Virus record (IMG/VR): IMGVR_UViG_3300037110_000087
Span: 243,125 to 307,124 of that record
Length of the DNA stretch: 64,000 nucleotides
Direction: 5' to 3' (one strand)
The position numbers and the translations under genes are program-made. The notes under the pieces are model-generated. The model was not told the DNA's origin. It made no database searches and saw only the letters and a program-made list of their open reading frames with translations. Shown here piece by piece: positions 1 through 64,000 of this stretch (positions are counted from its first letter, which is position 1; each line of letters starts with the position of its first letter).

Positions 1-399
1 AGTCACGCCAAGGTCGCGCTGAAAGAGAGTCACATTCGCCGCATCACCAAATCCAGCCCAAGTAACTCTTGGATGGGGGTTTAAGGTCATGAGAGTTATG
101 ATTTGAGAGTTACGATGTTTGATCACATGAATATGATCACTGGTGAGTGGATAGATTACGCATTCCGCGTATTCTTTGACCCCATGATTTCCTTCCTTGA
201 TCTTGATGATCAGATCATTAGGTCTGTTCATGGCGTACATTACCAACATGGGAGCTTCCATGCGCTGATCGGCCTGATCCTTGATCAGACAAATCTCAGC
301 ATTCGAATGCTTTGCCCACTGGGCAATGAATTTATCGACGAACTGATCCGCGAAACTATTCTCGCGATCCGGACCTATGACTGCAATTAGTTTACCCAT
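1..399 (-). CDS. hypothetical protein, truncated by window edge
   Basis: Not in ORF track. ATG at 399 with GGAG RBS, open to position 1 (MGKLIAVIGPDRENSF...); co-directional with neighbours. Confidence 0.6.
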   Translation of the reverse strand, partial: MGKLIAVIGPDRENSFADQFVDKFIAQWAKHSNAEICLIKDQADQRMEAPMLVMYAMNRPNDLIIKIKEGNHGVKEYAECVIYPLTSDHIHVIKHRNSQIITLMTLNPHPRVTWAGFGDAANVTLFQRDLGVT

Positions 400-415
400 G
401 ATATCTCCCTCTTCC

Positions 416-967
416 CTAACCCTGTTCTACTTTAACCATGACTTTCGCTCTGGCTTTATCAATAATCTGTTGGAACTTATCATAGAGATGTGCCCTTGGA
501 CTCATTGGTAATCTGACCAATATCAATCCAGCTTCTTCCACTGTTTTGTTACCCTTCTTTTGATTGTGGATCCGGCAGCATGCCACCAGATTCTTCCAAG
601 TGGAGCTTCCTCCACGACTACTTGGGATCAGATGGTCCAGGGTATTCCCGGTTCGGGTACATTGTAATCCAGTGGTTTCATCAATATACTGACATTTATA
701 ATCATCTCTTCTCAAGATACTGCGTGATCCATCACCAAGAAGTTTAACTTCAGGGACCGCAGCGACCTGATGGTAGACAATAATCTCAAATGGTTTGAGA
801 ATGTCTTCTAGTTTGTTTGAGGTAGAAAAGTCATAGGGATTTAAGATAACCGCTCTACCATTGATTATTGCCTTAACACAATGATACCGGCCCAATTCAC
901 AGATAGGAAGGTAGTTTCGATCTAGAGCTATGATTGGGGATCGTTTATGAAATTTTCCCTTGTGCAT
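416..967 (-). CDS. HNH endonuclease
   Basis: CQY...TLDHLIPSSRGG.STWKNLVACCRIHNQKKG motif. Confidence 0.9.
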   Translation of the reverse strand: MHKGKFHKRSPIIALDRNYLPICELGRYHCVKAIINGRAVILNPYDFSTSNKLEDILKPFEIIVYHQVAAVPEVKLLGDGSRSILRRDDYKCQYIDETTGLQCTRTGNTLDHLIPSSRGGSSTWKNLVACCRIHNQKKGNKTVEEAGLILVRLPMSPRAHLYDKFQQIIDKARAKVMVKVEQG

Positions 968-1020
968 TTTAGCTTCTTAAAATATGCTACACTAGAATAA
1001 CCATTATTGATTGTATACGC

Positions 1021-1050
1021 AAAGGCCCCAGCAGGGAAGCCAGGGCCTTT
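1021..1050. terminator. intrinsic terminator-like hairpin
   Basis: AAAGGCCC-N14-GGGCCTTT just downstream of the 1068..1682 gene. Confidence 0.6.
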
Positions 1051-1067
1051 ACGATGGGCGAACCGGA

Positions 1068-1682
1068 CTAAAAGTCTGAACAGTTGGCCTGAACACCCTC
1101 ATAGAACTTCTGGAAGTCCTTGAAGGTCACTTCGATCGTACCAGACTCAATGCGACCATAACGACGATGGTCGATCCCCATGTAGGGGGCCACATCAGAG
1201 GCGCGAAGGCTTCTCTGAAGACGGATCACCGTCATCAGTTCATGGAGAGGACGATTGGCGTTTTCGAGGGCCTCCACCATCTTATTGGCACGTTCGGGGG
1301 TAGTGGAGGAGATCCCATTGACGACACGACTGATGACATCGCGCTTGTTGCCCAGGAGCAAACTGGCGACACGGACGTCAGCATTGGGATTCTGCTTGAC
1401 AGCAGTACGGACGAGATCGACTGGATTTCTGTTGGTTCTGGCCATTTCAGGCTCCTTAGATGCGGCTTCTTCAGCACATTGATTGTAAAGATGTTCGAGC
1501 ATCGTTTCGAATTCCTCTTCCTTATGCTCCATGATCGAAGCGTCAGCGGAATTTAGAAGATCGAGACATTCTTGTGTAGTCAGGCCAAAAACGGCAGTCT
1601 GACCAATATTGAGGGAACGAGCAATTCGTTCGGCTTCAGCCAGATCGACTGGAACCACGAGGCAAATAACACATGAATCCAT
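1068..1682 (-). CDS. XRE-family HTH protein
   Basis: C-terminal IRLQRSLRASDVAPYMGIDHRRYGRIESG HTH_3-like pattern. Confidence 0.7.
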   Translation of the reverse strand: MDSCVICLVVPVDLAEAERIARSLNIGQTAVFGLTTQECLDLLNSADASIMEHKEEEFETMLEHLYNQCAEEAASKEPEMARTNRNPVDLVRTAVKQNPNADVRVASLLLGNKRDVISRVVNGISSTTPERANKMVEALENANRPLHELMTVIRLQRSLRASDVAPYMGIDHRRYGRIESGTIEVTFKDFQKFYEGVQANCSDF

Positions 1683-1700
1683 ACAACCTCCTAGAAATTT

Positions 1701-2420
1701 CTAACCAGGGATAATTTCAAGGAACTTATCAAACAACATTGGGATCTTCGACTGGAGCTGTTTAAAGTATTCGTTACTAACGACTCTCATATCAGGATGA
1801 GCAGTCTTAGGTAATCTAAGTCCAAAGAAATTTCTCAGACTGCGAATATTCATCGTTACCACGAATTCCGTCTTCAGCCCATTGGGAAGAATATCTCTGG
1901 CTTCTTGAGGAGTAAGGCCGTATTCACCTTCTTTATCCACCCAATCGCAGTAGGTCTGTAGACAACCCCACTGCTGCATATACCATTCGCGCTTGAATTT
2001 GTCAGATTTATCATTGATCCAAGCCGGGTAAACAATGGACCCAGCCTTCTTCAGATAGTTCACATAACGAGTGCTTTCCTGAGTATAAGCTGCGATCCGA
2101 TGGCGAACCCATTCGTGACTGACCCCACGATTTGTGGTAACTAGTGCAGTAATACTGACATGTTCAAGAGTGGATTCATGTCCATTTGACAAGATAATAT
2201 TAAGGATCTTCTCATAAGAAGTATCATTAATATTATCTTCGCTCTTATAGGCAACCCGGATGATACGTTCCAGTTTCTTTAGGATTTTGATCCCGTCGAT
2301 TCGTTCACCCAAGAATTTGGTATCTACCTTGGGCAACACAATATCCGCATCACCATCAAAAACTCCGGAACGCTTGTCTCTCCGTAAACTTTCCTTCAAG
2401 TCATTCAAGTCAACTAGCAT
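1701..2420 (-). CDS. thyX: FAD-dependent thymidylate synthase
   Basis: GHESTLEH, RGVSHEWVRHR, QESTRYV, EARDILP, NIRSLRNF motifs. Confidence 0.95.
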   Translation of the reverse strand: MLVDLNDLKESLRRDKRSGVFDGDADIVLPKVDTKFLGERIDGIKILKKLERIIRVAYKSEDNINDTSYEKILNIILSNGHESTLEHVSITALVTTNRGVSHEWVRHRIAAYTQESTRYVNYLKKAGSIVYPAWINDKSDKFKREWYMQQWGCLQTYCDWVDKEGEYGLTPQEARDILPNGLKTEFVVTMNIRSLRNFFGLRLPKTAHPDMRVVSNEYFKQLQSKIPMLFDKFLEIIPG

Positions 2421-2438
2421 TTGTCTCCTAACTAGAAA

Positions 2439-2834
2439 TTAATAGAGTCCTTGAGTAATGGTATCGGGAGTCTTGGTGATTTGTGCCTTACCAGTGACAA
2501 TACCATCTGTGGTATCAGCCAGCGCATATACTTCAACAGGTGCTTCTTCAAAGAAAAGAATCATCCCCGCCTTAAACTGCCCATCGGAATTTTCATAGTT
2601 ACCAACTACCTTGAGGGTCCTGAGAGTAAGACCCTCCTTGTTCTTGATTGAGAAGGTCACATCATTAACTCGTTCTGGATAACAAGCTGTCTCGTCACCA
2701 TATTCAACCACCATGGAAAGATATCTATCAACCAACCTTGCAGAGCAACCAAGTTTAAGCATAATTACCTCTATTCTATTGTACCAGCTCCTATAAGACG
2801 AGGGACCACCCTGGACAGTGATCCCTCTTCCCAA
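2439..2834 (-). CDS. hypothetical protein
   Basis: ORF in operon-like minus-strand run. Confidence 0.65.
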   Translation of the reverse strand: MGRGITVQGGPSSYRSWYNRIEVIMLKLGCSARLVDRYLSMVVEYGDETACYPERVNDVTFSIKNKEGLTLRTLKVVGNYENSDGQFKAGMILFFEEAPVEVYALADTTDGIVTGKAQITKTPDTITQGLY

Positions 2835-2848
2835 TCAGTTCAAGTCAG

Positions 2849-4894
2849 TTATTCACTCTCGTTGATCGCGGCGAACAAGGCTCCCTTAGCGATGGTATTA
2901 AGGGGATCATCAGCCATGACAATCTTGTTGCCGGTCAAGAAGGAAATCTCCCTGGTAGCAGCGATCTTCTGAAATAGTTCCTTGAATCCCTTGGGAATCG
3001 CAGTACCACCAGCGATAGCGATCACAGGGGTATCAATCTCAGGCTTCTCTTCCATCCCATTCCAGGCAGCCGCGATCTGATCAAGCACGTAACCAATGAG
3101 ATGCGTGTAATAGTGGACAACCGCTTCCTGAACGTTGTCCTTGGGGTTCAGGAGATCCGTAGTTTCCTTAGCGCTCATAGCTTTGAGGACGCTCACATTT
3201 ACGGCTCTGGCAACATTTTCATCAATGTAGTCACCGGAGGCCGCGATACTGAAGGATAGCTTTGGCATTTCTTTGCCGAAGACCGCACCACTGACATTCA
3301 TCATACCCGCACCGCAGTTATGGACGCAGACACCAGGAAGAGAAAACGAAGGGTCATTCTCAACTGATAAATCATATACCCATCCGGTGTATTCTTCTTG
3401 CTTTACAGACTTGATCTTATTAAGTCTGTAACCACCAATTCTCTTATGTAGCTCTGAACCAATCGGACTGTCCAGAAGTGACTGAAGCATCCGTTTATTC
3501 GATCCGGTTACAACTACCTCATATACGGTCTTTTTTCCAGAGATCTGTCTTCCCCTGATTAATCCATCATTCCTCGGTTTTCTAGATTTAAATCTAGAAC
3601 TAATTCCCAGGATTCCCAAGGCTTGATGTAAGAAGACCGACAGATCAGAACTAGTGTTGGAAAACGAAATGGTTTCTTGCCCAAAACATCCATCGCTGTT
3701 CAACAGACCATTAACAATCCCAGTAAGAACAGGCAGACTGAGACTTTCGACCTTAAATGGAACCACTTTATTGCCACTATGATAGCAGTGGTTCAAAAGC
3801 CAGCGTGAAAGACCCGCGTAACCCATAGTCAGTCGGATATTATTCCTGTTTCCTCTACTGATCTGAGAAATTTCTCTATCGAAAACAGAACAAGACATCT
3901 TGTAATCTTCCACAAGATCTTGTTCATTTGGACCAAGATCAAGAATTACTGAAGTTTCCCTGGTATCGATATGCCCATCACCAAGGAAATATCCAAGAAA
4001 TTTGCCCAGATTGTAAGACATTTCGAATGTCTTATTGAACTGCTTCCCATTACCAATTCTATCTTTAAAACTGATGAAATTCCTTTTCTGATTGTGATTG
4101 ATTACTGGTTCGCCCACGACATCATCTTTTTTCAGGGAATCCACTCTTTTCCATTTCCAGGACCCACCTTCCAGGACATCTACAAGATGATCTCCAGTCA
4201 GACAAAGTTCTCTACCAGCAATCTTTAGTTTGTAGATTAACTCAGACCGTCCGGTTCTTGTGGTCTTATACACCTGATTCCAAGAACCATTTTTGCTAAG
4301 AACCAAGTCCCCTTCCTCAATGTCCTCAATGTCCTTAACGCCCCCATTGCAGAAGACTTCCTGACCAGGAAGAAGGCAGCTGATGCCAATGCCGGTTAGG
4401 TTCTCATCCAGTAGTTCACTATAGATGACGCAAAGACCCTCACGGAGCGCTACCGGTCTGTAACCAAGCTCAGTAAGCATTTTCTTGAAGACCGCTTCAT
4501 GATAGACCGCATTGAATTCCGCATCCACCGGGTTAGCAGGGACACTGAAATAAAGCAGTTCATTCGGTTCCGCAGGATCACCCAGGACCTGTTTGATGAT
4601 AGCTAGCATGATAGGGGTAGCATTCGGGTCATGAGGATTCAATACGCCCTTAGCCATGGGCCGCTTTGGAGACTGATTAAACGCCTTGGCCAACTGCATG
4701 GCCTCTTCACCCAGGGCGTAAATCTTTCCGTTCATCTGAACGTAAGGAACACCAGCCTTCTTGAGCATACTTAGCACGAGTGGATTTCTATCCAATTCCA
4801 CATACATATTACGAACACGGTTGAAGATGTATTCGTCGTCTTTCATGATTGCCCCGACGACACCGCCGGTACCAATGTCAAGACCCTTTGCCAT
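2849..4894 (-). CDS. actin-fold ATPase (MreB/FtsA/ParM-like) containing an intein
   Basis: N-terminal GLDIGTG (phosphate 1), FSVPA, GIGIS|CGAGMMNV after splicing (phosphate 2), IAGGTAIPKGF (adenosine), DPLNTIAKGAL; 327 aa after intein removal. Confidence 0.85.
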   Translation of the reverse strand: MAKGLDIGTGGVVGAIMKDDEYIFNRVRNMYVELDRNPLVLSMLKKAGVPYVQMNGKIYALGEEAMQLAKAFNQSPKRPMAKGVLNPHDPNATPIMLAIIKQVLGDPAEPNELLYFSVPANPVDAEFNAVYHEAVFKKMLTELGYRPVALREGLCVIYSELLDENLTGIGISCLLPGQEVFCNGGVKDIEDIEEGDLVLSKNGSWNQVYKTTRTGRSELIYKLKIAGRELCLTGDHLVDVLEGGSWKWKRVDSLKKDDVVGEPVINHNQKRNFISFKDRIGNGKQFNKTFEMSYNLGKFLGYFLGDGHIDTRETSVILDLGPNEQDLVEDYKMSCSVFDREISQISRGNRNNIRLTMGYAGLSRWLLNHCYHSGNKVVPFKVESLSLPVLTGIVNGLLNSDGCFGQETISFSNTSSDLSVFLHQALGILGISSRFKSRKPRNDGLIRGRQISGKKTVYEVVVTGSNKRMLQSLLDSPIGSELHKRIGGYRLNKIKSVKQEEYTGWVYDLSVENDPSFSLPGVCVHNCGAGMMNVSGAVFGKEMPKLSFSIAASGDYIDENVARAVNVSVLKAMSAKETTDLLNPKDNVQEAVVHYYTHLIGYVLDQIAAAWNGMEEKPEIDTPVIAIAGGTAIPKGFKELFQKIAATREISFLTGNKIVMADDPLNTIAKGALFAAINESE
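3317..4378 (-). mobile_element. intein (354 aa) with LAGLIDADG homing endonuclease
   Basis: Starts CLLPGQEV (Cys1); block B LTGDH; LGYFLGDG and GLLNSDG LAGLIDADG motifs; VYDLSVENDPSF...VHN end followed by Cys+1. Confidence 0.93.
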
Positions 4895-4913
4895 TTAATT
4901 CTCCTCGAAAAAA

Positions 4914-5222
4914 TTAGAACTCGATTTCATGTCCACCGCAAACGCCACAGATAGAATCATCCCGGCCCATTTCGAACCCATCTCCAGCGAAAGATCTCAG
5001 GGGAAGCCTGACCTCAAGGGTTCGCCCAGAAGTAATTTCGCCCAGCACTCCATCACCGAAGGTATCAGCGATTTCCTGGCATTTATCAGGATATTTCTTA
5101 AGCAAAGACATCCATGACAGCATGCTCATGGTTACAAATTCGACTCTGTAACCACCTCTATCGTAGGCATCCGCCTTAGCGATGATTTCATTGGGGCCAT
5201 ATTTTACTTCAAACTGATCCAT
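4914..5222 (-). CDS. hypothetical protein
   Basis: ORF directly upstream of actin-like gene. Confidence 0.65.
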   Translation of the reverse strand: MDQFEVKYGPNEIIAKADAYDRGGYRVEFVTMSMLSWMSLLKKYPDKCQEIADTFGDGVLGEITSGRTLEVRLPLRSFAGDGFEMGRDDSICGVCGGHEIEF

Positions 5223-5679
5223 TTGGTTCTCCTTTGGATTTTTTAAACTTAGCTTTGAGATCTGCTGCGGACATTCCCTTCTGTTTCGAACTGTCTACTT
5301 TAATATCACTCTCACTAACAGGTTCGAAACTCGGAACAAATACATCACCCGATGGTCCAGAAGGTTTAACCTCTGGTGTGGCTCCCACTACTACCACCTG
5401 CTGTGGCGGAGTGGCCTTAAGTGCACGAATCTCCTCCATCATTTTGGTCTGCATGATCAGCAGTTGTTCCATCATATTATTATCAGCTGGGATCTCAGGA
5501 GCATCTGGAATAAAATCAAACCTATAGATATTATTTAGTTCCTGCCAACCTTTGGGCAAAGAATTAACCGCAACGACAACAGAGTCACCAGGATTAAGAT
5601 AACTGCTAGCGAACCAGCAAGCTATCCCGCCTCCCTTTTGCACCTGATGGCTTATATTGGTTACTCTTACTTGTGTCAT
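5209..5679 (-). CDS. hypothetical protein with low-complexity C-terminus
   Basis: ORF in run; Pro/Val-rich linker and basic tail. Confidence 0.7.
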   Translation of the reverse strand: MTQVRVTNISHQVQKGGGIACWFASSYLNPGDSVVVAVNSLPKGWQELNNIYRFDFIPDAPEIPADNNMMEQLLIMQTKMMEEIRALKATPPQQVVVVGATPEVKPSGPSGDVFVPSFEPVSESDIKVDSSKQKGMSAADLKAKFKKSKGEPNGSV

Positions 5680-5686
5680 TAAACTC

Positions 5687-5956
5687 TCAAAGTTTCCAGT
5701 TATCCCACACCGGGATAACCTCTTCTGCGATAAACGCAGTTTTTATTTTAAACTGGTCTTCAAGAATTTTTTGAATCTGAGTAAAAACAAGGGTATCCTG
5801 GGCCTCTGATTTCGAGAAGTCAATTATTATCAGGTCTTCACAAATGACACAGAGGTCTTTTTTGAAATCAATTCGTATCGGCCATGTTGCTAGACCCAGA
5901 TTCAAGATCTCGTCCCGGTTGGAGTTCCTCTTGATTTTCTTGAACGCATTGATCAT
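5687..5956 (-). CDS. hypothetical protein
   Basis: ORF in run. Confidence 0.55.
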   Translation of the reverse strand: MINAFKKIKRNSNRDEILNLGLATWPIRIDFKKDLCVICEDLIIIDFSKSEAQDTLVFTQIQKILEDQFKIKTAFIAEEVIPVWDNWKL

Positions 5957-6161
5957 CGGGGGTCTCCAATGTAACTACTACCTGAGTTAATTCATTAATT
6001 ATTGATGAAATTGCTTGAACCTGTTCTTGATCAGTTCTTGAATCTCGCTCAATCCAAATTTTAGAAAATTGTCTAAAGTTTTCAACCCCTCGTTCATCCA
6101 GTAGACAGGAGGCTCTAGCTGATTTTAATTCATTTTGAAAGGTAAAAACCAAACAATTCAT
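5868..6161 (-). CDS. hypothetical protein
   Basis: ORF in run; 89-nt overlap with the next gene lowers confidence. Confidence 0.45.
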   Translation of the reverse strand: MNCLVFTFQNELKSARASCLLDERGVENFRQFSKIWIERDSRTDQEQVQAISSIINELTQVVVTLETPDDQCVQENQEELQPGRDLESGSSNMADTN

Positions 6162-6176
6162 TAATCGAGTTCCCTA

Positions 6177-6428
6177 TTAATATTTATATGAGGCATAAGG
6201 GCCTGAAGTACAGAAATAGATACAAGTCTTCCCATCAGTCAGGAAGACCCGCGTCACATCCTCTTCTATCTCAATCTTAAAGACTTCCCAGGTCGAATCA
6301 TCAAGAGGGACCAAAGTAAACATTGAGCGTCTATCACGGACAAGCCAAGCATCACCCCTCTCAGTCCTGAGAGCGCTGCCACCCATGTGCCAGCCATTTA
6401 GTGTGATCTTGGTTCCAACTTGAATCAC
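6177..6428 (-). CDS. hypothetical protein
   Basis: ORF in run, coupled to neighbour. Confidence 0.6.
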   Translation of the reverse strand: MIQVGTKITLNGWHMGGSALRTERGDAWLVRDRRSMFTLVPLDDSTWEVFKIEIEEDVTRVFLTDGKTCIYFCTSGPYASYKY

Positions 6429-6637
6429 CCTCGCTCCAAGTAGAAATCCTCCTTGGTACGTGGGGTACCATCTGGATAGGTGTCACCCAGGCTCTTACAT
6501 CCAGCCGTTTCATTGGTAACCCAGTAACCACCAGAAGGGCGCTTCACCGCCAAAAATTCCTGAATGGTGTGTGCCGAGTTGAGTGTAAGCCCTGGGCAAA
6601 GCACCTGGAATAATATGGCTTTCGGGGTTTCCATCAT
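6425..6637 (-). CDS. hypothetical protein
   Basis: 4-nt overlap coupling, GGAG RBS. Confidence 0.55.
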   Translation of the reverse strand: MMETPKAILFQVLCPGLTLNSAHTIQEFLAVKRPSGGYWVTNETAGCKSLGDTYPDGTPRTKEDFYLERG

Positions 6638-6651
6638 ATCTCCTTGCCAGA

Positions 6652-6906
6652 TTAGCTTACCATCCGAAGATTCTGGTTGTCAATTACCCAGTCAGTCCAG
6701 GCTTTATCCCAACCCTTGGAATCCATCCTTAGACGGTATTCTTTCAATTCAGCCACTTGATTGATGTGGATCTGGACATTTTCTTTGTGCAGCTTCCATA
6801 ATTCGAACTTCAGCCGCTCTCTCTGCGTGTCTTCACTTACTTTTCTGGAATCTATTTCGAGCCGTTCGAGGACTGCATGAAATAGATTGACGAAACAGGT
6901 GCCCAT
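6652..6906 (-). CDS. hypothetical protein
   Basis: ORF in run. Confidence 0.6.
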   Translation of the reverse strand: MGTCFVNLFHAVLERLEIDSRKVSEDTQRERLKFELWKLHKENVQIHINQVAELKEYRLRMDSKGWDKAWTDWVIDNQNLRMVS

Positions 6907-6915
6907 GATTCGCTC

Positions 6916-8421
6916 CTATCGTGTGATATACCTTGGCAAAAAGCTGACTAAATTAGTGAAGAAATTGTCCGGAATTCTTGGATTAGTTACTTCTGGCCGA
7001 ACACCATATTCCTCGATATTATGTCCGGTAAAAATCCTCGCCTTGGACGTAGGGAGTACGCTTCGTAGAGCATGCAGAAGGTCATCCCCTGTTACCCCAA
7101 AGAATTTTTGTGCAGCCAAACTCCGATCCTTCCAGGTCTTGGCAAATTCTTCAAACTCAGGGTTGTCCACTCGATACATGACCGTGTTCACCAGTTCCAT
7201 TTCGAGCGGAGATAGGACCGCTTCCAGGCTGACAAACAAGGCGGATTCCTGAAGTCGTTCATCGTTCACTTCCAGATTCATCGATTTGGAAGGATCAATA
7301 TCCGGGTTGTCCAGCATGGGCAGTTCAGTGACTTCATGGGAAGTGACTTCCCCCTTACCTCTGCTCTTTCCATTGCCGCAATTCATGCAGAAGACGACAC
7401 CTTCATCATCTTCGCGAGAAATTTCCTGACCTGCCTCATTATACCTGATAGTGACGGTCGGTCTGCGCCTTCCAAAACCAGTTCCGTCACAGGCAGGACA
7501 GATGACCGACCTCGATTCCTGCCGCTTGTGACCATTTTCATATTCAACAGCCACGTGATGCATCTGGCTTTTCATGTTGTTCTGCGCCAGCTTCATAGAT
7601 TCGATAGGATCTTCACGATGACTGGTCTTGAGGATGGCTACCCAGGCTTTCTCAGACAGGACATGGGTCAGGACTTCAGTATCCTCGTAGACGTCCCTCA
7701 GACATTTGAAGATCGGTTTCATCACGATCCGCTTGGCGTATTTGAAAATCATGGGATATAATTCCCTGTACCGCTCCATTTCGTCAATCACGATACCGTC
7801 GCGCCAGCTTTCTTCGCATTCAGCTGGGCCAAACTGAGGGACCACCCGCTGCAAATACCACTCGTGCAGCTGTTTCAATTCAGCCCGGTCCACTTCAAAT
7901 TTCTGCGCTGCGAAGGTATAGGAGTTCTCCCACTCTTTGGGAGTGAGGGTCTTTTCTCTCCATACTTCCGACAAGACACGATTGGTGGAGTCATCCTCTT
8001 CATCAGGGATGATATCCACGGTAGTATCCACGGTGACTCGATTAACGATCCGATTCTGATAAATCACATTGAAGAGAGCGCGACTCATCCGAGTCCAGGA
8101 TACATCGAATTTGCAAGCATCCTTAAAAAGTCGATATTCGTCATACCACACATCTGCAGCGATCTTACCAGATTCCAAGATATTCTGGTTATCTCCTTTG
8201 ACCTTCTCGCAGTCCTGGTGCGTGACCTTCCCACTGCCATGCCGCAGGAGGCTATGGGAGATGGCCCGATCAAGGAGAACGACGAAAATGCGGTTGTTCT
8301 TCAACAGCACTTCTGATTCATTCATGAATTTCTTGATGCCGCTCAGAATGGTGTAGCCTCTTCCAGGCTTCGAAGGAACAAAGCGCTGAGGAACGTCAAG
8401 GTTGAAGAGTTGATTTCTCAT
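6916..8421 (-). CDS. large hypothetical protein with DnaJ-type zinc finger
   Basis: CPACDGTG and CMNCGNG CxxCxGxG-like pair. Confidence 0.75.
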   Translation of the reverse strand: MRNQLFNLDVPQRFVPSKPGRGYTILSGIKKFMNESEVLLKNNRIFVVLLDRAISHSLLRHGSGKVTHQDCEKVKGDNQNILESGKIAADVWYDEYRLFKDACKFDVSWTRMSRALFNVIYQNRIVNRVTVDTTVDIIPDEEDDSTNRVLSEVWREKTLTPKEWENSYTFAAQKFEVDRAELKQLHEWYLQRVVPQFGPAECEESWRDGIVIDEMERYRELYPMIFKYAKRIVMKPIFKCLRDVYEDTEVLTHVLSEKAWVAILKTSHREDPIESMKLAQNNMKSQMHHVAVEYENGHKRQESRSVICPACDGTGFGRRRPTVTIRYNEAGQEISREDDEGVVFCMNCGNGKSRGKGEVTSHEVTELPMLDNPDIDPSKSMNLEVNDERLQESALFVSLEAVLSPLEMELVNTVMYRVDNPEFEEFAKTWKDRSLAAQKFFGVTGDDLLHALRSVLPTSKARIFTGHNIEEYGVRPEVTNPRIPDNFFTNLVSFLPRYITR

Positions 8422-8430
8422 GATCCCTCG

Positions 8431-9036
8431 TTAAGTTTTGGATTGTGGTCCAAATAGTTCGTACAGGCTTTTCTTGATCTGCTTGTCGACAATCCTCAAA
8501 CCCTCCAATTTGACTCGCCAAGCTGTCAAAATCTCGTGGCAGTAATCTTCGGTATCAGAACCTTGAGTCTTGGCAATCGTTCGCCAGTCAATATCCTCGC
8601 GTAACTCTACCTCAACGAACCGTCCCAATGTATTTCCAAACTTGTCTAACACAGTGTACCATGCAAGAACCACAGACGCAAGATAGTAGATGTGACTGAT
8701 CTTACTGATATTCATCACTTCTACGAAATTAAGCATCTCAAACATTTCTTTGACTTCTGTCGGAGAGGGATTTTTCAGTCTGATATTTATTTCTTTGCGG
8801 ACCTCATTACCATGAATCTTCTTCTTAGTAGTCAATTCACCAAAATGACTACTAAATCGATGACGGATGGTATCTCCATCAGCATTACGGTAATAAATAT
8901 CTACACCAGATCCCATCTGGTAAGATCCCTTACCAGAAGCGCCTAATTCATCAAAACGACGCAGTGACATTTCAATGTCAGAGCTAACAGTGAATTTAAC
9001 CTCCCTCTCCCGAAGCTCCACGCTGTTTAGATCCAT
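8431..9036 (-). CDS. CYTH (triphosphate tunnel) domain protein
   Basis: EREVKF, DIYY, IRHR, ELTTK, RKEINI, KISHIY, FVEVE motif series. Confidence 0.8.
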   Translation of the reverse strand: MDLNSVELREREVKFTVSSDIEMSLRRFDELGASGKGSYQMGSGVDIYYRNADGDTIRHRFSSHFGELTTKKKIHGNEVRKEINIRLKNPSPTEVKEMFEMLNFVEVMNISKISHIYYLASVVLAWYTVLDKFGNTLGRFVEVELREDIDWRTIAKTQGSDTEDYCHEILTAWRVKLEGLRIVDKQIKKSLYELFGPQSKT

Positions 9037-10013
9037 TTCTGCTCCAATGCTCTCATAGCCTTCATCTTCTTCCTTTCCAGAAAAACTTCAGAGGGCAGAT
9101 AAACCCATCTTAAGATTGAATCAACTCTCTGAGTTGCGATGTAGTAGAAATCTTTGTCCTTCTTCTTATGAATTATTGGATGAAGGGGCAGCAGTTCAAC
9201 AATTTGTTCAATAAATCCAAGAGATGCTGATCCGAAACTAAACGTCCATCTGCCTTTACTCTCCGAGATACACCCATCCCCCTCAATGCAACCCCGGATG
9301 AAATCTCTCTGATATTGTTCTGGTATTTTATCCAGAACTATTTTCAAGCCAGAGGTCTTCCGGGGTACAATCCCATAAGATCGCAGGCTATCATTTAGAT
9401 GATCGGAATAGACGCACCAGCTAGTGGTTTTGAGACGCTCGTTTGATCTACAGGTCCCACCAATGAAGCTATGAAACGATTCAGTGATCTCTTTGTCCTT
9501 AATATTCAGGGAAAGCGTAACCCCACGTTGACCCCTTCGAGTTCCTTTGTCTCTGACACATCCGTCTGTGGCCATCCATCCCAAGGCCCATGCTTTTTCA
9601 GCGCAGTCGATTATATCAAACCAATACTCGTTAACTGGATTTTTCTCTTTTGCCAACTCACTTATAGATTTAATAGGCATCTTTAGTTCATTCAGCCTGT
9701 TTGTGATTGCAATCTGGCTGATACCAATGGTATTGGATATACCCTTTATGCTCTGACCTTTACTATAGAGATCAGAGATCAGATTACTTTGACGACTAAT
9801 TTCCTCAATTCTTTGCTCTGACCTTGACTGGACACCCGCCTTCTTTACGTGGCCCGCTACTGTCTGGCTAGACACACCAAATTCCCGTCCCAGGATGCTC
9901 GGTGATTCCCCATTCACATATCTTTCGACGATTTGGTTAATCTGATCTTTTGATAGCACAATCACACTCCCTGAATTCAGTTTATCACCGAGTCCAAGGA
10001 GTGTGTTTTGCAT
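9027..10013 (-). mobile_element. free-standing LAGLIDADG homing endonuclease with N-terminal HTH repeats
   Basis: AWALGWMATDGC and FIRGCIEGDGCI motifs; IDCAEKA lead-in. Confidence 0.88.
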
Positions 10014-10049
10014 CGTTTAATGCCTCGAATATACAATAACCATCAATGA

Positions 10050-10442
10050 TTAGACACAGCTTTTGGTGTTACCTATGGTCATATGGAAACACTTTTCAAA
10101 CCCGACAGGGGGAAGGGTATAAGGGCTACTCACCGGTAACCCAAGTTCTCTCCTTATTTCTTCCAGTCGTACGCAAAAGATATTCAGCCACCAATATCGG
10201 GAGTCATTCTGAACATCGATGTCGTAAAAGAACCTAATCCGTTCGCCTTCATATTTCCCCCACAATTCCATTCTCGGGGAAGTCTCTTTTCGGACGACTG
10301 AGATATGAGGAGGATATCGTTGCAAATTAATTCTATGCCACTTGGGAATCAGCGACCGGTAGAATAGAGAGATCCCAGGATCTACCTGCACGACCAATTT
10401 GTTATCTCCATAATGGAGAGTCCCAATGGATTCGAAGAGCAT
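10050..10442 (-). CDS. 2H phosphoesterase (T4 57B/Acb1-like fold candidate)
   Basis: Two HxS/T motifs: PHISVV and FHMTIG. Confidence 0.7.
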   Translation of the reverse strand: MLFESIGTLHYGDNKLVVQVDPGISLFYRSLIPKWHRINLQRYPPHISVVRKETSPRMELWGKYEGERIRFFYDIDVQNDSRYWWLNIFCVRLEEIRRELGLPVSSPYTLPPVGFEKCFHMTIGNTKSCV

Positions 10443-10452
10443 TTCTCTCTTT

Positions 10453-10788
10453 CTAAGATTGATAAGCTACGGTTGTATCACCACAAGGAGGTAAAAGGGC
10501 ATATCTGTTATTCTCCAGTAGGAGAAACTGATACCCTTCCTCAGCATCACCATACTGAGCATCGACTGCAGGAACACTGGTTTCAAGAGCTTCAGCCAGC
10601 TGTTCTGCAACCATGGAAGGGACATCATCGATATCCACCCAAACAGCATTATGGAATGGGTGACTCTCGGGGAAGGTGTTGTCTAAAGAGATTTCGTCTA
10701 GGATAGAGTCGCTGAGTTTGATAGCCATGTCCTCTCCTAAGTTCAAAATTATAACAACAGATGACTTTATACAATTGGAGGGCAGCAA
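10453..10788 (-). CDS. hypothetical acidic protein (true start likely MAIKLS)
   Basis: ORF with GGAG RBS before the internal Met. Confidence 0.6.
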   Translation of the reverse strand: MLPSNCIKSSVVIILNLGEDMAIKLSDSILDEISLDNTFPESHPFHNAVWVDIDDVPSMVAEQLAEALETSVPAVDAQYGDAEEGYQFLLLENNRYALLPPCGDTTVAYQS

Positions 10789-10815
10789 TGCCCTCCAATT
10801 CCCTGATCTATCCTT

Positions 10816-11250
10816 TTAGTGCAGGTTCAGGAAAGTACCAATGCAGAGCCAAGCAAGACCATTCCACTTGAACTTAATAACATCCATGGCATTCGCGGTT
10901 GCGGTGAGAGTAGGAGCGGTTCCACCAGTGAACTTCGCACCAACCCAGGTAACGAGTCTTGAACCAACGACATCCTGAGTGAGTTCAAAGGCCAGATCAT
11001 CTTCAGAAATGGAATCAGTGGGAAGAGTAATCTGGATGTTGGCATCCAGAGTCATCTTGACATAATGACCCAGGCTAAGCGCAGGGAGCTGAGCAACATT
11101 GACACCACCTAGAGCATCAATGGTACCAGTGGTAGCAATTGCAGTGAAAACTACTTCATTCTGCTGGGTAGCAGCGTTGAAGATTGTGGTGCTGGTGTAA
11201 CCCTCAGGATTAATGGGCTGCTGGGTTACCTGTGTCTGTAAATCGGACAT
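10816..11250 (-). CDS. putative virion/tail-associated protein, paralog of 11315..12019
   Basis: LGHYVKMTL...FELTQD..GS...W...KF.GG.AP.LT..ANA.D.I.FKWNG shared with neighbour. Confidence 0.65.
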   Translation of the reverse strand: MSDLQTQVTQQPINPEGYTSTTIFNAATQQNEVVFTAIATTGTIDALGGVNVAQLPALSLGHYVKMTLDANIQITLPTDSISEDDLAFELTQDVVGSRLVTWVGAKFTGGTAPTLTATANAMDVIKFKWNGLAWLCIGTFLNLH

Positions 11251-11314
11251 ATTTGATCTCCTTAGGGATAATTTAGTTTATCATGTCTTTTGGAGGAATT
11301 TCAAAAGACGTCGG

Positions 11315-12019
11315 TTAGGTCACGGTTAAGATAGCTGCAGAACTAACAAGGGAACCCATGTAGTTAGTAACTGTCACGGTGTAGGACGATCCTGACATCA
11401 GCACAGTAGTAGCTGGGGTGGTATAGGTAGCAGCAGTCGCACCAGGAATAGCGACTCCAGCCAAATTCCACTGGTAAGCAGGCGCGGGATATCCAGCAGC
11501 AGTAACGCTAAAGGTGTGAGTCGCGGGATGAACAACTGCTGCGGAAGCAGGCTGTACGGAAATTGTAGGAACCATATCAACCAGGATCAGGTTCTTCATC
11601 ACTTCTAGGCACAACCAACTGGTGCCATTCCACTTGAATCTAATCAAGTCCACTGCATTCGCTGCCACGGTGAGAACTGGAGCGGCTCCACCAGGGAATT
11701 TGACAGTGCCAGCCCAAGTAATAACATGAGAACCAGTACCATCCTGCGTCAGTTCGAAGGTCAAATCATCAGAATTAGTGGAACCAGCTGGGAGAGTAAC
11801 AGTCACACTCGCTGTCAGAGTCATCTTGACATAATGACCCAGGGCCAATGAGGGATGCTGAGCAACACTAACACCACCCAGAGGATCAATAGTGCCAGTC
11901 ATAGACTGCTGGGTAAAAATCACTTTATTGGTCTGAGTAGATGGATCAAATATAGTGGTCTGAACGTAACCCTGTGGGTTAATGGGATCCTGAGTGACTA
12001 CTTCTTTAAGATCTGACAT
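11315..12019 (-). CDS. putative virion protein with C-terminal Ig-like domain
   Basis: PTISVQP...TFSVTAAG.PAPAYQW...IPGAT..TYT...YTVTVTN Ig pattern. Confidence 0.75.
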   Translation of the reverse strand: MSDLKEVVTQDPINPQGYVQTTIFDPSTQTNKVIFTQQSMTGTIDPLGGVSVAQHPSLALGHYVKMTLTASVTVTLPAGSTNSDDLTFELTQDGTGSHVITWAGTVKFPGGAAPVLTVAANAVDLIRFKWNGTSWLCLEVMKNLILVDMVPTISVQPASAAVVHPATHTFSVTAAGYPAPAYQWNLAGVAIPGATAATYTTPATTVLMSGSSYTVTVTNYMGSLVSSAAILTVT

Positions 12020-12070
12020 GAGTTCTCCTGGGGAACACTTTTAGTGTAGCATATCCCCAGGAGAGATTTT

Positions 12071-12820
12071 CTAGTTTGTTTTTCTGAGTTCTTTCAGGGA
12101 AGTCTCAAAACGGTCAGCGAAGACCTTGGCCCTATTCAGAACATCGATGGCATAAGCACTACTACCGATGGTATTTCCCCAGTTGTAGTGACCCAGTGCG
12201 TCTTTGATTGCCGCGAGATCATCTAAACCCAGTTCCTTCGCTGCATCCCTAAGATCAGCGAATTCATTCAGGCCGACGATGGCATTTGTGACTGGCTCCC
12301 GCAGATGCTCCCTTGAATATCCACCGAAGAAGAAATTCATATAAGAACGGGCATAGGCTGGCATCGTTTGAAACCAGCCTACCGCTCCTGTTGGGCTATC
12401 CTTGATAGCTGGGTTGAACCTGCTCTCTACCTCTGCGATGGCACAGGCCAAGGGGAGAGGAATATTTCTGGCTTCACAGGTTCGGAAGATGGCATCAGTG
12501 GCCCTGCACTGAGTTTCTGCTGGAAGGGTTGGGGCCTTCTCACGAATAATCTTGAGCAGGACCGCAGGTTCATTCATGACCTGGATGTTTTTCATCAATA
12601 GTTCAATATTTGATCCCTGCTTGTTCATCACCCCTGAGTAATCATGGAGTGTATGAATGACCTTGGTTGCGAACCACACTCCCACACCAATTGTACAAAC
12701 CAAAAAGAATGTCTGTGCCAAGGACATACGCTTAAAGAAGACTGATGCGGTTTTGATTTCATTTCCAATTTCTTTTCGGACATCCTGCTGGAAGGTATCC
12801 AATACTTCCTTGATTCCCAT
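12071..12820 (-). CDS. membrane-anchored lytic transglycosylase (SLT)
   Basis: AIAEVESRFNP (catalytic Glu), GAVGWFQTMP, ALGHYNWG; N-terminal TM helix. Confidence 0.88.
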   Translation of the reverse strand: MGIKEVLDTFQQDVRKEIGNEIKTASVFFKRMSLAQTFFLVCTIGVGVWFATKVIHTLHDYSGVMNKQGSNIELLMKNIQVMNEPAVLLKIIREKAPTLPAETQCRATDAIFRTCEARNIPLPLACAIAEVESRFNPAIKDSPTGAVGWFQTMPAYARSYMNFFFGGYSREHLREPVTNAIVGLNEFADLRDAAKELGLDDLAAIKDALGHYNWGNTIGSSAYAIDVLNRAKVFADRFETSLKELRKTN

Positions 12821-12829
12821 TTGTATCTC

Positions 12830-12955
12830 CTAGTTGAGGATCTTCTGCACAAGCTGGGAAACTTGATGTTTCGCTTGTTTGACCTGGGTGGGATAGTGAT
12901 CCGCAACCCAAATACCACCGCAGAAAATCAGGGCGAGGAAAAGCAGACTTCTCAT
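12830..12955 (-). CDS. small membrane peptide (41 aa)
   Basis: Not in track; MRSLLFLALIFCGGIWVADHY...; immediately upstream of SLT gene. Confidence 0.5.
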   Translation of the reverse strand: MRSLLFLALIFCGGIWVADHYPTQVKQAKHQVSQLVQKILN

Positions 12956-13006
12956 GACTTGCCTCACACGCAAAACCTATGATAACATAGGTCGGGTTGG
13001 ATTAAA

Positions 13007-13216
13007 TTACAAGGATCCCCACAAACAATTAAGACGTTCGATTTCGGCATTAATGCGCTGTCGGGCTTCCAAAATCTCAATCACCAGAATGTCGAAGTCC
13101 CACGCGAAGAATCGATAGCCTTCCTTCCGGTGACTCTCAGGTAGGGATGCCCTGAACTCTTCCAGAGTCTTCCCTCCGATCTTGATTTCAGGTTTGACTG
13201 AGATTGCGGTGGTCAC
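13007..13216 (-). CDS. hypothetical protein
   Basis: GTG start overlapping the upstream TGA. Confidence 0.5.
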   Translation of the reverse strand: MTTAISVKPEIKIGGKTLEEFRASLPESHRKEGYRFFAWDFDILVIEILEARQRINAEIERLNCLWGSL

Positions 13217-13422
13217 TGGATCTCCCTGGCTTCGGCAAGAGCAGACGCACCAACGGCACCCAGCCAATTGAAACGAATGCTGCGATTTTCTTCGTGGATC
13301 TTGGCCAATTCTTCCTGATCAGCAGCAATCCGGCGTTTCAGTATTTTGGCTCTCTTCTCGATCTTCAAACATCGATCGATCCATTTATCCCGGTTGCTAC
13401 CATCAGCACATTTGTATTTCAT
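13213..13422 (-). CDS. hypothetical coiled-coil protein
   Basis: ORF coupled to neighbours. Confidence 0.55.
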   Translation of the reverse strand: MKYKCADGSNRDKWIDRCLKIEKRAKILKRRIAADQEELAKIHEENRSIRFNWLGAVGASALAEAREIQ

Positions 13423-13745
13423 TAGATCTCTCCCATGAACAGGCTTGGACCAAGCATGGTGAAGGGTAGGGGATCATATTCATAAGGATCGTAATCTTCA
13501 TACCACTCCCTCTCCTCCCGTTCCCAGTCTCTCTCCTCCCGTTCCCAGTCTTCGGCCCTGTCACATTCCCAATCTCTCTCCTCCCGTTCCTCAAGACTGG
13601 GCCAGAGATCCGGAGCAACAAAATCACGGAACCAGCCTTCCCGTTCCTCCTGTTCTAGCCGCTGTTCCTCTTCGGCTTCGGCCACCAGATCGCGCACTTC
13701 GAATTTACGCGTCTTCCGATTATCGATGACAGCCAACTTGCCCAT
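13422..13745 (-). CDS. acidic Trp-repeat protein
   Basis: Start MGKLAV with GGAG RBS; EREERDW repeats. Confidence 0.6.
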   Translation of the reverse strand: MGKLAVIDNRKTRKFEVRDLVAEAEEEQRLEQEEREGWFRDFVAPDLWPSLEEREERDWECDRAEDWEREERDWEREEREWYEDYDPYEYDPLPFTMLGPSLFMGEI

Positions 13746-13755
13746 GTTGTTGCTC

Positions 13756-14256
13756 CTACAGGACCAGATTGACGATGGTTTCCATGTCGGCCTGAGCGAT
13801 GTCGAGCGCCTCAAGACCGTTCATGATATCGATGGCCTTCTGGAGATAGGGTTTCCGGATGGGAGAGGCCCAGTTGCTGTTCTTCCAGCCGCAGCAGGTG
13901 AGTATGCAATGGCAGGTCCGCAAGTGGATCACTTCCGCAAGTCTGCAGGTGAACAGGTCAGGAACCACCGGCACCGGCATCTGCCGTTGGGCCTTTCGCT
14001 GATTCCACTCCGTGAGGGTGATCATTTCCGTGTCGATCTGAGGGACCCAGCGAGGAAGGCAATCCTCATGGGTGGGCCAGAATCTCTTGGAAGGGTAGTG
14101 GATGCAGGAGATCTCCCCCATGTTATAAGGGAGGAACTTCCAGCCCTTATTCATAGTGTGGACACAGGAGCCAAGTAGGGAATTGTTGGACCTTTTCAGC
14201 ACGATCCTGGTTTCCATTTCGGGAAGCCAACCAGTAACTATCAGATTAGGCATCAT
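13756..14256 (-). CDS. hypothetical protein
   Basis: ORF in run. Confidence 0.55.
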   Translation of the reverse strand: MMPNLIVTGWLPEMETRIVLKRSNNSLLGSCVHTMNKGWKFLPYNMGEISCIHYPSKRFWPTHEDCLPRWVPQIDTEMITLTEWNQRKAQRQMPVPVVPDLFTCRLAEVIHLRTCHCILTCCGWKNSNWASPIRKPYLQKAIDIMNGLEALDIAQADMETIVNLVL

Positions 14257-14386
14257 GGAATCCTCCTACTTGGGTGAGAAAGTCCAACTGGATTTGACAA
14301 CCACACCATGCTTCTTGATCTCGACAGCATACCATAGGTAGGCCAAAACGACAAGGGCAATCAGAAGCTTGATCATGGAAATCCTC

Positions 14387-14893
14387 CTAGGATTCTGGGT
14401 TGCAGGGATCGTTCGGGATGGACTGACCTTCCACGCTGGCGTCCATCTGTTCCATCAACGTGGGTTTGTGGATCGCAGTCACTTCGCGGAATCCACTGAC
14501 GACGATAGTATATTTCATGGTCGCCCGATTGTAGAGGACATCACCAACACTCATGCTGGTGTGCTTGAGTCCCAGACCAGCGATCAGAGTTCGGGCCTCA
14601 CCCTGCGGACTCCAGACTTCGCCTTGCATCAGGTAGTAGGCGTCATCCTCATCGTCGGCGGTGATCGTGCCGACTTCGGCGTAGTCGCTGTCCAGGTCCA
14701 CAGTATTTTGCTCGTCAGGCACTATGAAGTTCATGAAAGGCGGCTTCTTCTTCGCGTAGAAGATATCGTAGAGGAACCTACCAGTGTGGGGCAGACCAGG
14801 GTATTTGGTGAAGATGATGGCCATGATAGACCTCCTACACGCAGATTCGAAGGTTGTGCTGCTTGGCCAGGGCCAGGGCCATATCCCTGGCAT
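14387..14893 (-). CDS. YodL-like domain protein (true start likely MAIIFTK)
   Basis: KHTSMSVGDVL resembles the YodL [GH]SLSV[SG]DV motif. Confidence 0.55.
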   Translation of the reverse strand: MPGIWPWPWPSSTTFESACRRSIMAIIFTKYPGLPHTGRFLYDIFYAKKKPPFMNFIVPDEQNTVDLDSDYAEVGTITADDEDDAYYLMQGEVWSPQGEARTLIAGLGLKHTSMSVGDVLYNRATMKYTIVVSGFREVTAIHKPTLMEQMDASVEGQSIPNDPCNPES

Positions 14894-15437
14894 TTGCGGC
14901 CTCTGCCGGGAGAGCGGCCTTATCCTTCGCCAGGGTCAACATCTTGTGGACCTTGAGGAGAAGGGCATCCCTCTTCTTGTCCTGGGTGGGGGCCAGTGGG
15001 GGCCAGAGTTGGGTGGAAGGACTGGGTTTCTCTGTGGCATGAGCCACGAACACTCGACTGATTCCAGGACCACGGAAATGGCCGATCACATGGGTCTTGT
15101 CGAAGAGCCAGTCCAGGAAGGATGAGGGGAATCCCTGGTCGTAATAGCGCAGAGCCGCGCCATCGAGATTCAGACGAGCGGATTTGATCTGCTGATGCTG
15201 CTCTTCGCTGATGCTGACCACATATTTGGGCCGATCGTAGCCGCGCCACAGCTTTTCGAGCGATGCGAGAGCGGCTTCCTTAGAGCATTCCCAGGAGGGC
15301 TTCTTGGCCCCGAAGAAGTTGCCGTTGGTCGGCTTGTAGGCGAAGACGCAGCAGTGGGCGGTGACGATCTCGCCGGTCGTCAGACGAACCTGGAGAGTGA
15401 CCTTGGGGCCGAGCAGCCGGTAGACGTAAGCGCCCAT
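14835..15437 (-). CDS. protein with C-terminal DUF2786-like helical hairpin
   Basis: LLKVHKMLTLAKD..A..AEAANA...ALALAKQHNL. Confidence 0.6.
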   Translation of the reverse strand: MGAYVYRLLGPKVTLQVRLTTGEIVTAHCCVFAYKPTNGNFFGAKKPSWECSKEAALASLEKLWRGYDRPKYVVSISEEQHQQIKSARLNLDGAALRYYDQGFPSSFLDWLFDKTHVIGHFRGPGISRVFVAHATEKPSPSTQLWPPLAPTQDKKRDALLLKVHKMLTLAKDKAALPAEAANARDMALALAKQHNLRICV

Positions 15438-15439
15438 GT

Positions 15440-15862
15440 TTATTTCTCCTCAGGTTTGGGTTCGCCCTCGACCTTGTGCATATAGGACTTGTAGTCGGCC
15501 AGATCGGAATCGGTCATGTCGGGATAGGGGGCCAGCTTATGACCATCGAGGGTGTAATGAACACCCTCCTGATCGCACTCACAATGCTGATAGCCACAAC
15601 CGGGGCATTCGTCGGTCATGCCATTGGAGCAGATGACCCGCGCATCGAACCGAACCTGCTGGCAACCACATTCGCAGCAGGAATCGCCGTCCGGTTCCGG
15701 CCACTTGAGGAAGATGCCATAGGCGTAGTGTCCCAAGACGAAGCCCAGTCCACCCAGGTATTTGTAGCTCAGGGAATCCCTGATTCCGGTCCCCGGTTCC
15801 ACCGGAACCCGCTTGATCTTCCCATCCTTGAGCAGAGTCTTGAGGTTCGTGAGGGTTCCCAT
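15440..15862 (-). CDS. Cys-rich hypothetical protein
   Basis: CCECGC, CPGCGYQHCEC; AGGAG RBS. Confidence 0.7.
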   Translation of the reverse strand: MGTLTNLKTLLKDGKIKRVPVEPGTGIRDSLSYKYLGGLGFVLGHYAYGIFLKWPEPDGDSCCECGCQQVRFDARVICSNGMTDECPGCGYQHCECDQEGVHYTLDGHKLAPYPDMTDSDLADYKSYMHKVEGEPKPEEK

Positions 15863-15886
15863 CGGATTTCTCCTTGATGTGTAACT

Positions 15887-15915
15887 ATTTTAACACGACG
15901 AGACTACTGTGTCAA
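15887..15915 (-). promoter_or_regulatory. sigma70-type promoter
   Basis: TTGACA-17-TAAAAT with TG extended -10. Confidence 0.8.
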
Positions 15916-16229
15916 TTACTCAGATGCTCTTCCAGGTAGACTTTGATGCTGGTCTGCATCAAGGCTTTCAAACCGGCCTTTTCGCGCCGGAAGTCAACCA
16001 TTTCCTGCAGATGAGTAGCCTGTGTCCATTGACTCTTCAGGGATTCCATGAGCCAGATTGACCGATAGACGGTCGTGGGCAAGGTGGTCAAAACACCCAG
16101 GGAGTCCATAATGGCGAAGCCACTCACATCCTCCAGGAGGAACACCCGCCAGCGACCACACCTTTTTGTCAGGGCCTGTCTGACCTGTTCTAGCTGTTCC
16201 TGATTGAGGTTTACCAGTGGGAGGTCCAT
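15912..16229 (-). CDS. hypothetical protein (probably leaderless mRNA)
   Basis: ATG (MDLPLV) 6 nt after a TATAAT box. Confidence 0.6.
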   Translation of the reverse strand: MDLPLVNLNQEQLEQVRQALTKRCGRWRVFLLEDVSGFAIMDSLGVLTTLPTTVYRSIWLMESLKSQWTQATHLQEMVDFRREKAGLKALMQTSIKVYLEEHLSN

Positions 16230-16235
16230 ATAACA

Positions 16236-16264
16236 ATTATAACACAATCCTGGTGTGAAATCAA
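16236..16264 (-). promoter_or_regulatory. sigma70-type promoter
   Basis: TTGATT-17-TATAAT with TG extended -10. Confidence 0.75.
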
Positions 16265-16325
16265 TTACGCAAGAATCATGCCAAATCAAATATGGATGAT
16301 CCCATGAAAGATTCATGGGATCCGC

Positions 16326-16682
16326 CTACTCCTCTTGTCCTTGCGCCTTCTCGATCAGAGCTTCGTTCTTACTGGCCAGGGCCTCAAGTTCATCATGCCA
16401 AAAGCCAAGGATACGCAGCATGGTGAGTGTTTCTTGAGCGAGTTTTATCCATTCATTCTTCAGAACGATCAATCGCGAATTCCCCACTACCATTTGGTTC
16501 AAATTAGACCGCAGATTATCCTGAAGCTCATGGAGAACGGAAATTTGTTTATCTCGATTTTCGATGGTCACCTGCTGGATCTTGTGCAGTTTCTCTAGTA
16601 TCTTGTTCTTCCGCTCCGCTGCTCTCCATTCTACTAGGAAGAGCAAACAGAGCGTGAACAGAATAGCAACGAGAAAAAACAT
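16326..16682 (-). CDS. membrane-anchored coiled-coil protein
   Basis: N-terminal hydrophobic helix followed by heptads. Confidence 0.7.
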   Translation of the reverse strand: MFFLVAILFTLCLLFLVEWRAAERKNKILEKLHKIQQVTIENRDKQISVLHELQDNLRSNLNQMVVGNSRLIVLKNEWIKLAQETLTMLRILGFWHDELEALASKNEALIEKAQGQEE

Positions 16683-17953
16683 TATTCAACTACGACAGCT
16701 TCGGTCTTGAGGGTACCTTTCTTGTTAAGGCCCCGGAGCCGATTGCCAATGTTCATCCGAACCATGCCGGGGTTCATCCCAGCATACTTGATCTTGAGTT
16801 CGTCGACAGGCAAGTTGTCTTTGACGATCGGCAGATCCCAGATAGTATCAGGGTCAGCGTTCTTGAGTATCTCCGCGATGGAGTCTCCGCAGTTCTTCTT
16901 GCTCTCGTGCATGGGTCTCTCCTTGGAGGACGTAGCCTTGATTGGCTCGTGCACAAGGGTTAACAGTCCCTTCTTGACCAAAGTTCTGAGCTTGTTGCCG
17001 ATGTTCATTCTGATCATGCCCTGATTCATGCCCACACCAGTTGCATTACACTGTGGGCATGACTTGGCTGGGTGCTTGGGATCAATCTTGATACCCTTGC
17101 ACTTGGTACAGGTCTGTTCCGTATACTGGACCTTCAATTGAATCACAGGGAGATTGGCCTTAACGATTGGATAATCCCAGATGCTCTGGAAATATTTAGC
17201 CTGATCTTTCAGATAGATAGCGATCTCGTCATCGCAATCATCCTTCTTCTCGATGCGACGGAGGCAGTCTTCTACTCTCATCTCAGGAATTACTTCTTCA
17301 GAATCGAGAGAAGGAATACGAGCCATTGCCATCAGCACAGTACGGATGTTGTTGGAATAGCTGTTCATGGCCTTGCGCCAGTTGAGGTCTTCCTTACTCT
17401 TGGGCTTGAGATCATCAGGCTTAACCGGCACCCGGATCTCAAGGGATCTCAGCAACCCATGCAACTGAGAGCGTGAAAGTCCCTCAGTCACGACGACACT
17501 GGTGGGCTTGGCCGAAACTTCCGACTTCTGATACACAGTCCACTTGGCATATCCCTGGGATTTCCACCATTTACCCGTGGGGTCCATGTATAGACAGCGC
17601 TTGGAAGTCGAATCATACAACATCCTTGACTGGTCTTCCATGACCAGTTCAGTGAACCCTTCGGATTCCCCATCAAGGATTCGGAGGGCCTCCAGCTGAT
17701 TTGTTTCAGGATGGAAGACGATATTGGCATTCGGATGAATATCAATATCAAAATCGACCTTGGTAATATCAGCAGCGAAGTATTTCACAAAGGCGATATG
17801 GTGGTCAGAGGCCATGCTCAATTCCGAAGAGTCCAACATGGGACGAGCCTTCTCCAAGATGGCCTGTCGCCTTTTGTCCTGATTCACCGTCTTGATGATT
17901 CCGCGCAGTTCGTCAAGGGGGAAGCAGACGACAGATGCTTGTAGAATATCCAT
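16682..17953 (-). CDS. hypothetical protein with duplicated C-terminal domain and zinc finger
   Basis: IWD.PIVK.NLPV...GMN.GM.RMNIGN.LR twice; CTKC/CPQC insert in the first copy. Confidence 0.75.
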   Translation of the reverse strand: MDILQASVVCFPLDELRGIIKTVNQDKRRQAILEKARPMLDSSELSMASDHHIAFVKYFAADITKVDFDIDIHPNANIVFHPETNQLEALRILDGESEGFTELVMEDQSRMLYDSTSKRCLYMDPTGKWWKSQGYAKWTVYQKSEVSAKPTSVVVTEGLSRSQLHGLLRSLEIRVPVKPDDLKPKSKEDLNWRKAMNSYSNNIRTVLMAMARIPSLDSEEVIPEMRVEDCLRRIEKKDDCDDEIAIYLKDQAKYFQSIWDYPIVKANLPVIQLKVQYTEQTCTKCKGIKIDPKHPAKSCPQCNATGVGMNQGMIRMNIGNKLRTLVKKGLLTLVHEPIKATSSKERPMHESKKNCGDSIAEILKNADPDTIWDLPIVKDNLPVDELKIKYAGMNPGMVRMNIGNRLRGLNKKGTLKTEAVVVE

Positions 17954-17988
17954 TGAATCTCTCCTGGGAAGGTACTAACAATGATCTA

Positions 17989-18723
17989 TTAGAGCAAACT
18001 TGTGTGGGCGTTCGTATCCCCCTTACATTCGGTATCTTCGACATGTTTGATGGCCCAGGATCGGAATTGATCTTTTGAGAGATTGCGCATCTGCTCTTTG
18101 TCCTGGATTCCAATTTCGAGTTTTTCTTCCATAATCTTGATCACGTGCATAAGAAGATTGTACATCACCGGATCGTCCCAGTCAAACTGTACCTCTCCAA
18201 ATGAATTGCGGACACATTCCACTTTCATACTGTAACTCTCGAAATAACGTCCGTGGTATGATCTTACAGAGATCACTAAACCACACAGGGTAATCTTATT
18301 ATCTTCAAATAGACGAACTTCATGCTTCGCAGATTCCAATCTCAGGAGATCTATCTTCTCTTTGATATTTTCCTTCTCCCATTGTGTGGTAAAGGACCGC
18401 TCCTCCTCGATTAATTCAAGTCCGAGGTCGTATCGTGTCTCCTTGATATGGCATTTGAGATAAGGATTCCTAGTAGGGAGAGTGTCCGGATAGGAGAGTC
18501 CTCGTTCAGCCATAAGCGCTCCTTGAGCCTTCCGGGCCACTCTCTCCGACTTGACTTCGGCTTGGGAAATCTTCTCTGCCTTCTTCCCCTTGAGCCAGGG
18601 AATCAGGCCCCCTTGATGAAGAATAGCCAAATAATATATGGCCCCCTTGATGAAGAATAGCCAAATAATATATCCAATAATACCCACGCCCAACAATATC
18701 ACAAACAGCTGAATGGCTGACAT
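17989..18723 (-). CDS. membrane-anchored hypothetical protein whose frame depends on a 34-bp duplication
   Basis: Start MSAIQLF with AGGAG RBS; see repeat feature. Confidence 0.65.
   Translation of the reverse strand: MSAIQLFVILLGVGIIGYIIWLFFIKGAIYYLAILHQGGLIPWLKGKKAEKISQAEVKSERVARKAQGALMAERGLSYPDTLPTRNPYLKCHIKETRYDLGLELIEEERSFTTQWEKENIKEKIDLLRLESAKHEVRLFEDNKITLCGLVISVRSYHGRYFESYSMKVECVRNSFGEVQFDWDDPVMYNLLMHVIKIMEEKLEIGIQDKEQMRNLSKDQFRSWAIKHVEDTECKGDTNAHTSLL
18606..18673. repeat. perfect 34-bp tandem duplication
   Basis: GGCCCCCTTGATGAAGAATAGCCAAATAATATAT at 18606-18639 and 18640-18673. Confidence 0.95.
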
Positions 18724-18742
18724 TGGATTTCTCCTTTTTCGG

Positions 18743-19096
18743 TTAGAGTTTCTCAATAGGTATAGTGAGGGGATCTTTGATTTTCCGGACACCAATGAAG
18801 GTTGAGCCTTTTACTTCCTTAGCGACTTTTGGCAGTTCGTTTAGCATGATATTAGTGAAGTCCCAGATCAGATGGTAATACTGATCGACGGTTGCCTTGA
18901 GATCTTTCCCTTCTGGGACTCTGATGTACCAGAGAGAAAAATCCTGATCCGGTTGGGCCTCCCGATGTGGACGCACCTTGTTACTACAAGAAACGAGGTA
19001 CTTGGTGAGGGTCTTTTCAAAGGCCGGGTACTTCTTTGATACTTTTAGATTAATTGAGCGGGATTCCGCATCTGGTTCCAATTCCACGATTCTCAT
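18743..19096 (-). CDS. hypothetical protein
   Basis: ORF in run. Confidence 0.6.
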   Translation of the reverse strand: MRIVELEPDAESRSINLKVSKKYPAFEKTLTKYLVSCSNKVRPHREAQPDQDFSLWYIRVPEGKDLKATVDQYYHLIWDFTNIMLNELPKVAKEVKGSTFIGVRKIKDPLTIPIEKL

Positions 19097-19273
19097 TAGT
19101 TGCTCTCTTCAAGGTGATCTTCTCATTTATTAGAAGCCCACTGCAGAGATGCTGAACCACTTCAATTTCCGTCATGACAGCCTTGGTGCCGTTAGCGAGG
19201 GAGATTTCAACTTTCTGGTTCATGGCATCCTCAGCAGGCTGGTTGATGTGTACTCCTAGTTTTTATCTAAGGG

Positions 19274-19302
19274 AGTATAACATAGGCCAAACTCTGCCAC
19301 AA
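19274..19302 (-). promoter_or_regulatory. sigma70-type promoter
   Basis: TTGTGG-17-TATACT with TG extended -10. Confidence 0.5.
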
Positions 19303-19304
19303 TC

Positions 19305-20213
19305 CTACTTGCCAAGTTCTCTGACAGTCCAGTGGATCGCATGCAAAATATCAATTCTCCAGAGCAGAGCCTCGTATTCATTCTCCACATCCTCAGCCTT
19401 GCCGATGCTTACAGCCAGCTGTTCCATATTCGGCTTGAGGTTGACCTTGTAGTTACGTTCATCCACGGATAAAAGGATGGACAGCTTCTTGATCCTTGCT
19501 CCCGCCTTCAAGAACTCATTACACTCGTTGTTCAATTCCGTTGCGATCTTACGTGCGGCCATCTTCTGTGTTCCCAGTGCCATATCCAGGGCATCCTGTA
19601 CAGAATAGGTAAGTTCATCAGCGACGAATTCAGGCTTGTCCATGGCGGAGAAATCCATGATGATTCCTTCCTTGACGAGATTGAGGACATTATCCTTGGT
19701 CATCAATTCCATGTCCTCGAATTCCATGCCCAGTCGGCCTAGAATCTGTTCCACCCAGGTGAGGACCTTGCCCTCACAGAAAATAATCTGCTTGCGTAGA
19801 TTCAACGCGACCAGGAATAAAGAGGGGACAGGAGTAGTTTTGGGCATGAGAGTTTCTTTCGCCATCTCTTTCCCAATCTTGAAGTTGAATTTTTTCTCGG
19901 AATGAGCAGCCTTGTGAGCTTCAAAATCGCTCTTGACCTGCATCTCGATCAGGGCCTTTAGAATTCGCTTGAGATCCTGACGGACACCAAATACCACCCA
20001 TCCATCAGCTAGAAAGACATCTCCCATCTGGGGAGCACTGGTGACATCCTTCCAATTGACAATGCCGATAGAGGAATCGGTAGTTGAATCTGCCGGAATG
20101 GGAACGAACTGAGACTGCAAAAGGACACCAAAGATCTGATCCTCCGTGATCCCACTGATCTCTCCAAAGATATTAGCACTCTGAACCTTGACTGAACCTC
20201 GTGCCAGTGACAT
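19305..20213 (-). CDS. RdgC-like recombination-associated protein
   Basis: MSLARGSV start, F.PI...SIG.V, FGVRQD.KRI, L..KTTPVPSLF.V pattern. Confidence 0.55.
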   Translation of the reverse strand: MSLARGSVKVQSANIFGEISGITEDQIFGVLLQSQFVPIPADSTTDSSIGIVNWKDVTSAPQMGDVFLADGWVVFGVRQDLKRILKALIEMQVKSDFEAHKAAHSEKKFNFKIGKEMAKETLMPKTTPVPSLFLVALNLRKQIIFCEGKVLTWVEQILGRLGMEFEDMELMTKDNVLNLVKEGIIMDFSAMDKPEFVADELTYSVQDALDMALGTQKMAARKIATELNNECNEFLKAGARIKKLSILLSVDERNYKVNLKPNMEQLAVSIGKAEDVENEYEALLWRIDILHAIHWTVRELGK

Positions 20214-20387
20214 GAATTTCTCCTATAAGAAAGCATTCTTGATGATGCTACCTACATAACTCCTGCCCATTCTCCCCAGTGCCCCTATCCAATGACGGTT
20301 TGTTGGGACAAAACCTTCTGCTCCATACATTGCCCTCCAGGAAGGTCCTGTTAATCCAAGTGGATCATCCTGGGTGAAGGGAACTAT

Positions 20388-21236
20388 ATGAAAGTTTATT
20401 GGCACTTGAGTGACAAAATTGGTAGCATGACTCCAAAATGGTTGAATACTTTCCGTGAGGAGCTTGATGTCACTGGAGAGCAGCAGGGATTCATTGGTGA
20501 TCACTCTCTCCTGCCTTTGGATTTTGAACCTGAGGTGGTGATTTCATTAGGTGGTGATGGGACCATGCTTAGTGCCATGCGTAGGACCTATCATATGCAC
20601 ATTCCCTATTTTGGAATCAACTTTGGTGGGATGGGATTTCTTAGCCCTCATGATCCTAATCAGCATGCAATGTATGCAAGTGGTCTTAAAGAATATATCG
20701 CTTCACCTAAAGTAATTGGGCAAATGGACCATACAAAGATGATCAAGGAGGTCTTCCAGGGGTCTTACTGTCGTCTTGATACCAAGGATACTTTCCCCCC
20801 TTTCTTCAATGACTGCGTGATTACTAATGAAAATCGTGGTCAGGCTTGCCGTTTCGGATTGAAGATTGATGGGTCTGATTTTGGGACCATCACCGGGGAT
20901 GGCTTGATTATTTCGACTCCAATGGGGTCCACTGCTTATTCATTGAGCGCTGGAGCTTCAATCTGTGATCCTTCACTATCGGCAATTATTATAACCCCTA
21001 TCTGTCCTCATTCCCTTAGTTTCCGTCCTTTATTCGTGAGTAATGATCGAGGAGTGGAGATTTTAATTAAGAGTGATGGATTTATGTATCTTGATGGTCG
21101 GAAGGAAACTCCCGTGTATTCTGGACAGATTCTTAAAATAGGATCCGCCACTATCCCAGTGAGAATTCTTAAGTTTGGTGAACCCCATCTCTATTTCAAT
21201 ACTCTCCATTCCAAACTTGGCTGGGTTGTTGGATAA
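20388..21236 (+). CDS. nadK: NAD kinase
   Basis: SLGGDGTML, GINFGGMGFL, ND, GDGLIISTPMGSTAYSLSAG, TPICPHSL. Confidence 0.93.
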   Translation: MKVYWHLSDKIGSMTPKWLNTFREELDVTGEQQGFIGDHSLLPLDFEPEVVISLGGDGTMLSAMRRTYHMHIPYFGINFGGMGFLSPHDPNQHAMYASGLKEYIASPKVIGQMDHTKMIKEVFQGSYCRLDTKDTFPPFFNDCVITNENRGQACRFGLKIDGSDFGTITGDGLIISTPMGSTAYSLSAGASICDPSLSAIIITPICPHSLSFRPLFVSNDRGVEILIKSDGFMYLDGRKETPVYSGQILKIGSATIPVRILKFGEPHLYFNTLHSKLGWVVG

Positions 21237-21421
21237 TGCCTTTATTTGATTATGAATGTGGATGCGGTCACCGGACAGAAGTGTTGGTTCCTTCTCCGGA
21301 TGTTAAAGAGATTGAGTGTCCTCTATGTCAATGTATCGCACGACAGAAGTTTCCAATAAGTACACCGATTTTTGTCGGTGATGGTTGGTTTAAAGATGGA
21401 TATGCCAAGAAGGGGAAGTAA
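21236..21421 (+). CDS. FmdB-family zinc-ribbon protein
   Basis: MPLFDYECGCGH...CPLC...F.GDGWFK.GY. Confidence 0.8.
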   Translation: MPLFDYECGCGHRTEVLVPSPDVKEIECPLCQCIARQKFPISTPIFVGDGWFKDGYAKKGK

Positions 21422-22599
21422 TGTTGGGAGTACAGAAATACCTGCGTTGTGGAAAGACCATCGAGAACCTCTGTGCTGAATTCAGTATCAAGGCTAGAGT
21501 TGATCCAGCACTTGGTGTAGTCAGCCTAAATTATGACCAAATCAATTCTGTGATGAGCCTTCAGATTGTCCAGGAATGTCGCGCTCTGATTCTTGAGCTT
21601 GATACCTGGGAAGTTCTATCCTGGCCTTTCAAGAAGTTCTTTAACTATGGTGAGGGTCATATTCCAGAGGATTTCGATTGGGGCAGCTTCTCTACTCTGG
21701 AAAAGCTCGATGGCTCCCTAATTTCTCTGTGGTTCAAGAAAGTGAGTGATACACCTGGACCTCTTTATCAGGCTTATTTTTCTACCAGAAGCGTTCCAGA
21801 TGCAAACTGCGGTTACGATGAAAGTGGTGATACCTTTTTGAGTTTGATCAAGAAGACCATCGTCGAAATGGAAGCCAAGTATGGAAATTATAAGGGAGAG
21901 TTCCTCAATCATTTCATGACAGGTTATTCCTATGCATTTGAATTGACTACTCCAGAAAATCAGATCGTCGTTCAGCACAATGAACGCTGCTTGACCCTCA
22001 TTGGAGTGAGGGATCTTGAAACTCTAGAAGAAGTAGACATCTATGAATGGGCTAGGGATACCTACCCATATCCAGTCGTAAAGGGTGTCATGGGACTTAA
22101 TTTAGAGGCAGTGAAGCAAAAGGTGAGTGAAATCAATCCTCTTGATGAAGAAGGATATGTGCTCATCGACGAGAATTTCAATCGAATCAAGATCAAGAGC
22201 GATGCTTATCTCCTGCTGTCTCGTTCACGTGACAACCTGGGTAAATCCGCTCGTGCCCGGTTGGAAATTATCTTAATAGATAAAATGGATGATGTCTGGC
22301 CGATCCAGCCCAAATGGATTCAAGAAAAATTAACCAGCATGAAAGAGGCTATCCGAACTCTAGCTCTTTATATCGATCTTCAGTATGTGCAGGTTTGTGA
22401 TATTGAAGGCCAGAAAGATTTTGCTCTGGAGATCAAGGGTTTACCCTACAAGGATGCTTTGTTCCAGCTGAGGAGCAAGAAGGTGGAATCCGCGATAGAC
22501 TGGGTGAGAAACTATGGACTCAAGAATTCCCGTAAACTTCTTGATTTGTTGAAAATTGTAGTGGAGGATCTTGATGACCAAGAGTCTGAAGAGAGTTAG
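21421..22599 (+). CDS. T4 Rnl1-like RNA ligase
   Basis: CRALIL, WPFKKFFN, EKLDGS (motif I), FEL..PEN.IV, EGYV, RIKIK. Confidence 0.9.
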   Translation: MLGVQKYLRCGKTIENLCAEFSIKARVDPALGVVSLNYDQINSVMSLQIVQECRALILELDTWEVLSWPFKKFFNYGEGHIPEDFDWGSFSTLEKLDGSLISLWFKKVSDTPGPLYQAYFSTRSVPDANCGYDESGDTFLSLIKKTIVEMEAKYGNYKGEFLNHFMTGYSYAFELTTPENQIVVQHNERCLTLIGVRDLETLEEVDIYEWARDTYPYPVVKGVMGLNLEAVKQKVSEINPLDEEGYVLIDENFNRIKIKSDAYLLLSRSRDNLGKSARARLEIILIDKMDDVWPIQPKWIQEKLTSMKEAIRTLALYIDLQYVQVCDIEGQKDFALEIKGLPYKDALFQLRSKKVESAIDWVRNYGLKNSRKLLDLLKIVVEDLDDQESEES

Positions 22600-22677
22600 C
22601 GCACCCGTACCCGTAGAAATGGAAACTGACCGGGTGATCACAGAGATTATTTGCAGGATGGTAATTAAGGGAAAGAA

Positions 22678-23193
22678 ATGAGGACTAGCGATAGTCATCC
22701 TATTGAGGTTAGTTGGCTCCCCTACCTTAATATAGGTTTGACTTTTTGTCCGGGTAAGAAACAAACAAATTCTATGACCGGTGGTTGGGATCGTGATATT
22801 GATAAGGACCTTGACCGATTGAAGGGTTATTATGGAGTAGACCGTATCATTTGTCTGATGGAATCTGAGGAGTTGGAAGAATATGGGATCCCAAACTATT
22901 TTGCAAAAATTGAAGAACACGGTATGCATTGGATTCACCTCCCTTTTCCTAATGACACCTGCCCTCCAGATGCAAGTGCGTTTGTTAGTATTGGCAGGTA
23001 TTTAAATCTTGAAAAGATAACGACTGTCATTCATTGTAAAGGTGGTATTGGTCGGACAGCAATGTTAGCGGCAGTCTGTTTATCGTTCAATAAACACATC
23101 TGTATTGAAAAAGCTCTAGAGGAAATTTCTGAAATAAGACAGGTCATTCTAACGCCAGAACAGCGTAAATGGATGTTGAATAATTTTATGTAA
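22678..23193 (+). CDS. Cys-based (CDKN3/dual-specificity-like) phosphatase
   Basis: IHCKGGIGRT CX5R motif. Confidence 0.88.
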   Translation: MRTSDSHPIEVSWLPYLNIGLTFCPGKKQTNSMTGGWDRDIDKDLDRLKGYYGVDRIICLMESEELEEYGIPNYFAKIEEHGMHWIHLPFPNDTCPPDASAFVSIGRYLNLEKITTVIHCKGGIGRTAMLAAVCLSFNKHICIEKALEEISEIRQVILTPEQRKWMLNNFM

Positions 23194-23239
23194 ACAGGGA
23201 TCCAGGGAGGATCTTTGCGGAATCGACCATGGAGGTCAA

Positions 23240-24343
23240 ATGTACAAAGCTATCGTTTATATTGGAAGATTTCAACCACTCCACAATGAACATTTGCAAA
23301 CTATGAAAGAAGGTCTGCAACTGGCGGAGAATCTGGTAATTGTGTTAGGTTCTTCCTATTGTCCCAGGAACGATTATAATCCATGGAACGAAGATGAACG
23401 TGAAACAATGATCATGGGCAGTCTCTCAAAGGAAGATCGATCAAGAATCTTTTTCATTAAGGCCAGGGATACCAAATACAATGACTCTCTGTGGGTTAAC
23501 ACAATTCACAGTGAATTGACTAAGATCCTGGCCGAACAAGAAATAAAAGATTCGAAATTCCCAACTATTCGATATCCAGCCTATGAGGGCCTTCCCGCTC
23601 AAGGAGTTGCTATCATTGGTTACGCGAAAGATAGCAGTTCTTATTATCTCCATATGTTCCCACAGTGGGACTTCATTGAACGTGTTGATCAAAAAACCAA
23701 ATGCTTCAGCGCTTCGGAGTGTCGGAAGAAATATTTTGTGGACTTAAGGGATAAAGAAGTCGCTGGGTCTGCGATCTCGGAGTTGCTGAATGTTCCCCAA
23801 CATGTAGGAGACTTCCTGGGATTTTGGAAGAACACAGACGCGTATAATTACGTGGTCAAGGAGCTTGAATTCCAGCAGAAATATACGGAACAATGGGAGA
23901 AGGCACCTTATAAGCCGATTTTCGTCACCACGGATGCGGTTGTGATTAAGAGCTTTCATGTCTTGATGGTAAGGCGCAAGAACAACCCAGGGAAGGGACT
24001 CTTAGCTCTTCCCGGTGGATTCCTTGATGCCACTGAAACCATTGTTGATTCAACCATCAGAGAAGTCAGGGAAGAGACCACTATTCAAATCAGTGCGGAG
24101 CAACTGAAAACCTACGTGAAGCAAACTAAGGAATTTGCTCATCCCTTCCGATCTAGACGGGGAAGGACCATCACGTTTGCTTCTTTGATTGCATTAGGCA
24201 ATGGTGTGTTACCCAGTGTGAGGGGTCGTGATGATGCAGCTGAGGCTCTGTGGATTCCTCTGAGTGAGATCCATGATCTCCGTTCTCAGATGTTTGAAGA
24301 TCATTATGACATCATCTGTAATCTTGTAGGAATCATGGAGTAA
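23240..24343 (+). CDS. bifunctional NMN adenylyltransferase / ADP-ribose pyrophosphatase (NadM-Nudix)
   Basis: YIGRFQPLHNEH; Nudix box PGGFLD..E......REVREET; GRDDA. Confidence 0.93.
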   Translation: MYKAIVYIGRFQPLHNEHLQTMKEGLQLAENLVIVLGSSYCPRNDYNPWNEDERETMIMGSLSKEDRSRIFFIKARDTKYNDSLWVNTIHSELTKILAEQEIKDSKFPTIRYPAYEGLPAQGVAIIGYAKDSSSYYLHMFPQWDFIERVDQKTKCFSASECRKKYFVDLRDKEVAGSAISELLNVPQHVGDFLGFWKNTDAYNYVVKELEFQQKYTEQWEKAPYKPIFVTTDAVVIKSFHVLMVRRKNNPGKGLLALPGGFLDATETIVDSTIREVREETTIQISAEQLKTYVKQTKEFAHPFRSRRGRTITFASLIALGNGVLPSVRGRDDAAEALWIPLSEIHDLRSQMFEDHYDIICNLVGIME

Positions 24344-24486
24344 CTATGGACAACAAACTGAGCTTTGAGGAATGGTGGGAACAGCTTCAGAAAGAGGTCT
24401 ATGCCGACATAGACCCAAAAGAATTGGCTCGTGACGCCTTTGAAGCTGGCTCAAGTTATTGTTACTACAATATCAACAGGTGAAAT

Positions 24487-24885
24487 ATGAAAGAAATTTC
24501 AAGATCTGCAACAGGTCGTTTTCCCTCTGATATTCCTAATCAGAGCAATGTACCCAAGACAGACGAAGGACAGACCTTTCTCAGTTCGTTCAAAGCTGGC
24601 TATCCAGAGGTAAGACTTTCTTTCGAAAACTTGGAAGAGCGTGTCATCCGGACCCTTAGTATTCCTGTCGAGCAGATTGATCGTAATAACAATTGGTTCT
24701 CTCAGGAAGCCTTTGAGAAGGCTATGATCCCACTTGAGGACAGTAATTATATCTTCCCAGTTACTGACAAAGACGGAGTTGTTACATTTCATGAATTCCA
24801 GGGTGTAACATTCACCCATTGCCGTACCACTTTTACTGACTCTCATAGAGTCTCGCCAGAAACCATTCAAGAGGAGAAATCTTGA
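24487..24885 (+). CDS. hypothetical protein
   Basis: ORF in plus run. Confidence 0.55.
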   Translation: MKEISRSATGRFPSDIPNQSNVPKTDEGQTFLSSFKAGYPEVRLSFENLEERVIRTLSIPVEQIDRNNNWFSQEAFEKAMIPLEDSNYIFPVTDKDGVVTFHEFQGVTFTHCRTTFTDSHRVSPETIQEEKS

Positions 24886-25199
24886 AACCAACTACTAAGG
24901 CCACCAACCCAGCCACCACATCCGTTAAGGAGAAAGCGGCTACTGCTACTCTGCTCGATGTAGCTCCGTTCAAGGGGGTTATTGACACTTTTGCGAAAGC
25001 CGGGAATTCCTCCTTCGCGATCCTGATCCCCGCCACGTGGTTCATGGAATTGGATGGGGTCAAGGGGGTGAAACTCAATCGCGAAGCTGCCTACCTGGGC
25101 ACCTTGTTTAACAAGGATGTCTATGACACCGATCTGAATCAGATCGAGATCCGGTATACTCGTCCGGATGGCACCAGAGGCATCGAGGTCTATAAGTGA
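24882..25199 (+). CDS. hypothetical protein
   Basis: AGGAG RBS, TTG start overlapping upstream stop. Confidence 0.65.
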   Translation: MKPTTKATNPATTSVKEKAATATLLDVAPFKGVIDTFAKAGNSSFAILIPATWFMELDGVKGVKLNREAAYLGTLFNKDVYDTDLNQIEIRYTRPDGTRGIEVYK

Positions 25200-25419
25200 C
25201 ATGGGCTTCCTTATTGGCTTCTTCGTCTATGTGATCATGATGAGTGCGGTTATGTTCCCGATTAGAGACATGATTACGGACCCTGTTTCCAAAGACATGG
25301 GTCCGATCAGGTTCCGAATGTATCCACTTTGGGTCTATGTCATCTTCGCACCTGTAGTGCTATTAGCCATAATTTTTAATCTTTTGTGGATGTTGCTCGT
25401 TGTGGAGTTGTGGAAGTGA
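25168..25419 (+). CDS. small membrane protein (true start likely MGFLIG)
   Basis: Two hydrophobic segments. Confidence 0.55.
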   Translation: MAPEASRSISDMGFLIGFFVYVIMMSAVMFPIRDMITDPVSKDMGPIRFRMYPLWVYVIFAPVVLLAIIFNLLWMLLVVELWK

Positions 25420-25685
25420 TTGAAGGTTGGATTTCCCTAGTACTCGCAACAATTTTCATGTTGCGAGTACTAGTTATGTTCCTATTCTACCGCAGATTTA
25501 CAATCCACCTTGCAAGCGGAGAATCAATTAAGATTGTTTGTACTTACTTTGCCCTTTCTTATAATGAGAGCGGGACAGTAACCGGTTGGCAGATGTCAAG
25601 AAAAGATAATGGGAAGACGTTGATTTATGCAAATCCTGCTCTCATTATCGCTGTCACTGACGAACTTCCTTATATTTGGGACTAA
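25386..25685 (+). CDS. membrane-anchored hypothetical protein
   Basis: One TM segment then a beta-rich domain. Confidence 0.55.
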   Translation: MDVARCGVVEVIEGWISLVLATIFMLRVLVMFLFYRRFTIHLASGESIKIVCTYFALSYNESGTVTGWQMSRKDNGKTLIYANPALIIAVTDELPYIWD

Positions 25686-25750
25686 GAGGGTTATAATAAA
25701 AGTAGACTCAGGGAGAGTCTACAACTAAATCGATCCAGGGAGGATCACAA

Positions 25751-27127
25751 ATGTCAAATCTTTCTAATTCAATTATCGATGTCGACTCATACAAGTTAAG
25801 CCATTTCAACATGTATCCGGATGAGACTCAAAAGGTCTACAGCTATTTCGAATGTAGAAATGGTGCGACCTATTCGAACCAGAAATTCTTCGGCCTTCAG
25901 TATCTCCTCAGGACCCAGTTGGTGAACCCGGTTACTCAGGAAGATCTAGAGGAAGCCTACGAGATCAGCAAGGAGCAGGGTTTGCCTCTCAACTATGCTG
26001 GTTGGCAGTACATCCTTGATGTCCATGATGGGATGTTGCCTCTTCATATCAAGGCTATCCCCGAGGGAATGGTCCTGCCAGTGTCCAATGCATTAATTAC
26101 CATCGAGAACACGGATACTAACCTACCCTGGCTCACCAATTATGTGGAGACTATGTTGTCCCGTATTTGGTACCCTATCACTATCGCGACCATGAGTCAT
26201 GAGGCGAAGAAGGTTATCAGTTACTTCAACGAGCAGACTGCTGACAATCCCGGTCTGGTCCCATTCCAACTGCATGACTTCGGTTCTCGTGGAGTAACCT
26301 GCCCTGAACAGGCTGCAATTGGAGGAATGGCTCACCTCACAAACTTTTATGGCACTGACACAGTTATTGCTCACCTGATGGTTAAAAAGATATATGGGTC
26401 TAAAAACCCTATTAGTTTTTCCGTGAACGCGACTGAACATAGTATCCAGACTTCCAAGGGCCGAGGAGGTGAGAAACAAATATTTGTGGATCTCCTTCAT
26501 AAATATCCAACAGGAATCCTCAGCGTGGTCATTGATTCTTATGACTATCAGAATTTTATTTCCGGTTATGGACTCGAATTTAAGGAAGAAATCCTTGCCC
26601 GAAATGGCAAGCTGGTCTTCCGCCCCGATTCTGGTGACCCAGTTGCCGTGAGTCTCGATGTGATCTCTCGTCTGGATCGGGTCTTCGGCTCTACCATCAA
26701 CACCAAGGGCTACAAAGTTCTTCATCCCCAGGTTGGAATGCTTTGGGGTGATGGCATCGACATCGAGGACATGGAAGTCATTCTGCAGAATCTCAAGAAT
26801 AATGGTTGGTCTTCGGACAATATTGTCTTCGGGATGGGTGGTGGACTGCTTCAGAAGGTCAACCGTGATACCATGCGGTGTGCTTTCAAGTGCAGTGCAC
26901 AGTTGCAGAACGGTAAATGGGTCGATATTTCCAAGGACCCGCTTGACTCGACCAAGAAGTCAAAGAAGGGTCGGCTCAAGGTAATCGAGACTCCCGATGG
27001 GATCATCACTGTCAATCAGAATGACGAGCGATACACCGACAGTGAAGATCTGTTGCAGACGGTGTTCCTCAATGGCGAGATCACGAAGACCTACACTCTG
27101 GATGATATTAGGGAAAGGAACTGGTGA
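25751..27127 (+). CDS. nadV: nicotinamide phosphoribosyltransferase (NAMPT)
   Basis: DVDSYKLSH, LHDFGSRG, ATEHS, SVVIDSYD, VFRPDSGDP, WGDGI, FGMGGGLLQKVNRDT, KKSKKGRL. Confidence 0.95.
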   Translation: MSNLSNSIIDVDSYKLSHFNMYPDETQKVYSYFECRNGATYSNQKFFGLQYLLRTQLVNPVTQEDLEEAYEISKEQGLPLNYAGWQYILDVHDGMLPLHIKAIPEGMVLPVSNALITIENTDTNLPWLTNYVETMLSRIWYPITIATMSHEAKKVISYFNEQTADNPGLVPFQLHDFGSRGVTCPEQAAIGGMAHLTNFYGTDTVIAHLMVKKIYGSKNPISFSVNATEHSIQTSKGRGGEKQIFVDLLHKYPTGILSVVIDSYDYQNFISGYGLEFKEEILARNGKLVFRPDSGDPVAVSLDVISRLDRVFGSTINTKGYKVLHPQVGMLWGDGIDIEDMEVILQNLKNNGWSSDNIVFGMGGGLLQKVNRDTMRCAFKCSAQLQNGKWVDISKDPLDSTKKSKKGRLKVIETPDGIITVNQNDERYTDSEDLLQTVFLNGEITKTYTLDDIRERNW

Positions 27128-27327
27128 ATATGACATTTAAGAACAGGTTGATATGGATTAGTGTCTCGATTGTGTCTTTCATTCTGCACATGATAGACAA
27201 CTTTATTTACATCCTTTCTTTTACTTCGATCTCTACTGATTTCTCTTATGACTGGCTGGTGTATATATTGGGCGTACGTGTGTCAATTCTTCTAAAAGAT
27301 AAAGAGAAAAGAGCTGATGGATGTTAA
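27124..27327 (+). CDS. small membrane protein
   Basis: Hydrophobic ORF coupled to nadV stop. Confidence 0.45.
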   Translation: MNMTFKNRLIWISVSIVSFILHMIDNFIYILSFTSISTDFSYDWLVYILGVRVSILLKDKEKRADGC

Positions 27328-27417
27328 AGAACACAGCGCCCAAACGGTTCAAAGAACAGAAAGCATCCCTCTCGATTATCAAACGCATGAATGCAATTCT
27401 TAAGCAGAAGAGATATA

Positions 27418-27945
27418 ATGGACGCTGACAAGAAAGCTAAGTTGGAAGCAGCAGGTTGGACTGTCGGTAGCGCCCAGTCATTCCTTGGTCTATCTGACGA
27501 GGAAGCTGACAAGATCAACAAAGAGGTCACTGAGTTGATCAAAAAGAAAAGAAAAGAGACAGTTGTGGTGGTCGGCAAAATGGTCATCCACGACTGTCGG
27601 GATTGTCCCGCTTATTCTGACATAGATGAGTCAGGATATCGGATGCCCTTTTATGATCTCTGCAAATTCAATAATACTCAGATCTTGCATGTGAACGAGG
27701 GAATTCCCAGTGAATGCCCATTCGTGCAAATTCGGCAAACGATGCATGAGGCTTTCCTTTTTACGAGAGAACATGATCCCAAGCGAAAGGCTGATTGGTC
27801 GATTGTTGATAATACAGCCTGTGCCCATCATGTCTTGGCTGAATTCCTCAATGATCAAGATTACACACAGAAACAATGGGAGGATGTCCAGTTTAAGGCA
27901 ATTGCTGCTAATGTTATACTTGATGGACAGACCAAGGAGAAATGA
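27418..27945 (+). CDS. hypothetical protein with XRE-antitoxin-like N-terminus and Cys motif
   Basis: MDADKKAKLEAAGWTVGSAQSFLGLSDEE; DCRDCP. Confidence 0.6.
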   Translation: MDADKKAKLEAAGWTVGSAQSFLGLSDEEADKINKEVTELIKKKRKETVVVVGKMVIHDCRDCPAYSDIDESGYRMPFYDLCKFNNTQILHVNEGIPSECPFVQIRQTMHEAFLFTREHDPKRKADWSIVDNTACAHHVLAEFLNDQDYTQKQWEDVQFKAIAANVILDGQTKEK

Positions 27946-28190
27946 ACGTGGACATCATTGAGTACCTGCATCAGGTTCTCGGTAAGATCGAAGAGGAAGA
28001 TTTCACAGTCTCCCTCAACAACGGAAAAACGACAATCAAGAACCTCAGGGTTTACCGAGGTGACTTGGAAGACACGTTCAGTGAACTAGGTACTGGTTGG
28101 GATTACACAATCAAGCATGTGATTGATGATTTGGAAGGGGAAGACCAGATGGACATCCTCCAGATTGAGATTTTCCAAAAGCCATCCTAA
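27942..28190 (+). CDS. hypothetical acidic protein
   Basis: AAGGAG RBS, coupled. Confidence 0.6.
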   Translation: MNVDIIEYLHQVLGKIEEEDFTVSLNNGKTTIKNLRVYRGDLEDTFSELGTGWDYTIKHVIDDLEGEDQMDILQIEIFQKPS

Positions 28191-28218
28191 CCGGTCTTCT
28201 GAACCTACGGACAGTGTA

Positions 28219-28240
28219 ATCGGCCCCTTCCGGGGCCGAT
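28219..28240. terminator. GC-rich hairpin
   Basis: ATCGGCCCC-TTCC-GGGGCCGAT. Confidence 0.55.
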
Positions 28241-28248
28241 CTGTATAA

Positions 28249-28277
28249 TTGACAGAGATTTCCCCTTGTATTATACT
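28249..28277 (+). promoter_or_regulatory. sigma70-type promoter
   Basis: TTGACA-17-TATACT. Confidence 0.8.
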
Positions 28278-28292
28278 TTATAGTGGGCAATC

Positions 28293-29096
28293 ATGGGAGA
28301 ATTTCCAATGTCTAGAGGCATCCAAGTAATAAAAAATCTGATTAACATCGTTACCCAACAAAGGGAAATAATTAGGAAGGAAGAAAAATTTAAGACCCAA
28401 GAACTAACTGAGCTTCGGAATGAGTTACTCCAGGCTCATAGAATGGAAGTGATAGAACAGAGAAGGTTGCAGAAATCTATCCCCCCTATGGAACGGAGAT
28501 ACTGTATTCTCTCCGCGATGAGAGAAGGCCGTTCAGCTAAGGAGATAATAACTGAATTAGGATTGGGAATCAAATATCAGGATATTCTTTTAGCAGTAGA
28601 CACGGTTTTTACTTATATCTACTGCCCAGGTCCGAAATCAGGAGAAAAGTATTCAAGATTTCTGGAATTTGCACCATTCTATGAGGCACATCCAGAGTTA
28701 AAAATTGATGAAACCCTAAACTGGGAAGAAAGACATTATCGAAGGGAACTCATTAGGACTTGGGGAATGAAGAAACTCCCTGATCGGGCTTACTTTGTTG
28801 TCTCCGCGATGAGAGAAGGTCGTTCAACCAAGGAAATAATGTCTCAATTGAAAATTAATTCAGGGACACTGATTGACTCGGTAGAGAGGGTTTTTTCTCT
28901 TTGTAAACAAGAATTATATTCAGAATTTGTTCCTTTTTTTGACGCGAACCCTGAATTGAAAATACCCGAACATCCTCGTCGCGATTGGGAAAAAGGGTGC
29001 AGTGATCGTTTCGCGGCAGCTTCAATAGCCTATAATGAAGCTGTGATGAAGCGCACTAGAATTATTATGACCTGGGGTGAGAAATGTTCAAGCTGA
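28293..29096 (+). CDS. protein with two tandem HTH-like repeats
   Basis: SAMREGRS.KEI...L twice, also conserved at DNA level. Confidence 0.7.
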   Translation: MGEFPMSRGIQVIKNLINIVTQQREIIRKEEKFKTQELTELRNELLQAHRMEVIEQRRLQKSIPPMERRYCILSAMREGRSAKEIITELGLGIKYQDILLAVDTVFTYIYCPGPKSGEKYSRFLEFAPFYEAHPELKIDETLNWEERHYRRELIRTWGMKKLPDRAYFVVSAMREGRSTKEIMSQLKINSGTLIDSVERVFSLCKQELYSEFVPFFDANPELKIPEHPRRDWEKGCSDRFAAASIAYNEAVMKRTRIIMTWGEKCSS

Positions 29097-29737
29097 TCTT
29101 GGCTCTTGTCTTTTCAGTCACTCTGACCGCGCAGGATAAAGTTGCGGTTTATGCGATGACAGAAGCCACTGGCTATGATGATCAATTGGTGAATCTTTAT
29201 AGAGGCGATAAGCTTCTGGATCGGGATTCGAAGATTCCCGGAATCATGAACGATCGACTCGATGGCAACGAGAACATTACCTGTATATTAGCTCATGAGA
29301 AAGGCTATCGTTATCTGATCTATCTAGAACAGAGCCAGATTCAAAAGACTAACTACGATGTTCCGATTTATACCTACACAATAAATGTCATCGACCTGAA
29401 GGAAATGATCAAACTCAGTCAGACCTACCCAACAATCAAAGAATGTTTTGATCCGCGAATGGTTGACCAAATCCAACGGATAATCGGGATCAAGGATTTT
29501 GGTCACGTAACAGAAGTAATAGGTGACACAATCAGAATCAATAATCCTATATTCCGTGGTGAACACTATCAACATTATCAAATAATCCGTAATTTTTTCA
29601 CTGTCGATCTCAATACCGGTGTGAAGATAACCAAACTAACCATCATTGGGTATGGTGTAGGCACTGACTCCGGTGATATACATTTGATCACTGGGGCCAA
29701 CCTCGTCACTCCTGGCTGCATCGTGAGGGTGAAATGA
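29084..29737 (+). CDS. exported protein (CsgG/FlgT-like candidate)
   Basis: Signal peptide MFKLILALVFSVTLTAQ; family assignment weak. Confidence 0.55.
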   Translation: MFKLILALVFSVTLTAQDKVAVYAMTEATGYDDQLVNLYRGDKLLDRDSKIPGIMNDRLDGNENITCILAHEKGYRYLIYLEQSQIQKTNYDVPIYTYTINVIDLKEMIKLSQTYPTIKECFDPRMVDQIQRIIGIKDFGHVTEVIGDTIRINNPIFRGEHYQHYQIIRNFFTVDLNTGVKITKLTIIGYGVGTDSGDIHLITGANLVTPGCIVRVK

Positions 29738-30603
29738 GATTCCTGCTGAGTCTCCTGTTCTGCCTGGGCCTCTTTGCTCAAAATCCAACCGCGATTGGTG
29801 TGGCCCAGGGCACCACCCCGGAAGCTGCAAATCTGGCTCAAATTGATGCAGTCAAGATGATCCTTATTCAATACCGGGCTTCGGTGTCATCATTCTCCAG
29901 GGATGTGGTCAAGACCGGCTCCGCTGATCAATTCTCTGCCGGTTCTGTGGTTTATGTGGCCTTCTCTGATATCGCTGGCCTTCGAATCAATAAGACCTGG
30001 GTCCAATCCGGGCATTCCTACTGTGAAGCTTCCCTGGATATTCCTACTCTCTACCGAACCACTGAGCAACAGGAAGCGTTACAACGGCATATTATTGACG
30101 GTCTATTAGCCAGCCCATTGGATTCGGACAAGATTGTCTACTTGAAGACCGCTTGGTCCAACTATCTGGACATGAAGCATCAGTCGGAAGTGTTTGGGTT
30201 TAATATCCCATTCAGGGATTACAACCTCTATCCCAGGCTCGAGGATTTCCGGCTCACTTACAAATTTTCAAAAGATTGTGCGAACATAGCACCTAAAAAT
30301 CCACAATGGTGGGCTGGTTCTGCGGTCATTGATCCTCAGACAATCATCCGGATTATTGCCGCGACAGATAATTCCCGATCCACAAGGGTCATGGAACTGG
30401 AGATTATGGGTATGCATGTTGCGAAATCTATGATGCTGTCGCCCTATGTCAACGCTGATGAGATAGCCCTTGATGTATTACTCAATGGAAAGCCACATAC
30501 AATCCGGGAGCGGTTCCTGGCAGGTGATGGATTTCCTTCTGAATCTGACATGATAAGTGTCATGTCCAGGGCGTTAAGGGAGGAACTTGACAAATTGAAA
30601 TGA
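29734..30603 (+). CDS. exported protein, LPP20-like N-terminus
   Basis: Signal peptide; AIGVAQG...A..AQIDA.K. Confidence 0.55.
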   Translation: MRFLLSLLFCLGLFAQNPTAIGVAQGTTPEAANLAQIDAVKMILIQYRASVSSFSRDVVKTGSADQFSAGSVVYVAFSDIAGLRINKTWVQSGHSYCEASLDIPTLYRTTEQQEALQRHIIDGLLASPLDSDKIVYLKTAWSNYLDMKHQSEVFGFNIPFRDYNLYPRLEDFRLTYKFSKDCANIAPKNPQWWAGSAVIDPQTIIRIIAATDNSRSTRVMELEIMGMHVAKSMMLSPYVNADEIALDVLLNGKPHTIRERFLAGDGFPSESDMISVMSRALREELDKLK

Positions 30604-30615
30604 TTGTATTATAAT
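30587..30615 (+). promoter_or_regulatory. consensus sigma70 promoter
   Basis: TTGACA-17-TATAAT. Confidence 0.88.
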
Positions 30616-30654
30616 TTAGTGTGTAGTAAAACCTCATTTCCCAGGAGAAATCCA

Positions 30655-31236
30655 ATGAAAAGGCACCTGCTCACCCTCCTCTCTCTCGTCCTCTTCTTCT
30701 GCGCCGTGATCGTCGGCTGCTCCAAGCCAGCACCAGCACCTGCTCTGACTCCCCAGGCTGCAGTGGTCCAGGAGCAACTCTCGGATGGTCCTCTCCTTCC
30801 GGTGACCACCACCAAGACCAGGAATGCTCCCTACTGGATCGACAATGCCGACAGGGATGGACACCTGAACGCAGTCGGCATCGCGAAGCCCAATTCCAAC
30901 AATGATAAATACATCCAGCGGTCCCAGGCGGTAAACCGGGCCTACGCAGCCCTGGCACAGAAGCTGCAGCAGCAAGTGGACAGCCTCTACCAGGAACTGA
31001 ACACCACGGTCGATACCGGCAAGGTGATGGCGACCACCGACACCAAACTGACGATCCAGACCTTCGTGTCCCAACAGATGAAAGGGGCTACGGTTTCCTA
31101 CTTCTGGACTGACACCGATGGAACCCTCTACGTTCTGGCCAAGCTGAGCGACCACGCCAGCTACGACGTCCTGAACTCGGCACGGCCCGACCTCGCTCAG
31201 GCCATCAAAGAACTCGAAGCCAAGAAGGCCCAGTAA
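30655..31236 (+). CDS. LPP20-like lipoprotein
   Basis: Lipobox IVGC; APYWI, AVGIA, A.NRA.A.LA, YFWTDTDGTLYVL. Confidence 0.75.
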   Translation: MKRHLLTLLSLVLFFCAVIVGCSKPAPAPALTPQAAVVQEQLSDGPLLPVTTTKTRNAPYWIDNADRDGHLNAVGIAKPNSNNDKYIQRSQAVNRAYAALAQKLQQQVDSLYQELNTTVDTGKVMATTDTKLTIQTFVSQQMKGATVSYFWTDTDGTLYVLAKLSDHASYDVLNSARPDLAQAIKELEAKKAQ

Positions 31237-31586
31237 TGGCCACTCCGGAACTCAAAGATATGACCTTCGACCAGCTTGTTGCAGAACAAGCTGGTCGTTC
31301 TCTCATGATGCTGGGTGAAGGGACGAGGATGAAGTCAATCATCTTCTCGGCCATGGATATCGCCCTTCAATGGAGGGCAGAGCGGGATAAGATCACTCCC
31401 TTCCCTGAACTACTCAACTTCATAAAGGCGCGGGATGCAAGGGATGAGGGGACCTCAGGAGGCTTCTGCGCTGACAGATTAGTAGACGCTGAAGCTGACG
31501 CCTATAGCTTCCTCAAAGCCAGGGTCACAGACCCAGCCGAAAACCAAATAGATTTGATGGTAGTATCGCGCAAATTCCAAAGTTGA
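31236..31586 (+). CDS. hypothetical protein
   Basis: TAATG coupling. Confidence 0.6.
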   Translation: MATPELKDMTFDQLVAEQAGRSLMMLGEGTRMKSIIFSAMDIALQWRAERDKITPFPELLNFIKARDARDEGTSGGFCADRLVDAEADAYSFLKARVTDPAENQIDLMVVSRKFQS

Positions 31587-31613
31587 TCCCCAGATTACTG
31601 TCAGCCCCAATTC

Positions 31614-31656
31614 CTCCCCTATTGCTACCAGTCAGTTTTGGTTAGCAATAGGGGAG
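31614..31656. terminator. 14-bp inverted repeat
   Basis: CTCCCCTATTGCTA ... TAGCAATAGGGGAG, intergenic. Confidence 0.6.
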
Positions 31657-31662
31657 AAAAGT

Positions 31663-32037
31663 ATGGAAGATTGGATTGAAGGGTTTAGAGAAGCTCATTC
31701 ACAACTTTTTGAAGGTATTCATCCCTGTAACTACGGCTGTGGAGAGGGATGGAGGCCCATCCTTGAAGAATTGTGTGCCAAAATTGAAGTGCTGGATCCA
31801 ACTGTTAGAATCGCTCAGATCAAAGAGAAGTTCGGAGATCTAAGATTATATATTGATGGTGGAAGCGAAGAGGTCTATGATCTTATTCGTGAAGCCGAAG
31901 AGAGGTCCAGTGTCACCTGTGAATATTGTGGTGCACCTGGAATTAAGGATTATACGCGGTGGATCAAAACTCTTTGTCCTGCATGCATGGCAAAAAGACA
32001 TTTAGAATACAAGGCGGATGGACTCGATGAGCAGTGA
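31663..32037 (+). CDS. conserved phage protein with zinc-ribbon tail
   Basis: GEGW..IL..LC, QIKEKFG.LR.Y, CEYCG, CPAC. Confidence 0.8.
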   Translation: MEDWIEGFREAHSQLFEGIHPCNYGCGEGWRPILEELCAKIEVLDPTVRIAQIKEKFGDLRLYIDGGSEEVYDLIREAEERSSVTCEYCGAPGIKDYTRWIKTLCPACMAKRHLEYKADGLDEQ

Positions 32038-32275
32038 TATCATTCATAACGCAATTAGGGTGGCGTTTGATCGTAAGTTCTTCATTGGGAAACATGTTGA
32101 TCCCAATCCTGGTGATGCGATCAAGCGTATGCAACGTGAGGGAGTAGACTTTTCGGAAGTGACTGCGAAAGACTGTGATGCTCGTGATGAAGACATTAGA
32201 GAGCTAGTCCCTAGCAATGATCTCGATAAAGCGGCAAAATTGGGACGATATTTAAGAAGACAGGATAAGAAATGA
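32018..32275 (+). CDS. hypothetical protein
   Basis: ORF in run. Confidence 0.5.
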   Translation: MDSMSSDIIHNAIRVAFDRKFFIGKHVDPNPGDAIKRMQREGVDFSEVTAKDCDARDEDIRELVPSNDLDKAAKLGRYLRRQDKK

Positions 32276-32304
32276 ACGACTTGATACGAATTGAAAGGTG
32301 ACCC

Positions 32305-32514
32305 ATGGACCGTTATTTCCTATCCATCACCCTGGCAGGTGAGAAGATTGAACGTGAAGTCTCTGTTGAAGAGTTCTGTAAGGCTGAACGCCAAGCTGGG
32401 TTCCGTCCGAAAATGGCAAGTGATAATCCACGCTATATGACCACCCCTGCGATGGGTGGATTTGGTTCTACGATGTCTGGTGTTTCTGGGCGCACGGAAT
32501 ATTCTCCTGATTAA
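32305..32514 (+). CDS. hypothetical protein
   Basis: ORF with AAAGGTG RBS. Confidence 0.6.
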   Translation: MDRYFLSITLAGEKIEREVSVEEFCKAERQAGFRPKMASDNPRYMTTPAMGGFGSTMSGVSGRTEYSPD

Positions 32515-33493
32515 AGAGGTTGTAGTGCATAAACTATTGAAGAAGATTACTACCGTTTATTATCACGCTGGTTGTCCTGATGGGATCGCCAGTCGTGAGA
32601 TTCATAGGAAGTTTGCTTATTTAATGGATTTTGGTCCCATTGAATATCTTCCCTTCGTCTATCCTGGACCTCTGCCCAAGGACATGAAGCCAAATACCCT
32701 GTATGTTGATTGTTGTCCTCGTGATGCGGAAGGAATTAGCGTTACTTTGGACCTTGGTGGTATTATTCTAGACCATCATGATTCTCGTAAGGAACTGCTG
32801 CTGTCCATGAAGGAGAAATACCCCGATCAGGTTGTCTATGGTGAGAACAGTAAATGCGAGTCTGGAGCTACGCTCACCTTTAAGGCTATGCTAAGTCTGT
32901 TCCAAGAGTACTGCCAGGAGAAGGGCTTATCCCTCTTTTTCTCTACGGAGAAATTAATATTCTCGATGGAACGGTATGCGACATTGACAGCAATCAGCGA
33001 CACGTGGCATACTGAATCACCTGAGTTTTCTCGATCCAGAGCATTGGCTCATTACATCTTCCTACAGGGAGATGACTGGGATGGTATTCCTTCAGAATTA
33101 GATATTAACATGTCAGTGTCTATTTATGGTTCCTATTTGAAGAAGCTTGAGCGAGAGGCTGATCGTATTTACACGATTGATCTGTCCTGGATGCCTTGGG
33201 CTTCCGATGGTGGCGGAGCCTTCAAAATAGGGTTCATGTGCGGAGACAACACCAGCGATATTGCAGAGATCCTTCGTAACAGAGGTTATGATCTTGTAGT
33301 TGGATTTGCGATCACTATGGCAGGTGATAAGCCTGTCCTCAGGTATTCATTGCGAAGTAGTAATAAATTGGATGTCAGCAAATTCTGCGTTAAATATGGT
33401 GGAGGGGGTCATAAGGCAGCTGCTGGAATGACTCTTGACTACATTGGTCAGCACCCGATTTATTATTTTGTTGAGTTACTACAGGAGAACTAA
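32456..33493 (+). CDS. DHH/DHHA1 phosphoesterase (true start likely GTG near 32525)
   Basis: YYHAGCPDG, ILDHHDS, ESGATL, YSLRS, YGGGGHKAAAG. Confidence 0.85.
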   Translation: MDLVLRCLVFLGARNILLIKEVVVHKLLKKITTVYYHAGCPDGIASREIHRKFAYLMDFGPIEYLPFVYPGPLPKDMKPNTLYVDCCPRDAEGISVTLDLGGIILDHHDSRKELLLSMKEKYPDQVVYGENSKCESGATLTFKAMLSLFQEYCQEKGLSLFFSTEKLIFSMERYATLTAISDTWHTESPEFSRSRALAHYIFLQGDDWDGIPSELDINMSVSIYGSYLKKLEREADRIYTIDLSWMPWASDGGGAFKIGFMCGDNTSDIAEILRNRGYDLVVGFAITMAGDKPVLRYSLRSSNKLDVSKFCVKYGGGGHKAAAGMTLDYIGQHPIYYFVELLQEN

Positions 33494-33814
33494 ATGCAAA
33501 CAAATACCGAAATTAATACATTGGCTGAGGCACTCGCCACCCCGGAAGCTCAGGCGCAGCAGACCCTTGTCCTTCATACTGATCCTATCCCAGAAACCTC
33601 CGGGATTGGTAATTCAATTCAGATCCTACGTGCACAGGATAGAATGTTCTATCATATGAACAATTGTCCTGGTGATCGCAGGGATGTTGCTGGCACCACT
33701 TATATCATAGGTAAAACTGGTTCCTGGCAGCGAGTGATTCCCAAGGTTCACCGCAAGAAGGGTAAGAAACCCTTCAATTCTGTGCGTAATTCCCGTAAAC
33801 TTATGAAAAAGTAA
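33494..33814 (+). CDS. hypothetical basic protein
   Basis: AGGAG RBS. Confidence 0.6.
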   Translation: MQTNTEINTLAEALATPEAQAQQTLVLHTDPIPETSGIGNSIQILRAQDRMFYHMNNCPGDRRDVAGTTYIIGKTGSWQRVIPKVHRKKGKKPFNSVRNSRKLMKK

Positions 33815-33912
33815 CCACTGGCTAAAATTGAATTGACCCCTGACCGGGGTCAATTCATATAGGTTAATATAATACAAACCAGGGACAAAATCAAGTTCAT
33901 TAGGGAGGGATA

Positions 33913-34248
33913 ATGGGTTCCGAGTGGAACAAATTATTACGGGGTGATCTTGGTGACTTTTTCAAGCCAAGAGCAGAAAAGGAATTGGATTTGATCAAAG
34001 CTGCAAGGGAAGAGGGTAAAAAGCAGAGAGAAGCCGCTGTGGATATCAAGATCCATGTTTATTATATTTTGATTGGCGTACCCTGTGTGGTGCTAGTCCC
34101 AAGCACCAGTGATCATTTTGAGGAAATTCTCAGATATGCCAATATTACCAGTCTTAAATATCCCTTCGTCATCATCCCTAGGGGCCGGTCTAATAAAATT
34201 ACTTCTGCGTTGCAAATACTCAAAATTCTGGAGGATTCATGCAGTTAA
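33913..34248 (+). CDS. hypothetical protein
   Basis: GGGAGG RBS. Confidence 0.6.
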   Translation: MGSEWNKLLRGDLGDFFKPRAEKELDLIKAAREEGKKQREAAVDIKIHVYYILIGVPCVVLVPSTSDHFEEILRYANITSLKYPFVIIPRGRSNKITSALQILKILEDSCS

Positions 34249-34553
34249 CCTATGGCAATGTCGTTGTTTATACTTCAGAGACAGATCCTGAGTATCAGGA
34301 ATTATATCTGGTAGTGGATGAGGAAAAACAGTTAGGTATGAATAGCCTGGGGGAGATTTCCCCAATTACCTTCATTAATCATAGTTCCCATGCTGGGGCT
34401 TCCGTTTATGGAAAGACGGACTCTGAATGGAGAGGGTTCTATCAGCAATTTGTTGACGAATTGACTGAATGGGAAGAATCTGTAAGGCAGGATACGATGA
34501 AAGCCAAATATCATCTGTCCAAAATTGATCCAATTATTCCGAGATGCTTTTAA
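34239..34553 (+). CDS. hypothetical protein
   Basis: GGAGG RBS. Confidence 0.6.
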   Translation: MQLTYGNVVVYTSETDPEYQELYLVVDEEKQLGMNSLGEISPITFINHSSHAGASVYGKTDSEWRGFYQQFVDELTEWEESVRQDTMKAKYHLSKIDPIIPRCF

Positions 34554-34595
34554 CGGGAGTCTCGCCGTAGACTGGGACGCTAAACAAGGAGAACT

Positions 34596-36824
34596 ATGAA
34601 TCCAGTAAGTCGTTATATCAAGTTTGGGCCAAAAGATCTGGTGTTTGTGGAACAGAACGTAACCCATTTCACCACGAAGACTACAAAACCAACCATCTTC
34701 AGCATGAACAACTATTTATTGTTCGATGAGAGCGGATCCATGTATGGGGTGATCCAGACTCTCTGTGATCATATGAAGAAACGCGTCAATACTCTGCCTA
34801 TCGGTGATACAGTCACTCTTGGTTGGTTCAGTGGGCAGGGTAGTTATCGCTTCATTGTGAAGGGTTTCCGCATCAGCACTCCAGCGGACTATGCAACCAT
34901 TTGCAAGATTATTGATCAGAACTGCACGACTCGTGGGACCACTTGTTTCTCCGAGATCTTGTTCGACCTGAATGAAGTGATCGATGAGGTCACCGCTCTC
35001 AACAATCTGCCAAATTCTCTGACCTTCTTCACTGATGGCTATCCGGTCGTCTCCAGCTACAACAAAGAGATCGCGGATATCACCAGTGCGATCAGTCGGG
35101 TTGCATCGAAGATCACTTCTACTCTTCTGATCGGATATGGAAGCTACTACAACAAGCAGCTAATGACCTCAATGGCCGAACTATTTGGTGGCTCATTGAT
35201 TCACAGTGAGAGGATTGGTGAAGAATTCTCCAACCGAATGCACAATTTCACCAGGGACGCACGTGAGAACAGCGGTCGTATCACTCTGGTCGTGACTGGT
35301 ATGAATCCAGAATCTATTGCCTTCAGCATCAATGGTGATCAGATTGTCTACTACAACACCAGCCGGAACGATATTCTCTACACTCCTTGTCAGGGTGAGA
35401 ACTTCATCTACTTCCTAACCACCCACGTGCCTGAAGGAGCAGTAGAATACAAGGGATTCTCAGGTAAGACAGCTGAAGGATTGACGTCTGATTCTTTCGT
35501 GAAGGGAGCGTACGCTCTCGCTTATGCTCTGACTCAGGCGACCAAAACCGATCTGGCTCTGGATCTACTGGTTAAGATTGGAGACATCGCGGTAATCGAT
35601 CGAGTAGTCAATAGTTTCACCAACACAGAATACGGAGTAGCTGAAGCCAACATTTTGGATTGTGTGACCACTCCATCCAAACGCTTCATTGCCGGTCGTC
35701 ACACCAACTACCTTCCCCCTGCGGATGCGTTCTGTCTCAAAGATGCTATTGATTTGCTGGTGAGAGATGACAACGCATTCTTCTATCCCTGCGATGAGTC
35801 GTTCGAATATCAGAGGATCGGAAGAAAGGCAAAAACCAAAGAAGGATACCCGGAGTTCAAGAAAAATATCTCTTCAAAATGTCCTTTGAGTGATCTGGTC
35901 TACCACGAATCTCGGCTTAACCTGAGCATCCGGACCCGAATCGAAGGAACAGTAACATTGGATGAAAAGGCCGAAGAGCAGAATTTCTGCAAGAACTATC
36001 GGACTTTTATCTGGAGAAACTACACGATCGTTAAGGATGGTATTCTCAATCTGACCACCCTGCCTCTGTCAATGAGCAAGGCGACCTTCGACGTACTCCG
36101 GTCTAACGGTATGATTATGGCCGACAAGTGCTCAACACTTACTCCTCCCCCTCCCCAGTGGCAGGAAGGGGAAATTTATTCCGTCAAGCTGGATACCGTG
36201 CCGGTCATGAATCGCAAGATTGCGGAAGGTAACACTTCAGCCAAGTCCCTGGCCCAAGCAGCAGTGAAGGAACTGAAGCTTGAGGCCCAGCAGAAGGTGG
36301 TCCGCAACTTCCTTGGCAAGTACAAGCAGCTTGACAAGACCGCCGTAGGACCCTTCACTGCCGGTCAGAAGACCTATCTGGAAGGCTTCGGAATCACTTC
36401 CAACGGGTTCAACCCGCCTACTGAGACTCTGCCAGCCGAGGACTTCTACGAGGCCCTGGAATTCGAGATCAAAATCAAAGGATTCTCGAGTCTGCCCAAG
36501 GTTCCTGACGTCATCGCGAAAGTGGCAGCCAAGAAGATTCATACTGGTCCAGAACAGCTGATGCTGGCGATGATCAAGGAATGCGAAGATGTTGAAGCCC
36601 TTCATGGTGATAACGCGGCTGTAGCGGTAGCAATCTTCGAGGGAATACTGGCGAAGATCAAACAGGAGCTTGTTGAAGTTCGTGAAAAGATTCAATCGAC
36701 CAAATTTGCGCTGCTTTTAGGCAAGAAGTGGTTTGATGAGTTCAGTTCACGTGATGACTCCAGTTTGACCGTAGATGGCAAAGAAGTAACTTTCTCTCTG
36801 CGTACTAAGCGGGTGGAATTTTAA
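34596..36824 (+). CDS. vWA-domain protein
   Basis: LLFDESGSM (MIDAS), GTT.F, FFTDGYP. Confidence 0.85.
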   Translation: MNPVSRYIKFGPKDLVFVEQNVTHFTTKTTKPTIFSMNNYLLFDESGSMYGVIQTLCDHMKKRVNTLPIGDTVTLGWFSGQGSYRFIVKGFRISTPADYATICKIIDQNCTTRGTTCFSEILFDLNEVIDEVTALNNLPNSLTFFTDGYPVVSSYNKEIADITSAISRVASKITSTLLIGYGSYYNKQLMTSMAELFGGSLIHSERIGEEFSNRMHNFTRDARENSGRITLVVTGMNPESIAFSINGDQIVYYNTSRNDILYTPCQGENFIYFLTTHVPEGAVEYKGFSGKTAEGLTSDSFVKGAYALAYALTQATKTDLALDLLVKIGDIAVIDRVVNSFTNTEYGVAEANILDCVTTPSKRFIAGRHTNYLPPADAFCLKDAIDLLVRDDNAFFYPCDESFEYQRIGRKAKTKEGYPEFKKNISSKCPLSDLVYHESRLNLSIRTRIEGTVTLDEKAEEQNFCKNYRTFIWRNYTIVKDGILNLTTLPLSMSKATFDVLRSNGMIMADKCSTLTPPPPQWQEGEIYSVKLDTVPVMNRKIAEGNTSAKSLAQAAVKELKLEAQQKVVRNFLGKYKQLDKTAVGPFTAGQKTYLEGFGITSNGFNPPTETLPAEDFYEALEFEIKIKGFSSLPKVPDVIAKVAAKKIHTGPEQLMLAMIKECEDVEALHGDNAAVAVAIFEGILAKIKQELVEVREKIQSTKFALLLGKKWFDEFSSRDDSSLTVDGKEVTFSLRTKRVEF

Positions 36825-37003
36825 TGTCAGCGCTCCATGAGACTCAAGAATACCAAGAGGCTTTACACTTCTGTACTAACAATGGAATGGAAATAATTGT
36901 CAGACAGATGGCTAGTGATATGATCAGAATTAAGGAACTTCAGGAACAATTGAAGTACCCGGTTCCAGATCCTGATTCAATCTAATCGAAGATGCCCTCG
37001 TAA

Positions 37004-37348
37004 TTGGGGGCATCTTCATGTCTGTTAAAAAATAGAGGGCTAATTATGGACAAGTTTGTTGGTTATTTGTATGAAAATGGGGACAGAAGATTTTGGGGTA
37101 AAGATCCTTTCAGCTGGACTAAATGTTCTGATGAGCTTCCCCCCAAAGATGAGACCGTGGTCCTCCTGTGGTTTGATAAACTATCCGAAACGGGTGGTTA
37201 TGAATATTGTCACGGTTTTGGCACTCCAGATGAATATGACAATACTCTGGATGCGATTACTGATGGCTGTGTGGTTGGTTGGATGCGGTTACCTGCAAAA
37301 CCCGACTGGTATCCGATGAAGGAAGAGGAATCTAATGATCAGGTTTGA
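37004..37348 (+). CDS. DUF551-like protein (true start likely MDKFVG)
   Basis: WTKCSDELP...V.GWMRLP.KP. Confidence 0.6.
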   Translation: MGASSCLLKNRGLIMDKFVGYLYENGDRRFWGKDPFSWTKCSDELPPKDETVVLLWFDKLSETGGYEYCHGFGTPDEYDNTLDAITDGCVVGWMRLPAKPDWYPMKEEESNDQV

Positions 37349-39716
37349 AAATCTACACATAGAAGGTGGACTTAGTTTTCGTGATTCCGTCGACTTTCCA
37401 CTAGCTGGTCAGGGTTTGACTAAGCTGATTGGTAAGAATCTAGATGATATAGGTAGTAACGGATCTGGTAAGTCCAGCATTGGTGATCTGATGTCTCATA
37501 TCATCTTCGGCACTACAGCCAAGGGAATCAAGAAAAATCAAATTATCTGTAATTATACCGATACTGGTTATCTTGGAATCCTTACTGCTGATATTGATGG
37601 GAAGAAGATTAAAGCTCTGCAGTCCCGGCAGCACAAAAAGGAAGGGACCAAGGTCCAGTTATTTGCGGATACCCTCCCGATGCATGTGAAGGGTCTTGAA
37701 GAGTCTCAGGCCCTGGTCGAGAAGATGTTCAGATTGACTTTGGATGAATGGCATGCTACTACCCATTTCTCAAGAAATGAACCCCATCTGTTCATCAAGA
37801 GTACCGGCAATGACAACAAGAAAGCCATGCTGGCCCGAATCTTCAGCCTAAACTACCAGCAGTATCGGGAGGAGGCCGAGGAAAAACTGAAACTGACCAG
37901 GGAAGAGCTACTCAAGCTCAAGAACAACCTGAGTGCTTCTAAACAACAGTTAGAGACTACCTTGATGGAGATGGGTAATCCTGATCCAACCGTTAAATTA
38001 ACTGAAATTAAGGGTTGGGAAACTGTCATCGCTGATACTAAGAAGATTGTTTTGGATTTACAGAAGGCTATCGACGACTTCGATAAGGCACGGAACACCC
38101 AGATTAAATACAATAGTCTCAAAGAAATGATCGAAAAGAGCCTTTCAAATTTGGGAGAGTGGATTGGCCAGATCCCTACCTATGCTGAGGTTGAAGCAAA
38201 GATCACTACTCTTGCGGACACGATTAAGCAATACAACGAGACTATCGTCCAATATGAGACTTTTATCACTTGCTTAAAGGATCGAGATTTTCTGATCACG
38301 GAGCTTAAGAAATTTGATGTTCCCGGCTTCAATCCTGTCAGTGTCGCAGATCAAATCACAGGGTTGCAGAATTATCTAACCGATCTCAACAAATTTGATA
38401 TCAGTCTGCTGCGGAAGTATAACAACTTGAGGGCTACGCTTGTTCCAACCTCAGATCCAGTTGCTCTAGAAAACAAATGGCGAGAATTAGAGACAGAATT
38501 TGGGAAGGTTCAATATGAGTCTCTCGATCTAAGTAAACAATTTGAGGGGGTTAAATCAGGAATTTGTATCACTTGTGGGCACGAGATCGCGGTTAAAGAC
38601 CTTGGAGAATTGGAAAGTAAACTTGGTAATATCAGACAGAAATTGTCTGAAATAGCAGTGGAGAGTACCAAGACAAGAGAGGCATGGGATAAGGCTAGGA
38701 ATGAATGGTCCTATTACAATCAAGCTAAAGCCCAACTTGATATGTTGGCTCCTACTTATGAGAAGGTGAATGAGGAAGACCTTAATCAATACAAGACCAA
38801 CACTCAGGAGCAAATTAACGCTCTCACTCTCCAGGAGCAGCAGTTCCAATACTGGAAGAGTCTGACTGAACGGTCTGCCCAGTATGTGAGTCTTAAGGAA
38901 TACACGGTCGAGCAATACGAGATTGCTCTATCCGGTGCCAAATCAGCCCTGGATAAAATCAAGAACACCCATCTTGGATATTCTCAGTTGAGACTAACTG
39001 TTAATCAATATGAGATGTTGGATCCAATTGCCATTGATCCAAATTTTGATCCTTTAGTGGTCAGAGCCAAGATCAACGGTCATCAAGAAAGTCTGGAATC
39101 AGGGTTCAACGTCCTAGGAAGACTCAAGAAGGAATATGAACTGCTGATGGACACCCTCAGTAAGCTCAACTCAATCAAAGGGCGAGAGGGCGAGATTACT
39201 GCCCTGGAGAACATGGAGCAGGTCTATAGTGGTCTGACCTACGCCTTTGGTCCAAAGGGTTTGATTGTGGAGCGGTTGGGCGTAATTTGCGAATTCTTGA
39301 CCGAACGGGTCAACTTCTATCTGCACCAGATCATGAAGGATCAGGTAGTGATGAAGTTTTATATGGATGGTGATAGCATCGACTTGGATATCTTCTTTAA
39401 GGGAGAGACTAGGGGATCCGGAAACCTGAGTGATGGAGAACGGGCTAAGGTTGGTTTGGCTTGCATGTTCGGGATGCGTAGTCTGCTTCCTTCATCTCAT
39501 CAGAATAATATCATGATCTTGGATGAGGCAGATGCTAACTTTGATGACTCAATTCGGATAGAATTGCTCGAGATTTTACAGAGTATCATTGATAATTCGA
39601 ATATTGATAGCATTTTTGTTGTCTCTCATGCTGATGTCGTAAAAGATAGCATGTTATTTAAAACAACCTTCGATATCACCAAGAAGGATGGTTGTAGTAC
39701 CCTCAGCGTCTACTAA
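37335..39716 (+). CDS. SbcC/Rad50 (gp46-like) ATPase
   Basis: Walker A GSNGSGKSS, coiled coils, CITCG zinc hook, LSDGE signature, ILDEAD Walker B, VSH. Confidence 0.9.
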   Translation: MIRFENLHIEGGLSFRDSVDFPLAGQGLTKLIGKNLDDIGSNGSGKSSIGDLMSHIIFGTTAKGIKKNQIICNYTDTGYLGILTADIDGKKIKALQSRQHKKEGTKVQLFADTLPMHVKGLEESQALVEKMFRLTLDEWHATTHFSRNEPHLFIKSTGNDNKKAMLARIFSLNYQQYREEAEEKLKLTREELLKLKNNLSASKQQLETTLMEMGNPDPTVKLTEIKGWETVIADTKKIVLDLQKAIDDFDKARNTQIKYNSLKEMIEKSLSNLGEWIGQIPTYAEVEAKITTLADTIKQYNETIVQYETFITCLKDRDFLITELKKFDVPGFNPVSVADQITGLQNYLTDLNKFDISLLRKYNNLRATLVPTSDPVALENKWRELETEFGKVQYESLDLSKQFEGVKSGICITCGHEIAVKDLGELESKLGNIRQKLSEIAVESTKTREAWDKARNEWSYYNQAKAQLDMLAPTYEKVNEEDLNQYKTNTQEQINALTLQEQQFQYWKSLTERSAQYVSLKEYTVEQYEIALSGAKSALDKIKNTHLGYSQLRLTVNQYEMLDPIAIDPNFDPLVVRAKINGHQESLESGFNVLGRLKKEYELLMDTLSKLNSIKGREGEITALENMEQVYSGLTYAFGPKGLIVERLGVICEFLTERVNFYLHQIMKDQVVMKFYMDGDSIDLDIFFKGETRGSGNLSDGERAKVGLACMFGMRSLLPSSHQNNIMILDEADANFDDSIRIELLEILQSIIDNSNIDSIFVVSHADVVKDSMLFKTTFDITKKDGCSTLSVY

Positions 39717-39725
39717 GGAGAATAG

Positions 39726-40130
39726 ATGAAAATCAGACAGGGATTTGTTTCTAACAGTAGTTCCAGTAGTTTTTTGATTTATGGAATAGCTCTAGAGCGC
39801 AATGAAATCATGGACAAACTGAGTAGAGAACTGCTTAAGTCGATGTTCATTGAGAGTCGAAAAGGGACTTATGAGGAAGAATTTGAAATTATTGATGAAG
39901 ATCTCGATAATTTTGATCCCCCTATCTATGATGTTGTCGAACATCTTGGCGTAGATTACCATCATCCCTACGATGGGAGTACCTATTACTTTGGTTTATC
40001 CTGGGATGAGGTGGGCGACAATGAGACTGGTGCCCAATTCAAGAAACGAGTCGAAGATTCCATCAAAGGGGTTTTCATTCTTGACTCTGGTGAGACATTT
40101 GGTACCCATGAAGAGGCGTGGCATGACTAA
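39726..40130 (+). CDS. FVSNSSSSSF-leader protein 1
   Basis: Begins MKIRQGFVSNSSSSSF. Confidence 0.85.
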   Translation: MKIRQGFVSNSSSSSFLIYGIALERNEIMDKLSRELLKSMFIESRKGTYEEEFEIIDEDLDNFDPPIYDVVEHLGVDYHHPYDGSTYYFGLSWDEVGDNETGAQFKKRVEDSIKGVFILDSGETFGTHEEAWHD

Positions 40131-40482
40131 TTATCCCGATGGTGACGTAGAATTCAACCGCATTCACAATGACCCCAAATACAACTCCAGTATTCATTTT
40201 CAGGCTGGGGGTGCTGATGATGTCCTGGTGATTGATAGAGATGGAATGCTCTACAAGGGCAAACGGATCGAGGATGCTGGTGAAGCATATGCAGCATTTA
40301 TGCAGATGATGGGACAGATGAATAATCAGCCGAAGATTCGCGAAGCCGCAAAGAAGCTCTATTATGCTGCCCATTGGTCTGCGGATCGTGATGTGGAAGA
40401 GAACAAACTATGGGAGAACCTACGCGATGCCCTGGGACTGGAGCCTGGGAATTCTCCAGAGGAGATCAAGAATGAAAATTAG
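40123..40482 (+). CDS. hypothetical protein
   Basis: Start MTNYPDG overlaps upstream gene end. Confidence 0.6.
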   Translation: MTNYPDGDVEFNRIHNDPKYNSSIHFQAGGADDVLVIDRDGMLYKGKRIEDAGEAYAAFMQMMGQMNNQPKIREAAKKLYYAAHWSADRDVEENKLWENLRDALGLEPGNSPEEIKNEN

Positions 40483-40870
40483 AAATGGATTTGTCTCAAA
40501 CAGTAGTTCTAGCAGCTTCTGTATTTATGGGGTCTGTGTAGAGCGCGGTGATGAGAAACATGTGTTCAGCGACGAGATCATTAAATCTATTGTTGCAGAA
40601 CAATTAGATATGGTTCCTAGAGAAGTCTCTGACGAGACAATCCGTAATTTCGATCTCACCGAGGTTGACGATCTCGAATATATTCTAGCCAAGAGTATTG
40701 GTACTGATTGCTGGCGAGGTGAGGAAGCCTTTTATTTTGGCCGTAAATGGTGCAGAATTAAGGATGACGAGACAGGTGCACAATTCAAACAGTCCATCGA
40801 AGAAAAGCTCCGTGGAGCCTTTAAGAAAGAACCGAAATTCGAGACTCATGACGAGGTTGTTTACAGTTGA
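40472..40870 (+). CDS. FVSNSSSSSF-leader protein 2
   Basis: Begins MKIRNGFVSNSSSSSF; shares D.ETGAQFK with protein 1. Confidence 0.85.
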   Translation: MKIRNGFVSNSSSSSFCIYGVCVERGDEKHVFSDEIIKSIVAEQLDMVPREVSDETIRNFDLTEVDDLEYILAKSIGTDCWRGEEAFYFGRKWCRIKDDETGAQFKQSIEEKLRGAFKKEPKFETHDEVVYS

Positions 40871-40897
40871 AGGTTGTTAAACAAAGTGAGGTGAAAA

Positions 40898-41113
40898 ATG
40901 GCACAGATCGTTCCTGCCCAGAAGGGCTTTGAAATCGTTGGACTCCCAGATGAGGGGGTCCCCGATATCCGCCAGGGTGCTTGGCTTGATTCCACCCATC
41001 TGAGAGGGGTTAAACGTCGCCAGGGTCGCACCAAGTTCACTCCGCTCCGGTTCCCTGATCAGGCCAGCGCTCTCCGGTATTGTCAGCGTCGGAACATTGA
41101 AATCACCGAATAA
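40898..41113 (+). CDS. hypothetical protein
   Basis: GAGGTG RBS. Confidence 0.6.
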   Translation: MAQIVPAQKGFEIVGLPDEGVPDIRQGAWLDSTHLRGVKRRQGRTKFTPLRFPDQASALRYCQRRNIEITE

Positions 41114-41130
41114 TTTACCATGAGGCAGAA

Positions 41131-42231
41131 ATGCTCAGAATCAGGGAATCCTCTATCATCAAGTCCGTGAGGTCGAAGAACTATAACTTCGATTTCGACA
41201 AGAGGACTGGCTTTTTCGCCCGATGGGGAACGACAAAAGAGGATGATCCCTCCATGGCTCCTGCTCCGGAGATTCTCGATTTTGAGATTTCGTATGGTGG
41301 CGACTGTCTGGGGAATTGTCCAATGTGCTATAAGGACAATTCTGGCCCTCAGCCCACCGTTAATCTCTCATTTGAGGATTTTAAGACAATCCTTGATAAG
41401 ATGCCTCCGCTACTTACCCAGGTAGCGTTTGGCATCATGAATATCTCCACCAATCCAGATTTCTTCAAGATGATGGAGTATTGCAGAGAACGAGGTATTG
41501 TTCCTAATTACACCTGTCATGGTCTGGATGTTACTCCTGAGATCGCTGAGCGAACGGCTGCGCTATGTGGTGCGGTGGCTGTTTCTGTGTATGATAAGGA
41601 GAAATCATACAACGCTATCAAGATGTTTACTGATGCTGGCATGAAGCAGGTCAACATTCATTGCATGCTGTCGGAAGAGACATTCGGCTTTGCCAAGAAG
41701 ATTGTGTATGATATTCATACTGATATCCGGCTGGAGAAGCTTAACGCTATTGTGTTCCTGGCCTATAAGCCAAAGGGCCGGGAAGGTGGCAAGAAGTTCT
41801 TTCACACAATCAAAGATCCTGAGAAGTATAAGGAACTGATTCAGTATTGTACCGATCTGAAAGTGAATTGGGGTTGTGATAGCTGCTCTGCTCCGATCGT
41901 GCTCCAGGCATTCCAAGGAACTGGTCGCTATGGATCGGTGGCTCCCTTCATCGAGCCTTGTGAATCATCTTTATTCAGTTCATACATTAGCGCTGAAGGG
42001 ATGTTCTTCCCTTGCAGTTTCACGGAAGGTGAATCGGGGTGGGAACAGGGACTCGATGTTCTCCATTGTGATAATTTCGTCCAGGACATCTGGATGCATC
42101 CACGAACAATTGCTTTCCGCGAGAATCTGATTGGTAGCTGTGAGGGCTGCTCAGGATGTCATTCTCAAAAAATCTGCAGAAGCTGCCCTGTGTTCGATAT
42201 TACCGGCTGCGTCATTCCACGGGAGGATTAA
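41131..42231 (+). CDS. radical SAM enzyme with SPASM/twitch-like C-terminus
   Basis: CLGNCPMC (CxxxCxxC); GCDSC, PCE...ISAEG.FFPCSF, CEGCSGC...CRSCP. Confidence 0.92.
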   Translation: MLRIRESSIIKSVRSKNYNFDFDKRTGFFARWGTTKEDDPSMAPAPEILDFEISYGGDCLGNCPMCYKDNSGPQPTVNLSFEDFKTILDKMPPLLTQVAFGIMNISTNPDFFKMMEYCRERGIVPNYTCHGLDVTPEIAERTAALCGAVAVSVYDKEKSYNAIKMFTDAGMKQVNIHCMLSEETFGFAKKIVYDIHTDIRLEKLNAIVFLAYKPKGREGGKKFFHTIKDPEKYKELIQYCTDLKVNWGCDSCSAPIVLQAFQGTGRYGSVAPFIEPCESSLFSSYISAEGMFFPCSFTEGESGWEQGLDVLHCDNFVQDIWMHPRTIAFRENLIGSCEGCSGCHSQKICRSCPVFDITGCVIPRED

Positions 42232-42626
42232 TGAGAATCAGATCTGGCTTCGTCAGCAATAGTAGTTCCAGTAGCTTTATCATCATTGGTTTCAAGATGA
42301 ATCCCTACGCACCTGAGGCTGTGGAGTTCCTGAAATCCATGGGTGATACCAAGATTGGGACGTTCGAGGACGAAGATGATGAGATGGACTACATCTATGA
42401 TACCTATACGTCTAAACATTGTAAGAAAGGGACTGAGCAATCCCCTTATCGATTCGCTGATGATTACTTTGGGATCGTTCTATTCAATAAGAGCAACGAG
42501 GGTGACTATATACCCAATGGGGAAATAAGCGCAGAGGATCTCATGCGAAGGTCCATTGAAATTGCCATTAAGTTTGGGAAGGACCTTTCCGAGGTCAAGT
42601 TATACTATGGGACCTATTCCAGCTAG
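42231..42626 (+). CDS. FVSNSSSSSF-leader protein 3
   Basis: Begins MRIRSGFVSNSSSSSF; TAATG-coupled to the radical SAM stop. Confidence 0.85.
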   Translation: MRIRSGFVSNSSSSSFIIIGFKMNPYAPEAVEFLKSMGDTKIGTFEDEDDEMDYIYDTYTSKHCKKGTEQSPYRFADDYFGIVLFNKSNEGDYIPNGEISAEDLMRRSIEIAIKFGKDLSEVKLYYGTYSS

Positions 42627-42635
42627 GAGTTTAGA

Positions 42636-43202
42636 ATGAAGATCAGAACTGGTTTTGTCAGCAATAGTAGCTCTAGTAGCTTCGTGGTTGCATTTTCCTA
42701 CGAGAACCCCACCGTTGAGCAGATCCTTGAGGTTTTTAAGCCTAGGGCTTACATGTCGTATAGTTGTTTAATTACCGGCCAAGAGATCGGCAATGCCCTG
42801 GTGCGTGACACTCAGGAACAGAAAGGTATTTTGATCTGTGAAGACAACCTGGGTGAACTATCTGGTATGGTCAATGATGACTGGGAGTTCAATGAATGTT
42901 TACAGGACCCCTGGTATCAGAAGCTTGCGATTCTTATTAAAGAGAGATTCGCGGAACTGAAGAAAGAGGAACCGGAATCTAGCATTGAACAAGAGGGGTG
43001 GAAGATCAAGCAATTCGTTGATAATTTCACTGACAACCTTGGTAATAGTGACCTGCATAATTGGATCAAGAAGAATGAAAGTCAGTATGCATTTGCCTAT
43101 TCTTACTGTGACGAGGGTGGGGGCTGTGGGAGTGCATTGGAGCATGGTGATCACTGGAATAATGTTCCAAAGGAATCACTCTTATATGAAAGTCATCATT
43201 AA
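42636..43202 (+). CDS. FVSNSSSSSF-leader protein 4
   Basis: Begins MKIRTGFVSNSSSSSF. Confidence 0.85.
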   Translation: MKIRTGFVSNSSSSSFVVAFSYENPTVEQILEVFKPRAYMSYSCLITGQEIGNALVRDTQEQKGILICEDNLGELSGMVNDDWEFNECLQDPWYQKLAILIKERFAELKKEEPESSIEQEGWKIKQFVDNFTDNLGNSDLHNWIKKNESQYAFAYSYCDEGGGCGSALEHGDHWNNVPKESLLYESHH

Positions 43203-43480
43203 TGAAAACTTATGTTGTCATTATCAAAGACCTTGAAGGAGAGAAGATTCTCTTAGAATATGGTCGAGATCTTCTAATTAGCCGATCCATTTTAAATAAG
43301 ACTGAAGAAGAACAGAGTGAGTTACTTTGGTTTTGGGCTAATAAAATGTATTCTAATCTTGAATATCAAATGGGATGGAAGGGAGGTATAATTAATTTTA
43401 CTCCCCCTGATGGTGGACCAGATGATAGAATGACCATTCGTGGTGTATCTTATTTAAATCTTAAAGAGGAGAATAAATGA
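43202..43480 (+). CDS. hypothetical protein
   Basis: Coupled ORF. Confidence 0.6.
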   Translation: MKTYVVIIKDLEGEKILLEYGRDLLISRSILNKTEEEQSELLWFWANKMYSNLEYQMGWKGGIINFTPPDGGPDDRMTIRGVSYLNLKEENK

Positions 43481-43932
43481 AGATCAGACAGGGTTTCGTC
43501 AGCAATAGTAGTTCCAGTAGTTTCATCGTCATCGGCAATAGTGGCAGTTTCGAAGATCTTCCCGATTTTATTGGGCTAGATGACGTTCTTGAATGTGGTG
43601 ACGCAATTGGATCCACCGAATTTGGTTGGGGTCCTGATACTCTGTATGATATGGGTAGCCGGATTAATCTCTGCGCCATACAGGCTCTTAGGAGAGGATA
43701 TTGTGATGAGGGCGAAGGTGAAATAATCAACCAGGAACGGAAAGATAGTATCCTTCGTGTAATTAAAAAGCATAATCCAGAGATCTGTGATATCACATTC
43801 AAATCAGAATGGGCCTATATTGACCACCAGTCCGTCGATGAACTGGCTGAGATGTTCGAATCAGATGACACACTGGAACGGTTCATTTTCGATAGTGGTT
43901 CCTATATCAAACTGGACAACGATAACCATTGA
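43477..43932 (+). CDS. FVSNSSSSSF-leader protein 5
   Basis: Begins MKIRQGFVSNSSSSSF. Confidence 0.85.
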   Translation: MKIRQGFVSNSSSSSFIVIGNSGSFEDLPDFIGLDDVLECGDAIGSTEFGWGPDTLYDMGSRINLCAIQALRRGYCDEGEGEIINQERKDSILRVIKKHNPEICDITFKSEWAYIDHQSVDELAEMFESDDTLERFIFDSGSYIKLDNDNH

Positions 43933-43939
43933 GGGCAAT

Positions 43940-44095
43940 ATGTGGAGTGGTTGGGCTAACCCAAAGTATGATCGAATAATCACGGTGATCTTTGTGGCCA
44001 TTGCTGCAGCTTTTGGATTGGGGATCGTTGCAGCAATATATCTTCCTCAACTATGGCATTGGCTAATACCAATTATTCATCACTGGGCTTCCTAA
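43940..44095 (+). CDS. small membrane protein
   Basis: MWSGW... single TM segment. Confidence 0.5.
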   Translation: MWSGWANPKYDRIITVIFVAIAAAFGLGIVAAIYLPQLWHWLIPIIHHWAS

Positions 44096-44128
44096 AGGTT
44101 ATTTGGAATAGTCCTAGGAGTCAGTCCC

Positions 44129-44884
44129 GTGAATCTGAATGAGAAAGATTACGATATTAAAGGAATCAAGTTCTGGCAGTCTTTCCTTGATCGTCTTGGA
44201 AGTTACAGTGGTGTTACTCATACTGCCGTGGTCCATAAGATCAAATACTGCAGTAATCACATTGAGATTGAGTGCACGAGTCCACGCTCGATTATTACTC
44301 TGTTAAATTTGTTATTCCAGGCATATGAGAAGGATGGAAAGATTATCTTACCTGACGGTGGTTTAGCTGGCTATCGTCAGTTAAAATGTCTGTGGTTGTA
44401 TATGACTGTGCTATTTGAAGATCAAGAGAATAGCTTACTACTGCAAAGTTTCATCAACCACTACTATCCAGGCAGTCTCAGATTGTTCACTACCAGATTC
44501 CTAAAACATTTGAACAAGATTGTTGACCTGGAAGGGATTGTAAGAAGTAGTGGCGTCCAGGATGTAGATTTTACCGAGACTGGGATGCAGTTCACTTGGC
44601 CCATTATCTTCGGGAAGACCAAACAGGAGATTCTTGAGGGGAACATTTCCGGCTTAGTATTCCAGCGGGACGAGACAAGGGAATTAGAAATTCTAGATGT
44701 CAGCTTTGATTTCTGTTGGGCTGCACTATCTGGATCATCCTGGGCCGGGAATATTGATGCTTTATTTGAGGATGAGAGTCTCCCATTCAAGCATCTGAAA
44801 GAGCATGAATTTTCAAAATTGGATAAGGATGACTTTCTCTATTGTAGGGACAAGGTAGAAGATTTAATGAACAATATGATATAA
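44129..44884 (+). CDS. hypothetical protein
   Basis: AGGAG RBS, GTG start. Confidence 0.7.
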   Translation: MNLNEKDYDIKGIKFWQSFLDRLGSYSGVTHTAVVHKIKYCSNHIEIECTSPRSIITLLNLLFQAYEKDGKIILPDGGLAGYRQLKCLWLYMTVLFEDQENSLLLQSFINHYYPGSLRLFTTRFLKHLNKIVDLEGIVRSSGVQDVDFTETGMQFTWPIIFGKTKQEILEGNISGLVFQRDETRELEILDVSFDFCWAALSGSSWAGNIDALFEDESLPFKHLKEHEFSKLDKDDFLYCRDKVEDLMNNMI

Positions 44885-44904
44885 TAAAAGGAAAGGAGTC
44901 CCAG

Positions 44905-45372
44905 GTGGTTAGATTGCACTTTATTGCGACAGTTAAAGAAATCAGCAGAGAAGGTATTAAGAAGAACGCTAGTATTGCTGATGATAATACTTACCTTTAT
45001 TCACGTAAAGAAGGAATGACGGGAGAGCGTATTGTTCGTGATGCCTATATGCAGTGTCCTGAATCCATTTTCCAGAAGGTTGTTGCTTCCCATCTTGAAG
45101 GTCTTGCGGAATACACCGATACCCCTTTCCCGGATTATTTACCCAAAGTCCAAGCAGCTATCCTTACCAGTAATCGCAGAAAGATCTGGATTGCCTTCGA
45201 TTTTGCTGAATCCCTTGGTGAAATGTATACTCTTAAAGAAATGTTTGAGTATATTTTCAATGTAAATATGGGATTTGACATCGATCCAGAATTTCAATCC
45301 TGGATCGAATCTTATACTCCTGCCGAAAAAGATATTGCAATTCTTGAAAAGGCAAGACGCAAGAACCTATAG
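44905..45372 (+). CDS. hypothetical protein
   Basis: AAGGAG RBS. Confidence 0.65.
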   Translation: MVRLHFIATVKEISREGIKKNASIADDNTYLYSRKEGMTGERIVRDAYMQCPESIFQKVVASHLEGLAEYTDTPFPDYLPKVQAAILTSNRRKIWIAFDFAESLGEMYTLKEMFEYIFNVNMGFDIDPEFQSWIESYTPAEKDIAILEKARRKNL

Positions 45373-45402
45373 ACCCCGCCAATTGGCTTAGCAAAGGAAC
45401 AA

Positions 45403-46209
45403 ATGGTTGACTTTCATAACTATCAGTTGCCACCGGGATCTCGATGGCGACAAATGACTTTTTGGGATCCCCTACTTGGTTGTACTCCTGTATCTGAGGG
45501 CTGCAGATATTGTAGTTCTGCTCGTGCTGTTGACGAAGAACTAATCACCTGGAGAGATGGTCTGCCCCATTTCTGTGGCAAGGTCAAATGGGATGAATCA
45601 GCGTATGAAGACGCTGAGTTCTACCCCGAGAATTCCCAGGTTTTTGTCTGTGGCAGAAGCGATTTGTTTCATGAGGCTGTCTCTGATGAGATCATATTAA
45701 GGATCATAGAGGCCGGAAGATTGCGGCCTGACTGTTTATTCTTTGTTATCACTAAACGTCCGGAAAGACTACACGAGATTTGCTCTAGGATTGATGTTCC
45801 TGTGAACTTCTGGCTCGGTATCACTGTCGAGAATCAACGGGTAATTGACCGATTGAAATGCTTCGAAGGGGTGAGAGCCACTCGTGTTGTAAGTGCCAAA
45901 CCTCTGCTCAGCAATATTGATTTTTCTCCCTATATGAATCTGTTTGACATGATTATCGTAGGTGGAGAATACAACTACTTGGATCTCGATCGATCGCGTC
46001 CTATGAGTCTTAATTGGGCGAGATCAATTCGTGATACCTGCGTCAAACACAACAAACCTTTTAGCTTCCATAACTGGGGCAGCTGGATTCCTTGTTCGGA
46101 AAAAGAATCCACCAGGGTTGTTGATGGTCATTTCATGAAGCACCACGATAATTCTGAGGGTGCTTATCTCCTGGATGGTGTCAGTTGGGACCAATACCCA
46201 CAATCATAG
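45403..46209 (+). CDS. DUF5131 (phage Gp37Gp68, radical-SAM-like) protein
   Basis: GCTPVSEGCRYC, FVCGRSDLFH, TKRPER, WLGITVENQ, IVGGE, WARSIRD.C. Confidence 0.88.
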   Translation: MVDFHNYQLPPGSRWRQMTFWDPLLGCTPVSEGCRYCSSARAVDEELITWRDGLPHFCGKVKWDESAYEDAEFYPENSQVFVCGRSDLFHEAVSDEIILRIIEAGRLRPDCLFFVITKRPERLHEICSRIDVPVNFWLGITVENQRVIDRLKCFEGVRATRVVSAKPLLSNIDFSPYMNLFDMIIVGGEYNYLDLDRSRPMSLNWARSIRDTCVKHNKPFSFHNWGSWIPCSEKESTRVVDGHFMKHHDNSEGAYLLDGVSWDQYPQS

Positions 46210-46724
46210 GTTCTTGGGCTACTCACTATTGGTATCCTGAATTTAGAGACAACGGTGATATTGACTGTTATGTTGCACCACAATTTTGCAAATTTTTGCG
46301 GGAAAAGAAATTTGATCCCCAAGCTTACACACGGATCAATGGACTTCTGGATGTTTGCAATTTGGAAGGTCCACTAATAGAAATAGATGGAATCTGGTTT
46401 AAAATAGCCACACCAAAAATGTTGTTGGCTATCAAACGAGTCCATATTTCATTAACGCTCAAATGGTTGAAGAATATCTCAGACTTTGTGTGGCTGGCCC
46501 AGCAAGGCGTCAAGATAGACACTGAGACAGCCAATGCCTTCCACCAAAGAATGATCTACATGCATGAACAATTCTCTGATGAAAATGGAAATGAAGTTAT
46601 ACCCGAGGATATCTCACCCACTGAGTTAGCCACTCTCGTGGAGTGTCGTCGTGTCAGTCCAACTAAAGCTGCAGAAATTTTTATACAGAATTGTGGTCTG
46701 GACTTAAAAGATTACTTAATATAG
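46185..46724 (+). CDS. putative nucleotidyltransferase-fold phage protein
   Basis: IIGS.A, GDIDC (GS + DxD), ATP.ML..IK..H...KW.K...D. Confidence 0.55.
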   Translation: MGPIPTIIGSWATHYWYPEFRDNGDIDCYVAPQFCKFLREKKFDPQAYTRINGLLDVCNLEGPLIEIDGIWFKIATPKMLLAIKRVHISLTLKWLKNISDFVWLAQQGVKIDTETANAFHQRMIYMHEQFSDENGNEVIPEDISPTELATLVECRRVSPTKAAEIFIQNCGLDLKDYLI

Positions 46725-46732
46725 GAGGGTCT

Positions 46733-47020
46733 ATGAAGACTCGCAGCGGTTTCGTCAGCAATAGTAGCTCTAGTAGCTTCGTCATTCTGGGATTTGAGAT
46801 CCCGAATAGAATGGATCCACCAGAGGAGGGTGAATATAGCGTCGTCCAGACCGATTGTGACACGACTGTCTTCGGCTGGAAGATCAACGATGGGGGTGAA
46901 TTCCTGGATTACAATGAGGTTTCCTGGGAGGAATTAACTAAGGAAGCCAAGGCTATCTCCAGTAGGTACAAGATTCCGATGGAGAAGATTAAACTCTATA
47001 CCGGGACCAATAGCAATTAG
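46733..47020 (+). CDS. FVSNSSSSSF-leader protein 6
   Basis: Begins MKTRSGFVSNSSSSSF; ends KIKLYTGT, like protein 3 (EVKLYYGT). Confidence 0.85.
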   Translation: MKTRSGFVSNSSSSSFVILGFEIPNRMDPPEEGEYSVVQTDCDTTVFGWKINDGGEFLDYNEVSWEELTKEAKAISSRYKIPMEKIKLYTGTNSN

Positions 47021-47268
47021 GGTCTAAGCTTGACAAGCTCGTTAAGATTCTCTATCAGCACTCTTTGATGCTGAAGATTTGTAAAAATATCCTGCATAAT
47101 TGAATCTCTAAGAGTACCTGATGAGTATAGGCTAGGACTAGAAACAAACTCAGCCCCACAATTTGAACCTAGCATAGGCTCTAGATTCATAAATACCTCT
47201 TTACTGGGAAGAAATGGTGAGCCTGATTCCGTTTGTCTGGATTTTGCATTCCTGGACACTTTGAGCAT
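47017..47268 (-). CDS. hypothetical protein
   Basis: GGAGG RBS. Confidence 0.5.
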   Translation of the reverse strand: MLKVSRNAKSRQTESGSPFLPSKEVFMNLEPMLGSNCGAEFVSSPSLYSSGTLRDSIMQDIFTNLQHQRVLIENLNELVKLRP

Positions 47269-47335
47269 TGGGACCTCCAGGAAAAGTTTACATCTGGGAA
47301 GCTACGAGGTCAAGTGTTTCTTATTGTGAAATACG

Positions 47336-47357
47336 AAAAGGCCCCTCTGCAGGGGCC
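47336..47357 (-). terminator. intrinsic terminator
   Basis: GGCCCCT-GCAG-AGGGGCC-TTTT on minus strand after the DUF932-like gene. Confidence 0.75.
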
Positions 47358-47386
47358 GGGTTATTAGACTGGCAGCGTAGGTCGGA

Positions 47387-48610
47387 CTAGACCAGCGCGA
47401 GGTTGTCCAGCAGTTCCTGGTCCACCGCACTGTCTTCCAGGAAGAACGGCTTGTTCTTGATCTTGGTCATGCTCAGGTTGGGCTTCTCGTCGCCTTCCAG
47501 GAGCGTGTTCTCCAGGTCGTATTCACTGGAGAGCAGCTGGCCCAGCCACGCCATGAGCCGCTGGGTCTTCCTGGCGTCATCATTGTGATGGCTGGTGAGT
47601 TCGGTGCAGAAGTTGATCAGGTCATAGACCGTGCAGTCAACGTCGATCACCCTGGCCTTCCGGGCGCTGATGGATTCGAAGTTGACCAGCCCATACCGAC
47701 GCAGGGGATTCCCGCCCAGCTTGTAGAGGGCCTTGACGATCTTGAAGTCGCTGGTCTTGCCGCTGGACTCTTCCAGGTCGATGAATTCCGTGAAGCTGGT
47801 GATCTTCTGGTAGAGGCTGTGCAGTTCGCCCAGGCTGGCAGGGGAAGCCATGGCGGTGAGCATCCGCTGATGGATGGCATCGTAGGCTTCCTCGTTGTTA
47901 AAGGTGCTGATGAAGCGGCTGAGCATGACCTGGGGATCTTCCTTGCCCAGATTGATCTCGCTCTTGAAGGCCGGTCCGTAGCCGATCGCACCGTTGGTGC
48001 AGATCTCACGCAGGAGACTGACGAAAGCGGAGGGACGGCCCCAGCCATCGATGGGAGAATCCACCACGAACATGTTGATGAAGCTCTCGCCACCCAGGTT
48101 GACGCTGGTGCCCCGGCTCACGGTGGGCTGATATTCGGAGCGGACCACACCATTGGAGTAGCCGATCTTGGCCACCTGATTGATCTGCGCGATGCGCCGG
48201 GAGTCCTCGACACGGACGATCGGTTTGAGCGGGTTCGACACGGCTAGCGCATGGGTCCGGCCATCGGATTCCTTGGCCAGCGCGAAGCGCCACAGCTTGT
48301 CATCGTGCTTCTCGACCGCCCTGGCGATCACTTCCTCAGGGCTGAACAGCGTGAAGATGTTCTGGCTGATGCCCAGGTTGCTGGTCAGGCTGGTCACGAA
48401 CCGGTCGGTCGGCACGACATCCTGGCCCTCGATCCGGAGCCGCCGGATGGTGCGCTTCTTGGTGGGATCGGTGGAGAGGTCGATCTGAATCGCGTTGAGC
48501 GAAGCGATCGGATATTCCACCTGGGTGGGCAGTTCGTCGCTGCTGCGATGCATCAGGTTGCGATCGGCGCGGGAAACCATGCTCTGGTGCTGATTGCGGT
48601 GGTCGGTCAT
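47387..48610 (-). CDS. DUF932-like protein
   Basis: Start MTDHRN with AGGAG RBS; LLREICTNGAI motif; visibly GC-rich. Confidence 0.65.
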   Translation of the reverse strand: MTDHRNQHQSMVSRADRNLMHRSSDELPTQVEYPIASLNAIQIDLSTDPTKKRTIRRLRIEGQDVVPTDRFVTSLTSNLGISQNIFTLFSPEEVIARAVEKHDDKLWRFALAKESDGRTHALAVSNPLKPIVRVEDSRRIAQINQVAKIGYSNGVVRSEYQPTVSRGTSVNLGGESFINMFVVDSPIDGWGRPSAFVSLLREICTNGAIGYGPAFKSEINLGKEDPQVMLSRFISTFNNEEAYDAIHQRMLTAMASPASLGELHSLYQKITSFTEFIDLEESSGKTSDFKIVKALYKLGGNPLRRYGLVNFESISARKARVIDVDCTVYDLINFCTELTSHHNDDARKTQRLMAWLGQLLSSEYDLENTLLEGDEKPNLSMTKIKNKPFFLEDSAVDQELLDNLALV

Positions 48611-48641
48611 TGGGATGCTCCTAGGCCGAAGGGCCAAAACT

Positions 48642-48670
48642 ATTATAACACCCTGGGGATTCCCTGTCAA
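48642..48670 (-). promoter_or_regulatory. consensus sigma70 promoter
   Basis: TTGACA-17-TATAAT with TG extension. Confidence 0.9.
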
Positions 48671-48705
48671 GTATCCCCAGGATACCCCCTGATAGGATGA
48701 GTGGT

Positions 48706-49071
48706 TCATGATTTCTCCGGTTCCAAGGTGAACAGTTCTTGCGCGGCCTGAATCACTTCAAACAAGGTGTCAGCCCTTTTCCTGGCCCCAGTCAGCAGGG
48801 AACGGATTTCCCAGCCCTGGCCTTCGGGGCTAGAGGTATCAATATCACCCCGGTTGTTGACGATGATGGTGTAGGTCGGATTTATGCTATCAGGCCAGCA
48901 TTCCTTGAATCCATTCTCTGTCAGGGCATCCAGGATTTCTTGGGCGGAGAGTGAAGGGGGATCAGGGGTGCAGCAGGGAAAACAGTGCATGACTGCCCCT
49001 TCCGGCTGGGTGTGACAGACGCAGTGGCATTGTGAGCGATACATAACTTCTCCTCCTAAAAGGTACATCAC
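48706..49071 (-). CDS. hypothetical protein, Cys/His-rich N-terminus
   Basis: CHCVCH...HCFPCC. Confidence 0.6.
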   Translation of the reverse strand: MMYLLGGEVMYRSQCHCVCHTQPEGAVMHCFPCCTPDPPSLSAQEILDALTENGFKECWPDSINPTYTIIVNNRGDIDTSSPEGQGWEIRSLLTGARKRADTLFEVIQAAQELFTLEPEKS

Positions 49072-49092
49072 ATTACCTTTGCTTGGTGAACA

Positions 49093-49350
49093 TCACATTA
49101 CCTTTGCTTTCCATGAGGGTCTGTCGCCATTCATCTTGGCCTGATCGACCACTTTCCTTGCTTCCCGCTTGTTCAGGCCCAGGCCCAGTAGCTTGTTGGT
49201 AGCCCTGTCGATGAGAGTGACTTTCTTCTCCAACGCAGTCAGGTAGCCAATATCCCGCCGACCATCCAACTCCCGGATCGCAAGAGTGAGGGAGTCCTGA
49301 ATCTTCTGCTGGATCTGAGCAGCGGTAAGAGCGATGACTTCATAAGCCAT
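49093..49350 (-). CDS. hypothetical protein
   Basis: Start MAYEVI. Confidence 0.6.
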   Translation of the reverse strand: MAYEVIALTAAQIQQKIQDSLTLAIRELDGRRDIGYLTALEKKVTLIDRATNKLLGLGLNKREARKVVDQAKMNGDRPSWKAKVM

Positions 49351-49747
49351 AATCACCACCTGCAGGTGTGTTGTGGAAGTGAATCGCATCATCAAGTTGT
49401 CTGGCGTCCCATCGGGCCATCCCACAGACCTGATCGACATAGCAGTTGATCCGGCACATGAGCGTTCCGCCTCTGGCATGACCCAGCACAAACCGCCAGT
49501 AGAAGAGCCAGGGCAGTTCATTCCCATCTTTATCCTTGGCTAGAGTGTGGATCTCAGGTCCGATGGCAGCAAGACCTGCCTTGGTTGGGACCACGGAAGG
49601 TGATCGGCCCTCCGCGATGCATTTGTCGATGAAGGCGTTGAGATCGTAGATCTTCTCTCCCTTCCCATTCGTTCTTGCTTGGACGACAGGATCACCACTC
49701 ATAGGACCTCCAATAACCCTTTGGCCCCTTCCGGGGCCTGGGGTCAC
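49340..49747 (-). CDS. hypothetical protein (true start likely MSGDP)
   Basis: ORF in run. Confidence 0.55.
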   Translation of the reverse strand: MTPGPGRGQRVIGGPMSGDPVVQARTNGKGEKIYDLNAFIDKCIAEGRSPSVVPTKAGLAAIGPEIHTLAKDKDGNELPWLFYWRFVLGHARGGTLMCRINCYVDQVCGMARWDARQLDDAIHFHNTPAGGDYGL

Positions 49748-50862
49748 TAGTCATCATTACGCATAAGCTGGGAACGCCTTTTCTTGCGCTTCTTGAAATA
49801 TTCGGGCATGGGAGCATCTGTTGCGCAGATCTTCTCCCTCATGATCACAGCACGTTCATTCACCGCCTTGTTGGACTTGAGGCTCATCCACTGTCCGTTC
49901 TCCACCACCCACTGTTCCCTGGGTGTGGCAGAGCGGACGAAAGGCCAGTGGGTATCCTTGGATTGGACGATCTGCGCGATCTTATCCCCGAACTTGCGGA
50001 ACACCCGGCCACACATCTGAATGGTGGGACCCTTCACTGAGGGACGACAGAACACCGTCTTGAGCGAGGGACAATTCAGTCCCTCAGTCAGCACGAACAC
50101 GTTGAACAGGATGTCTAGCTTCCCCTCTTCGAACGCCTCAAGCTGCGACTCTCGATCGGTCTGCCCGGTCACCACATCAGCCCTGAGGCCAGCCTGATTG
50201 ATGATCTCGCATGCCTGATAGCATTCCTCCATGGTGAGGAAATAGCAGATGCTCTTGCCCCATTTCTTGGGGTCTTCCAGGTAGCAGGTGGTGACGGACT
50301 CAGGGGTCCAGGAATCGAGCATATACTGGTCGAATGCAGCCAGATAGCCCTCTTCGATCAGTTGCCGGTGCCCCGCATCCGTAATCGACTTGTTGAAGCA
50401 GAGCTTCATGTTGTCAGTCCGGTAGGGGGTGGCGGACAGGCCCAGCAGCACCTTCGGATTGCACGAGGTATAGAGTGTGACAGCAGACTCCGCTGCGCTG
50501 TGATGGGACTCATCGAACACCAGGATATCCACCTTGGGCGGGGTCTTGTCGAACATCGACACGAAGTGGATGTTCTCCAGGCTGGTGAACTTGAGGTTCT
50601 CGTCTGCTGCCTGACTCAGGAGGGTTCTCCGCATGGCACACCAGCCAATCTGGATATCCTCCTTCTTCTTGCCGAATAGGGCAGCATGATTGTCGATCAG
50701 ATCCTTGCAGATCGTCAGGCCCATGAGCGTCTTGCCGGAACCCACAGGGGATTCAACATTGACCGCTGCGGTGTGATTCACCGATTTCTCACAGATGTCG
50801 TGGAATGCAGCCACCGACTTCGTGATGATCCGCTTCTGGTAGGGCCGTGATTCGGGTTTCAT
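49747..50862 (-). CDS. superfamily 2 helicase
   Basis: SPVGSGKT, DESHH, GLSATPYR, VLTEGLN.P, QMCGRVFR. Confidence 0.9.
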   Translation of the reverse strand: MKPESRPYQKRIITKSVAAFHDICEKSVNHTAAVNVESPVGSGKTLMGLTICKDLIDNHAALFGKKKEDIQIGWCAMRRTLLSQAADENLKFTSLENIHFVSMFDKTPPKVDILVFDESHHSAAESAVTLYTSCNPKVLLGLSATPYRTDNMKLCFNKSITDAGHRQLIEEGYLAAFDQYMLDSWTPESVTTCYLEDPKKWGKSICYFLTMEECYQACEIINQAGLRADVVTGQTDRESQLEAFEEGKLDILFNVFVLTEGLNCPSLKTVFCRPSVKGPTIQMCGRVFRKFGDKIAQIVQSKDTHWPFVRSATPREQWVVENGQWMSLKSNKAVNERAVIMREKICATDAPMPEYFKKRKKRRSQLMRNDD

Positions 50863-50898
50863 GGAGTTCTCCAGATGATTGAAGGGCCGGAACTATCT

Positions 50899-50928
50899 AT
50901 GATAACATGTGAAATGATTCACTGTCAA
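50899..50928 (-). promoter_or_regulatory. sigma70-type promoter with CRP/FNR-like palindrome in the spacer
   Basis: TTGACA-18-TATCAT; TGTGA-N6-TCACT at 50908-50923. Confidence 0.65.
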
Positions 50929-51077
50929 TAGGTCCAGTTATCCTAGGGGTGATTGCGAAATCTTCCATATAGTTATTTTACCACAGGTTCTGATTTCACA
51001 CAATAGGCAAATCTTACCCATTTAGCTCAGTATCTTCGGAGGGGAACAGGTATGATACACTAGGACCAGGACGATTT

Positions 51078-51530
51078 ATGCATTTGAGACTCACCGCACA
51101 TTTAAAAAGGACAGCCCTGCGATCCTGGCTAGGGATGCCCTGGGATGAATGGCACCGGGAAGGTCCTACTCACAGGGATATACCACCTGAGCGTACGAGT
51201 AACGGTGATTTCATCTTCTACCATGGAACTTCAAAGGATCATGCTAATGAAATTATTAGAGAGAAGAGGATCAGGCCCGATGACATGAATTGTGTTGGGC
51301 TTGGTACTACCCCTTCAGCGGTAAGCACCTACGCCCTAATGAAGAGTATGAAGAAGAAAATGAAGGGGGGTAGCGTCATATTACGCGTAATCGTAAAATC
51401 AGAAACATTAGCTAATCTGACTGTGGGTCATGAATGTGGTGGAAGTGGTTGTAATCAATTCTTATTCAGTACCCTTGATCGGAGTTGGATTGGTATTCCA
51501 GTCGACTCTGTGACCATGGTGATGGGCTAA
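51078..51530 (+). CDS. putative ADP-ribosyltransferase-fold protein
   Basis: FYHGTS....I, VGLGTTP..V..YA, VILRV pattern; catalytic acid not identified. Confidence 0.5.
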   Translation: MHLRLTAHLKRTALRSWLGMPWDEWHREGPTHRDIPPERTSNGDFIFYHGTSKDHANEIIREKRIRPDDMNCVGLGTTPSAVSTYALMKSMKKKMKGGSVILRVIVKSETLANLTVGHECGGSGCNQFLFSTLDRSWIGIPVDSVTMVMG

Positions 51531-51595
51531 TTGATCTAAAACGACAATTGGTTATTGAACTTCTGAAGGGCCTTTCCCCTTTTTAGGAGGTTAAC

Positions 51596-53194
51596 ATGTC
51601 CATCAATAACCGTAGAACTACTCCCCTAGTTCCCTCTGCCATCGCTGTGGCCCAGGCTACCGCCCACAAGAATCATATGGCTGGCAATAGCTGGGAAATT
51701 ACCCCTATCACCCGTCTGAAGTGCATGGCGAGTTCCTGCTTCTTCGGAGAGCCGACCTATTACAACCCCAAAGTGGCTAGCTATGGCCACTTCTACGAGG
51801 GCAGCTTTCTGGGCCAGACCATGTTTGGCAAGGAATGGCATGGTTTAAATCCTGCGCAGAAGTTGGAGAAGGCGATCGATGAGGCCCTCGATTATGATGC
51901 TGAGGCGACTCTCGATTACGCTTTCGAACTGCGTACTCAGTTGAACATCCGTGCCACCCCTCAGGTGATCGCGGTCCGTGCGGCTAATATGGTTTCCCTC
52001 AAGGGTCAGGGAATCCGCCAGTATGCACTGGCTACCATTCAGCGTCCAGATGATGCTGCCACTCAGTTCGCCTACCATGTCGCCAAGTATGGCAAGAACG
52101 CTCCCATTCCCAACGCTCTCAAGAAGGCGTGGCGTGAGTATCTGATCAAGTGCACCGAATATGACTTGGCCAAATACCAGCTGGCCAGCAAGGAAGTCAA
52201 GATGGTCGACCTAATCAATATGGTCCGGCCCAAGAGCGAAGCTATCGACAAGTTCATGAAGGGCACCCTGTCCAACACCGGCAAGACCTGGGAAGCCATC
52301 ATCAGTGGTGGTGGCAGGTGGGATGAAGCGGTTGAAGTGATGGGTCACATGGCTCTGCTGCGCAATTTGCGCAACTTCGTCGAGAAGAGTGATGAAACCA
52401 CTCAGCGTAAGGTTGCTGACAAGCTGGTTGCTACTGCAGCCAAGGGTCATCAGCTGCCTTTCCGCTACTGGTCTGCCTTTAACGCCCTAGTCGAAGGTGG
52501 ACGGAGAGCACCCGGTTTCATGCTGGATGCAGTCGAGAATGCCCTGCGTGTCTCTCTGGGCAATCTACCCCGATTGCAGGGTAACAGCCTAGTGCTGTCG
52601 GACAATTCCGGTAGCGCTCGTCATGCCTTCCAGAGCAAAATGGGTTCAGTCCAGATCTCCACCATCGGTAACCTGCTGGCTGCGATCGTCGGCAAGATCT
52701 CCGATAATGCCAGAATTGGGGTATTCGGTGACCGGCTGTCCTGTGTCGAATCCCGTAAGTCCAGTTCGGTGTTCGATGACCTGAAGACTCTGAATAACCT
52801 AGGCGAAGGAGTCGGCCAGGGAACTGAGAATGGCATCTGGCTGGCGCTCCATCAGGCTATCGCGGAACGCGAACATTGGGATAATATCTTCGTCTGCAGC
52901 GATATGCAAGCCGGTCATGGTGGGCTTTATGGTTGTGGCGTCATCCCCAGCGAATACCTGTGGCGTACCAACAACCAGGGCTATGGTGCGGCCAGCAGCC
53001 CGGTCACCATTGATGTTCCTTACATGCTGCACAAGTACCGGAAGATCAATCCCAATGTCAACGTGTTCCTGATCCAGACCGCTGGATACGAGGACACCAT
53101 CATCCCTGAATACTTCGATCGCACCTACGTGATCGGGGGATGGAGTGATGGGGTGATCCACTTCGCTGATCAGATGATCAAGCTGCGTCAATGA
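51596..53194 (+). CDS. Ro60/Rsr TROVE-vWA RNA-binding protein
   Basis: N.MAGNSW, FFGEPTYY, R..LNIR..P, IQRPDD, MALLRNLRN, QLPFRY..A, VLSDNSGS MIDAS, SDMQ. Confidence 0.9.
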   Translation: MSINNRRTTPLVPSAIAVAQATAHKNHMAGNSWEITPITRLKCMASSCFFGEPTYYNPKVASYGHFYEGSFLGQTMFGKEWHGLNPAQKLEKAIDEALDYDAEATLDYAFELRTQLNIRATPQVIAVRAANMVSLKGQGIRQYALATIQRPDDAATQFAYHVAKYGKNAPIPNALKKAWREYLIKCTEYDLAKYQLASKEVKMVDLINMVRPKSEAIDKFMKGTLSNTGKTWEAIISGGGRWDEAVEVMGHMALLRNLRNFVEKSDETTQRKVADKLVATAAKGHQLPFRYWSAFNALVEGGRRAPGFMLDAVENALRVSLGNLPRLQGNSLVLSDNSGSARHAFQSKMGSVQISTIGNLLAAIVGKISDNARIGVFGDRLSCVESRKSSSVFDDLKTLNNLGEGVGQGTENGIWLALHQAIAEREHWDNIFVCSDMQAGHGGLYGCGVIPSEYLWRTNNQGYGAASSPVTIDVPYMLHKYRKINPNVNVFLIQTAGYEDTIIPEYFDRTYVIGGWSDGVIHFADQMIKLRQ

Positions 53195-53472
53195 CCGAGA
53201 ACACCTGGGCATCCGTCAGGACTGTAGGGGAGATGATCGATTGGTTATCTACGCTTGATCGGTCAACTCCCTTCATTAGACAGACCCCTGGCCATTACTG
53301 TAACACTCGCAAGGCTGTTGCCCATGTTTACTTCAGCACTCAGGTCCAACTGACTGATGTTGGTAGGGTAGAGGGTGAACAATATGCTGGGGTCATCCCA
53401 AGTGGAGAACCAATCCCAGCAGTCCATATGTTCTTCGATACAGATTTCCGGGAGGAACATGTTAGACCTTGA
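53191..53472 (+). CDS. hypothetical protein
   Basis: ATGA overlap with the Ro60 stop. Confidence 0.6.
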   Translation: MTENTWASVRTVGEMIDWLSTLDRSTPFIRQTPGHYCNTRKAVAHVYFSTQVQLTDVGRVEGEQYAGVIPSGEPIPAVHMFFDTDFREEHVRP

Positions 53473-53623
53473 GGGGAATCCGATTAAACCTCCTCCTAAG
53501 TGCATTCACTGCAAGAAGACTGAAGGGGAGCACAACGCCAAGACTAGGGAATGCCCTGTCGGTCTAAAGACCCGGATTGGATATATCAGGTTCGGGCCAA
53601 CAGTTTTCGAAATTAAGAGTTAG
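53375..53623 (+). CDS. small zinc-binding protein (true start likely MLDLEG)
   Basis: CIHC...H...C. Confidence 0.5.
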   Translation: MNNMLGSSQVENQSQQSICSSIQISGRNMLDLEGNPIKPPPKCIHCKKTEGEHNAKTRECPVGLKTRIGYIRFGPTVFEIKS

Positions 53624-53653
53624 AAAAGAGGGGAGCTTCGGTTCCCCTCTTTT
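53624..53653. terminator. bidirectional intrinsic terminator
   Basis: AAAAGAGGGGAGC-TTCG-GTTCCCCTCTTTT. Confidence 0.88.
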
Positions 53654-53864
53654 CGTATAGTATAATAGAATTATCACTTGGGGATGTAATGAAGCTCAAG
53701 TTCAAAGCAGCGACAAAAATTAATATCACTAAGATCCCGACATTAAAGTTTTTAGACTTTTGGGCCGAAGGAGAGACTAAGGCCCTTGGTTACATCAATA
53801 TGCCAGTTGTAGAAAGGGATCTAGCCAGAACCATTCAGAGGGATAACTATCGTCTATTTCGAAG

Positions 53865-54209
53865 ATGACAATAGCTCTCTTGCGTGGACGGTTACGTGAG
53901 ATTGCTTCCTATTCCAAGGGTGTGTGGAAATGTCTGATCACTGAAACAACTGCTTTAGGTAATGGTATACCACCTAGAGGACAAATATTTTGTTTTAAAG
54001 AGGGAGATCACCATCCTGTCCCTGCAGGTTGGTGGATGGACTGGCCTGAGTCTCATTGGGAAATCTCTAAGGCTGAATACAATAGACTACCTGAGAAGGA
54101 ACGTGCTCTATTAGAGTGCAAGGAACAAATTCCGAAAGAGTATGATAGGCTCCGTGAGGAATTTTATCAACCTGAGGAACATGAACGGAAATGGTGGAGC
54201 AAGAAATGA
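53865..54209 (+). CDS. hypothetical protein
   Basis: ORF in run. Confidence 0.55.
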   Translation: MTIALLRGRLREIASYSKGVWKCLITETTALGNGIPPRGQIFCFKEGDHHPVPAGWWMDWPESHWEISKAEYNRLPEKERALLECKEQIPKEYDRLREEFYQPEEHERKWWSKK

Positions 54210-54589
54210 GTGCACTCTCTCCGATTCTCCGATTAGCCCAGGATAATACCCTGATATTCTGGTGTCCTGGCTGCAACAGATCCCATGGTATTAAATTTGG
54301 TAGTGGTCAATGGACCTGGAATGGTGATCCTATCAAACCAACTTTCTCCCCTAGCGTCCTGGTCACGAGTGGTCACTATTCAGATGGAAATAAAACAGAA
54401 TGCTGGTGCAATTTTGAAGCCAGATTTGGAGAGAAGTCTAGCTTTAAATGTTATAGATGTCATTCCTTTGTTGTGGATGGAATGATTCAGTTTCTGGGTG
54501 ATTGTACCCACGAACTAGTAGGTCAGACAGTACCTTTATTTCCTAAATGGTACAATGAAGAAGAGGGATATCACGACAACGTGCGTTAA
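54191..54589 (+). CDS. DUF6527-like protein
   Basis: FWCPGC..SH, W.WNGD...PTFSPSVL, CHSFV.DG.IQFLGDC.H. Confidence 0.75.
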   Translation: MVEQEMSALSPILRLAQDNTLIFWCPGCNRSHGIKFGSGQWTWNGDPIKPTFSPSVLVTSGHYSDGNKTECWCNFEARFGEKSSFKCYRCHSFVVDGMIQFLGDCTHELVGQTVPLFPKWYNEEEGYHDNVR

Positions 54590-54960
54590 CTGTTTCCCCA
54601 CACGCTGCAAGACAATCTGTAAAGGTTAATGGTAAAATAAAGATTCATTAAGGGCAAATTTTCATGATCAACTCTCTACCCAAACAATATTGCATGCCAA
54701 ATTCCATTGAATTTGGTCGTGGAATGCTTGTGTAAAGGGTCTTTCTGAATCTTTTTATGGAAAAGGCCCCTCGTCAAACAGGGGCCTCAACATTTCCGAC
54801 CCTGGTTCCTTAGATTAGTCCGCACAAATCGCAGAGCTACGAACTCTGAGAACGCCAGTTGAAATCTGGCAGGAACCACCACTGGAGCAAGTTGGATCAA
54901 ACAACTAGAAGTTAGAATAGATCCAAGGCAACAATCAAGGTTGAAGCCAAACAGAAGGGA

Positions 54961-54989
54961 TTGACAGAAACGAACAGTCAGGTTAAAAT
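54961..54989 (+). promoter_or_regulatory. sigma70-type promoter heading the ncRNA field
   Basis: TTGACA-17-TAAAAT. Confidence 0.8.
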
Positions 54990-55174
54990 AAAAGACAACC
55001 AACGTGATCATGGTCATATTGGGAATCCTTGGAAAATCAATAGCGTAATAAGTTTGTCGGGCGTTTTAGGACGCCTGAATGGTCCCACATCCTACGCGGA
55101 AGTGGGCAAGTCCATCGAGGCTGTATCCTCCTGTCGTGAGATAACGGGGCTAGTGGATTCAACAGCAAATATCA

Positions 55175-55279
55175 CCAACAGTAGTGATCGGAACGGTTAC
55201 TTCCCTACCAAACAAGAGAAAAACGGGTTCGCCCGTTGTCGTGGGTAAAACCACTCTCCGTTCCCCCTTTCTCTGTTGG
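55175..55279 (+). ncRNA. Y-RNA-like (Yrl-type) RNA, reduced core, copy 1
   Basis: CCAACAG/CTGTTGG outer stem, bulged nt, GGAACGG/CCGTTCC inner stem, GGTTACTTC motif, pyrimidine-rich 3' strand. Confidence 0.65.
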
Positions 55280-55291
55280 AAGCAATTCAGC

Positions 55292-55390
55292 GGCAGTAGT
55301 GATTGAAATGGTTACTTCGGATAAGCATCAGGTGTTGAGCCTGACTGGCGCGGTCGTCGAAGACCGCTACCCATTTCGCCTTTCTCTGTT
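55292..55390 (+). ncRNA. Y-RNA-like RNA, reduced core, copy 2
   Basis: GGCAG/CTGTT, GAAATGG/CCATTTC, GGTTACTTC. Confidence 0.65.
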
Positions 55391-55511
55391 AGCAACATCG
55401 AGGCTTGGCAATCGCTGAGCCTTAACTCCCTAGGGTAGTCAGGATTCAGTTCCTATCATCTTGTGTTGGAAGGGAGCTAGCAACGTAGAGTACACATAGC
55501 GTTGCAACAAT

Positions 55512-55589
55512 CGGCCTTTAGCGCAGTCTGGTTAGCGCGTCTCGTTTGGGACGAGAAGGTCCGGAGTTCGAATCTCCGAAGGCCGACCA
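55512..55589 (+). tRNA. tRNA-Pro(TGG)
   Basis: Full cloverleaf: CGGCCTT/AAGGCCG, TCTCG-TTTGGGA-CGAGA, GTTCGAATC, encoded CCA. Confidence 0.93.
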
Positions 55590-55639
55590 AGTTCGAATGG
55601 ATCTAGCTCCGACCATGTTATACTAAGGTAGGAGTTAGC

Positions 55640-56419
55640 ATGAAATATGAAGAATTGGGAAACAAAGACCAATACCTAGGGATGGTGACCCTAAGGTGTA
55701 CGACCTGCGAAAAGGAATTCGAACGTCAGGCAAAATACGTTCGATCTTCGATAAAGCTCCATCCGCAAGACAACATAGACTGTGGATGCAAGAATATCAG
55801 GAAGTGTTCCTTCTGTCAAAAATCATCACCTGAGGTAAGATTCACAAAGACTCACAGAGTCTGCGTTGATTGTAGGAAGACTTACAATCATGAATACTAT
55901 CAGGAGAACAAAGAAAAAGTGAATTCGGATAAAGTCTTGAGACAGACAAAGACTTACCGGGAGAACTTTGATCGGGTCAGCCAGTACAAAGAATCTCATT
56001 CCTGTGTTGACTGTGGTAGATTTTTCCCGGCTTGTGCGATGGATTGGGATCATCAAAGAGATAAACTACATAATATTTCTGAGATGGTCAAATTTGCGGC
56101 TTGGGATCTGATTGAAGCTGAGATTGCTAAGTGTGAGCTGATCTGTGCGGTTTGTCACAGGATCAGGACCGCGAAAGAAGGCTCTTACCATAGGGTTAGG
56201 GAGCAAAAACCGAAGGCGCGATCCACCAAGGGCTTCCGTCCTCCTAAAGACGAGTTGGTGAAGCTCGTGCAAACATTCTCAATTTCTGCGATCGGTCGCC
56301 AGTTTGGTGTGAGCGACACGATGGTTAGAAAGTGGTGCAAGATCTTTGACATCGACTACAAATTACTCAGCAAGTTCTCGTTGCAGAACATCTGCCCTGA
56401 GGTTTATGGTCCAGAATAA
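55640..56419 (+). mobile_element. HNH homing endonuclease in ncRNA field
   Basis: CVDCG...MDWDH...EIAKCELICAVCHRIRT. Confidence 0.85.
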
Positions 56420-56634
56420 GGACTCACTTTTACGCCCGGCAGTCGAACAAAGGTGAACAACCTCGACATGGGAAAAGCCGAATCTACGTAGCCCTTTGAG
56501 TCCTTCCAATGCGTTGATGGCCTAAATGCCATCGTTCAACGAAACGGTGCTGTGACACTAGCGCCTACATTCACCCTTCTTGAAGGGGGCAGCGGATAAT
56601 AGAATCCGAGTCGGATTGTGTAACCGACACCAAT

Positions 56635-56746
56635 GGGGGAGTAGCTCAGCATTGCATAGAGCGCTGCAGATCAGTCCAGATATCCATGGTTCCGTCTGGA
56701 GGAAATCCGCAGAGGGCGGCGGTATCAAATCCTCTCTCCCCTACCA
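56635..56746 (+). ncRNA. tRNA-like RNA with 41-nt expanded anticodon loop
   Basis: GGGGGAG/CTCCCCT-A-CCA, GCTC/GAGC D-arm, CTGC/GCAG stem, internal TCCAGA/TCTGGA hairpin, degenerate T-arm. Confidence 0.7.
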
Positions 56747-57358
56747 ATAGGTCCAAGTCGAACCTGATGATCGCACATCGAATCGTCTTCCCGTAGTCGG
56801 CACACCCAAGTAATGCGAGAAGTGGTGAAAAGTCGAAACAAAATTCCAGTGGGTCAAGTGGAACGAATTGGTGAAATGCCATAGTATAAATAGCGTGACG
56901 GTCGACCGTCACGCTCCTATCTTGGTTGTGCACAACAACCCATAGTTCTGAGTCCGATCTCGATCTAATGTGGATAAAGGATCTTGCTAGTCCTCCACCA
57001 TCGGGAGAATGCGAGGCCGCTGCAGCCGTTTTGCGCTCAGATAAACAACTTCCAGTGAGACAGGCCCAATGGGTTGAATAACTGGTTGCATAAATAACGG
57101 GACATGCCATTCCCTTTGTCTAAAATCGACCCTGGTTAAGGTAGGTGAGCCTTCCAGGTTCTTTGACATCGCAGATTCCATGAAGCCTATCAGCGAGGGC
57201 AGTCGACAGAGTAATGGAATCTATAGCATAGGTGACACCAATGCCCACTCCAATTTGTCGGTATCGGTTGGGTTAGTGGATTACGAATCCGGGCCTTCTA
57301 GTCGGGCTTAGTATACTGAGTCCTGGGTTAATGCTAGGTGAATCACCCAGGGCGCATA

Positions 57359-57435
57359 GCGGGGGTAGCTCAGAGAAAGAGCAGCAGGGACAATATCCTT
57401 GAAGGTCGGAGGTTCAAGTCCTTCCCCCCGCACCA
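57359..57435 (+). ncRNA. tRNA-like RNA with non-canonical anticodon loop (ACAATAT)
   Basis: GCGGGGG/CCCCCGC-A-CCA, normal D and T arms; no U33. Confidence 0.75.
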
Positions 57436-57492
57436 TTTAAATCAATACCCCCACAAGCGGAGAAGAAATTCTGTGATGCGAGTGGGACCCCT

Positions 57493-57571
57493 GGCGGGGT
57501 AGCTCAGATGCATTAAGAGTACCGGCTAATTAAGCTGGAAGTCAGGGTCTTGCAAACCCTCCCCGCCACCA
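57493..57571 (+). ncRNA. tRNA-like RNA (loop TAATTAA, T-loop CTTGCAA)
   Basis: GGCGGGG/CCCCGCC-A-CCA; CCGGC/GCTGG; altered T-loop. Confidence 0.7.
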
Positions 57572-57579
57572 GTACAAGT

Positions 57580-57662
57580 CTTTCAGCAGTGATTGGAACG
57601 GTTACTTCAAATGTGATTGAGCCGTGGGGCAACCCACTCTCCGTTTCGCTTTTCTCTGAAAG
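57580..57662 (+). ncRNA. Y-RNA-like RNA, minimal core, copy 3
   Basis: CTTTCAG/CTGAAAG, GGAACGG/CCGTTTC, GGTTACTTC. Confidence 0.65.
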
Positions 57663-57725
57663 GTTATTAGGTCCTTGCCATGGAGGCAAGAAGGAAACTT
57701 GGGCATGCACTCCCAACCTATCATA

Positions 57726-57796
57726 GGGCGGGTACCTCAGATGCGATAAGAGGTCCTCCAAGGAAGTCGGTGTGTTGCAAGCACTCCCGCCCACCA
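57726..57796 (+). ncRNA. tRNA-like RNA with vestigial anticodon arm
   Basis: GGGCGGG/CCCGCCC-A-CCA; CCTC/GAGG D-arm; CCT-CCA-AGG mini arm; T-loop GTTGCAA. Confidence 0.7.
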
Positions 57797-57839
57797 ATCT
57801 CAAAATCCTGACCCTGTAGTCTTGCTCCTATAACGAGCG

Positions 57840-58390
57840 CATAAGGCTGGACTGGGCATTGGCACCGGAAACCGCTATAGCAGCTAGGGCCGGAAACGCA
57901 AATGTCATAGCAGGGTCGCCCATCAAATCTCCATGGTGGTGGAGATCAACGTGGCGATTCACAAGAACGAGGGACGGTGAGGGAACGCAGAACGTAATCC
58001 TGTGCACAAGGGTTCTGACTAATCCCAAGAAACGGAGGCATTCTAGATATGCTTCATGGAATAGTTTCCTTCCAGCCACGTGTAATTCTTAGGATACAGA
58101 ACCCGGTAACGGGCTGAAACGAATCGAAGTGGCTTGTGCAAAGATCTCATCCGTAGGGGTGGGGGAGCCGGGAAAGGGTGAAGCGGAAGGTACAACCGCA
58201 GAAGCAACTCCCACGAGCAGAGAGGGCACTCTCACGGAGCCACTATCCTGAGAAGCAAATCCATCCCTGAGAACGGCAATTCAAGGGGAGAGAAACCCAA
58301 GTCCTGTCCTTGCCGGGATAAAACACACGCCACCCTGAGAAGGTGGAAATTCCTAAATAGGGCTGTAGGAGATGAGCGGTGTGAGGGTAT
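57840..58390 (+). ncRNA. candidate large structured RNA
   Basis: No credible ORF; many hairpins (CCCG-GTAA-CGGG, GAGAG-GGCA-CTCTC, CCACC-CTGAGAA-GGTGG); CTGAGAA three times. Confidence 0.45.
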
Positions 58391-58399
58391 ACAATCAAA

Positions 58400-58570
58400 C
58401 GGCGGATAGCTCAGTTGGAGTTATCAGAGCGCCACATCAAGGAAAAGTAGAAGAAAACTTGGGGCAAAAGCTGAGTGAATTCGCGACGATCTCACTGAGT
58501 AGCCTAGAGCAGAGTATTCTAACCAGTACTAGTGTGGAGGGCGGTGGTTCAAATCCATCTCCGTCGACCA
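58400..58570 (+). ncRNA. tRNA-like RNA with 96-nt anticodon-loop insert
   Basis: CGGCGGA/TCCGTCG-A-CCA; CCACA/TGTGG; GGTGG-TTCAAAT-CCATC. Confidence 0.75.
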
Positions 58571-58746
58571 TTTCGGTAGGTAGTTTAAACAGAACGCGGT
58601 GTGCAGGAAGACGAGGAACGAAGCACCAGTACAGCACGTGTAAACTGGCGAGTTGAACCGGGGGCCACTCAGTCTTTTTAGGACTGGTGACGCAAACAAA
58701 CACATTGAGATTGAGGGTTTGAGCCTCATCTACCGTCCAGTTCATT

Positions 58747-58827
58747 GGTGGAGTACCTCAGGGACAGGCAGAGGGACCTCGTAGCACGAGAGGAAAGTCG
58801 GTGGTTCAATCCCATCCTCCACCACCA
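58747..58827 (+). ncRNA. tRNA-like RNA with aberrant anticodon arm
   Basis: GGTGGAG/CTCCACC-A-CCA; CTCGT-AGC-ACGAG 3-nt loop; T-arm intact. Confidence 0.7.
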
Positions 58828-59006
58828 ATGTCAAGAACGGTAATCAATCCGTCGCCTTGTGATCCGGGTATGTTGGATCACCCCTCCACTCTGGGGAAAG
58901 AATCCGGGTAATGGTGGATCAACCGGAAGGCAAAGCAACAGATGCGGCAAAATTGAAAAGGCCCCGCGAGGAAGTCGACTCTAAATGTGCTGTTGCAAAG
59001 TTCAAG

Positions 59007-59145
59007 TTCGGCAGTGATTGTCACAGTTACTCCATGCTAAGGACGAGGATTTGGGATTCGAATTCCCATCGGGGCCTCCAATACAACCATTGGTCCCGTA
59101 GCTCAGGGGTAGAGCGCGTAAAACACTGTGTCGCCTTTCTCCGAA
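59007..59145 (+). ncRNA. YrlA-like Y RNA with circularly permuted tRNA domain
   Basis: TTCGG/CCGAA stem with bulged C, CACAG/CTGTG, GTTACTCC; then T-arm TGGGA-TTCGAAT-TCCCA, loop-closed acceptor CGGGGCC/GGTCCCG, D-arm GCTC-AGGGGTA-GAGC. Confidence 0.8.
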
Positions 59146-59150
59146 TCAAT

Positions 59151-59223
59151 TGGCCCCTCGTCTAATGGAGGACAAGTCCCACACCGGGAAGAAACGCGGG
59201 TTAGAATCCAGCGGGGCCAACCA
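59151..59223 (+). ncRNA. tRNA-like RNA with 5-nt anticodon loop
   Basis: TGGCCCC/GGGGCCA-A-CCA; TCCC-ACACC-GGGA; T-loop TTAGAAT. Confidence 0.65.
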
Positions 59224-59242
59224 AATCTCATAGGAGCGCATC

Positions 59243-59554
59243 GTGCAAATCGATAATCTACCAACCAAAGTTGATCTCAGGGACAGATTCTTGTTTCCTC
59301 CCATTTATGATCAAGGTGAACTCGGATGTAGTGTATGTTGTTCTTCTGCAGCGATCTTGGACATGACGAAAATTAATCAGATGATCGGCAAGAAAGTCCG
59401 AAAGGATAAGAAGCCATTCAAATCAACATTTAAGGTCAACACCGTCAAAGGTGTGGTGGACCATCCCATTCTGCATGTGCCCTGTTTCACCTTCGAAGAG
59501 GATGATTCCTACGTTGAGTGCAGACGGTGCATCGCAGTCGAAGATTCCCAGTAA
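59243..59554 (+). pseudogene. papain-like (C1) peptidase N-terminal fragment
   Basis: LPTKVDLR...PIYDQGELG; remainder of the domain absent. Confidence 0.5.
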
Positions 59555-60057
59555 AAGGTAGTATTGAGGAACGTACCAATAAGTGGCTATGAAGAGCTAC
59601 AGGTGTTCCAGGTGGGTGTACAGTCCTACCACCTTCTTACCTCTTCACAGGGCTGGGAATACGATCGGCTAAGTAGTACCCGAATGCGAACCTTAGCTGA
59701 AGGGGCTTATACTCCTAAAAATAGTTTTAAGATTTTCTAAAAGGAGAAAAAGAGATAATAAAAGATAAGAGATGTACTTGGTATGCAGCTTGGCATTATT
59801 GTATTTATCTTCCATTAGATGATGACAAACTTTATCAAATAGCAATTCCGTATCATGGATATTTTGAACACTTACAAAGACTTGAAATAACTAACGAACG
59901 TAATGCAGATGATAATGATTTGTCTTTCAATTATTAGAATATAGCTTGGATGACTCTACTCGTAAGAATGAGTCGAAAATGTTGGTAACAGCATATAAGT
60001 TCGTAGCTCCAAGCTATTAAAAAATTCAAATTAAGATTCCGATTAGTAAGAATATGA

Positions 60058-60597
60058 CTATTTACAGAGCTTGTTAGCACAAGCCTGGAATTTTCTTTGG
60101 TCATTGTTCTGAATTCCTTCCAGCTTACTCTCTCCATGAATGGGTTCATAATGGAAGATTCCATTTAATTCGAAGGCTAGCTTCAGTGATGGAATAAAAA
60201 TGTCTAGTTCGGAATTGATGGTATCTTTCCGGTTGAAATGAATCTTAAGATTTGGGTACAATAAAGTAATTTGCTCTTCAAGCCATTTCTCTAGTTTGGA
60301 TCGAGTGGTTCCATGAGTCTTATGAAGGTTATTATATCTAGTCCCGCAAGAAATTGAGCAGAACAATCTACCTGATTTCGATTTCTTGAGATCTTTGGGA
60401 TTTTTGGTGATCAGTTCATTACATTGTGAGCATCTAGTGGCAAATGTAGTTGAATAATGGATATAATAACAATCCACACAACAGAAGACCTTTGATTGAT
60501 TATATCCATGATCTCTCTCAAATGGTCTGTTACATTGACAACAAACTAAGTTTACCATTTTTGTCATTTCAGCTCCTATTACTATGGTATCATGCAA
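60058..60597 (-). mobile_element. PD-(D/E)xK-type homing endonuclease with zinc-finger repeats, C-terminally short
   Basis: CxxC...FCSxxC repeats; ELDIFIP..KLAFELNG.FHY. Confidence 0.7.
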
Positions 60598-60658
60598 TCC
60601 AGGGATTCGATTTTCGGTATTCGAGTCCCTCCATTCCTCGTTATTTTGGGTTCGTATT

Positions 60659-60734
60659 GGATCGGAAGCTATATTGGTTTAGCGCTGGCGTGAAGTCCCA
60701 GAGGATGCAGGTTCGAAGCCTGTCCGATCCACCA
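60659..60734 (+). tRNA. tRNA-Phe(GAA)
   Basis: GGATCGG/CCGATCC-A-CCA; loop GTGAAGT; C31-C39 mismatch. Confidence 0.75.
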
Positions 60735-60769
60735 GTTTTGTTCTCAAAACTATTTAACTTGGAGAGTAT

Positions 60770-61063
60770 ATGAAAGGTGCTATTGTTTCTAATGAACCTG
60801 AATGCACGACAAAGAAGCCATTAATTGCGGCCTTTGAGGATGTTGAATCAACAATTGGGGAAACTGAACGGCTCGTGAGTTTGGTTGAGAGGACCTTTAA
60901 TCTACTGCTTGAAATGGTTCCTGGTGGAGAGGAAGAGGAAGGTCTGGGAAAATCGATCGATCGAAATCCAATCCCAATTGTGCAACGTTTGAATATGCTT
61001 GATGGTCGGTTGAGAACAATCAATAAGGACCTATCAGATATCATCGACCGTAGCCACATCTAA
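60770..61063 (+). CDS. hypothetical coiled-coil protein
   Basis: GGAG RBS. Confidence 0.6.
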   Translation: MKGAIVSNEPECTTKKPLIAAFEDVESTIGETERLVSLVERTFNLLLEMVPGGEEEEGLGKSIDRNPIPIVQRLNMLDGRLRTINKDLSDIIDRSHI

Positions 61064-61150
61064 TCGTTGACCAGAAGGGTGACTGGTTAACCTGTAGGAA
61101 GGGCAGCAAGGCAGCGATCTTGTCCCCTGGTCCGGAGCAATCCGGAGTCG

Positions 61151-61188
61151 AGCCAACCTGGGCACTAGTGATAGCCAACCTGGGCACT
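61151..61188 (+). repeat. 16-bp direct repeat
   Basis: AGCCAACCTGGGCACT at 61151-61166 and 61173-61188. Confidence 0.9.
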
Positions 61189-61300
61189 CGTCATTGAACA
61201 CCAGCGCTAATGGGCAAATGGCCGAAGGACGTTCGCGTCCAACAGGTTGAATTAACAACGAATTGGCGCTCCATTAAAAATCTCATGGAGGGGTAACCCG

Positions 61301-61567
61301 ATGAAGTGTGTACAGAAGATCATCAACAAAGAACCCAAGGAAGTCATCATCAAGCGCGTGTCCAACGAACAGGCCGAAAAACTGGTCAGTGAAGGTTGGG
61401 CCTTCGCCTCCAAGAAGGATTGGAAGGCTGCACCCAATACAACCTGGGTCAAGTCCACTACCACTCCCAATGCCATCAAGGAAGCCAAGCAGCGTAGGAC
61501 GGAGAAGCGTAAAACTCCGACTCCGCCCAGGGAGACTGGTTCGCGCCGGTCCAAGGCAACGAAATAA
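61301..61567 (+). CDS. small basic protein
   Basis: GGAGGG RBS; Lys/Arg-rich tail. Confidence 0.7.
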   Translation: MKCVQKIINKEPKEVIIKRVSNEQAEKLVSEGWAFASKKDWKAAPNTTWVKSTTTPNAIKEAKQRRTEKRKTPTPPRETGSRRSKATK

Positions 61568-61686
61568 AGGTTAGAACAGTTTCAGAACTAGTGGTTGAGA
61601 AGTCACTAGATGTTGAGTCGGGGTAAGCCACAGACATGGCCCGGTAATCTAGCCGGAATACAGTTTCTGCGATCTTCGACAAGTTA

Positions 61687-61774
61687 GTAAGGGCTAATGA
61701 CCCATACAAAGGTAGAGCGGCCTCTATGTTAGGCTTGCCGGGGGTCATGATCCGGTGACTAAAACGACTCTACC
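61687..61774 (+). ncRNA. 88-nt structured repeat, copy A
   Basis: GTAAGGG..ATGACCCAT.CAAAGGTAGAGCGGCC...CGACTCTACC. Confidence 0.6.
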
Positions 61775-61984
61775 TCCAATCGACTCCCTGCGGCGGTTCA
61801 ATTTAACCCGCCCTACTGAGCGATGATATGCATACTCGGCGGCGACCGACTTCCGGATGGCCCAGTGAAGTTTCAGTCCGGAGATTTTGAGAAGTCCACC
61901 CACTTAAGACCGTATCCAAGTCTGTAATTGTTTCTCTTTGGGGATCCGACAGATAAGGCTAGTGGATGAAACGGTTTCCTTTTG

Positions 61985-62072
61985 GTAAGGGTCGATGACC
62001 CATGCAAAGGTAGAGCGGCCACCATGCTTGGCCCTCTGGAGGTTTGCTCCGGAGAAAAACAACGACTCTACC
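61985..62072 (+). ncRNA. 88-nt structured repeat, copy B
   Basis: Same motif with compensatory changes. Confidence 0.6.
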
Positions 62073-62479
62073 ATCCATTTCGTGCCTTTCTACCCCGACC
62101 AAGGATGATTGACACGACTCTATGGGGATGAACAGATTCGACAGGTTTATGCCCTGAGTGTAGCGCAGGTAGAGGAAACCGATGGCCTCTCAAAAATCGG
62201 TAAAAACACAACTGCCGAAGACTTTCTTCTCCAGGCTGCGTAAGCAGCATCCTCTAAGCGATCGTTTGGTAGCTTAGTTGTAAGGAATCTCAAGGATGGT
62301 TCGCCTACCGAGAGAGTTCACAAACTAGATTCCGATGAAATGTTCTAGTCGGAATGACACAAAGGACATAAGTCCTCGATTAGAGTTGTCCGGTTTACTC
62401 TACAGAGGTCACTAGAAACGGACTAAACCTGTGAATGAACTACCTTAGGAATTTTCTTGGACAGGACTAGCATAAGTCC

Positions 62480-63043
62480 TCATCTCCACCTTGTTTGGCT
62501 AGTGCGTCCGTCCCAATCACCAAACAGACCGAGCGCATTAGCCTTCCTCATGCCTTCACAGACCACGAGCCAAGCGTTATAAGGCATAATTCCCCTGGTC
62601 ACATTACATCGGTAACAAGCAGGGACCACGTTGCCCTTCGTGTGACCTTTAGAATTGTCAATTCTATCTAATGTCATATTGGTGATAAGGTTGTCACCAC
62701 AGTAAAAGCAAGGATTAGAAATTTGTGCCAAAATAAATTTGACATCCAGATCCGAGACCCTTTTCTTCTTCTTGTCCGCTGATTTACAATATTTGAGAAT
62801 TAAGGCAGCGCGGACTTCTAAATTGGTTGACCTAGTTTCAATCTTCCTCTGAATTGATCTTCTTTGCGCTGCTTCTGGTGTAGTTTTCATTTTCTTGTAG
62901 GATAATCTTCTCAGATTGTCGCAGGTCTTACAAAGAGAGCGAAAGTATCTGACTCCTTTGATGGTTTGGGCGTAAGGCTTAACTTCGGGATATTTCTTAT
63001 TGCAACCAGAACACTGCCAAGATTCTAAGGTGATTCTTTCCAT
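62480..63043 (-). mobile_element. HNH homing endonuclease
   Basis: CFYCGD...TLDRIDNSKGH...NVVPACYRCN. Confidence 0.85.
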
Positions 63044-63622
63044 TGGTGGACCTCTCCATTAAGTATAACATTTCACTAGTCCACCAACGGTTATAATATC
63101 TTTAGGAGTAGTGATGAACAAAATTAGAGTACAAAATCTTTTGACCAGAATTTCTAGGCTCGTTCAGCAGGAACGATTGGACAAACCATCCTTGAGGCAC
63201 CGTTCCATGCCTAACCCGCAGACCCCTCAAGAGTATGCAAGACGGGAGATTGGCTTAGAGGTAGCCATTCTTTAAAGAGTGACAAGGACGATCCATAAGG
63301 GGGTAATCGGTGCGGGGCGACACCCTTGATCCGTTAGCCGAACTCAGTATAAGTCCAGGGGAAGAATAGCGGACAGTCTTCAACAAGTAGTGGGTATTAC
63401 ACCGGTATCCAGTTAAGTCGAACGGGAAGTGTTCAGAACCAATCGGCAGTTGAAGGACCCTTAGAGTCTTTGGTGTAATAACACACCTTCTTGCAGACCG
63501 CTGGTATGGAGCGGAATAAAAGAGTCCATAACAAAGCAGATTCCGTAGTCGTCATCTGAAAAGACCCTCGACTGGAGCGATCAAAGTCTGCCATGTTGGT
63601 TGATCATCTAGACCAATTTCTT

Positions 63623-63735
63623 TGGCTCATACCTCAGCTGGTAGAGGGCTCGCCTGAATCGTTATCGTAGTTTCGGACTGCGAATAACCTGTAGTAAGCG
63701 AGATGTCGGTGGTTCGACTCCACCTGGGCCAACCA
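63623..63735 (+). tRNA. tRNA (Ile-like body) with 44-nt anticodon loop containing an intron-like hairpin
   Basis: TGGCTCA/TGGGCCA-A-CCA; CTCGC/GCGAG; GGTGG-TTCGACT-CCACC; insert GTTAT-CGTAG..CTGCG-A-ATAAC. Confidence 0.75.
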
Positions 63736-63857
63736 GACCCCGCTACGCCTCTGCTAAGAACCTGCATCCTTCACCGGACCAGACCCACTAGCATGCGCAC
63801 CAAGAGAAGCCGGTAACGGAGATCGCCAGGAAGCAAGGCCTGGAATGGGGGGAATCA

Positions 63858-64000
63858 ATCGCTAGTGACCGACTGGTAAGGTCGTCCCTGATGGGGACGT
63901 AAATGCGCGGGTTCGAGTCCCGCTCTTGAAGGTAACTTCGGGATAGCTCAGGTGGTAGAGCCGTCGTGGACGTTAAAATGTGGGTTCAAATCCTGCCTAG
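63858..64000 (+). ncRNA. double tRNA-like element, truncated by window end
   Basis: D1-AC1-T1, acceptor hairpin TCTTGAA-GGTAAC-TTCGGGA, then D2-AC2-T2. Confidence 0.6.

What the first reader, a model, noticed from the sequence alone, without database searches (positions are those of the whole stretch)
51596..59145. Phage-encoded Ro60 plus a YrlA-like Y RNA: a complete Ro RNP
Seen: a full-length TROVE-vWA gene and, at 59007-59145, an RNA whose ends form a bulged stem enclosing T-arm, loop-closed acceptor stem and D-arm in that permuted order. Known: YrlA Y RNAs have this tRNA-mimic architecture, bind Ro60/Rsr and can tether it to PNPase. Inference: the phage brings its own RNA-surveillance RNP to redirect host RNA decay or repair, or to counter RNA-targeting defence.
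Basis: partly seen in the sequence, partly recalled or inferred. Interest (0 to 1): 0.88.

Follow-up and report, generated by a model that had tools for sequence, protein, structure and literature searches.

The report
Phage Ro60 with four Y RNAs
A 307-kb jumbo phage encodes its own Ro60 RNA-binding ring protein and four small partner RNAs, one of them a permuted tRNA mimic; phage Ro particles are already known, but this one belongs to a large, well-conserved RNA family that the public RNA catalogue does not detect.

Summary
ORF 51596-53194 is a full-length Ro60 (TROVE plus vWA/MIDAS; the predicted fold matches every solved Ro60). The RNA at 59006-59146 has a bulged terminal stem, a second stem, then a T-arm, a loop-closed 7-bp acceptor stem and a D-arm. 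Rfam's YrlA model reaches only 21 bits (cut-off 69). A covariance model built from nine homologues in other phages, without the window, finds it full-length at 69.9 bits (E 1e-13). All five helices covary.

They share the scaffold (helix, one bulged base, AG:CU, internal loop, second helix, GUUACUYC) but carry plain hairpins instead of the tRNA mimic.

A scaffold model finds 115 copies in 56 of 78 Ro-encoding viral loci. 114 are on the Ro strand and 80 lie within 500 nt upstream of Ro. Bacillus phage G has one tRNA-type unit and at least six short ones.

Phage Ro60 plus Y RNA is already published (22 phages in 2014; Thermus phage phiLo in 2025). I therefore call this a divergent variant of a known kind. 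Ro binding and function remain untested.

The parts
51596..53194 (+). Ro60 gene: TROVE/HEAT ring plus vWA domain with a DxSxS MIDAS motif at residues 336-340; 532 aa
55175..55279 (+). Y RNA-like unit A. Scaffold: 7-bp helix, bulged U, AG:CU, 7-bp second helix, GUUACUUC. The insert is three small hairpins with no tRNA features.
   Evidence: R1 34.6 bits, E 5e-7, not in the seed. The MFE fold gives the same scaffold, z -3.4. H2 own-partner rank 0.000.
55290..55393 (+). Y RNA-like unit B, 10 nt after unit A. Same scaffold; the insert is two hairpins.
   Evidence: R1 19.9 bits, E 0.005; MFE scaffold; H2 rank 0.000
57580..57662 (+). Y RNA-like unit C, the shortest (83 nt), lying between two aberrant tRNA-like genes
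   Evidence: R1 55.3 bits (seed member); R2 30.4 bits; MFE z -2.4
59006..59146 (+).
   Evidence: R2 leave-one-out 69.9 bits, E 1.3e-13; R1 18.6 bits; Rfam YrlA 21.2 bits, local only; covariation
59007..59014 (+). Unit D, 5' strand of the presumed Ro-binding site: UUCGG, bulged C59012, AG. It pairs with 59139-59145 (CU, CCGAA).
59020..59033 (+). Unit D, 5' strand of the second helix (59020-26, pairing with 59126-32), followed by the family-invariant GUUACUCC (59026-33)
59052..59068 (+). Unit D T-arm: UGGGA / UUCGAAU / UCCCA. The T54-Psi55-C56-R57-A58 positions are canonical; the 53:61 pair is A-U, not G-C.
59070..59098 (+). Unit D closed acceptor-like stem, 7 bp (CGGGGCC / GGUCCCG). Its 3'-type strand is followed directly by U-CCA (59077-80).
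   Evidence: this helix is 98.5% paired; all 7 pairs show double changes
59099..59115 (+). Unit D: U8-A9 equivalents and the D-arm (GCUC / AGGGGUA / GAGC)

Best explanation
The phage makes its own Ro ribonucleoprotein from a Ro60 ring protein and a panel of four Y RNAs encoded 2.0-5.8 kb downstream on the same strand, inside its tRNA/tmRNA island.

Each RNA closes its ends into the same two-helix scaffold: a 5-7 bp helix, one bulged base on the 5' strand, an invariant A-U and G-C pair, an internal loop, a 7-bp second helix, then GUUACUYC. By analogy with solved Ro-Y RNA complexes, this scaffold is the docking site on the outer face of Ro60.

The variable insert is the effector module. Units A-C carry simple hairpins. 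Unit D carries a tRNA body (T-arm, closed acceptor stem, D-arm) in which the scaffold takes the place of the anticodon arm.

The RNAs most likely gate access to the Ro60 cavity and tether it to other RNA-handling proteins. Candidates are host PNPase, or tRNA-recognising and repair enzymes such as the phage's own Rnl1-type ligase. This would bias decay or repair of structured or damaged RNA during infection.

Shown here: the protein fold, the RNA structures, their covariation, and their tight genomic linkage to Ro60. Inferred: Ro binding, the partners, and the biological role.
For: Ro60 identity.

Scaffold family.
- Model R1, built from 20 short units of other loci plus unit C, finds exactly four hits in 128 kb of window strands. 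All are on the + strand between 55.2 and 59.1 kb.
- In 78 other Ro loci (1.45 Mb) R1 finds 115 hits at E<=0.1. 114 are on the Ro strand, 56 loci have at least one, and 80 hits lie within 500 nt upstream of Ro.
- In 41 MAG/genome loci, 21 of 22 hits are on the Ro strand just upstream of Ro.
- Reverse test: an RNA-only pattern finds 38 viral stretches. Thirteen hold Ro in the stretch, all on the same strand. Eleven more come from contigs already found to encode Ro (contig names).

Structure.
- RNAalifold predicts the bulged helix independently.
- Helix 1: 94.4% paired against 66.6% in shuffles; 86.7 against 61.8% in 100 distinct copies.
- Helix 2: each unit's own 3' partner gives -7.7 kcal/mol against -3.9 for other units' partners, p 2e-18.

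YrlA-type units.
- Ten aligned units give 5 helices and 22 compensatory pairs.
- The leave-one-out model R2 scores unit D at 69.9 bits.
- R2 finds 24 full-length members in other loci, all on the Ro strand.
- Cutting units in the acceptor loop and rejoining the ends makes ARAGORN call an intron-containing tRNA: phage G at default settings, unit D at the relaxed setting. The uncut sequences are not called.

Other support.
- The most conserved positions sit at the helix-bulge junction and in GUUACUUC.
- The triplet after AG tracks the Ro clade: UGA in 26 of 28 units near close Ro relatives, CGG in 67 of 72 near distant ones.
- No protein neighbour of Ro is conserved across loci, so the RNA is Ro's only constant companion.
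- Precedent: PMC4201824, PMC12135203 and bioRxiv 10.1101/312249.
Against: - Nothing here shows transcription or Ro binding.
- Rfam YrlA does not reach its gathering score in the window or in any of 12 related loci.
- The published 5'-strand motif GNCGAAN0-1G is not literally present in the window units, which read CAGUAG, CAGCAG and CGGCAG.
- Unit D lies 5.8 kb from Ro, outside the 4-kb criterion of Chen et al. 2014.
- Unit D's score with the short-unit model is marginal: 18.6 bits, falling to 10.9 bits in a truncated alignment with filters off.
- No sigma-70-type promoter or intrinsic terminator is evident next to the window units, so they would have to be processed out of a tRNA-cluster transcript.
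- The covariation shuffles do not correct for relatedness of the sequences.
Confidence: 0.78

Rival explanations
1. Unit D is a false positive: a chance junction of two neighbouring (pseudo)tRNA genes in a tRNA cluster. The T-arm of the first and the D-arm of the second would imitate YrlA.
For: Chen et al. 2014 name dimeric tRNAs as the known false positive. A real tandem-tRNA junction in L003 scores 26.3 bits with Rfam YrlA, more than unit D's 21.2. The island is full of tRNA-like genes. GGCCCCG at 58960 could pair with the acceptor-type strand at 59070, and 59091-97 could pair with 59213-19.
Against: No tRNA model hit covers 58960-59080 or a tRNA starting at 59092. There is no D or anticodon arm upstream and no anticodon or T-arm downstream. 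The element is framed by the family scaffold. It matches a model built only from other phages over its full length at 69.9 bits. The acceptor-like helix covaries in all 7 pairs.
Confidence: 0.03
2. The scaffold units are cis-acting leader elements of the Ro60 mRNA, for example an autoregulatory Ro-binding site, rather than free-standing Y RNAs.
For: In other loci 80 of 115 units lie within 500 nt upstream of the Ro ORF on the same strand. Bacterial Y RNAs are co-transcribed with rsr.
Against: In the window the four units lie downstream of Ro, separated from it by several ORFs and tRNA genes. L002 unit 1 has its own -35/-10 boxes and a stem-plus-U-run terminator. The phage G YrlA-type unit is also followed by a terminator. 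Units occur in arrays of up to 5 or 6.
Confidence: 0.1
3. Unit D is a permuted or split tRNA gene whose product, after cleavage in the acceptor loop, acts in translation rather than as a Ro partner.
For: The acceptor stem is 7 bp and its 3'-type strand is followed by U-CCA. The same N-CCA is present in phage G, L115 and L044. ARAGORN calls the rotated sequence a tRNA. M. smegmatis YrlA is cut by RNase P and receives CCA.
Against: There is no anticodon loop; the position is filled by the ~50-nt conserved scaffold shared with the tRNA-less units A-C. The 53:61 pair is non-canonical. About half of the homologues lack CCA. Linkage is to Ro, not to translation genes.
Confidence: 0.06
4. The RNAs are real, but their protein partner is not Ro60. 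They would simply be a class of phage small RNAs that travels in the same mobile tRNA/Ro island.
For: Binding is not tested. In the reverse search at least 14 of 38 RNA-bearing stretches showed no Ro on the DNA held.
Against: Strand and distance coupling to Ro is extreme. No other protein neighbour is conserved. The RNA motif next to the bulge changes with the Ro clade. The scaffold geometry matches known Ro sites. The stretches without Ro are short pieces of incomplete contigs.
Confidence: 0.05

Closest known systems
YrlA (Rfam RF02553; S. Typhimurium and M. smegmatis; Chen et al. 2014, PMC4201824; structure 6CU1, bioRxiv 10.1101/312249)
   Same: Same order of parts: terminal Ro-binding stem, second ('anticodon-like') stem, T-arm, loop-closed acceptor stem, D-arm. 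Same strand as Ro60. The canonical T- and D-loop nucleotides are present. A related unit (L024) aligns to the whole Rfam model. A 7-bp acceptor stem as in M. smegmatis YrlA.
   Different: Rfam score 21 bits against the 69-bit cut-off, local only. The 5' strand reads UUCGG-C-AG, not GNCGAA(N)G. The lower helix carries a single-base bulge. GUUACUCC replaces the model's CUAc. It lies 5.8 kb from Ro. The acceptor loop starts with an encoded U-CCA.
Bacillus phage G gp540 (Ro) and its Y RNA-like genes (closest cultured relative)
   Same: Ro 35.6% identical. Ro also sits inside a tRNA plus tmRNA island. It has one YrlA-type unit with the same scaffold and an encoded A-CCA, and at least six short units.
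   Different: In phage G five of the short units form an array in the unannotated 1-kb gap directly upstream of Ro. In the window they are scattered downstream among tRNAs. The triplet after AG is CGG in phage G and UGA in the window.
Thermus phage phiLo Ro60 with Yrl1/Yrl2 and host PNPase (PMC12135203; PDB 9KOP, 9L5Y)
   Same: The closest solved structure (profile E 2e-24, TM 0.63/0.71). A phage Ro60 with several phage-encoded Y-like RNAs. It is the working model for hijacking host PNPase.
   Different: The phiLo Yrls are described as stem-bulge-stem RNAs with a CGAA motif lying upstream of Ro, and the term 'tRNA-like' does not occur in that paper's text. Protein identity is only about 20%.
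Metazoan Y RNAs and nematode sbRNAs
   Same: The lower stem is a helix plus a single bulged base on the 5' strand, followed by an internal loop or bulge on the opposite strand. Then comes an upper stem, then a conserved pyrimidine-rich motif: UUAUC in animals, GUUACUUC here. The loop or insert is variable and modular.
   Different: No Rfam Y_RNA hit at E<=10 over 53.1-64 kb. The sequences of the Ro site differ (GGUCCGA against NNNRG-N-AG). No poly-U/La site. The motif resemblance is an observation, not tested homology.
YrlB / Yrn2 (second, shorter bacterial Y RNAs)
   Same: Units A-C resemble them in being extra, shorter Ro-site-bearing RNAs encoded beside the tRNA-like one.
   Different: YrlB keeps a T-arm. 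Units A-C have none, although 14 related units elsewhere do.

Membership tests
Ro60 / TROVE protein family | TROVE (HEAT-repeat ring) domain | tested here: met
   Pfam PF05731 34.8 bits against a cut-off of 23. The Foldseek top 13 are all Ro60 chains.
Ro60 / TROVE protein family | C-terminal vWA domain with a MIDAS DxSxS motif | tested here: met
   D336-N-S338-G-S340 is invariant in 29 relatives. It aligns to the corresponding motif of phiLo Ro60. vWA-domain structures follow the Ro60 chains in the Foldseek list.
Ro60 / TROVE protein family | Binds Y RNA on the outer surface and single-stranded RNA in the cavity | not testable with these tools
   Needs EMSA, RIP or a structure.
YrlA (Rfam RF02553) | Score at or above the curated gathering threshold (69 bits) | tested here: not met
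   21.2 bits, model positions 23-87 only. No hit at gathering level.
YrlA (Chen et al. 2014 criteria) | T-arm, loop-closed acceptor stem and D-arm in that order, enclosed by a stem formed from the RNA ends | tested here: met
   the rotated sequence is called a tRNA.
YrlA (Chen et al. 2014 criteria) | GNCGAAN0-1G motif in the 5' strand | tested here: not met
   Unit D reads GUUCGGCAGUG. Family-wide the core is G(93%)-N(A 74%)-A(85%)-G(100%), so many relatives read CGAAG but the window units do not.
YrlA (Chen et al. 2014 criteria) | Within 4 kb of Ro60 and on the same strand | tested here: inconclusive
   Same strand: yes. Unit D is 5.8 kb downstream; units A and B are 2.0-2.2 kb downstream.
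YrlA (Chen et al. 2014 criteria) | Bound by Rsr/Ro60; tRNA-type modifications; RNase P or CCA processing | not testable with these tools
   Only the prerequisites are visible: a 7-bp acceptor stem, an encoded U-CCA, and canonical T- and D-loop bases.
Phage Ro-linked scaffold family defined here (models R1, R2) | Helix, 1-nt 5' bulge, AG:CU, YGR, second helix, GUUACUYC ... CUC-helix | tested here: met
   All four window units are hit by R1. Unit D scores 69.9 bits with the leave-one-out model R2.
Metazoan Y RNA (Rfam RF00019) | Match to the Y_RNA covariance model | tested here: not met
   No Y_RNA hit at E<=10 in 53100-64000.
Permuted tRNA gene | Complete tRNA including anticodon stem-loop after rejoining the ends | tested here: not met
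   The anticodon arm position is occupied by the conserved scaffold. ARAGORN needs a 44-nt 'intron' and a lowered threshold.

The most novel reading that the evidence does not exclude
The four RNAs are a panel of interchangeable Ro60 adaptors drawn from a large, uncatalogued phage family. Its fixed scaffold parallels the animal Y RNA layout: a bulged lower stem, an upper stem, and GUUACUUC in the position of UUAUC. Its effector slot accepts anything from a hairpin to a T-arm, a permuted tRNA, or a whole tRNA in normal order (L003, L027, L066).

Unit D, with its 7-bp acceptor stem and encoded U-CCA, would be cut by host RNase P into a nicked, CCA-ended tRNA mimic held on Ro60. That would couple the ring to tRNA repair, CCA-adding or charging enzymes, or decoy host anticodon nucleases, so as to protect the phage's translation supply.
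Probability: 0.15. Interest if true: 0.8.

Novelty: new variant of a known kind. Interest (0 to 1): 0.5.

Why it matters
Ro60 and Y RNAs are conserved from bacteria to humans, and Ro60 is a lupus autoantigen. What Y RNAs do, and how bacterial and animal Y RNAs are related, is still unclear.

This locus belongs to a family of well over a hundred phage copies with strong covariation. That gives a clean definition of the presumed Ro-binding site. It also provides a natural series of swapped effector modules on one scaffold, and a culturable model (Bacillus phage G) whose units are unannotated in the phage G record.

The family makes three questions directly testable:
- which scaffold bases Ro60 reads;
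- what the tRNA-like module recruits;
- whether phages use Ro particles to repair RNA or to subvert host RNA decay and RNA-targeting defence.

The concept itself, a phage-encoded Ro RNP, is not new.

Tried and rejected
- Rfam at gathering thresholds gave no YrlA in the window or in 12 related loci.
- Rfam at permissive E-values gave only local T/AS/D hits, no stronger than tandem-tRNA junctions. The Rfam score was dropped as a discriminator.
- Megablast of 51.6-59.3 kb against 50,697 phage records found no match.
- The single-sequence fold z-score of unit D was uninformative at -0.64.
- MAFFT alignments put the 3' strand of helix 2 out of register, so RNAalifold missed it in the short units. 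It was replaced by an alignment-free own-versus-other duplex test.
- R1 with filters off truncated unit D to 10.9 bits. This was resolved with the dedicated model R2.
- A search for a conserved protein partner next to Ro found none.
- Desulfovibrio phage 7757 has a Ro relative (35.6% identical) but no unit was detected.
- The giant-virus MAG Ro loci gave no R1 hits.
- A search for a terminal repeat, to extend the cut element at 63.9 kb, found only the contig end itself.
- The supplementary tables of Chen et al. 2014 and the 2020 Annual Review are not held. I could not check exactly which phage G RNA was reported.
- A K-turn reading of the bulged helix was considered and rejected, because there are no tandem G-A pairs.

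Full report
WHAT THE WINDOW IS. The window is the last 64 kb of a 307-kb viral contig, IMGVR_UViG_3300037110_000087. No phage in GenBank is close at the DNA level. The finding lies in a tRNA/tmRNA island on the + strand.

THE PROTEIN. ORF 51596-53194 is 532 aa.
- It carries a Pfam TROVE domain above the curated cut-off and matches phrog_850 'RNA-binding protein'.
- By sequence, its nearest solved relative is the Ro60 of Thermus phage phiLo: E 9e-12 alone, 2e-24 with a three-sequence profile.
- The MIDAS motif DNSGS at residues 336-340 is invariant in 29 relatives.
- An AlphaFold model built on those 29 sequences has pLDDT 78.7 and pTM 0.78. Its 13 best PDB matches are all Ro60 chains from phage phiLo, human, Xenopus and Deinococcus, with TM 0.55-0.71.
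This is a full-length Ro60.

The sequence 59007-59145 contains, in this order:
- a terminal helix with a bulged C, followed by an AG:CU pair step;
- a second helix;
- a T-arm with loop UUCGAAU;
- a 7-bp hairpin in the position of an acceptor stem;
- a D-arm with loop AGGGGUA.

The bases that make tRNA tertiary contacts are present: U8, A14, G18-G19, A21, and T54-Psi55-C56-A58. The 53:61 pair is A-U rather than G-C (read).

On its own this is weak evidence. The folding energy is ordinary (z -0.64). Rfam's YrlA model aligns only its T/AS/D core at 21.2 bits against a gathering score of 69. A genuine junction of two tRNA genes in a related locus scores 26.3 bits. The authors who defined YrlA name exactly that as the false positive to beware of.

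WHAT RESOLVED IT. A relative of the Ro gene in another jumbo-phage contig (L003) has, just upstream, two elements sharing short motifs with both ends of the window RNA. Searching that motif in the window gave four exact copies. All are on the + strand and all lie between 55.2 and 59.1 kb.

All four share one scaffold:
- a 5-7 bp helix;
- one bulged base;
- AG paired to CU;
- UGAU and a few more unpaired bases;
- a 7-bp second helix;
- GUUACUYC, then a variable insert;
- the return strand of the second helix;
- a U-rich stretch, then CU and the return strand of the first helix.
Single-sequence folding recovers this scaffold for A, B and C.

LINKAGE TO Ro60. With an alignment of three Ro proteins I fetched 79 viral loci encoding relatives. 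I built model R1 from 20 short units.
- In the window R1 finds only the four units.
- In the other 78 loci it finds 115 hits at E<=0.1. Of these, 114 are on the Ro strand, 56 loci have at least one, and 80 hits lie within 500 nt upstream of the Ro start.
- In 41 loci from MAGs and genomes, 21 of 22 hits are on the Ro strand just upstream of Ro. Rfam sees no YrlA at its gathering score in the 12 loci tested.
- Reverse test: an RNA-only pattern finds 38 viral stretches. Thirteen hold Ro in the DNA held, always on the same strand. Eleven more come from contigs already known to carry Ro (contig names).
- No protein-coding neighbour of the window's Ro is conserved in the other loci.

STRUCTURE SUPPORT.
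- RNAalifold predicts the bulged first helix unaided.
- In 20 sequences 94.4% of its cells pair, against 66.6% in shuffles and at most 59% when partners are slid.
- In 100 distinct copies the figures are 86.7% against 61.8%. That alignment was fitted to the model, which favours the structure.
- The second helix shifts register between copies, so I tested it without an alignment. Each unit's 5' strand binds its own 3' region at -7.7 kcal/mol on average, against -3.9 for other units' regions. The median rank is 0.03 and p is 2e-18. The four window units rank at or below 0.016.
- The most conserved positions are G before the bulge (93%), A (85%) and G (100%) after it, the following YGR, GUUACUUC (84-100% per base), and CUC on the return strand.
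- The YGR triplet is UGA near Ro proteins at least 43% identical to the window's (26 of 28). It is CGG near more distant ones (67 of 72). This fits co-evolution with Ro, although shared ancestry alone could produce it.

UNIT D IS A YrlA-TYPE MEMBER. A strict descriptor classifies 86 units: 59 plain, 14 with a T-arm only, 9 with T-arm then D-arm, and 3 with a tRNA in normal order. Of the 86, 85 are on the Ro strand.
- Ten T-then-D units, including D and one from Bacillus phage G, align well.
- RNAalifold returns both scaffold helices plus the T, acceptor-like and D stems: 30 pairs, 22 of them with compensatory changes.
- 93.3% of cells pair, against 64.7% in shuffles, and 0 of 500 shuffles reach any measure. 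The acceptor-like helix pairs at 98.5% with double changes at all seven pairs.
- Model R2, built from the nine units that are not from the window, finds 59006-59146 full-length at 69.9 bits, E 1.3e-13. It finds 24 full-length members elsewhere, all on the Ro strand.
- Cutting the phage G and window units in the acceptor loop and rejoining the ends makes ARAGORN call an intron-bearing tRNA. The uncut sequences are not called.
The module is therefore a permuted tRNA body with the scaffold in place of the anticodon arm, which is the definition of YrlA.

RELATION TO PUBLISHED YrlA. A related unit (L024) aligns to the entire Rfam model, which shows the correspondence:
- the Rfam first helix maps to the phage first helix;
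- the 7-bp 'anticodon-like' helix maps to the phage second helix;
- Rfam's CUAc maps to the phage UUAC.
The published GNCGAA(N)G motif overlaps the phage G-N-AG junction. Where the bulged base is A (74% of copies) many relatives read CGAAG. The window units read CAGUAG, CAGCAG and CGGCAG, so they do not meet the motif literally. The family is thus a divergent branch that the curated model does not capture.

Its lower stem has a helix, a single 5' bulge, two pairs and then an opening with a U-rich opposite strand. A conserved motif follows the upper stem. This also recalls the vertebrate Ro site (a helix, a single bulged C, a three-base bulge opposite) and the UUAUC motif of animal Y RNAs and sbRNAs. 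That resemblance is an observation. Rfam's Y_RNA model does not hit.

CLOSEST CULTURED RELATIVE. This is Bacillus phage G, with Ro gp540 35.6% identical. Its Ro also sits among tRNAs and a tmRNA.
- R1 finds five units in the unannotated 1-kb gap upstream of gp540 and one more by a tRNA.
- A YrlA-type unit lies 2.1 kb upstream (Rfam 36.2 bits, sub-threshold; R2 113.8 bits as a seed member) and is followed by a terminator.
- In phage G, the window, L115 and L044, the 3'-type strand of the 7-bp acceptor stem is followed directly by N-CCA.
M. smegmatis YrlA, which also has a 7-bp stem, is cut by RNase P and receives CCA. Processing of unit D into a nicked, CCA-ended mimic is therefore plausible but untested.

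HOW IT MOST LIKELY WORKS. Ro60 binds the scaffold on its outer surface. The RNA both gates the cavity and tethers the ring to another factor through its insert. That is the established model for Deinococcus Yrn1 with PNPase and the working model for phage phiLo.

The window phage also encodes a T4 Rnl1-type RNA ligase and an NAD-salvage set. It carries many tRNAs and a tmRNA. This fits a programme that keeps the translation apparatus running against host attack. All of this paragraph is inference.

RIVALS. Four alternatives are weighed in their own section, and each is disfavoured by the results above:
- a tandem-tRNA artefact;
- a cis-acting leader of the Ro mRNA;
- a true permuted tRNA;
- a non-Ro protein partner.

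NOVELTY AND SCORE. Phage Ro60 with nearby Y RNAs is published: 22 phages (PMC4201824), jumbo phages noted in PMC7824862, and the phiLo complex (PMC12135203). What is new:
- a divergent scaffold consensus that Rfam misses;
- four paralogues in one phage;
- a swappable insert, including whole tRNAs in normal order in some relatives;
- the recurrent encoded CCA.
I rate it a new variant of a known kind, with interest 0.5.

Noticed in passing
window 56635-56746, 57493-57571, 57726-57795, 59151-59223: Cloverleaf-like genes with a 7-bp acceptor stem and an encoded N-CCA, but with odd loops: T-loops CUUGCAA and GUUGCAA, and anticodon loops of 3-5 nt. ARAGORN calls none of them. Rfam tRNA only reaches 29.1 bits for 59151-59220. 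They flank Y RNA units C and D.
   Followed up: partly
window 58400-58570 and 63623-63732: Two tRNA genes interrupted by inserts. The first has a ~100-nt insert between the D-arm and T-arm and is not called by any tool. The second has a 40-nt insert in the anticodon loop (Rfam tRNA 50.8 bits).
   Followed up: no
window 63859-64000: A tRNA body without an acceptor stem, then a T-arm, a 7-bp closed stem and a second D-arm (Rfam YrlA 28.1 bits; R2 local 38.1 bits). It has no Ro-type scaffold. The contig ends at 64000 and has no terminal repeat, so it cannot be resolved.
   Followed up: partly
window 62124-62491: A phage-encoded tmRNA (Rfam 86.2 bits) that ARAGORN did not report. Bacillus phage G also has a tmRNA in its Ro/tRNA island.
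   Followed up: no
L003:9016-9143, L003:9553-9683, L027:15408-15534, L066:17694-17819: Units with the same Ro-type scaffold whose insert is a tRNA body in normal order (D, anticodon, T) rather than permuted. ARAGORN calls the second L003 unit tRNA-Tyr; the descriptor scored that unit 'T-arm only'. A further L003 unit (9154-9299) has no tRNA features.
   Followed up: partly
L121 (Bacillus phage G NC_023719) 5197-5808, 11302-11366 and 3720-3875: The 1-kb gap upstream of gp540, which has no annotated feature, holds an array of five scaffold units. One more lies next to tRNA-Gly. A YrlA-type unit with its own terminator lies 2.1 kb upstream.
   Followed up: yes
window 58960-58966 vs 59070-59076; 59091-59097 vs 59213-59219: Near-identical acceptor-type strands (GGCCCC/GGGGCC) recur in unit D and in its neighbours. 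This allows alternative long-range pairings and probably reflects local duplication of a tRNA-like gene.
   Followed up: partly
window 20388-27127: A cluster of NAD kinase, a T4 Rnl1-type RNA ligase (21421-22599), an NMNAT-NUDIX fusion and nicotinamide phosphoribosyltransferase. This is an RNA-repair plus NAD-regeneration set typical of jumbo phages.
   Followed up: no
window 58911-59165 (+): An 84-aa ORF overlaps all of unit D. It has no family match and is most likely spurious.
   Followed up: partly
L063, L065, L069, L070, L074, L076, L077 (giant-virus MAG contigs): Ro60 relatives (30-32% identical) on contigs labelled as giant-virus MAGs. None has a detectable scaffold unit.
   Followed up: no

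What the first reader, a model, noticed from the sequence alone, without database searches (positions are those of the whole stretch)
55175..57662. Three reduced Y-RNA paralogs that keep the putative Ro-binding stem but replace the tRNA domain
Seen: copies at 55175, 55292 and 57580 share (C)AG-Y-AGTGATYGRAAYGGTTACTTC...CC.TTYC.CYTTTCTCTG, with compensatory changes in the outer stem (CCAACAG/CTGTTGG, GGCAG/CTGTT, CTTTCAG/CTGAAAG) and inner stem (GGAACGG/CCGTTCC vs GAAATGG/CCATTTC). Each has a different apical domain, and the same frame encloses the 59007 RNA. Inference: a modular set of Y RNAs giving one Ro60 different partners, or acting as gates or decoys.
Basis: partly seen in the sequence, partly recalled or inferred. 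Interest (0 to 1): 0.78.

Follow-up and report, generated by a model that had tools for sequence, protein, structure and literature searches.

The report
Short Y RNAs beside phage Ro60
A 307-kb peat phage carries, just downstream of its Ro60 gene, three short RNAs and one tRNA-like RNA that share one conserved stem, and the same stem recurs in arrays next to Ro60 genes in dozens of other phages, so these are very probably Ro60-binding Y RNAs of a variant type that Rfam does not detect.

Summary
The 21-nt 5' arm occurs exactly four times in the window and nowhere else in the 307-kb phage genome, at 55183, 55298, 57588 and 59013. A covariance model built from the three short copies alone recovers the fourth, 59005-59147 (36 bits, E=4e-7).

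A Ro60/TROVE gene lies 2-6 kb upstream on the same strand (51596-53194).

The frame defines a large RNA family:
- A second model found 165 matches in the window plus 79 viral Ro60 loci, 164 of them on the Ro60 strand. Of the best 150, 99 lie within 1 kb upstream of the gene.
- Cultured Bacillus phage G has six copies.
- Both helices covary strongly. A closing G-C pair followed by UACUUC is 95-100% conserved.
- That motif sits where YrlA carries its proposed Ro60-contact motif, GNCGAA.
- Of 135 distinct members, 77 are short, and 76 of those lack tRNA-like motifs. The window's copies are therefore the common form.

Peat metatranscriptome contigs cover the tRNA-like copy and the 3' half of the 57580 copy. 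None covers the 55175/55290 pair.

Verdict: probable Ro60-binding Y RNAs, a new sequence variant of a known kind and analogous to YrlB, Yrn2 and phiLo Yrl. Ro60 binding, partner switching and "replacement" of a tRNA domain remain untested.

The parts
51596..53194 (+). Ro60 / TROVE-domain protein gene (532 aa)
   Evidence: Pfam TROVE, E=1.4e-8. Matches the solved Thermus phage phiLo Ro60 structures 9KOP/9L5Y, E=8.7e-12. Has 79 viral homolog loci and is 35.6% identical to Bacillus phage G gp540.
54961..54989 (+). Best sigma-70-like promoter match upstream of Y1/Y2 (TTGACA-17-TAAAAT, 11 of 12)
   Evidence: Consensus scan only; function not shown.
55175..55279 (+). Y1: short Y-RNA-like copy, 105 nt. 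The apical domain has a UUCG-loop hairpin and a GUGG/CCAC hairpin.
   Evidence: R2 54 bits, E=6e-11. Fold -35.2 kcal/mol, z=-3.4. No T- or D-arm motif. No Rfam hit.
55290..55392 (+). Y2: short Y-RNA-like copy, about 100 nt, 11-12 nt after Y1. The apical domain has two unrelated hairpins.
   Evidence: R2 45.5 bits, E=1.4e-8. Fold. No T- or D-arm motif.
57580..57662 (+). Y3: shortest copy, 83 nt. The apical domain has a GCAA-loop hairpin. It begins 8 nt after a tRNA-like gene that ends in CCACCA.
   Evidence: R2 61.1 bits, E=7e-13. RNA-seq contig X4 covers 57625-57771, and contig X12 begins at 57663, one base after the 3' end of Y3.
59005..59147 (+). Y4: the same frame enclosing a YrlA-type tRNA-like module (T-arm, stem-loop, D-arm)
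   Evidence: R1, which was not trained on it, gives 36.2 bits, E=4e-7. R2 45.5 bits. Rfam YrlA 21.2 bits on 59043-59121, below the gathering score of 69. RNA-seq contig X12 covers 59010-59155.

Best explanation
Y1, Y2 and Y3 are small structured non-coding RNAs of a Y-RNA family that travels with a phage-type Ro60 gene. Their 5' and 3' ends pair into a bulged helix: an outer stem, then AG.GR opposite U.UCUC, then an inner stem closed by an almost invariant G-C pair. An invariant single-stranded UACUUC follows on the 5' side. This conserved frame is most likely the docking site for the phage Ro60 ring encoded at 51596-53194. The variable apical part is the module that differs between paralogs: small hairpins in Y1-Y3 and a tRNA-like module in Y4. 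They are probably transcribed with the neighbouring tRNA and tRNA-like genes and cut out of a precursor. By analogy with Deinococcus, Salmonella and Thermus phage phiLo, the Ro60-Y RNA particles would act on structured RNA during infection, probably together with a host enzyme such as PNPase, because the phage encodes neither PNPase nor RtcB. Shown here: the RNAs' structure, their family membership, their linkage to Ro60 genes, and partial transcription. Inferred: Ro60 binding, processing, and the effector.
For: There are exactly four copies, all on the Ro60 strand within 6 kb downstream of the gene. Model R2 over the window plus 79 viral TROVE loci (1.52 Mb) gives 165 matches at E<=0.1, of which 164 are on the TROVE strand. 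Of the best 150, 99 lie within 1 kb upstream of the TROVE gene, and loci carry up to 8 copies. Control: 49 loci picked up by the bare sequence pattern (403 kb) gave strong hits only in six loci, and all six come from TROVE-encoding contigs. Covariation on 135 distinct sequences: 86.9% of cells are paired, against 56.9% when shuffled and at most 50.5% when slid; 870 cells change on both sides, against 291 when shuffled; 16 of 19 pairs change on both sides. One pair is G-U in 103 of 135 sequences, which fixes the strand. The closing G-C pair and UACUUC are 95-100% conserved. Rfam YrlA aligns over its full length (31 bits) to a family member; there the frame's inner stem lies on the YrlA stem, and GUUACUUC lies on the 'CgaAUGCu' stretch that carries the proposed Rsr-binding motif GNCGAAN0-1G (PMC4201824). 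Cultured Bacillus phage G has six copies; four are tandem in the unannotated gap just upstream of its TROVE gene, and one carries a YrlA-type module. Bacterial/MAG TROVE loci gave 28 of 28 hits on the TROVE strand, nearly all just upstream of the gene. Metatranscriptome contigs, all in the 99-100% identity class and with no differing letters, cover 59010-59155 and 57625-57771, and none covers the coding stretches laid. [quoted passage not shown]
Against: There is no binding evidence: complex prediction returned no fold. The literal Ro60-contact motifs GGUCCGA, GNCGAAN0-1G and CGAA are absent. No Rfam family reaches its gathering score on Y1-Y3, and Y4 gets only 21 of the 69 bits needed for YrlA. 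Y1 and Y2 were not seen in the four RNA runs. The contig 57625-57771 runs across the 3' end of Y3, so a discrete end is not shown, and contigs carry no strand information. In this phage the RNAs lie downstream of Ro60 among tRNAs, not in the usual upstream position. Y3 is 4.4 kb and Y4 5.8 kb from the gene, outside the 4-kb criterion of Chen et al. Two phages with related Ro60 proteins, Desulfovibrio phage SRB7757 and phiLo, have no R2 match.
Confidence: 0.75

Rival explanations
1. The frames are processing cassettes, not protein ligands. The long terminal stems would be cleavage sites (of the RNase III or RNase E kind) that help cut the polycistronic tRNA/tRNA-like island into pieces, and the linkage to Ro60 only reflects a shared RNA-metabolism island.
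For: In the window the copies sit between tRNA and tRNA-like genes; Y3 starts 8 nt after one. An RNA contig starts exactly after the 3' end of Y3. Some relatives enclose complete tRNA bodies.
Against: More than half of the members are short and carry nothing beyond a small apical loop or hairpin, some with only 8-16 nt. The most conserved element is an unpaired hexamer, UACUUC, which a double-strand-specific nuclease would not need. Most copies elsewhere lie directly upstream of the TROVE gene, not in tRNA islands.
Confidence: 0.08
2. They are functional small RNAs that bind a different protein, or act on their own, for example as decoys for host tRNA-directed nucleases or as regulators of the Ro60 mRNA. 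Ro60 would then be only a genomic neighbour.
For: The known Ro60 motifs are absent. Conserved single-stranded UACUUC could equally be a site for another protein or for base pairing. 99 of 150 copies lie in what could be the 5' leader of the TROVE mRNA.
Against: The linkage to TROVE genes holds across proteins only 30-50% identical and in unrelated genomic surroundings. 39 of 150 copies, and all four here, are not in the leader. The frame aligns with the Ro-binding end of YrlA.
Confidence: 0.1
3. Y1-Y3 are decaying duplicates of the tRNA-like Y4 that have lost their tRNA module and have no function.
For: The three short copies are each other's closest relatives, 78-80% identical over frame columns, so they arose by duplication within this lineage.
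Against: All invariant family positions are intact in all three, and their stems keep pairing through compensatory changes. Their R2 scores (45-61 bits) are as high as or higher than Y4's. Short members are the majority class across the family.
Confidence: 0.04

Closest known systems
YrlA (Rfam RF02553; Salmonella, Mycobacterium smegmatis, mycobacteriophages; Chen et al. 2014, PMC4201824)
   Same: Encoded near Ro60 on the same strand. It has a terminal stem closed by a G-C pair, followed by a conserved 5'-side single-stranded motif. Y4 and other long family members carry the same permuted T-arm ... D-arm module. The YrlA model aligns end to end with a family member at 31 bits.
   Different: The motif is G-(U)UACUUC instead of GNCGAAN0-1G. 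There is an extra conserved bulged helix (AG.GR / U.UCUC) outside the stem that YrlA models. No member tested reaches the gathering score of 69 bits. Y1-Y3 have no tRNA-like module.
YrlB (Salmonella, M. smegmatis) and Yrn2 (Deinococcus): second, hairpin-type Y RNAs
   Same: They are additional Ro60-bound RNAs encoded beside the tRNA-like Y RNA, shorter and lacking the full tRNA module. This is the same logic of several Y RNAs for one Ro60 (PMC4201824).
   Different: No sequence homology was shown. Those RNAs were found by immunoprecipitation, whereas these are predicted. Here the short form is multi-copy, with up to 8 per locus in relatives.
Yrl1/Yrl2 of Thermus phage phiLo (PMC12135203)
   Same: Phage-encoded hairpin Y-like RNAs next to a phage Ro60. 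They were shown to bind that Ro60 and host PNPase. The window's Ro60 matches the phiLo structure.
   Different: The phiLo RNAs carry a CGAA motif and lie upstream of Ro60. Model R2 finds nothing in the phiLo locus. The Ro60 proteins are only about 24% identical.
Metazoan Y RNAs (Rfam RF00019)
   Same: Size of 80-130 nt. The paired 5' and 3' ends form a bulged conserved helix, and the apical region varies between paralogs.
   Different: No GGUCCGA motif, no Rfam match, and a different transcription and processing context.
Unannotated copies in Bacillus phage G (NC_023719, about 406.7-407.2 kb, about 405.2 kb and about 412.8 kb)
   Same: Same family by model R2 (32-44 bits). Same genome layout: TROVE gene, then a tRNA island, then tmRNA.
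   Different: Four of its copies are tandem directly upstream of the TROVE gene. It is AT-rich. It is a cultured phage, so it can be tested at the bench.

Membership tests
Y RNA (functional class: RNA bound by Ro60) | Encoded close to a Ro60/TROVE gene on the same strand (Chen et al. 2014 used 4 kb or less) | tested here: met
   The TROVE ORF ends at 53194. Y1 and Y2 start about 2.0-2.1 kb downstream on the + strand. Y3 is at 4.4 kb and Y4 at 5.8 kb, beyond 4 kb but on the same strand with no other copy in the genome.
Y RNA (functional class: RNA bound by Ro60) | 5' and 3' ends pair into a long, bulged, conserved stem; size about 80-130 nt | tested here: met
   Folds. Covariation of both helices on 135 sequences. 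Sizes are 105, about 100 and 83 nt.
Y RNA (functional class: RNA bound by Ro60) | Known Ro60-contact motif on the 5' strand (GGUCCGA, GNCGAAN0-1G or CGAA) | tested here: not met
   The copies read GAUCGGAACGG, GAUUGAAAUGG and GAUUGGAACGG followed by UUACUUC. The family consensus has G-(U)UACUUC at the position of the YrlA motif.
Y RNA (functional class: RNA bound by Ro60) | Physically binds Ro60 | not testable with these tools
   The complex-prediction job was not folded and gives no evidence either way.
YrlA, Rfam RF02553 | Score at or above the gathering threshold of 69 bits | tested here: not met
   No hit on Y1-Y3. Y4 scores 21.2 bits. Relatives score 36 bits or less.
YrlA, Rfam RF02553 | tRNA-like module with T-arm and D-arm | tested here: not met
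   No T-loop or D-arm motif in Y1-Y3. The module is present in Y4.
YrlB/Yrn2-type hairpin Y RNA | [quoted passage not shown] | tested here: inconclusive
   The copies are encoded beside Y4 and lack the tRNA module. However, the apical domains of Y1-Y3 are 1-2 small hairpins, not a single pyrimidine-rich loop, and binding is untested.
Ro60-linked 'UACUUC' RNA family defined here (models R1 and R2) | Significant full-length match to the covariance model, with the invariant G-C closing pair, UACUUC and UCUC | tested here: met
   61.1, 54.0 and 45.5 bits, E from 7e-13 to 1.4e-8. R2 was trained on relatives only (A4), not on the window.

The most novel reading that the evidence does not exclude
The window's copies belong to a Y-RNA subfamily that neither Rfam nor the papers I could read describe. 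It is specific to a phage-type Ro60 clade and is marked by an invariant G-C/UACUUC element and an extra AG.GR/UCUC bulged helix. Its members form arrays of 2-8 paralogs whose apical slot holds anything from an 8-nt loop to a whole tRNA body, in either the canonical or the permuted arm order. Under this reading the frame is a universal Ro60 adaptor, and phages swap cargo modules to direct one Ro60 ring at different host or phage RNAs and enzymes.
Probability: 0.45. Interest if true: 0.75.

Novelty: new variant of a known kind. Interest (0 to 1): 0.6.

Why it matters
Ro60 and Y RNAs are conserved from bacteria to humans, but only a handful of bacterial and phage Y RNAs have been characterised. 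Most predicted ones are the tRNA-like YrlA type.

This analysis gives a covariance-model-defined family of about 190 matches. Their recognition element differs from every published Ro60 motif, and their short, tRNA-less members outnumber the tRNA-like ones.

That provides a natural series of paralogs with the same frame and different modules. Such a series can be used to ask what the Y RNA module does, and which nucleotides Ro60 reads.

Bacillus phage G is a cultured phage in which this can be tested directly.

The result also shows that Rfam's YrlA model misses this branch, so phage and metagenome annotation under-reports Y RNAs.

Tried and rejected
- Rfam at gathering and at E-value thresholds: nothing on Y1-Y3.
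- Megablast of the region against GenBank phages: no match.
- Bare-pattern scan of viral contigs: 49 hits, about the number my own estimate expects by chance. Only those in TROVE-encoding contigs were real.
- MAFFT alignment of all four copies misaligned the 3' arm of Y4, so the model was built from the three short copies.
- Complex prediction of Ro60 with Y3: not folded, so no evidence.
- A specific pattern scan of metagenome contigs, meant to find close orthologs for apical-domain covariation, gave only one further family member and no ortholog. Conservation of the apical hairpins therefore could not be tested.
- A possible fifth copy at 61960 (D2) was rejected: R2 with filters off finds nothing there.
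- The Rfam YrlA hit at 63906-63961 looks like the T-arm of one tRNA next to the D-arm of the next tRNA, not a Y RNA.
- The supplementary tables of Chen et al. 2014 and the 2020 Annual Review are not held. I therefore could not check whether the phage G copies were listed there.
- No RtcB and no PNPase-type domain in the phage genome.
Full report
**Setting**

The window is the last 64 kb of a 307-kb IMG/VR virus record. CheckV estimates it at 98% complete. It comes from peat metagenomes.

Positions 54.6-64 kb form a dense non-coding RNA island with tRNAs, tRNA-like genes carrying long inserts, and a tmRNA.

Just upstream, at 51596-53194 on the + strand, is a 532-aa ORF with a TROVE domain (Pfam E=1.4e-8). 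It matches the solved Ro60 of Thermus phage phiLo (9KOP/9L5Y, E=8.7e-12).

**Observation**

The same frame encloses 59005/59007-59145/59147 (Y4).

- The 21-nt 5' arm pattern matches with no mismatch at exactly these four places. The remaining three window matches need three mismatches each, and 0 of 100 shuffles reach 7 matches.
- The rest of the genome has no match with fewer than three mismatches.
- The 3' arm matches exactly at the four expected places.
- The minimum-free-energy folds pair the ends of all four copies.
- Only short non-ATG ORFs overlap the copies.
- A covariance model built from Y1-Y3 alone (R1) recovers Y4 at 36.2 bits, E=4e-7.
- The broader model R2 finds four and only four copies in the genome. 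With filters off, the next-best match in 53200-64000 scores 8.7 bits.

**What it is: comparative evidence**

The Ro60 protein and two relatives (alignment A3) retrieved 79 viral loci that encode a related TROVE protein.

- R1 found 45 matches in them, all on the TROVE strand.
- R2 was built from those 45 matches, with no window sequence. Over the window plus the 79 loci (1.52 Mb, both strands) it found 165 matches at E<=0.1, and 164 are on the TROVE strand.
- Of the best 150 matches, 99 lie within 1 kb upstream of the TROVE gene. 55 of the 80 sources are represented, with up to 8 copies per locus. Lengths run from 65 to 237 nt, with the mode at 70-90.
- All 18 loci that have a TROVE protein at least 43% identical to the query, and that include upstream sequence, have at least one copy.

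As a specificity control I searched the 49 loci that the bare sequence pattern had pulled from the viral collection. By my own estimate that is about the number expected by chance. Strong R2 hits occurred in only six of them, and all six come from contigs that encode a TROVE protein.

The family also occurs elsewhere:

- Cultured Bacillus phage G has six copies. Four are tandem in the unannotated 1-kb gap directly upstream of its TROVE gene gp540, one carries a YrlA-type tRNA-like module, and one lies in the downstream tRNA island.
- Bacterial and MAG contigs with related TROVE genes gave 28 of 28 hits on the TROVE strand, nearly all just upstream of the gene.

**Structure**

On 135 distinct sequences:

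| Measure | Observed | Shuffled | Slid by 1-3 columns |
|---|---|---|---|
| Cells forming a standard pair | 86.9% | 56.9% | at most 50.5% |
| Cells changed on both sides | 870 | 291 | at most 249 |

- 16 of 19 pairs show double changes, most with four to six pair types.
- The alignment was fitted to the model, which favours the structure, but the margin is large.
- One pair is G-U in 103 of 135 sequences, which fixes the transcribed strand.

The family consensus runs as follows:

1. A variable outer stem.
2. G-N-A-G-Y-G-R on the 5' side, opposite U-N-U-UCUC on the 3' side.
3. A variable inner stem closed by a G-C pair that is 99% conserved.
4. Unpaired (U)UACUUC, each base 95-100% conserved.
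5. The variable apical part, which in many members ends in an A-rich stretch before the 3' strand.

**Link to known Y RNAs**

No Rfam family reaches its threshold on any copy. However, the Rfam YrlA model aligns end to end (31 bits) with a long family member. In that alignment the frame's inner stem lies on YrlA's 'cggCga/ucGccg' stem, and GUUACUUC lies on 'AAUGCu'.

That stretch contains GNCGAAN0-1G, the motif that Chen et al. proposed as the Rsr (Ro60) recognition site (PMC4201824). The frame is therefore positionally equivalent to the Ro60-binding end of YrlA but has a different sequence. It also carries an extra conserved bulged helix outside the part YrlA models.

Y4 and several long relatives carry the permuted T-arm ... 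D-arm module typical of YrlA.

**Are the short copies unusual?**

No. Of the 135 distinct members, 77 are 110 nt or shorter, and 76 of those have no T-loop or D-arm motif. Of the 58 longer ones, 44 do.

The window's three short copies are each other's nearest relatives, at 78-80% identity over frame columns. They therefore arose by duplication within this lineage. Y1 looks like Y3 with an added A-rich stretch and UUCG hairpin.

The data do not show that a tRNA domain was 'replaced'. The short form may equally be the ancestral or default one.

**Transcription**

Four peat metatranscriptome runs hold contigs on this stretch, all in the 99-100% identity class and with no differing letters.

- One contig covers 59010-59155, nearly the whole of Y4.
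- One covers 57625-57771, the 3' half of Y3 running into the next gene.
- One starts at 57663, the base after Y3's predicted 3' end.
- Others cover neighbouring tRNA-like RNAs.
- None covers the coding stretches laid (53200-54660 and 55640-56417).
- None covers Y1 or Y2, but none covers the canonical tRNA-Pro either, so that absence says little.

These are assembler contigs without strand information. They show presence in RNA libraries, not discrete ends.

The best promoter-like site on the + strand lies at 54961-54989, about 190 nt before Y1. No intrinsic terminator on the + strand follows the copies. Together with the tight spacing to tRNA-like genes, this points to co-transcription and processing, as reported for M. 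smegmatis YrlA and YrlB (PMC4201824).

**Mechanism**

The best-supported reading is that Y1-Y3 are Ro60-binding Y RNAs. The conserved frame docks on the phage Ro60, and the apical module varies between paralogs.

The phage genome has no PNPase-type domain and no RtcB. Any effector would therefore come from the host, as reported for phage phiLo, whose Ro60 and hairpin Yrl RNAs assemble with host PNPase (PMC12135203).

Shown here: the structure, the family, the linkage to Ro60 genes, and partial presence in RNA. Inferred: Ro60 binding, processing, partners, and any gating or decoy role. The complex-prediction job was not folded and is not evidence.

**Rivals**

- Processing cassettes for the tRNA island. 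This is unlikely because most members carry no cargo, the best-conserved element is single-stranded, and elsewhere the copies sit upstream of Ro60 rather than among tRNAs.
- A ligand of another protein, or a leader element of the Ro60 mRNA. This is not excluded. However, the linkage survives wide divergence and different surroundings, and all four copies here lie outside any leader.
- Dead duplicates. This is contradicted by intact invariant positions, compensatory changes and high model scores.

**Novelty**

Several points are already known:

- Several Y RNAs can serve one Ro60.
- Hairpin-type Y RNAs without a tRNA module exist (YrlB, Yrn2).
- Phage-encoded Ro60 with Y-like RNAs has been described in mycobacteriophages, phage G, CcrColossus and phiLo (PMC4201824, PMC12135203, PMC7824862).

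What appears new, within the limits of the literature I could read:

- This sequence variant (the UACUUC motif and the extra bulged helix).
- Its breadth.
- Its arrangement in arrays.
- The predominance of short members.

I rate it a new variant of a known kind, of solid interest to Ro60 and Y RNA specialists and to phage RNA biology.

Noticed in passing
window 54600-64000: Dense non-coding RNA island downstream of Ro60. It holds canonical tRNAs (Arg 54804, Pro 55512, Ile 57359, Cys 58747, Phe 60659), tRNA-like genes with long inserts (about 56636-56745; 58400-58572 with an insert of about 95 nt; 63623-63732 with a 40-nt insert), a tmRNA at 62124-62491 (86 bits), and cysteine-rich ORFs that look like homing endonucleases (55640-56419, 60058-60597 on the minus strand, 62480-63043 on the minus strand). 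Of these, only 55640-56419 was scanned against Pfam, and it matched only a weak HTH_28 hit below the family's cut-off. Bacillus phage G has the same order: TROVE gene, tRNA island, tmRNA.
   Followed up: partly
window 61684-61745 and 61982-62043: Two 62-nt repeats, 77% identical, just upstream of the tmRNA. They look like paralogous unknown structured RNAs. The second is preceded by a sequence resembling the Y 5' arm (61960-61979), but the covariance model rejects it.
   Followed up: partly
window 63906-63961: The best Rfam YrlA hit in the genome (28 bits, below threshold) appears to be the T-arm of one tRNA-like gene next to the D-arm of the following one, which the contig end cuts off. It is probably a false YrlA.
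   Followed up: partly
L004 9015-9144 and 9552-9684: In a related phage the same Y frame encloses tRNA bodies in the canonical D-anticodon-T order. One is a full-length tRNA-model match at 49.9 bits. This differs from the permuted T...D order of YrlA, window Y4 and the phage G copy. The apical slot therefore accepts tRNA modules in either order.
   Followed up: partly
window 56418-56710, 57063-57292, 57837-58093, 58857-59055: Metatranscriptome contigs cover further unannotated stretches of the island that have no Rfam match. These are likely additional unknown small RNAs or precursor segments.
   Followed up: no
L144 (Bacillus phage G NC_023719, record about 405190-405350, 406670-407175 and 412775-412840): Six unannotated members of the family in a cultured jumbo phage. 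Four are tandem in the 1-kb gap before the TROVE gene gp540.
   Followed up: yes
L169 (Bacillus sp. Brlt_9, 743-kb contig) 5104-5767: Four tandem family members directly upstream of a TROVE gene on a large bacterial contig. This is possibly a prophage, or a chromosomal Ro60 locus that uses this Y RNA type.
   Followed up: no

What the first reader, a model, noticed from the sequence alone, without database searches (positions are those of the whole stretch)
56635..63735. tRNAs with 41-, 96- and 44-nt structured inserts in the anticodon loop
Seen: three CCA-ended cloverleafs (56635, 58400, 63623) have anticodon stems closing long hairpin-containing loops, too short to be group I introns. For 63623, removing 37 nt (CTGA|...|TAA) gives the canonical Ile loop CTGATAA on an Ile-like body, but other cuts give Thr or Phe. 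Inference: either small introns removed by a nuclease and sealed by the phage Rnl1, or permanent non-decoding mimics.
Basis: partly seen in the sequence, partly recalled or inferred. Interest (0 to 1): 0.8.

Follow-up and report, generated by a model that had tools for sequence, protein, structure and literature searches.

The report
tRNA-shaped phage RNAs without working anticodons
A 307-kb peat phage carries tRNA-shaped genes whose anticodon loop is replaced by a long hairpin or a stub, so most look like non-decoding tRNA mimics; only one, an interrupted isoleucine tRNA, could plausibly be spliced.

Summary
At 56635-56746, 58400-58570 and 63623-63735 (+ strand) there are CCA-ended cloverleafs whose anticodon stems close loops of 41, 96 and 44 nt, and each loop folds into a rod-like extension.

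They are not isolated. The same 9-kb non-coding array holds five more CCA-ended tRNA-shaped genes with 3-, 5- or 7-nt loops that lack U33. It also holds three normal tRNAs, a tmRNA and four Y-RNA-like units, and it lies downstream of a phage Ro60 (TROVE) gene.

The eight aberrant genes keep 56/56 acceptor, 32/32 D-stem and 36/38 T-stem pairs. Only the decoding end is free to vary. That argues for selected, non-decoding tRNA-shaped RNAs rather than decaying genes.

For candidates 1 and 2, no single-block excision gives a usable anticodon loop. Candidate 3 differs: it keeps U33 and most of the bacterial isoleucine identity set. Removing 37 nt gives CUGAUAA, so an interrupted tRNA-Ile remains possible.

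I found no bulge-helix-bulge motif at the junctions, no group I core, no splicing endonuclease in the window and no spliced RNA. The metatranscriptomes did not cover the normal tRNA-Phe either. The inserts do not carry the Ro60-linked RNA module found here.

The parts
56635..56746 (+). Candidate 1: CCA-ended tRNA-shaped gene. It has a 4-bp anticodon stem (56664-56667 / 56709-56712) closing a 41-nt loop (56668-56708), and a degenerate T arm with an 8-nt loop.
   Evidence: Segmentation; arm fold z = -2.0. Not detected by Rfam tRNA or ARAGORN. No 7-nt loop with U33 and R37 is obtainable by one excision.
58400..58570 (+). Candidate 2: CCA-ended cloverleaf with a 5-bp anticodon stem (58432-58436 / 58533-58537) closing a 96-nt rod-like insert (58437-58532). 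The acceptor stem has G3:U70 and A73.
   Evidence: Strict cloverleaf scan; segmentation; arm fold z = -2.4. Excision gives only an ACU anticodon. Rfam tRNA does not report it.
63623..63735 (+). Candidate 3: tRNA-Ile(GAU)-derived gene with a 44-nt loop (63654-63697). In the Ile reading the 37-nt insert is 63658-63694, between nt 35 and 36. It includes an 11-bp hairpin with one bulged A.
   Evidence: Rfam tRNA 50.8 bits; ARAGORN Ile(gat) i(36,37); arm fold z = -2.9. Ile identity elements read from the sequence and compared with PMC9976931.
57359..57435 (+). tRNA-shaped gene with a 7-nt loop ACAAUAU (C33).
   Evidence: (55.3 bits, R1).
57493..57571 (+). tRNA-shaped gene with loop UAAUUAA (A33) and a 9-nt T loop. 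It is a paralog of 57726.
   Evidence: (41.7 bits), and repeat family D10.
57726..57796 (+). tRNA-shaped gene with a stub anticodon arm (3 bp, 3-nt loop) and a 9-nt T loop.
   Evidence: (25.5 bits). By my reading of the two sequences, it shows compensatory changes against 57493 at acceptor pairs 3:70 and 4:69, D-stem pair 10:25 and one T-stem pair.
58747..58827 (+). tRNA-shaped gene with loop UAGCACG (A33).
   Evidence: (48.1 bits).
59151..59223 (+). tRNA-shaped gene with a 4-bp anticodon stem and a 5-nt loop.
   Evidence: (35.7 bits).
55176..55278 (+). Ro60-linked Y-RNA-like unit 1 (P1, YAGUGA, P2, UACUUC ... UUUCU, P1').
   Evidence: Model R2, 49.3 bits; family covariation.
55291..55391 (+). 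Y-RNA-like unit 2.
   Evidence: R2, 45.7 bits.
57581..57661 (+). Y-RNA-like unit 3. It starts 10 nt after the CCA of the tRNA-shaped gene at 57493-57571.
   Evidence: R2, 52.7 bits.
59006..59146 (+). Y-RNA-like unit 4. It carries a permuted tRNA-like domain (T arm, closed acceptor hairpin, D arm) and ends 5 nt before the tRNA-shaped gene at 59151.
   Evidence: R2, 26.8 bits; this unit was not in the training set. Weak Rfam YrlA hit at 59043-59121.
51596..53194 (+). Ro60/TROVE protein gene (532 aa).
   Evidence: Pfam TROVE 1.4e-8. Closest solved homolog is Thermus phage phiLo Ro60, 9KOP/9L5Y, 8.7e-12.
21421..22599 (+). Rnl1-family RNA ligase gene.
   Evidence: Pfam RNA_lig_T4_1 6.9e-12; T4 Rnl1 structures at about 1e-10.
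62124..62491 (+). Phage tmRNA, present in peat metatranscriptomes.
   Evidence: Rfam 86.2 bits; exact RNA contigs 62140-62574 and others.
54804..54881 (+). Canonical tRNA-Arg(ACG).
55512..55589 (+). Canonical tRNA-Pro(UGG).
60659..60734 (+). Canonical tRNA-Phe(GAA).

Best explanation
The three genes belong to a family of at least eight tRNA-derived, CCA-ended RNAs in a phage non-coding RNA array. In these RNAs the acceptor stem, D arm and T arm (the parts that give a tRNA its L shape and its processed ends) are kept. The decoding loop has been lost, shrunk, or expanded into a long hairpin.

**Shown:**
- The cloverleaf bodies are intact.
- The abnormality is confined to the anticodon loop.
- The expanded arms form stable rods.
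- Paralogs differ by compensatory changes.

**Inferred:**
- They are transcribed with the neighbouring Y-like RNAs, tmRNA and other non-coding stretches.
- They are matured like tRNAs (RNase P at the 5' end, CCA at the 3' end).
- They act as non-decoding tRNA-shaped modules. They could be processing and stabilising punctuation for the array, tRNA scaffolds that display the inserted hairpin, or both.

Candidate 2 has an alanine-type acceptor stem (G3:U70, A73), so it could in principle be charged without an anticodon.

Candidate 3 descends from a tRNA-Ile(GAU) gene that took up a 37-nt hairpin between nt 35 and 36. In this reading the insert stays in the RNA.
For: - **Body intact, loop abnormal.** The eight aberrant genes keep 56/56 acceptor, 32/32 D-stem and 36/38 T-stem pairs and all end in ACCA. 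Their anticodon loops are 41, 7 (C33), 7 (A33), 3, 96, 7 (A33), 5 and 44 nt. Only candidate 3 has U33. My tRNA model R1 scores the insert-free ones at 25-55 bits.
- **Compensatory changes.** By my reading of the sequences, paralogs 57493 and 57726 differ by double compensatory changes at acceptor pairs 3:70 and 4:69, D-stem pair 10:25 and one T-stem pair, with no disruptive stem change. Candidates 1 and 2 share the variable loop and T arm but have different, fully paired acceptor and anticodon stems.
- **No usable loop after excision.** Candidate 1 gives none with U33 and R37, and candidate 2 gives only ACU.
- **Structured inserts.** The expanded arms fold as rods with z = -2.0, -2.4 and -2.9.
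- **Context.** The genes lie in a dense + strand array with four Ro60-linked RNA units. Two of those units abut tRNA-shaped genes within 5-10 nt. No intrinsic terminators above background are predicted on that strand.
- **Transcription.** Exact metatranscriptome contigs cover the tmRNA and the stretches between the tRNA-shaped genes. In three runs a contig ends at 63606-63609, which is 14-17 nt before the 5' end of candidate 3.
Against: - None of the three candidates was seen as RNA, so expression and end processing are inferred.
- The inserts have no homologs in 82 related loci. Their structure therefore has no covariation support and could be tolerated junk.
- Candidate 3 keeps U33 and most of the Ile identity set, which is what an interrupted but functional tRNA would look like.
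- Interrupted tRNAs that restore canonical loops on precise excision do exist in other TROVE-encoding phages.
- The proposed function (punctuation or scaffold) is not tested by anything here.
Confidence: 0.5

Rival explanations
1. True interrupted tRNA genes. A nuclease cuts the insert out of the anticodon loop, and the phage Rnl1 ligase (with an end-healing enzyme) reseals the loop to give decoding tRNAs. This is realistic only for candidate 3, which would become tRNA-Ile(GAU).
For: - Candidate 3 scores 50.8 bits on Rfam tRNA despite the insert, and ARAGORN calls it Ile(gat) with a 37-nt intron at default stringency.
- It keeps U33 and has A73, C4-G69, U12-A23, C29-G41 and U20, matching the bacterial Ile determinants tabulated in PMC9976931. 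Position 16 is C rather than the listed G16.
- An Rnl1-family ligase sits at 21421-22599, next to a PTP-type phosphatase at 22678-23193.
- No other intact tRNA-Ile(GAU) is in the window.
- Non-group-I interrupted tRNAs appear real in other TROVE phages. Removing the nested tRNA-like block in L074 gives a class II tRNA-Leu(UAA), and in L083 it gives tRNA-Lys(UUU).
Against: - There is no strict bulge-helix-bulge motif at the junctions. The nearest form in candidate 3 has a 3-bp central helix and would leave a 6-nt loop.
- No group I or self-cleaving ribozyme model hits.
- No splicing endonuclease or RtcB was found among the window proteins scanned.
- The nested-tRNA design of L074 and L083 is absent from the window.
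- Four excision registers give canonical-looking loops, so the Ile loop alone is weak evidence.
- Comparison with tRNAs of related phages does not single out Ile.
- Candidates 1 and 2 have no sensible product.
- The neighbouring tRNA-shaped genes are non-decoding without any insert.
Confidence: 0.22
2. Decaying tRNA pseudogenes. Duplicated phage tRNA genes were hit by insertions and deletions in the anticodon arm and no longer have any function.
For: - The inserts are orphan sequences with no homologs in 82 related loci or elsewhere in the window.
- The T arms of candidate 1 and of 59151 each carry a mismatch.
- Three homing-endonuclease genes lie inside the array, so the region is prone to rearrangement.
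- Degenerate tRNA remnants occur at 63859-63930.
Against: - Damage is confined to the anticodon loop. Acceptor pairs are 56/56 and D-stem pairs 32/32 across eight genes, and every ACCA tail is kept.
- Paralogs differ by compensatory, not disruptive, stem changes.
- The anticodon stems that close the inserts are themselves fully paired with different sequences.
- The inserts are more stable than shuffles.
Confidence: 0.15
3. Y RNAs. The tRNA-shaped body is the effector-binding domain and the inserted hairpin is the Ro60-binding helix, making a non-permuted version of bacterial YrlA.
For: - The genes are on the same strand as the phage Ro60/TROVE gene and 3.4-10.4 kb downstream of it.
- Known bacterial and phage Y RNAs are tRNA mimics encoded next to Ro60 (PMC4201824, PMC12135203).
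- By my reading of the sequences, an insert-bearing tRNA next to TROVE in L027, and a similar one in L035, carries part of the TROVE-linked module (UACUUC) inside its anticodon loop. I did not test this with a model.
Against: - The module that actually tracks TROVE genes gave 81 hits in the 82 loci searched, all on the TROVE strand. It occurs four times in the window and never in candidates 1-3, in a whole-window search with filters off.
- The inserts have no GNCGAA motif.
Confidence: 0.05

Closest known systems
Bacterial and phage Y RNAs of the YrlA type (Ro60 partners with a tRNA-like domain; PMC4201824, PMC12135203)
   Same: Both are non-decoding RNAs with authentic D and T arms and an acceptor-like stem. 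Both have a long helix where the anticodon arm would be, and both are encoded on the same strand near a Ro60/TROVE gene.
   Different: YrlA is circularly permuted, with its ends in the long helix and its acceptor stem closed by a loop. It also carries a Ro60-binding motif. Candidates 1-3 have free CCA-ended acceptor stems and lack both the GNCGAA motif and the TROVE-linked module found here. The window's own Y-like units lie elsewhere, at 55176, 55291, 57581 and 59006.
Protein-spliced tRNA introns of archaea and eukaryotes (bulge-helix-bulge, splicing endonuclease plus ligase; PMC4090602)
   Same: Both have a short structured insert in the anticodon loop of an otherwise normal cloverleaf. For candidate 3, excision restores a canonical loop, and an RNA ligase gene is present in the genome.
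   Different: There is no strict BHB motif at the junctions. The Ile-reading insert sits at 35/36 rather than 37/38. No endonuclease gene was found in the window. The setting is bacterial (tmRNA, encoded CCA). Candidates 1 and 2 give no usable loop.
Nested tRNA-like inserts in tRNA genes of other TROVE-encoding phages
   Same: Both are phage tRNA genes in arrays beside a TROVE gene, interrupted in the anticodon loop by 50-80 nt of structured RNA.
   Different: In those loci the insert is a self-contained unit: a 7-bp helix, a T-arm-like hairpin and NCCA. Removing exactly that unit leaves a 7-nt loop with U33 and A37. The same search finds nothing of this design in the window.
Stable tRNA-like RNAs of viral tRNA clusters (phage T4 species 1 and 2 RNAs; murid herpesvirus 68 vtRNAs). 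Recalled from memory, not checked here.
   Same: Both are virus-encoded, tRNA-shaped, non-decoding RNAs that sit among or beside real tRNA genes and are matured by tRNA-processing enzymes.
   Different: I could not compare sequences or structures. As far as I recall, none of those has a long hairpin replacing the anticodon loop of an otherwise canonical cloverleaf.
tmRNA
   Same: Candidate 2 has G3:U70 and A73 like tmRNA and tRNA-Ala, and it carries a large insert between the tRNA-like halves.
   Different: It has no pseudoknots and no tag reading frame of normal length, and no Rfam tmRNA hit. A bona fide tmRNA lies at 62124-62491.

Membership tests
Canonical elongator tRNA (Rfam RF00005) | Scores at or above the gathering score (29 bits) on the tRNA covariance model | tested here: inconclusive
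   Candidate 3 scores 50.8 bits with a 40-nt local insertion. Candidates 1 and 2 are not reported even at E<=10 in a 2-kb search.
Canonical elongator tRNA (Rfam RF00005) | 7-nt anticodon loop with U33 and a purine at 37 | tested here: not met
   The loops are 41, 96 and 44 nt.
Protein-spliced (BHB) tRNA intron | Removing one block restores a 7-nt loop with U33 and R37 | tested here: inconclusive
   Candidate 1: none. Candidate 2: only an ACU anticodon. Candidate 3: registers giving AGU, GGU, GAU and GAA.
Protein-spliced (BHB) tRNA intron | Bulge-helix-bulge motif (3-nt bulge, 4-bp helix, 3-nt bulge) spanning the exon-intron junctions | tested here: not met
   The strict motif is absent in candidates 1 and 3. 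The single strict match in candidate 2 lies deep inside the insert and would not restore a loop. Candidate 3 has only a 3-bp central helix form.
Protein-spliced (BHB) tRNA intron | A splicing endonuclease is available | tested here: inconclusive
   No such family appears among the 50 window proteins scanned. The ORFs inside the array are homing endonucleases. The other 243 kb of the contig and the host could not be examined.
Protein-spliced (BHB) tRNA intron | A joined (spliced) RNA exists | tested here: inconclusive
   There were no joints and no contigs on candidates 2 or 3 in four metatranscriptomes. Depth was also zero on the canonical tRNA-Phe. Candidate 1 lay outside the stretch laid.
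Group I intron in a tRNA gene | Catalytic core of about 200 nt or more, recognisable by the covariance model | tested here: not met
   The inserts are 41-96 nt. No group I hit appears at gathering or at E<=5-10.
Nested tRNA-like insert (design seen in L074, L083 and L055) | The insert begins with a 7-bp helix strand and ends in NCCA, and the residual loop is 7 nt with U33 and R37 | tested here: not met
   An unbiased search over the window and 82 loci returns only L055, L074 and L083.
Y RNA (Ro60 partner) | Encoded near the Ro60/TROVE gene and on the same strand | tested here: met
   TROVE is at 51596-53194 (+). The candidates are on the + strand, 3.4, 5.2 and 10.4 kb downstream. Candidates 2 and 3 are farther than the 4 kb used in PMC4201824.
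Y RNA (Ro60 partner) | Carries the Ro60-binding module: either GNCGAA near a bulged helix, or the TROVE-linked P1/AGUGA/P2/UACUUC/UUUCU module defined here | tested here: not met
   Model R2 on the whole window with filters off gives four hits, none in candidates 1-3. The inserts contain no G.CGAA.
Y RNA (Ro60 partner) | Binds Ro60 | not testable with these tools
   Needs a pull-down or gel-shift assay.
tmRNA | tRNA-Ala-like acceptor stem (G3:U70) plus pseudoknots and a tag reading frame | tested here: not met
   Candidate 2 has G3:U70 and A73, but there is no Rfam or ARAGORN tmRNA call. The only tmRNA is at 62124-62491.

The most novel reading that the evidence does not exclude
Candidate 3 is a working interrupted tRNA-Ile(GAU). 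A 37-nt hairpin intron that is neither group I nor BHB is cut out of the anticodon loop during infection, and the phage Rnl1 reseals the loop. That would be protein-dependent tRNA splicing in a bacteriophage. Together with the nested tRNA-like inserts seen in other TROVE phages, it would point to an unrecognised class of phage tRNA introns. Splicing could then gate when a tRNA becomes available.
Probability: 0.2. Interest if true: 0.85.

Novelty: new variant of a known kind. Interest (0 to 1): 0.6.

Why it matters
Phage tRNA arrays are usually read as codon-supply or anti-defence devices. Here most members of an array cannot decode, yet they stay under selection for tRNA shape and CCA ends. 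They sit with a phage Ro60, its probable Y RNAs and a tmRNA.

If these are functional, large phages carry a toolkit of tRNA-shaped RNAs that serve as processing signals, scaffolds or decoys. tRNA counts from gene finders would then both miss such genes and misread them.

If candidate 3 is spliced, it would be the first bacteriophage tRNA intron I know of that is removed by proteins rather than by self-splicing. It would also give Rnl1 a role beyond repairing nuclease damage.

Either outcome can be tested with tRNA-specific sequencing of one cloned 10-kb array.

Tried and rejected
- **Close relatives for covariation.** I found none. Megablast against phage records gave nothing. An exact T-arm/acceptor pattern of candidate 3 hit only the source contig in IMG/VR. 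A degenerate Y-unit pattern gave four unrelated loci with no tRNAs and no similarity. An exact-protein look-up returned only the source contig and an identical Logan assembly of another run, possibly the same sample.
- **Homologs of inserts and spacers.** blastn of the inserts and spacers against 82 TROVE loci and the window gave no insert homologs.
- **Isotype assignment.** Similarity of the candidate bodies to 354 tRNAs of related phages was low and mixed. For candidate 3 the top hits were Lys, Pro and Ile.
- **My own tRNA model (R1).** It handles long inserts poorly and mis-parses candidates 2 and 3. I used it only for the insert-free genes.
- **Minihelix-plus-CCA scan.** A scan for extra CCA-ended modules was no more frequent in the array than in the rest of the window, so I dropped it. 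My first cloverleaf scans were too permissive.
- **Rsr-binding motif.** GNCGAAN0-1G occurs at background frequency and not in the inserts.
- **Promoters and terminators.** Sigma-70 promoter and intrinsic terminator scans were not above shuffled background.
- **E. coli genomes.** blastn of 61.5-64 kb against E. coli genomes gave no match.
- **RNA evidence.** Contigs cover the tmRNA and the inter-gene stretches but no tRNA-sized gene, canonical or not.
- **Considered and rejected.** Group I introns (size, no model hit), self-cleaving ribozymes (no Rfam hit at E<=5), and a tmRNA-like role for candidate 2 (no pseudoknots or tag frame).

Full report
**Where the window comes from.** The window is the last 64 kb of a 307,124-bp IMG/VR contig from a peat metagenome (IMGVR_UViG_3300037110_000087). 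Both the JGI assembly and an identical Logan assembly of another run stop at window position 64000, so the last tRNA-like element is cut off. Nothing similar exists in the phage record collection.

The window encodes:
- an Rnl1-family RNA ligase at 21421-22599 (Pfam RNA_lig_T4_1 6.9e-12; T4 Rnl1 structures about 1e-10);
- a PTP-type phosphatase next to it, and NAD-salvage enzymes;
- a 532-aa TROVE/Ro60 protein at 51596-53194. Its closest solved homolog is the Ro60 of Thermus phage phiLo (9KOP/9L5Y, 8.7e-12). That protein binds two Y-like RNAs encoded upstream of its gene and recruits host PNPase (PMC12135203).

**The observation.** All three loci are as described. My segmentation gives:

| Candidate | Span | Anticodon stem | Loop |
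|---|---|---|---|
| 1 | 56635-56746 | 4 bp | 56668-56708, 41 nt |
| 2 | 58400-58570 | 5 bp | 58437-58532, 96 nt |
| 3 | 63623-63735 | 5 bp | 63654-63697, 44 nt |

Each has 7/7 acceptor pairs, 4/4 D-stem pairs and an ACCA tail.
- Candidates 2 and 3 pass a strict cloverleaf scan that gave 143 hits in about 1 Mb of phage loci and none in shuffled copies.
- Rfam's tRNA model scores candidate 3 at 50.8 bits with a 40-nt insertion.
- Candidate 1 is weaker. Its T arm has an 8-nt loop and one mismatch. Neither Rfam nor ARAGORN sees it. It does share the variable loop AGGGC and most of the T arm with candidate 2, so it is a diverged paralog, not chance.
- Rfam also misses candidate 2.
- The three expanded arms fold into single rod-like hairpins that are more stable than shuffles (z = -2.0, -2.4, -2.9).

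**They are part of a larger family.** The + strand from 54.8 to 64.0 kb is a dense non-coding array.
- It holds three canonical tRNAs (Arg 54804, Pro 55512, Phe 60659) and a tmRNA (62124-62491, 86 bits).
- It holds five more CCA-ended tRNA-shaped genes with no insert but a disabled anticodon loop:
  - 57359 (ACAAUAU, C33);
  - 57493 (UAAUUAA, A33);
  - 57726 (3-bp stem, 3-nt loop);
  - 58747 (UAGCACG, A33);
  - 59151 (4-bp stem, 5-nt loop).
- Across the eight aberrant genes the acceptor stems are 56/56 paired, the D stems 32/32 and the T stems 36/38. Every one ends in ACCA. Only the three canonical tRNAs and candidate 3 have U at position 33.
- By my reading of the sequences, paralogs 57493 and 57726 differ by double compensatory changes at acceptor pairs 3:70 and 4:69, D-stem pair 10:25 and one T-stem pair, with no disruptive change.
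- Candidates 1 and 2 have entirely different but fully paired acceptor and anticodon stems.

This is the signature of selection for tRNA shape and ends with no selection for decoding. It is hard to reconcile with neutral decay.

**Are the inserts introns?**
- Group I is excluded by size and by the absence of any model hit. No self-cleaving ribozyme family appears at E<=5.
- I enumerated every 7-nt loop obtainable by removing one block. Candidate 1 gives none with U33 and a purine at 37. Candidate 2 gives only ACU, an anticodon I do not know to be used, on a class I body. Candidate 3 gives AGU, GGU, GAU and GAA.
- A strict bulge-helix-bulge motif is absent at the junctions of all three. The one strict match in candidate 2 lies deep inside the insert. 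The closest form in candidate 3 has a 3-bp central helix and would leave six nucleotides.
- None of the 50 window proteins scanned is a splicing endonuclease or RtcB. The three ORFs inside the array are HNH or EndoVII-type homing endonucleases.

**Candidate 3 still stands apart.**
- It keeps U33.
- It carries A73, C4-G69, U12-A23, C29-G41 and U20. With the CUGA|UAA junction it also has G34, A35, U36, A37 and A38. These match bacterial isoleucine identity elements tabulated in PMC9976931. Position 16 is C rather than the listed G16.
- Similarity to tRNAs of related phages does not single out Ile.
- So candidate 3 clearly derives from a tRNA-Ile(GAU) gene. Whether the 37-nt hairpin (63658-63694) is removed is open.

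**RNA evidence.** Four peat metatranscriptomes, held as Logan contigs, were laid on 57800-63799.
- Exact contigs cover the tmRNA (62140-62574 and others).
- Exact contigs also cover stretches between the tRNA-shaped genes: 57837-58005, 58857-59055, 61617-61910 and 63368-63609.
- In three runs a contig ends at 63606-63609, which is 14-17 nt before the 5' end of candidate 3.
- There are no joints, and no contig covers candidate 2 or 3. Depth is also zero on the canonical tRNA-Phe, so tRNA-sized RNAs are simply not captured.
- The array is transcribed in nature, but splicing is untested. Candidate 1 lay outside the 6-kb stretch that one call allowed.

**Are they the Ro60 partner RNAs?** I suspected this at first, because Rfam gave weak YrlA hits at 59043-59121 and 63906-63961. 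Eighty metagenome loci and two viral loci encoding relatives of the TROVE protein were fetched.
- A repeated element in the window turned out to be a conserved RNA family in those loci. Its layout is: a 6-bp closing stem P1; YAGUGA plus 4-5 nt; a 5-bp stem P2; an invariant UACUUC; a variable region that sometimes holds tRNA-like arms; A(A)AC; P2'; 5-7 nt plus UUUCU; P1'.
- On 20 units, 89% of cells pair against 62.8% in shuffles (0 of 500 reach it). The covariation score is 0.75 against 0.25, and slid controls pair at 38-52%.
- A model of this family (R2) finds 81 units in the 82 loci, all on the TROVE strand. By my reading of the hit and TROVE coordinates, most lie within about 1 kb of the gene.
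- No Rfam family reaches gathering score at these units in the loci I scanned.
- In the whole window with filters off, R2 finds exactly four units: 55176-55278, 55291-55391, 57581-57661 and 59006-59146. The last was not in the training set and carries a permuted tRNA-like domain.
- None overlaps candidates 1-3, and the inserts lack the GNCGAA motif of known bacterial Y RNAs.

So the likely Y RNAs of this phage are these four units, not the three candidates. Units 3 and 4 abut tRNA-shaped genes within 5-10 nt, which suggests co-transcription and release by tRNA-end processing.

**Interrupted tRNAs elsewhere.** Several TROVE loci hold long tRNA hits. In three of them the insert is a self-contained tRNA-like unit: a 7-bp helix, a T-arm-like hairpin and NCCA. 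Removing exactly that unit leaves a canonical loop:

| Locus | Residual loop | ARAGORN call on the spliced form |
|---|---|---|
| L074 12247-12386 | CUUAAAA | class II tRNA-Leu(UAA) |
| L083 9502-9658 | CUUUUAA | tRNA-Lys(UUU) |
| L055 2815-2965 | CUUGUAA | Thr(UGU) |

An unbiased search for this design returns only these three and nothing in the window. This shows that non-group-I interrupted tRNAs probably exist in such phages.

**Conclusion.** The best-supported reading (confidence about 0.5) is that the three genes belong to a family of selected, non-decoding, tRNA-shaped RNAs in a phage non-coding array.
- Shown: intact bodies, defects confined to the anticodon loop, compensatory changes between paralogs, structured inserts, and transcription of the array.
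- Inferred: maturation like tRNAs, and a role as processing or stabilising punctuation or as scaffolds that display the inserted hairpin.
- Candidate 2 has an alanine-type acceptor stem (G3:U70, A73) and might be charged.
- Rivals: true splicing sealed by Rnl1, realistic only for candidate 3 (about 0.2); decaying pseudogenes (about 0.15); Y RNAs (about 0.05, tested and not met).

I rate this a new variant of a known kind (viral and bacterial tRNA mimics), with interest 0.6. It rises to about 0.85 if candidate 3 proves to be spliced.

Noticed in passing
window 55176-55278, 55291-55391, 57581-57661, 59006-59146; 81 units in loci L002-L084: A conserved structured RNA family is tightly linked to phage TROVE/Ro60 genes. 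It is always on the TROVE strand, and by my reading of the coordinates mostly within about 1 kb of the gene. Its layout is P1, YAGUGA, P2, invariant UACUUC, a variable domain, then UUUCU and P1'. Covariation is strong: 89% paired against 63% in shuffles. No Rfam 15 family matched it at gathering score in the loci I scanned. It is probably the Y RNA of this Ro60 clade.
   Followed up: yes
L074:12247-12386, L083:9502-9658, L055:2815-2965: These are tRNA genes interrupted in the anticodon loop by a nested tRNA-like unit that runs from its own +1 to its own NCCA. Removing exactly that unit yields tRNA-Leu(UAA) with a class II arm, tRNA-Lys(UUU) and tRNA-Thr(UGU). If RNase P cuts at the unit's 5' end and a second cut falls just after its CCA, the exon ends would be 3'-OH and 5'-P. 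As I recall, those are the ends that ATP-dependent RNA ligases join. I found no description of this design in the paper library.
   Followed up: partly
window 63245-63281: A 37-nt stretch matches very abundant metatranscriptome contigs of other organisms at 35/37, with unrelated flanks. From memory it resembles the GTPase-associated centre of large-subunit rRNA (the L11/thiostrepton site, helix 43). It may be an rRNA-fragment mimic at the head of a transcribed non-coding stretch. There was no E. coli match at E<=0.01.
   Followed up: partly
window 57837-58005, 58857-59055, 61617-61910, 63368-63609: The long 'spacers' between the tRNA-shaped genes appear as exact contigs in peat metatranscriptomes. 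Among the ORFs, only one 151-nt contig (59829-59979, one run) was seen, in the ORF-bearing stretch after 59243-59554. The spacers may be stable non-coding RNAs in their own right. They have no Rfam hit and no homologs in the related loci.
   Followed up: partly
window 61684-61778 and 61982-62077: A roughly 97-nt element occurs twice (77% identity) just upstream of the tmRNA. Each copy has a GGUAGAG...CUCUACC stem, and the first copy may form a pseudoknot. The first copy lies in a transcribed stretch.
   Followed up: no
window 63859-64000: A degenerate tRNA with a CUGAUGG (GAU) loop and a poor acceptor stem is followed by a tRNA-like gene with a stub anticodon arm, which the contig end cuts off. 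The 3' acceptor strand of the first pairs with the 5' strand of the second, giving a weak YrlA-like hit (28 bits).
   Followed up: partly
L003:2033-2128: A 96-nt tRNA-Ile in a related jumbo phage has two anticodon-arm-like hairpins in tandem. The first has a UAU loop. The second, in the variable-arm position, has a CUGAUAA (GAU) loop.
   Followed up: no
L055:3042-3662, L055:4037-4551, L074:13897-14004, L074:12960-13083: The tRNA arrays next to TROVE genes in other phages carry known large or orphan RNAs: ROOL (295 bits), GOLLD (158 bits), drum and DUF3800-I.
   Followed up: no
window 55640-56419 (+), 60058-60597 (-), 62480-63043 (-): Three free-standing HNH or EndoVII-type homing endonuclease genes are embedded in the non-coding RNA array. 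The two on the minus strand sit in AT-richer DNA.
   Followed up: partly
window 2849-4894 (-): An actin-like (Volactin family) gene is interrupted by an intein with a LAGLIDADG endonuclease domain.
   Followed up: no
window 56889-56912: A perfect 10-bp palindromic hairpin (AGCGTGACGG TCGA CCGTCACGCT) lies in the 612-nt stretch after candidate 1. It is the only strong terminator-like structure in the array, and the scan scored it on the minus strand.
   Followed up: no
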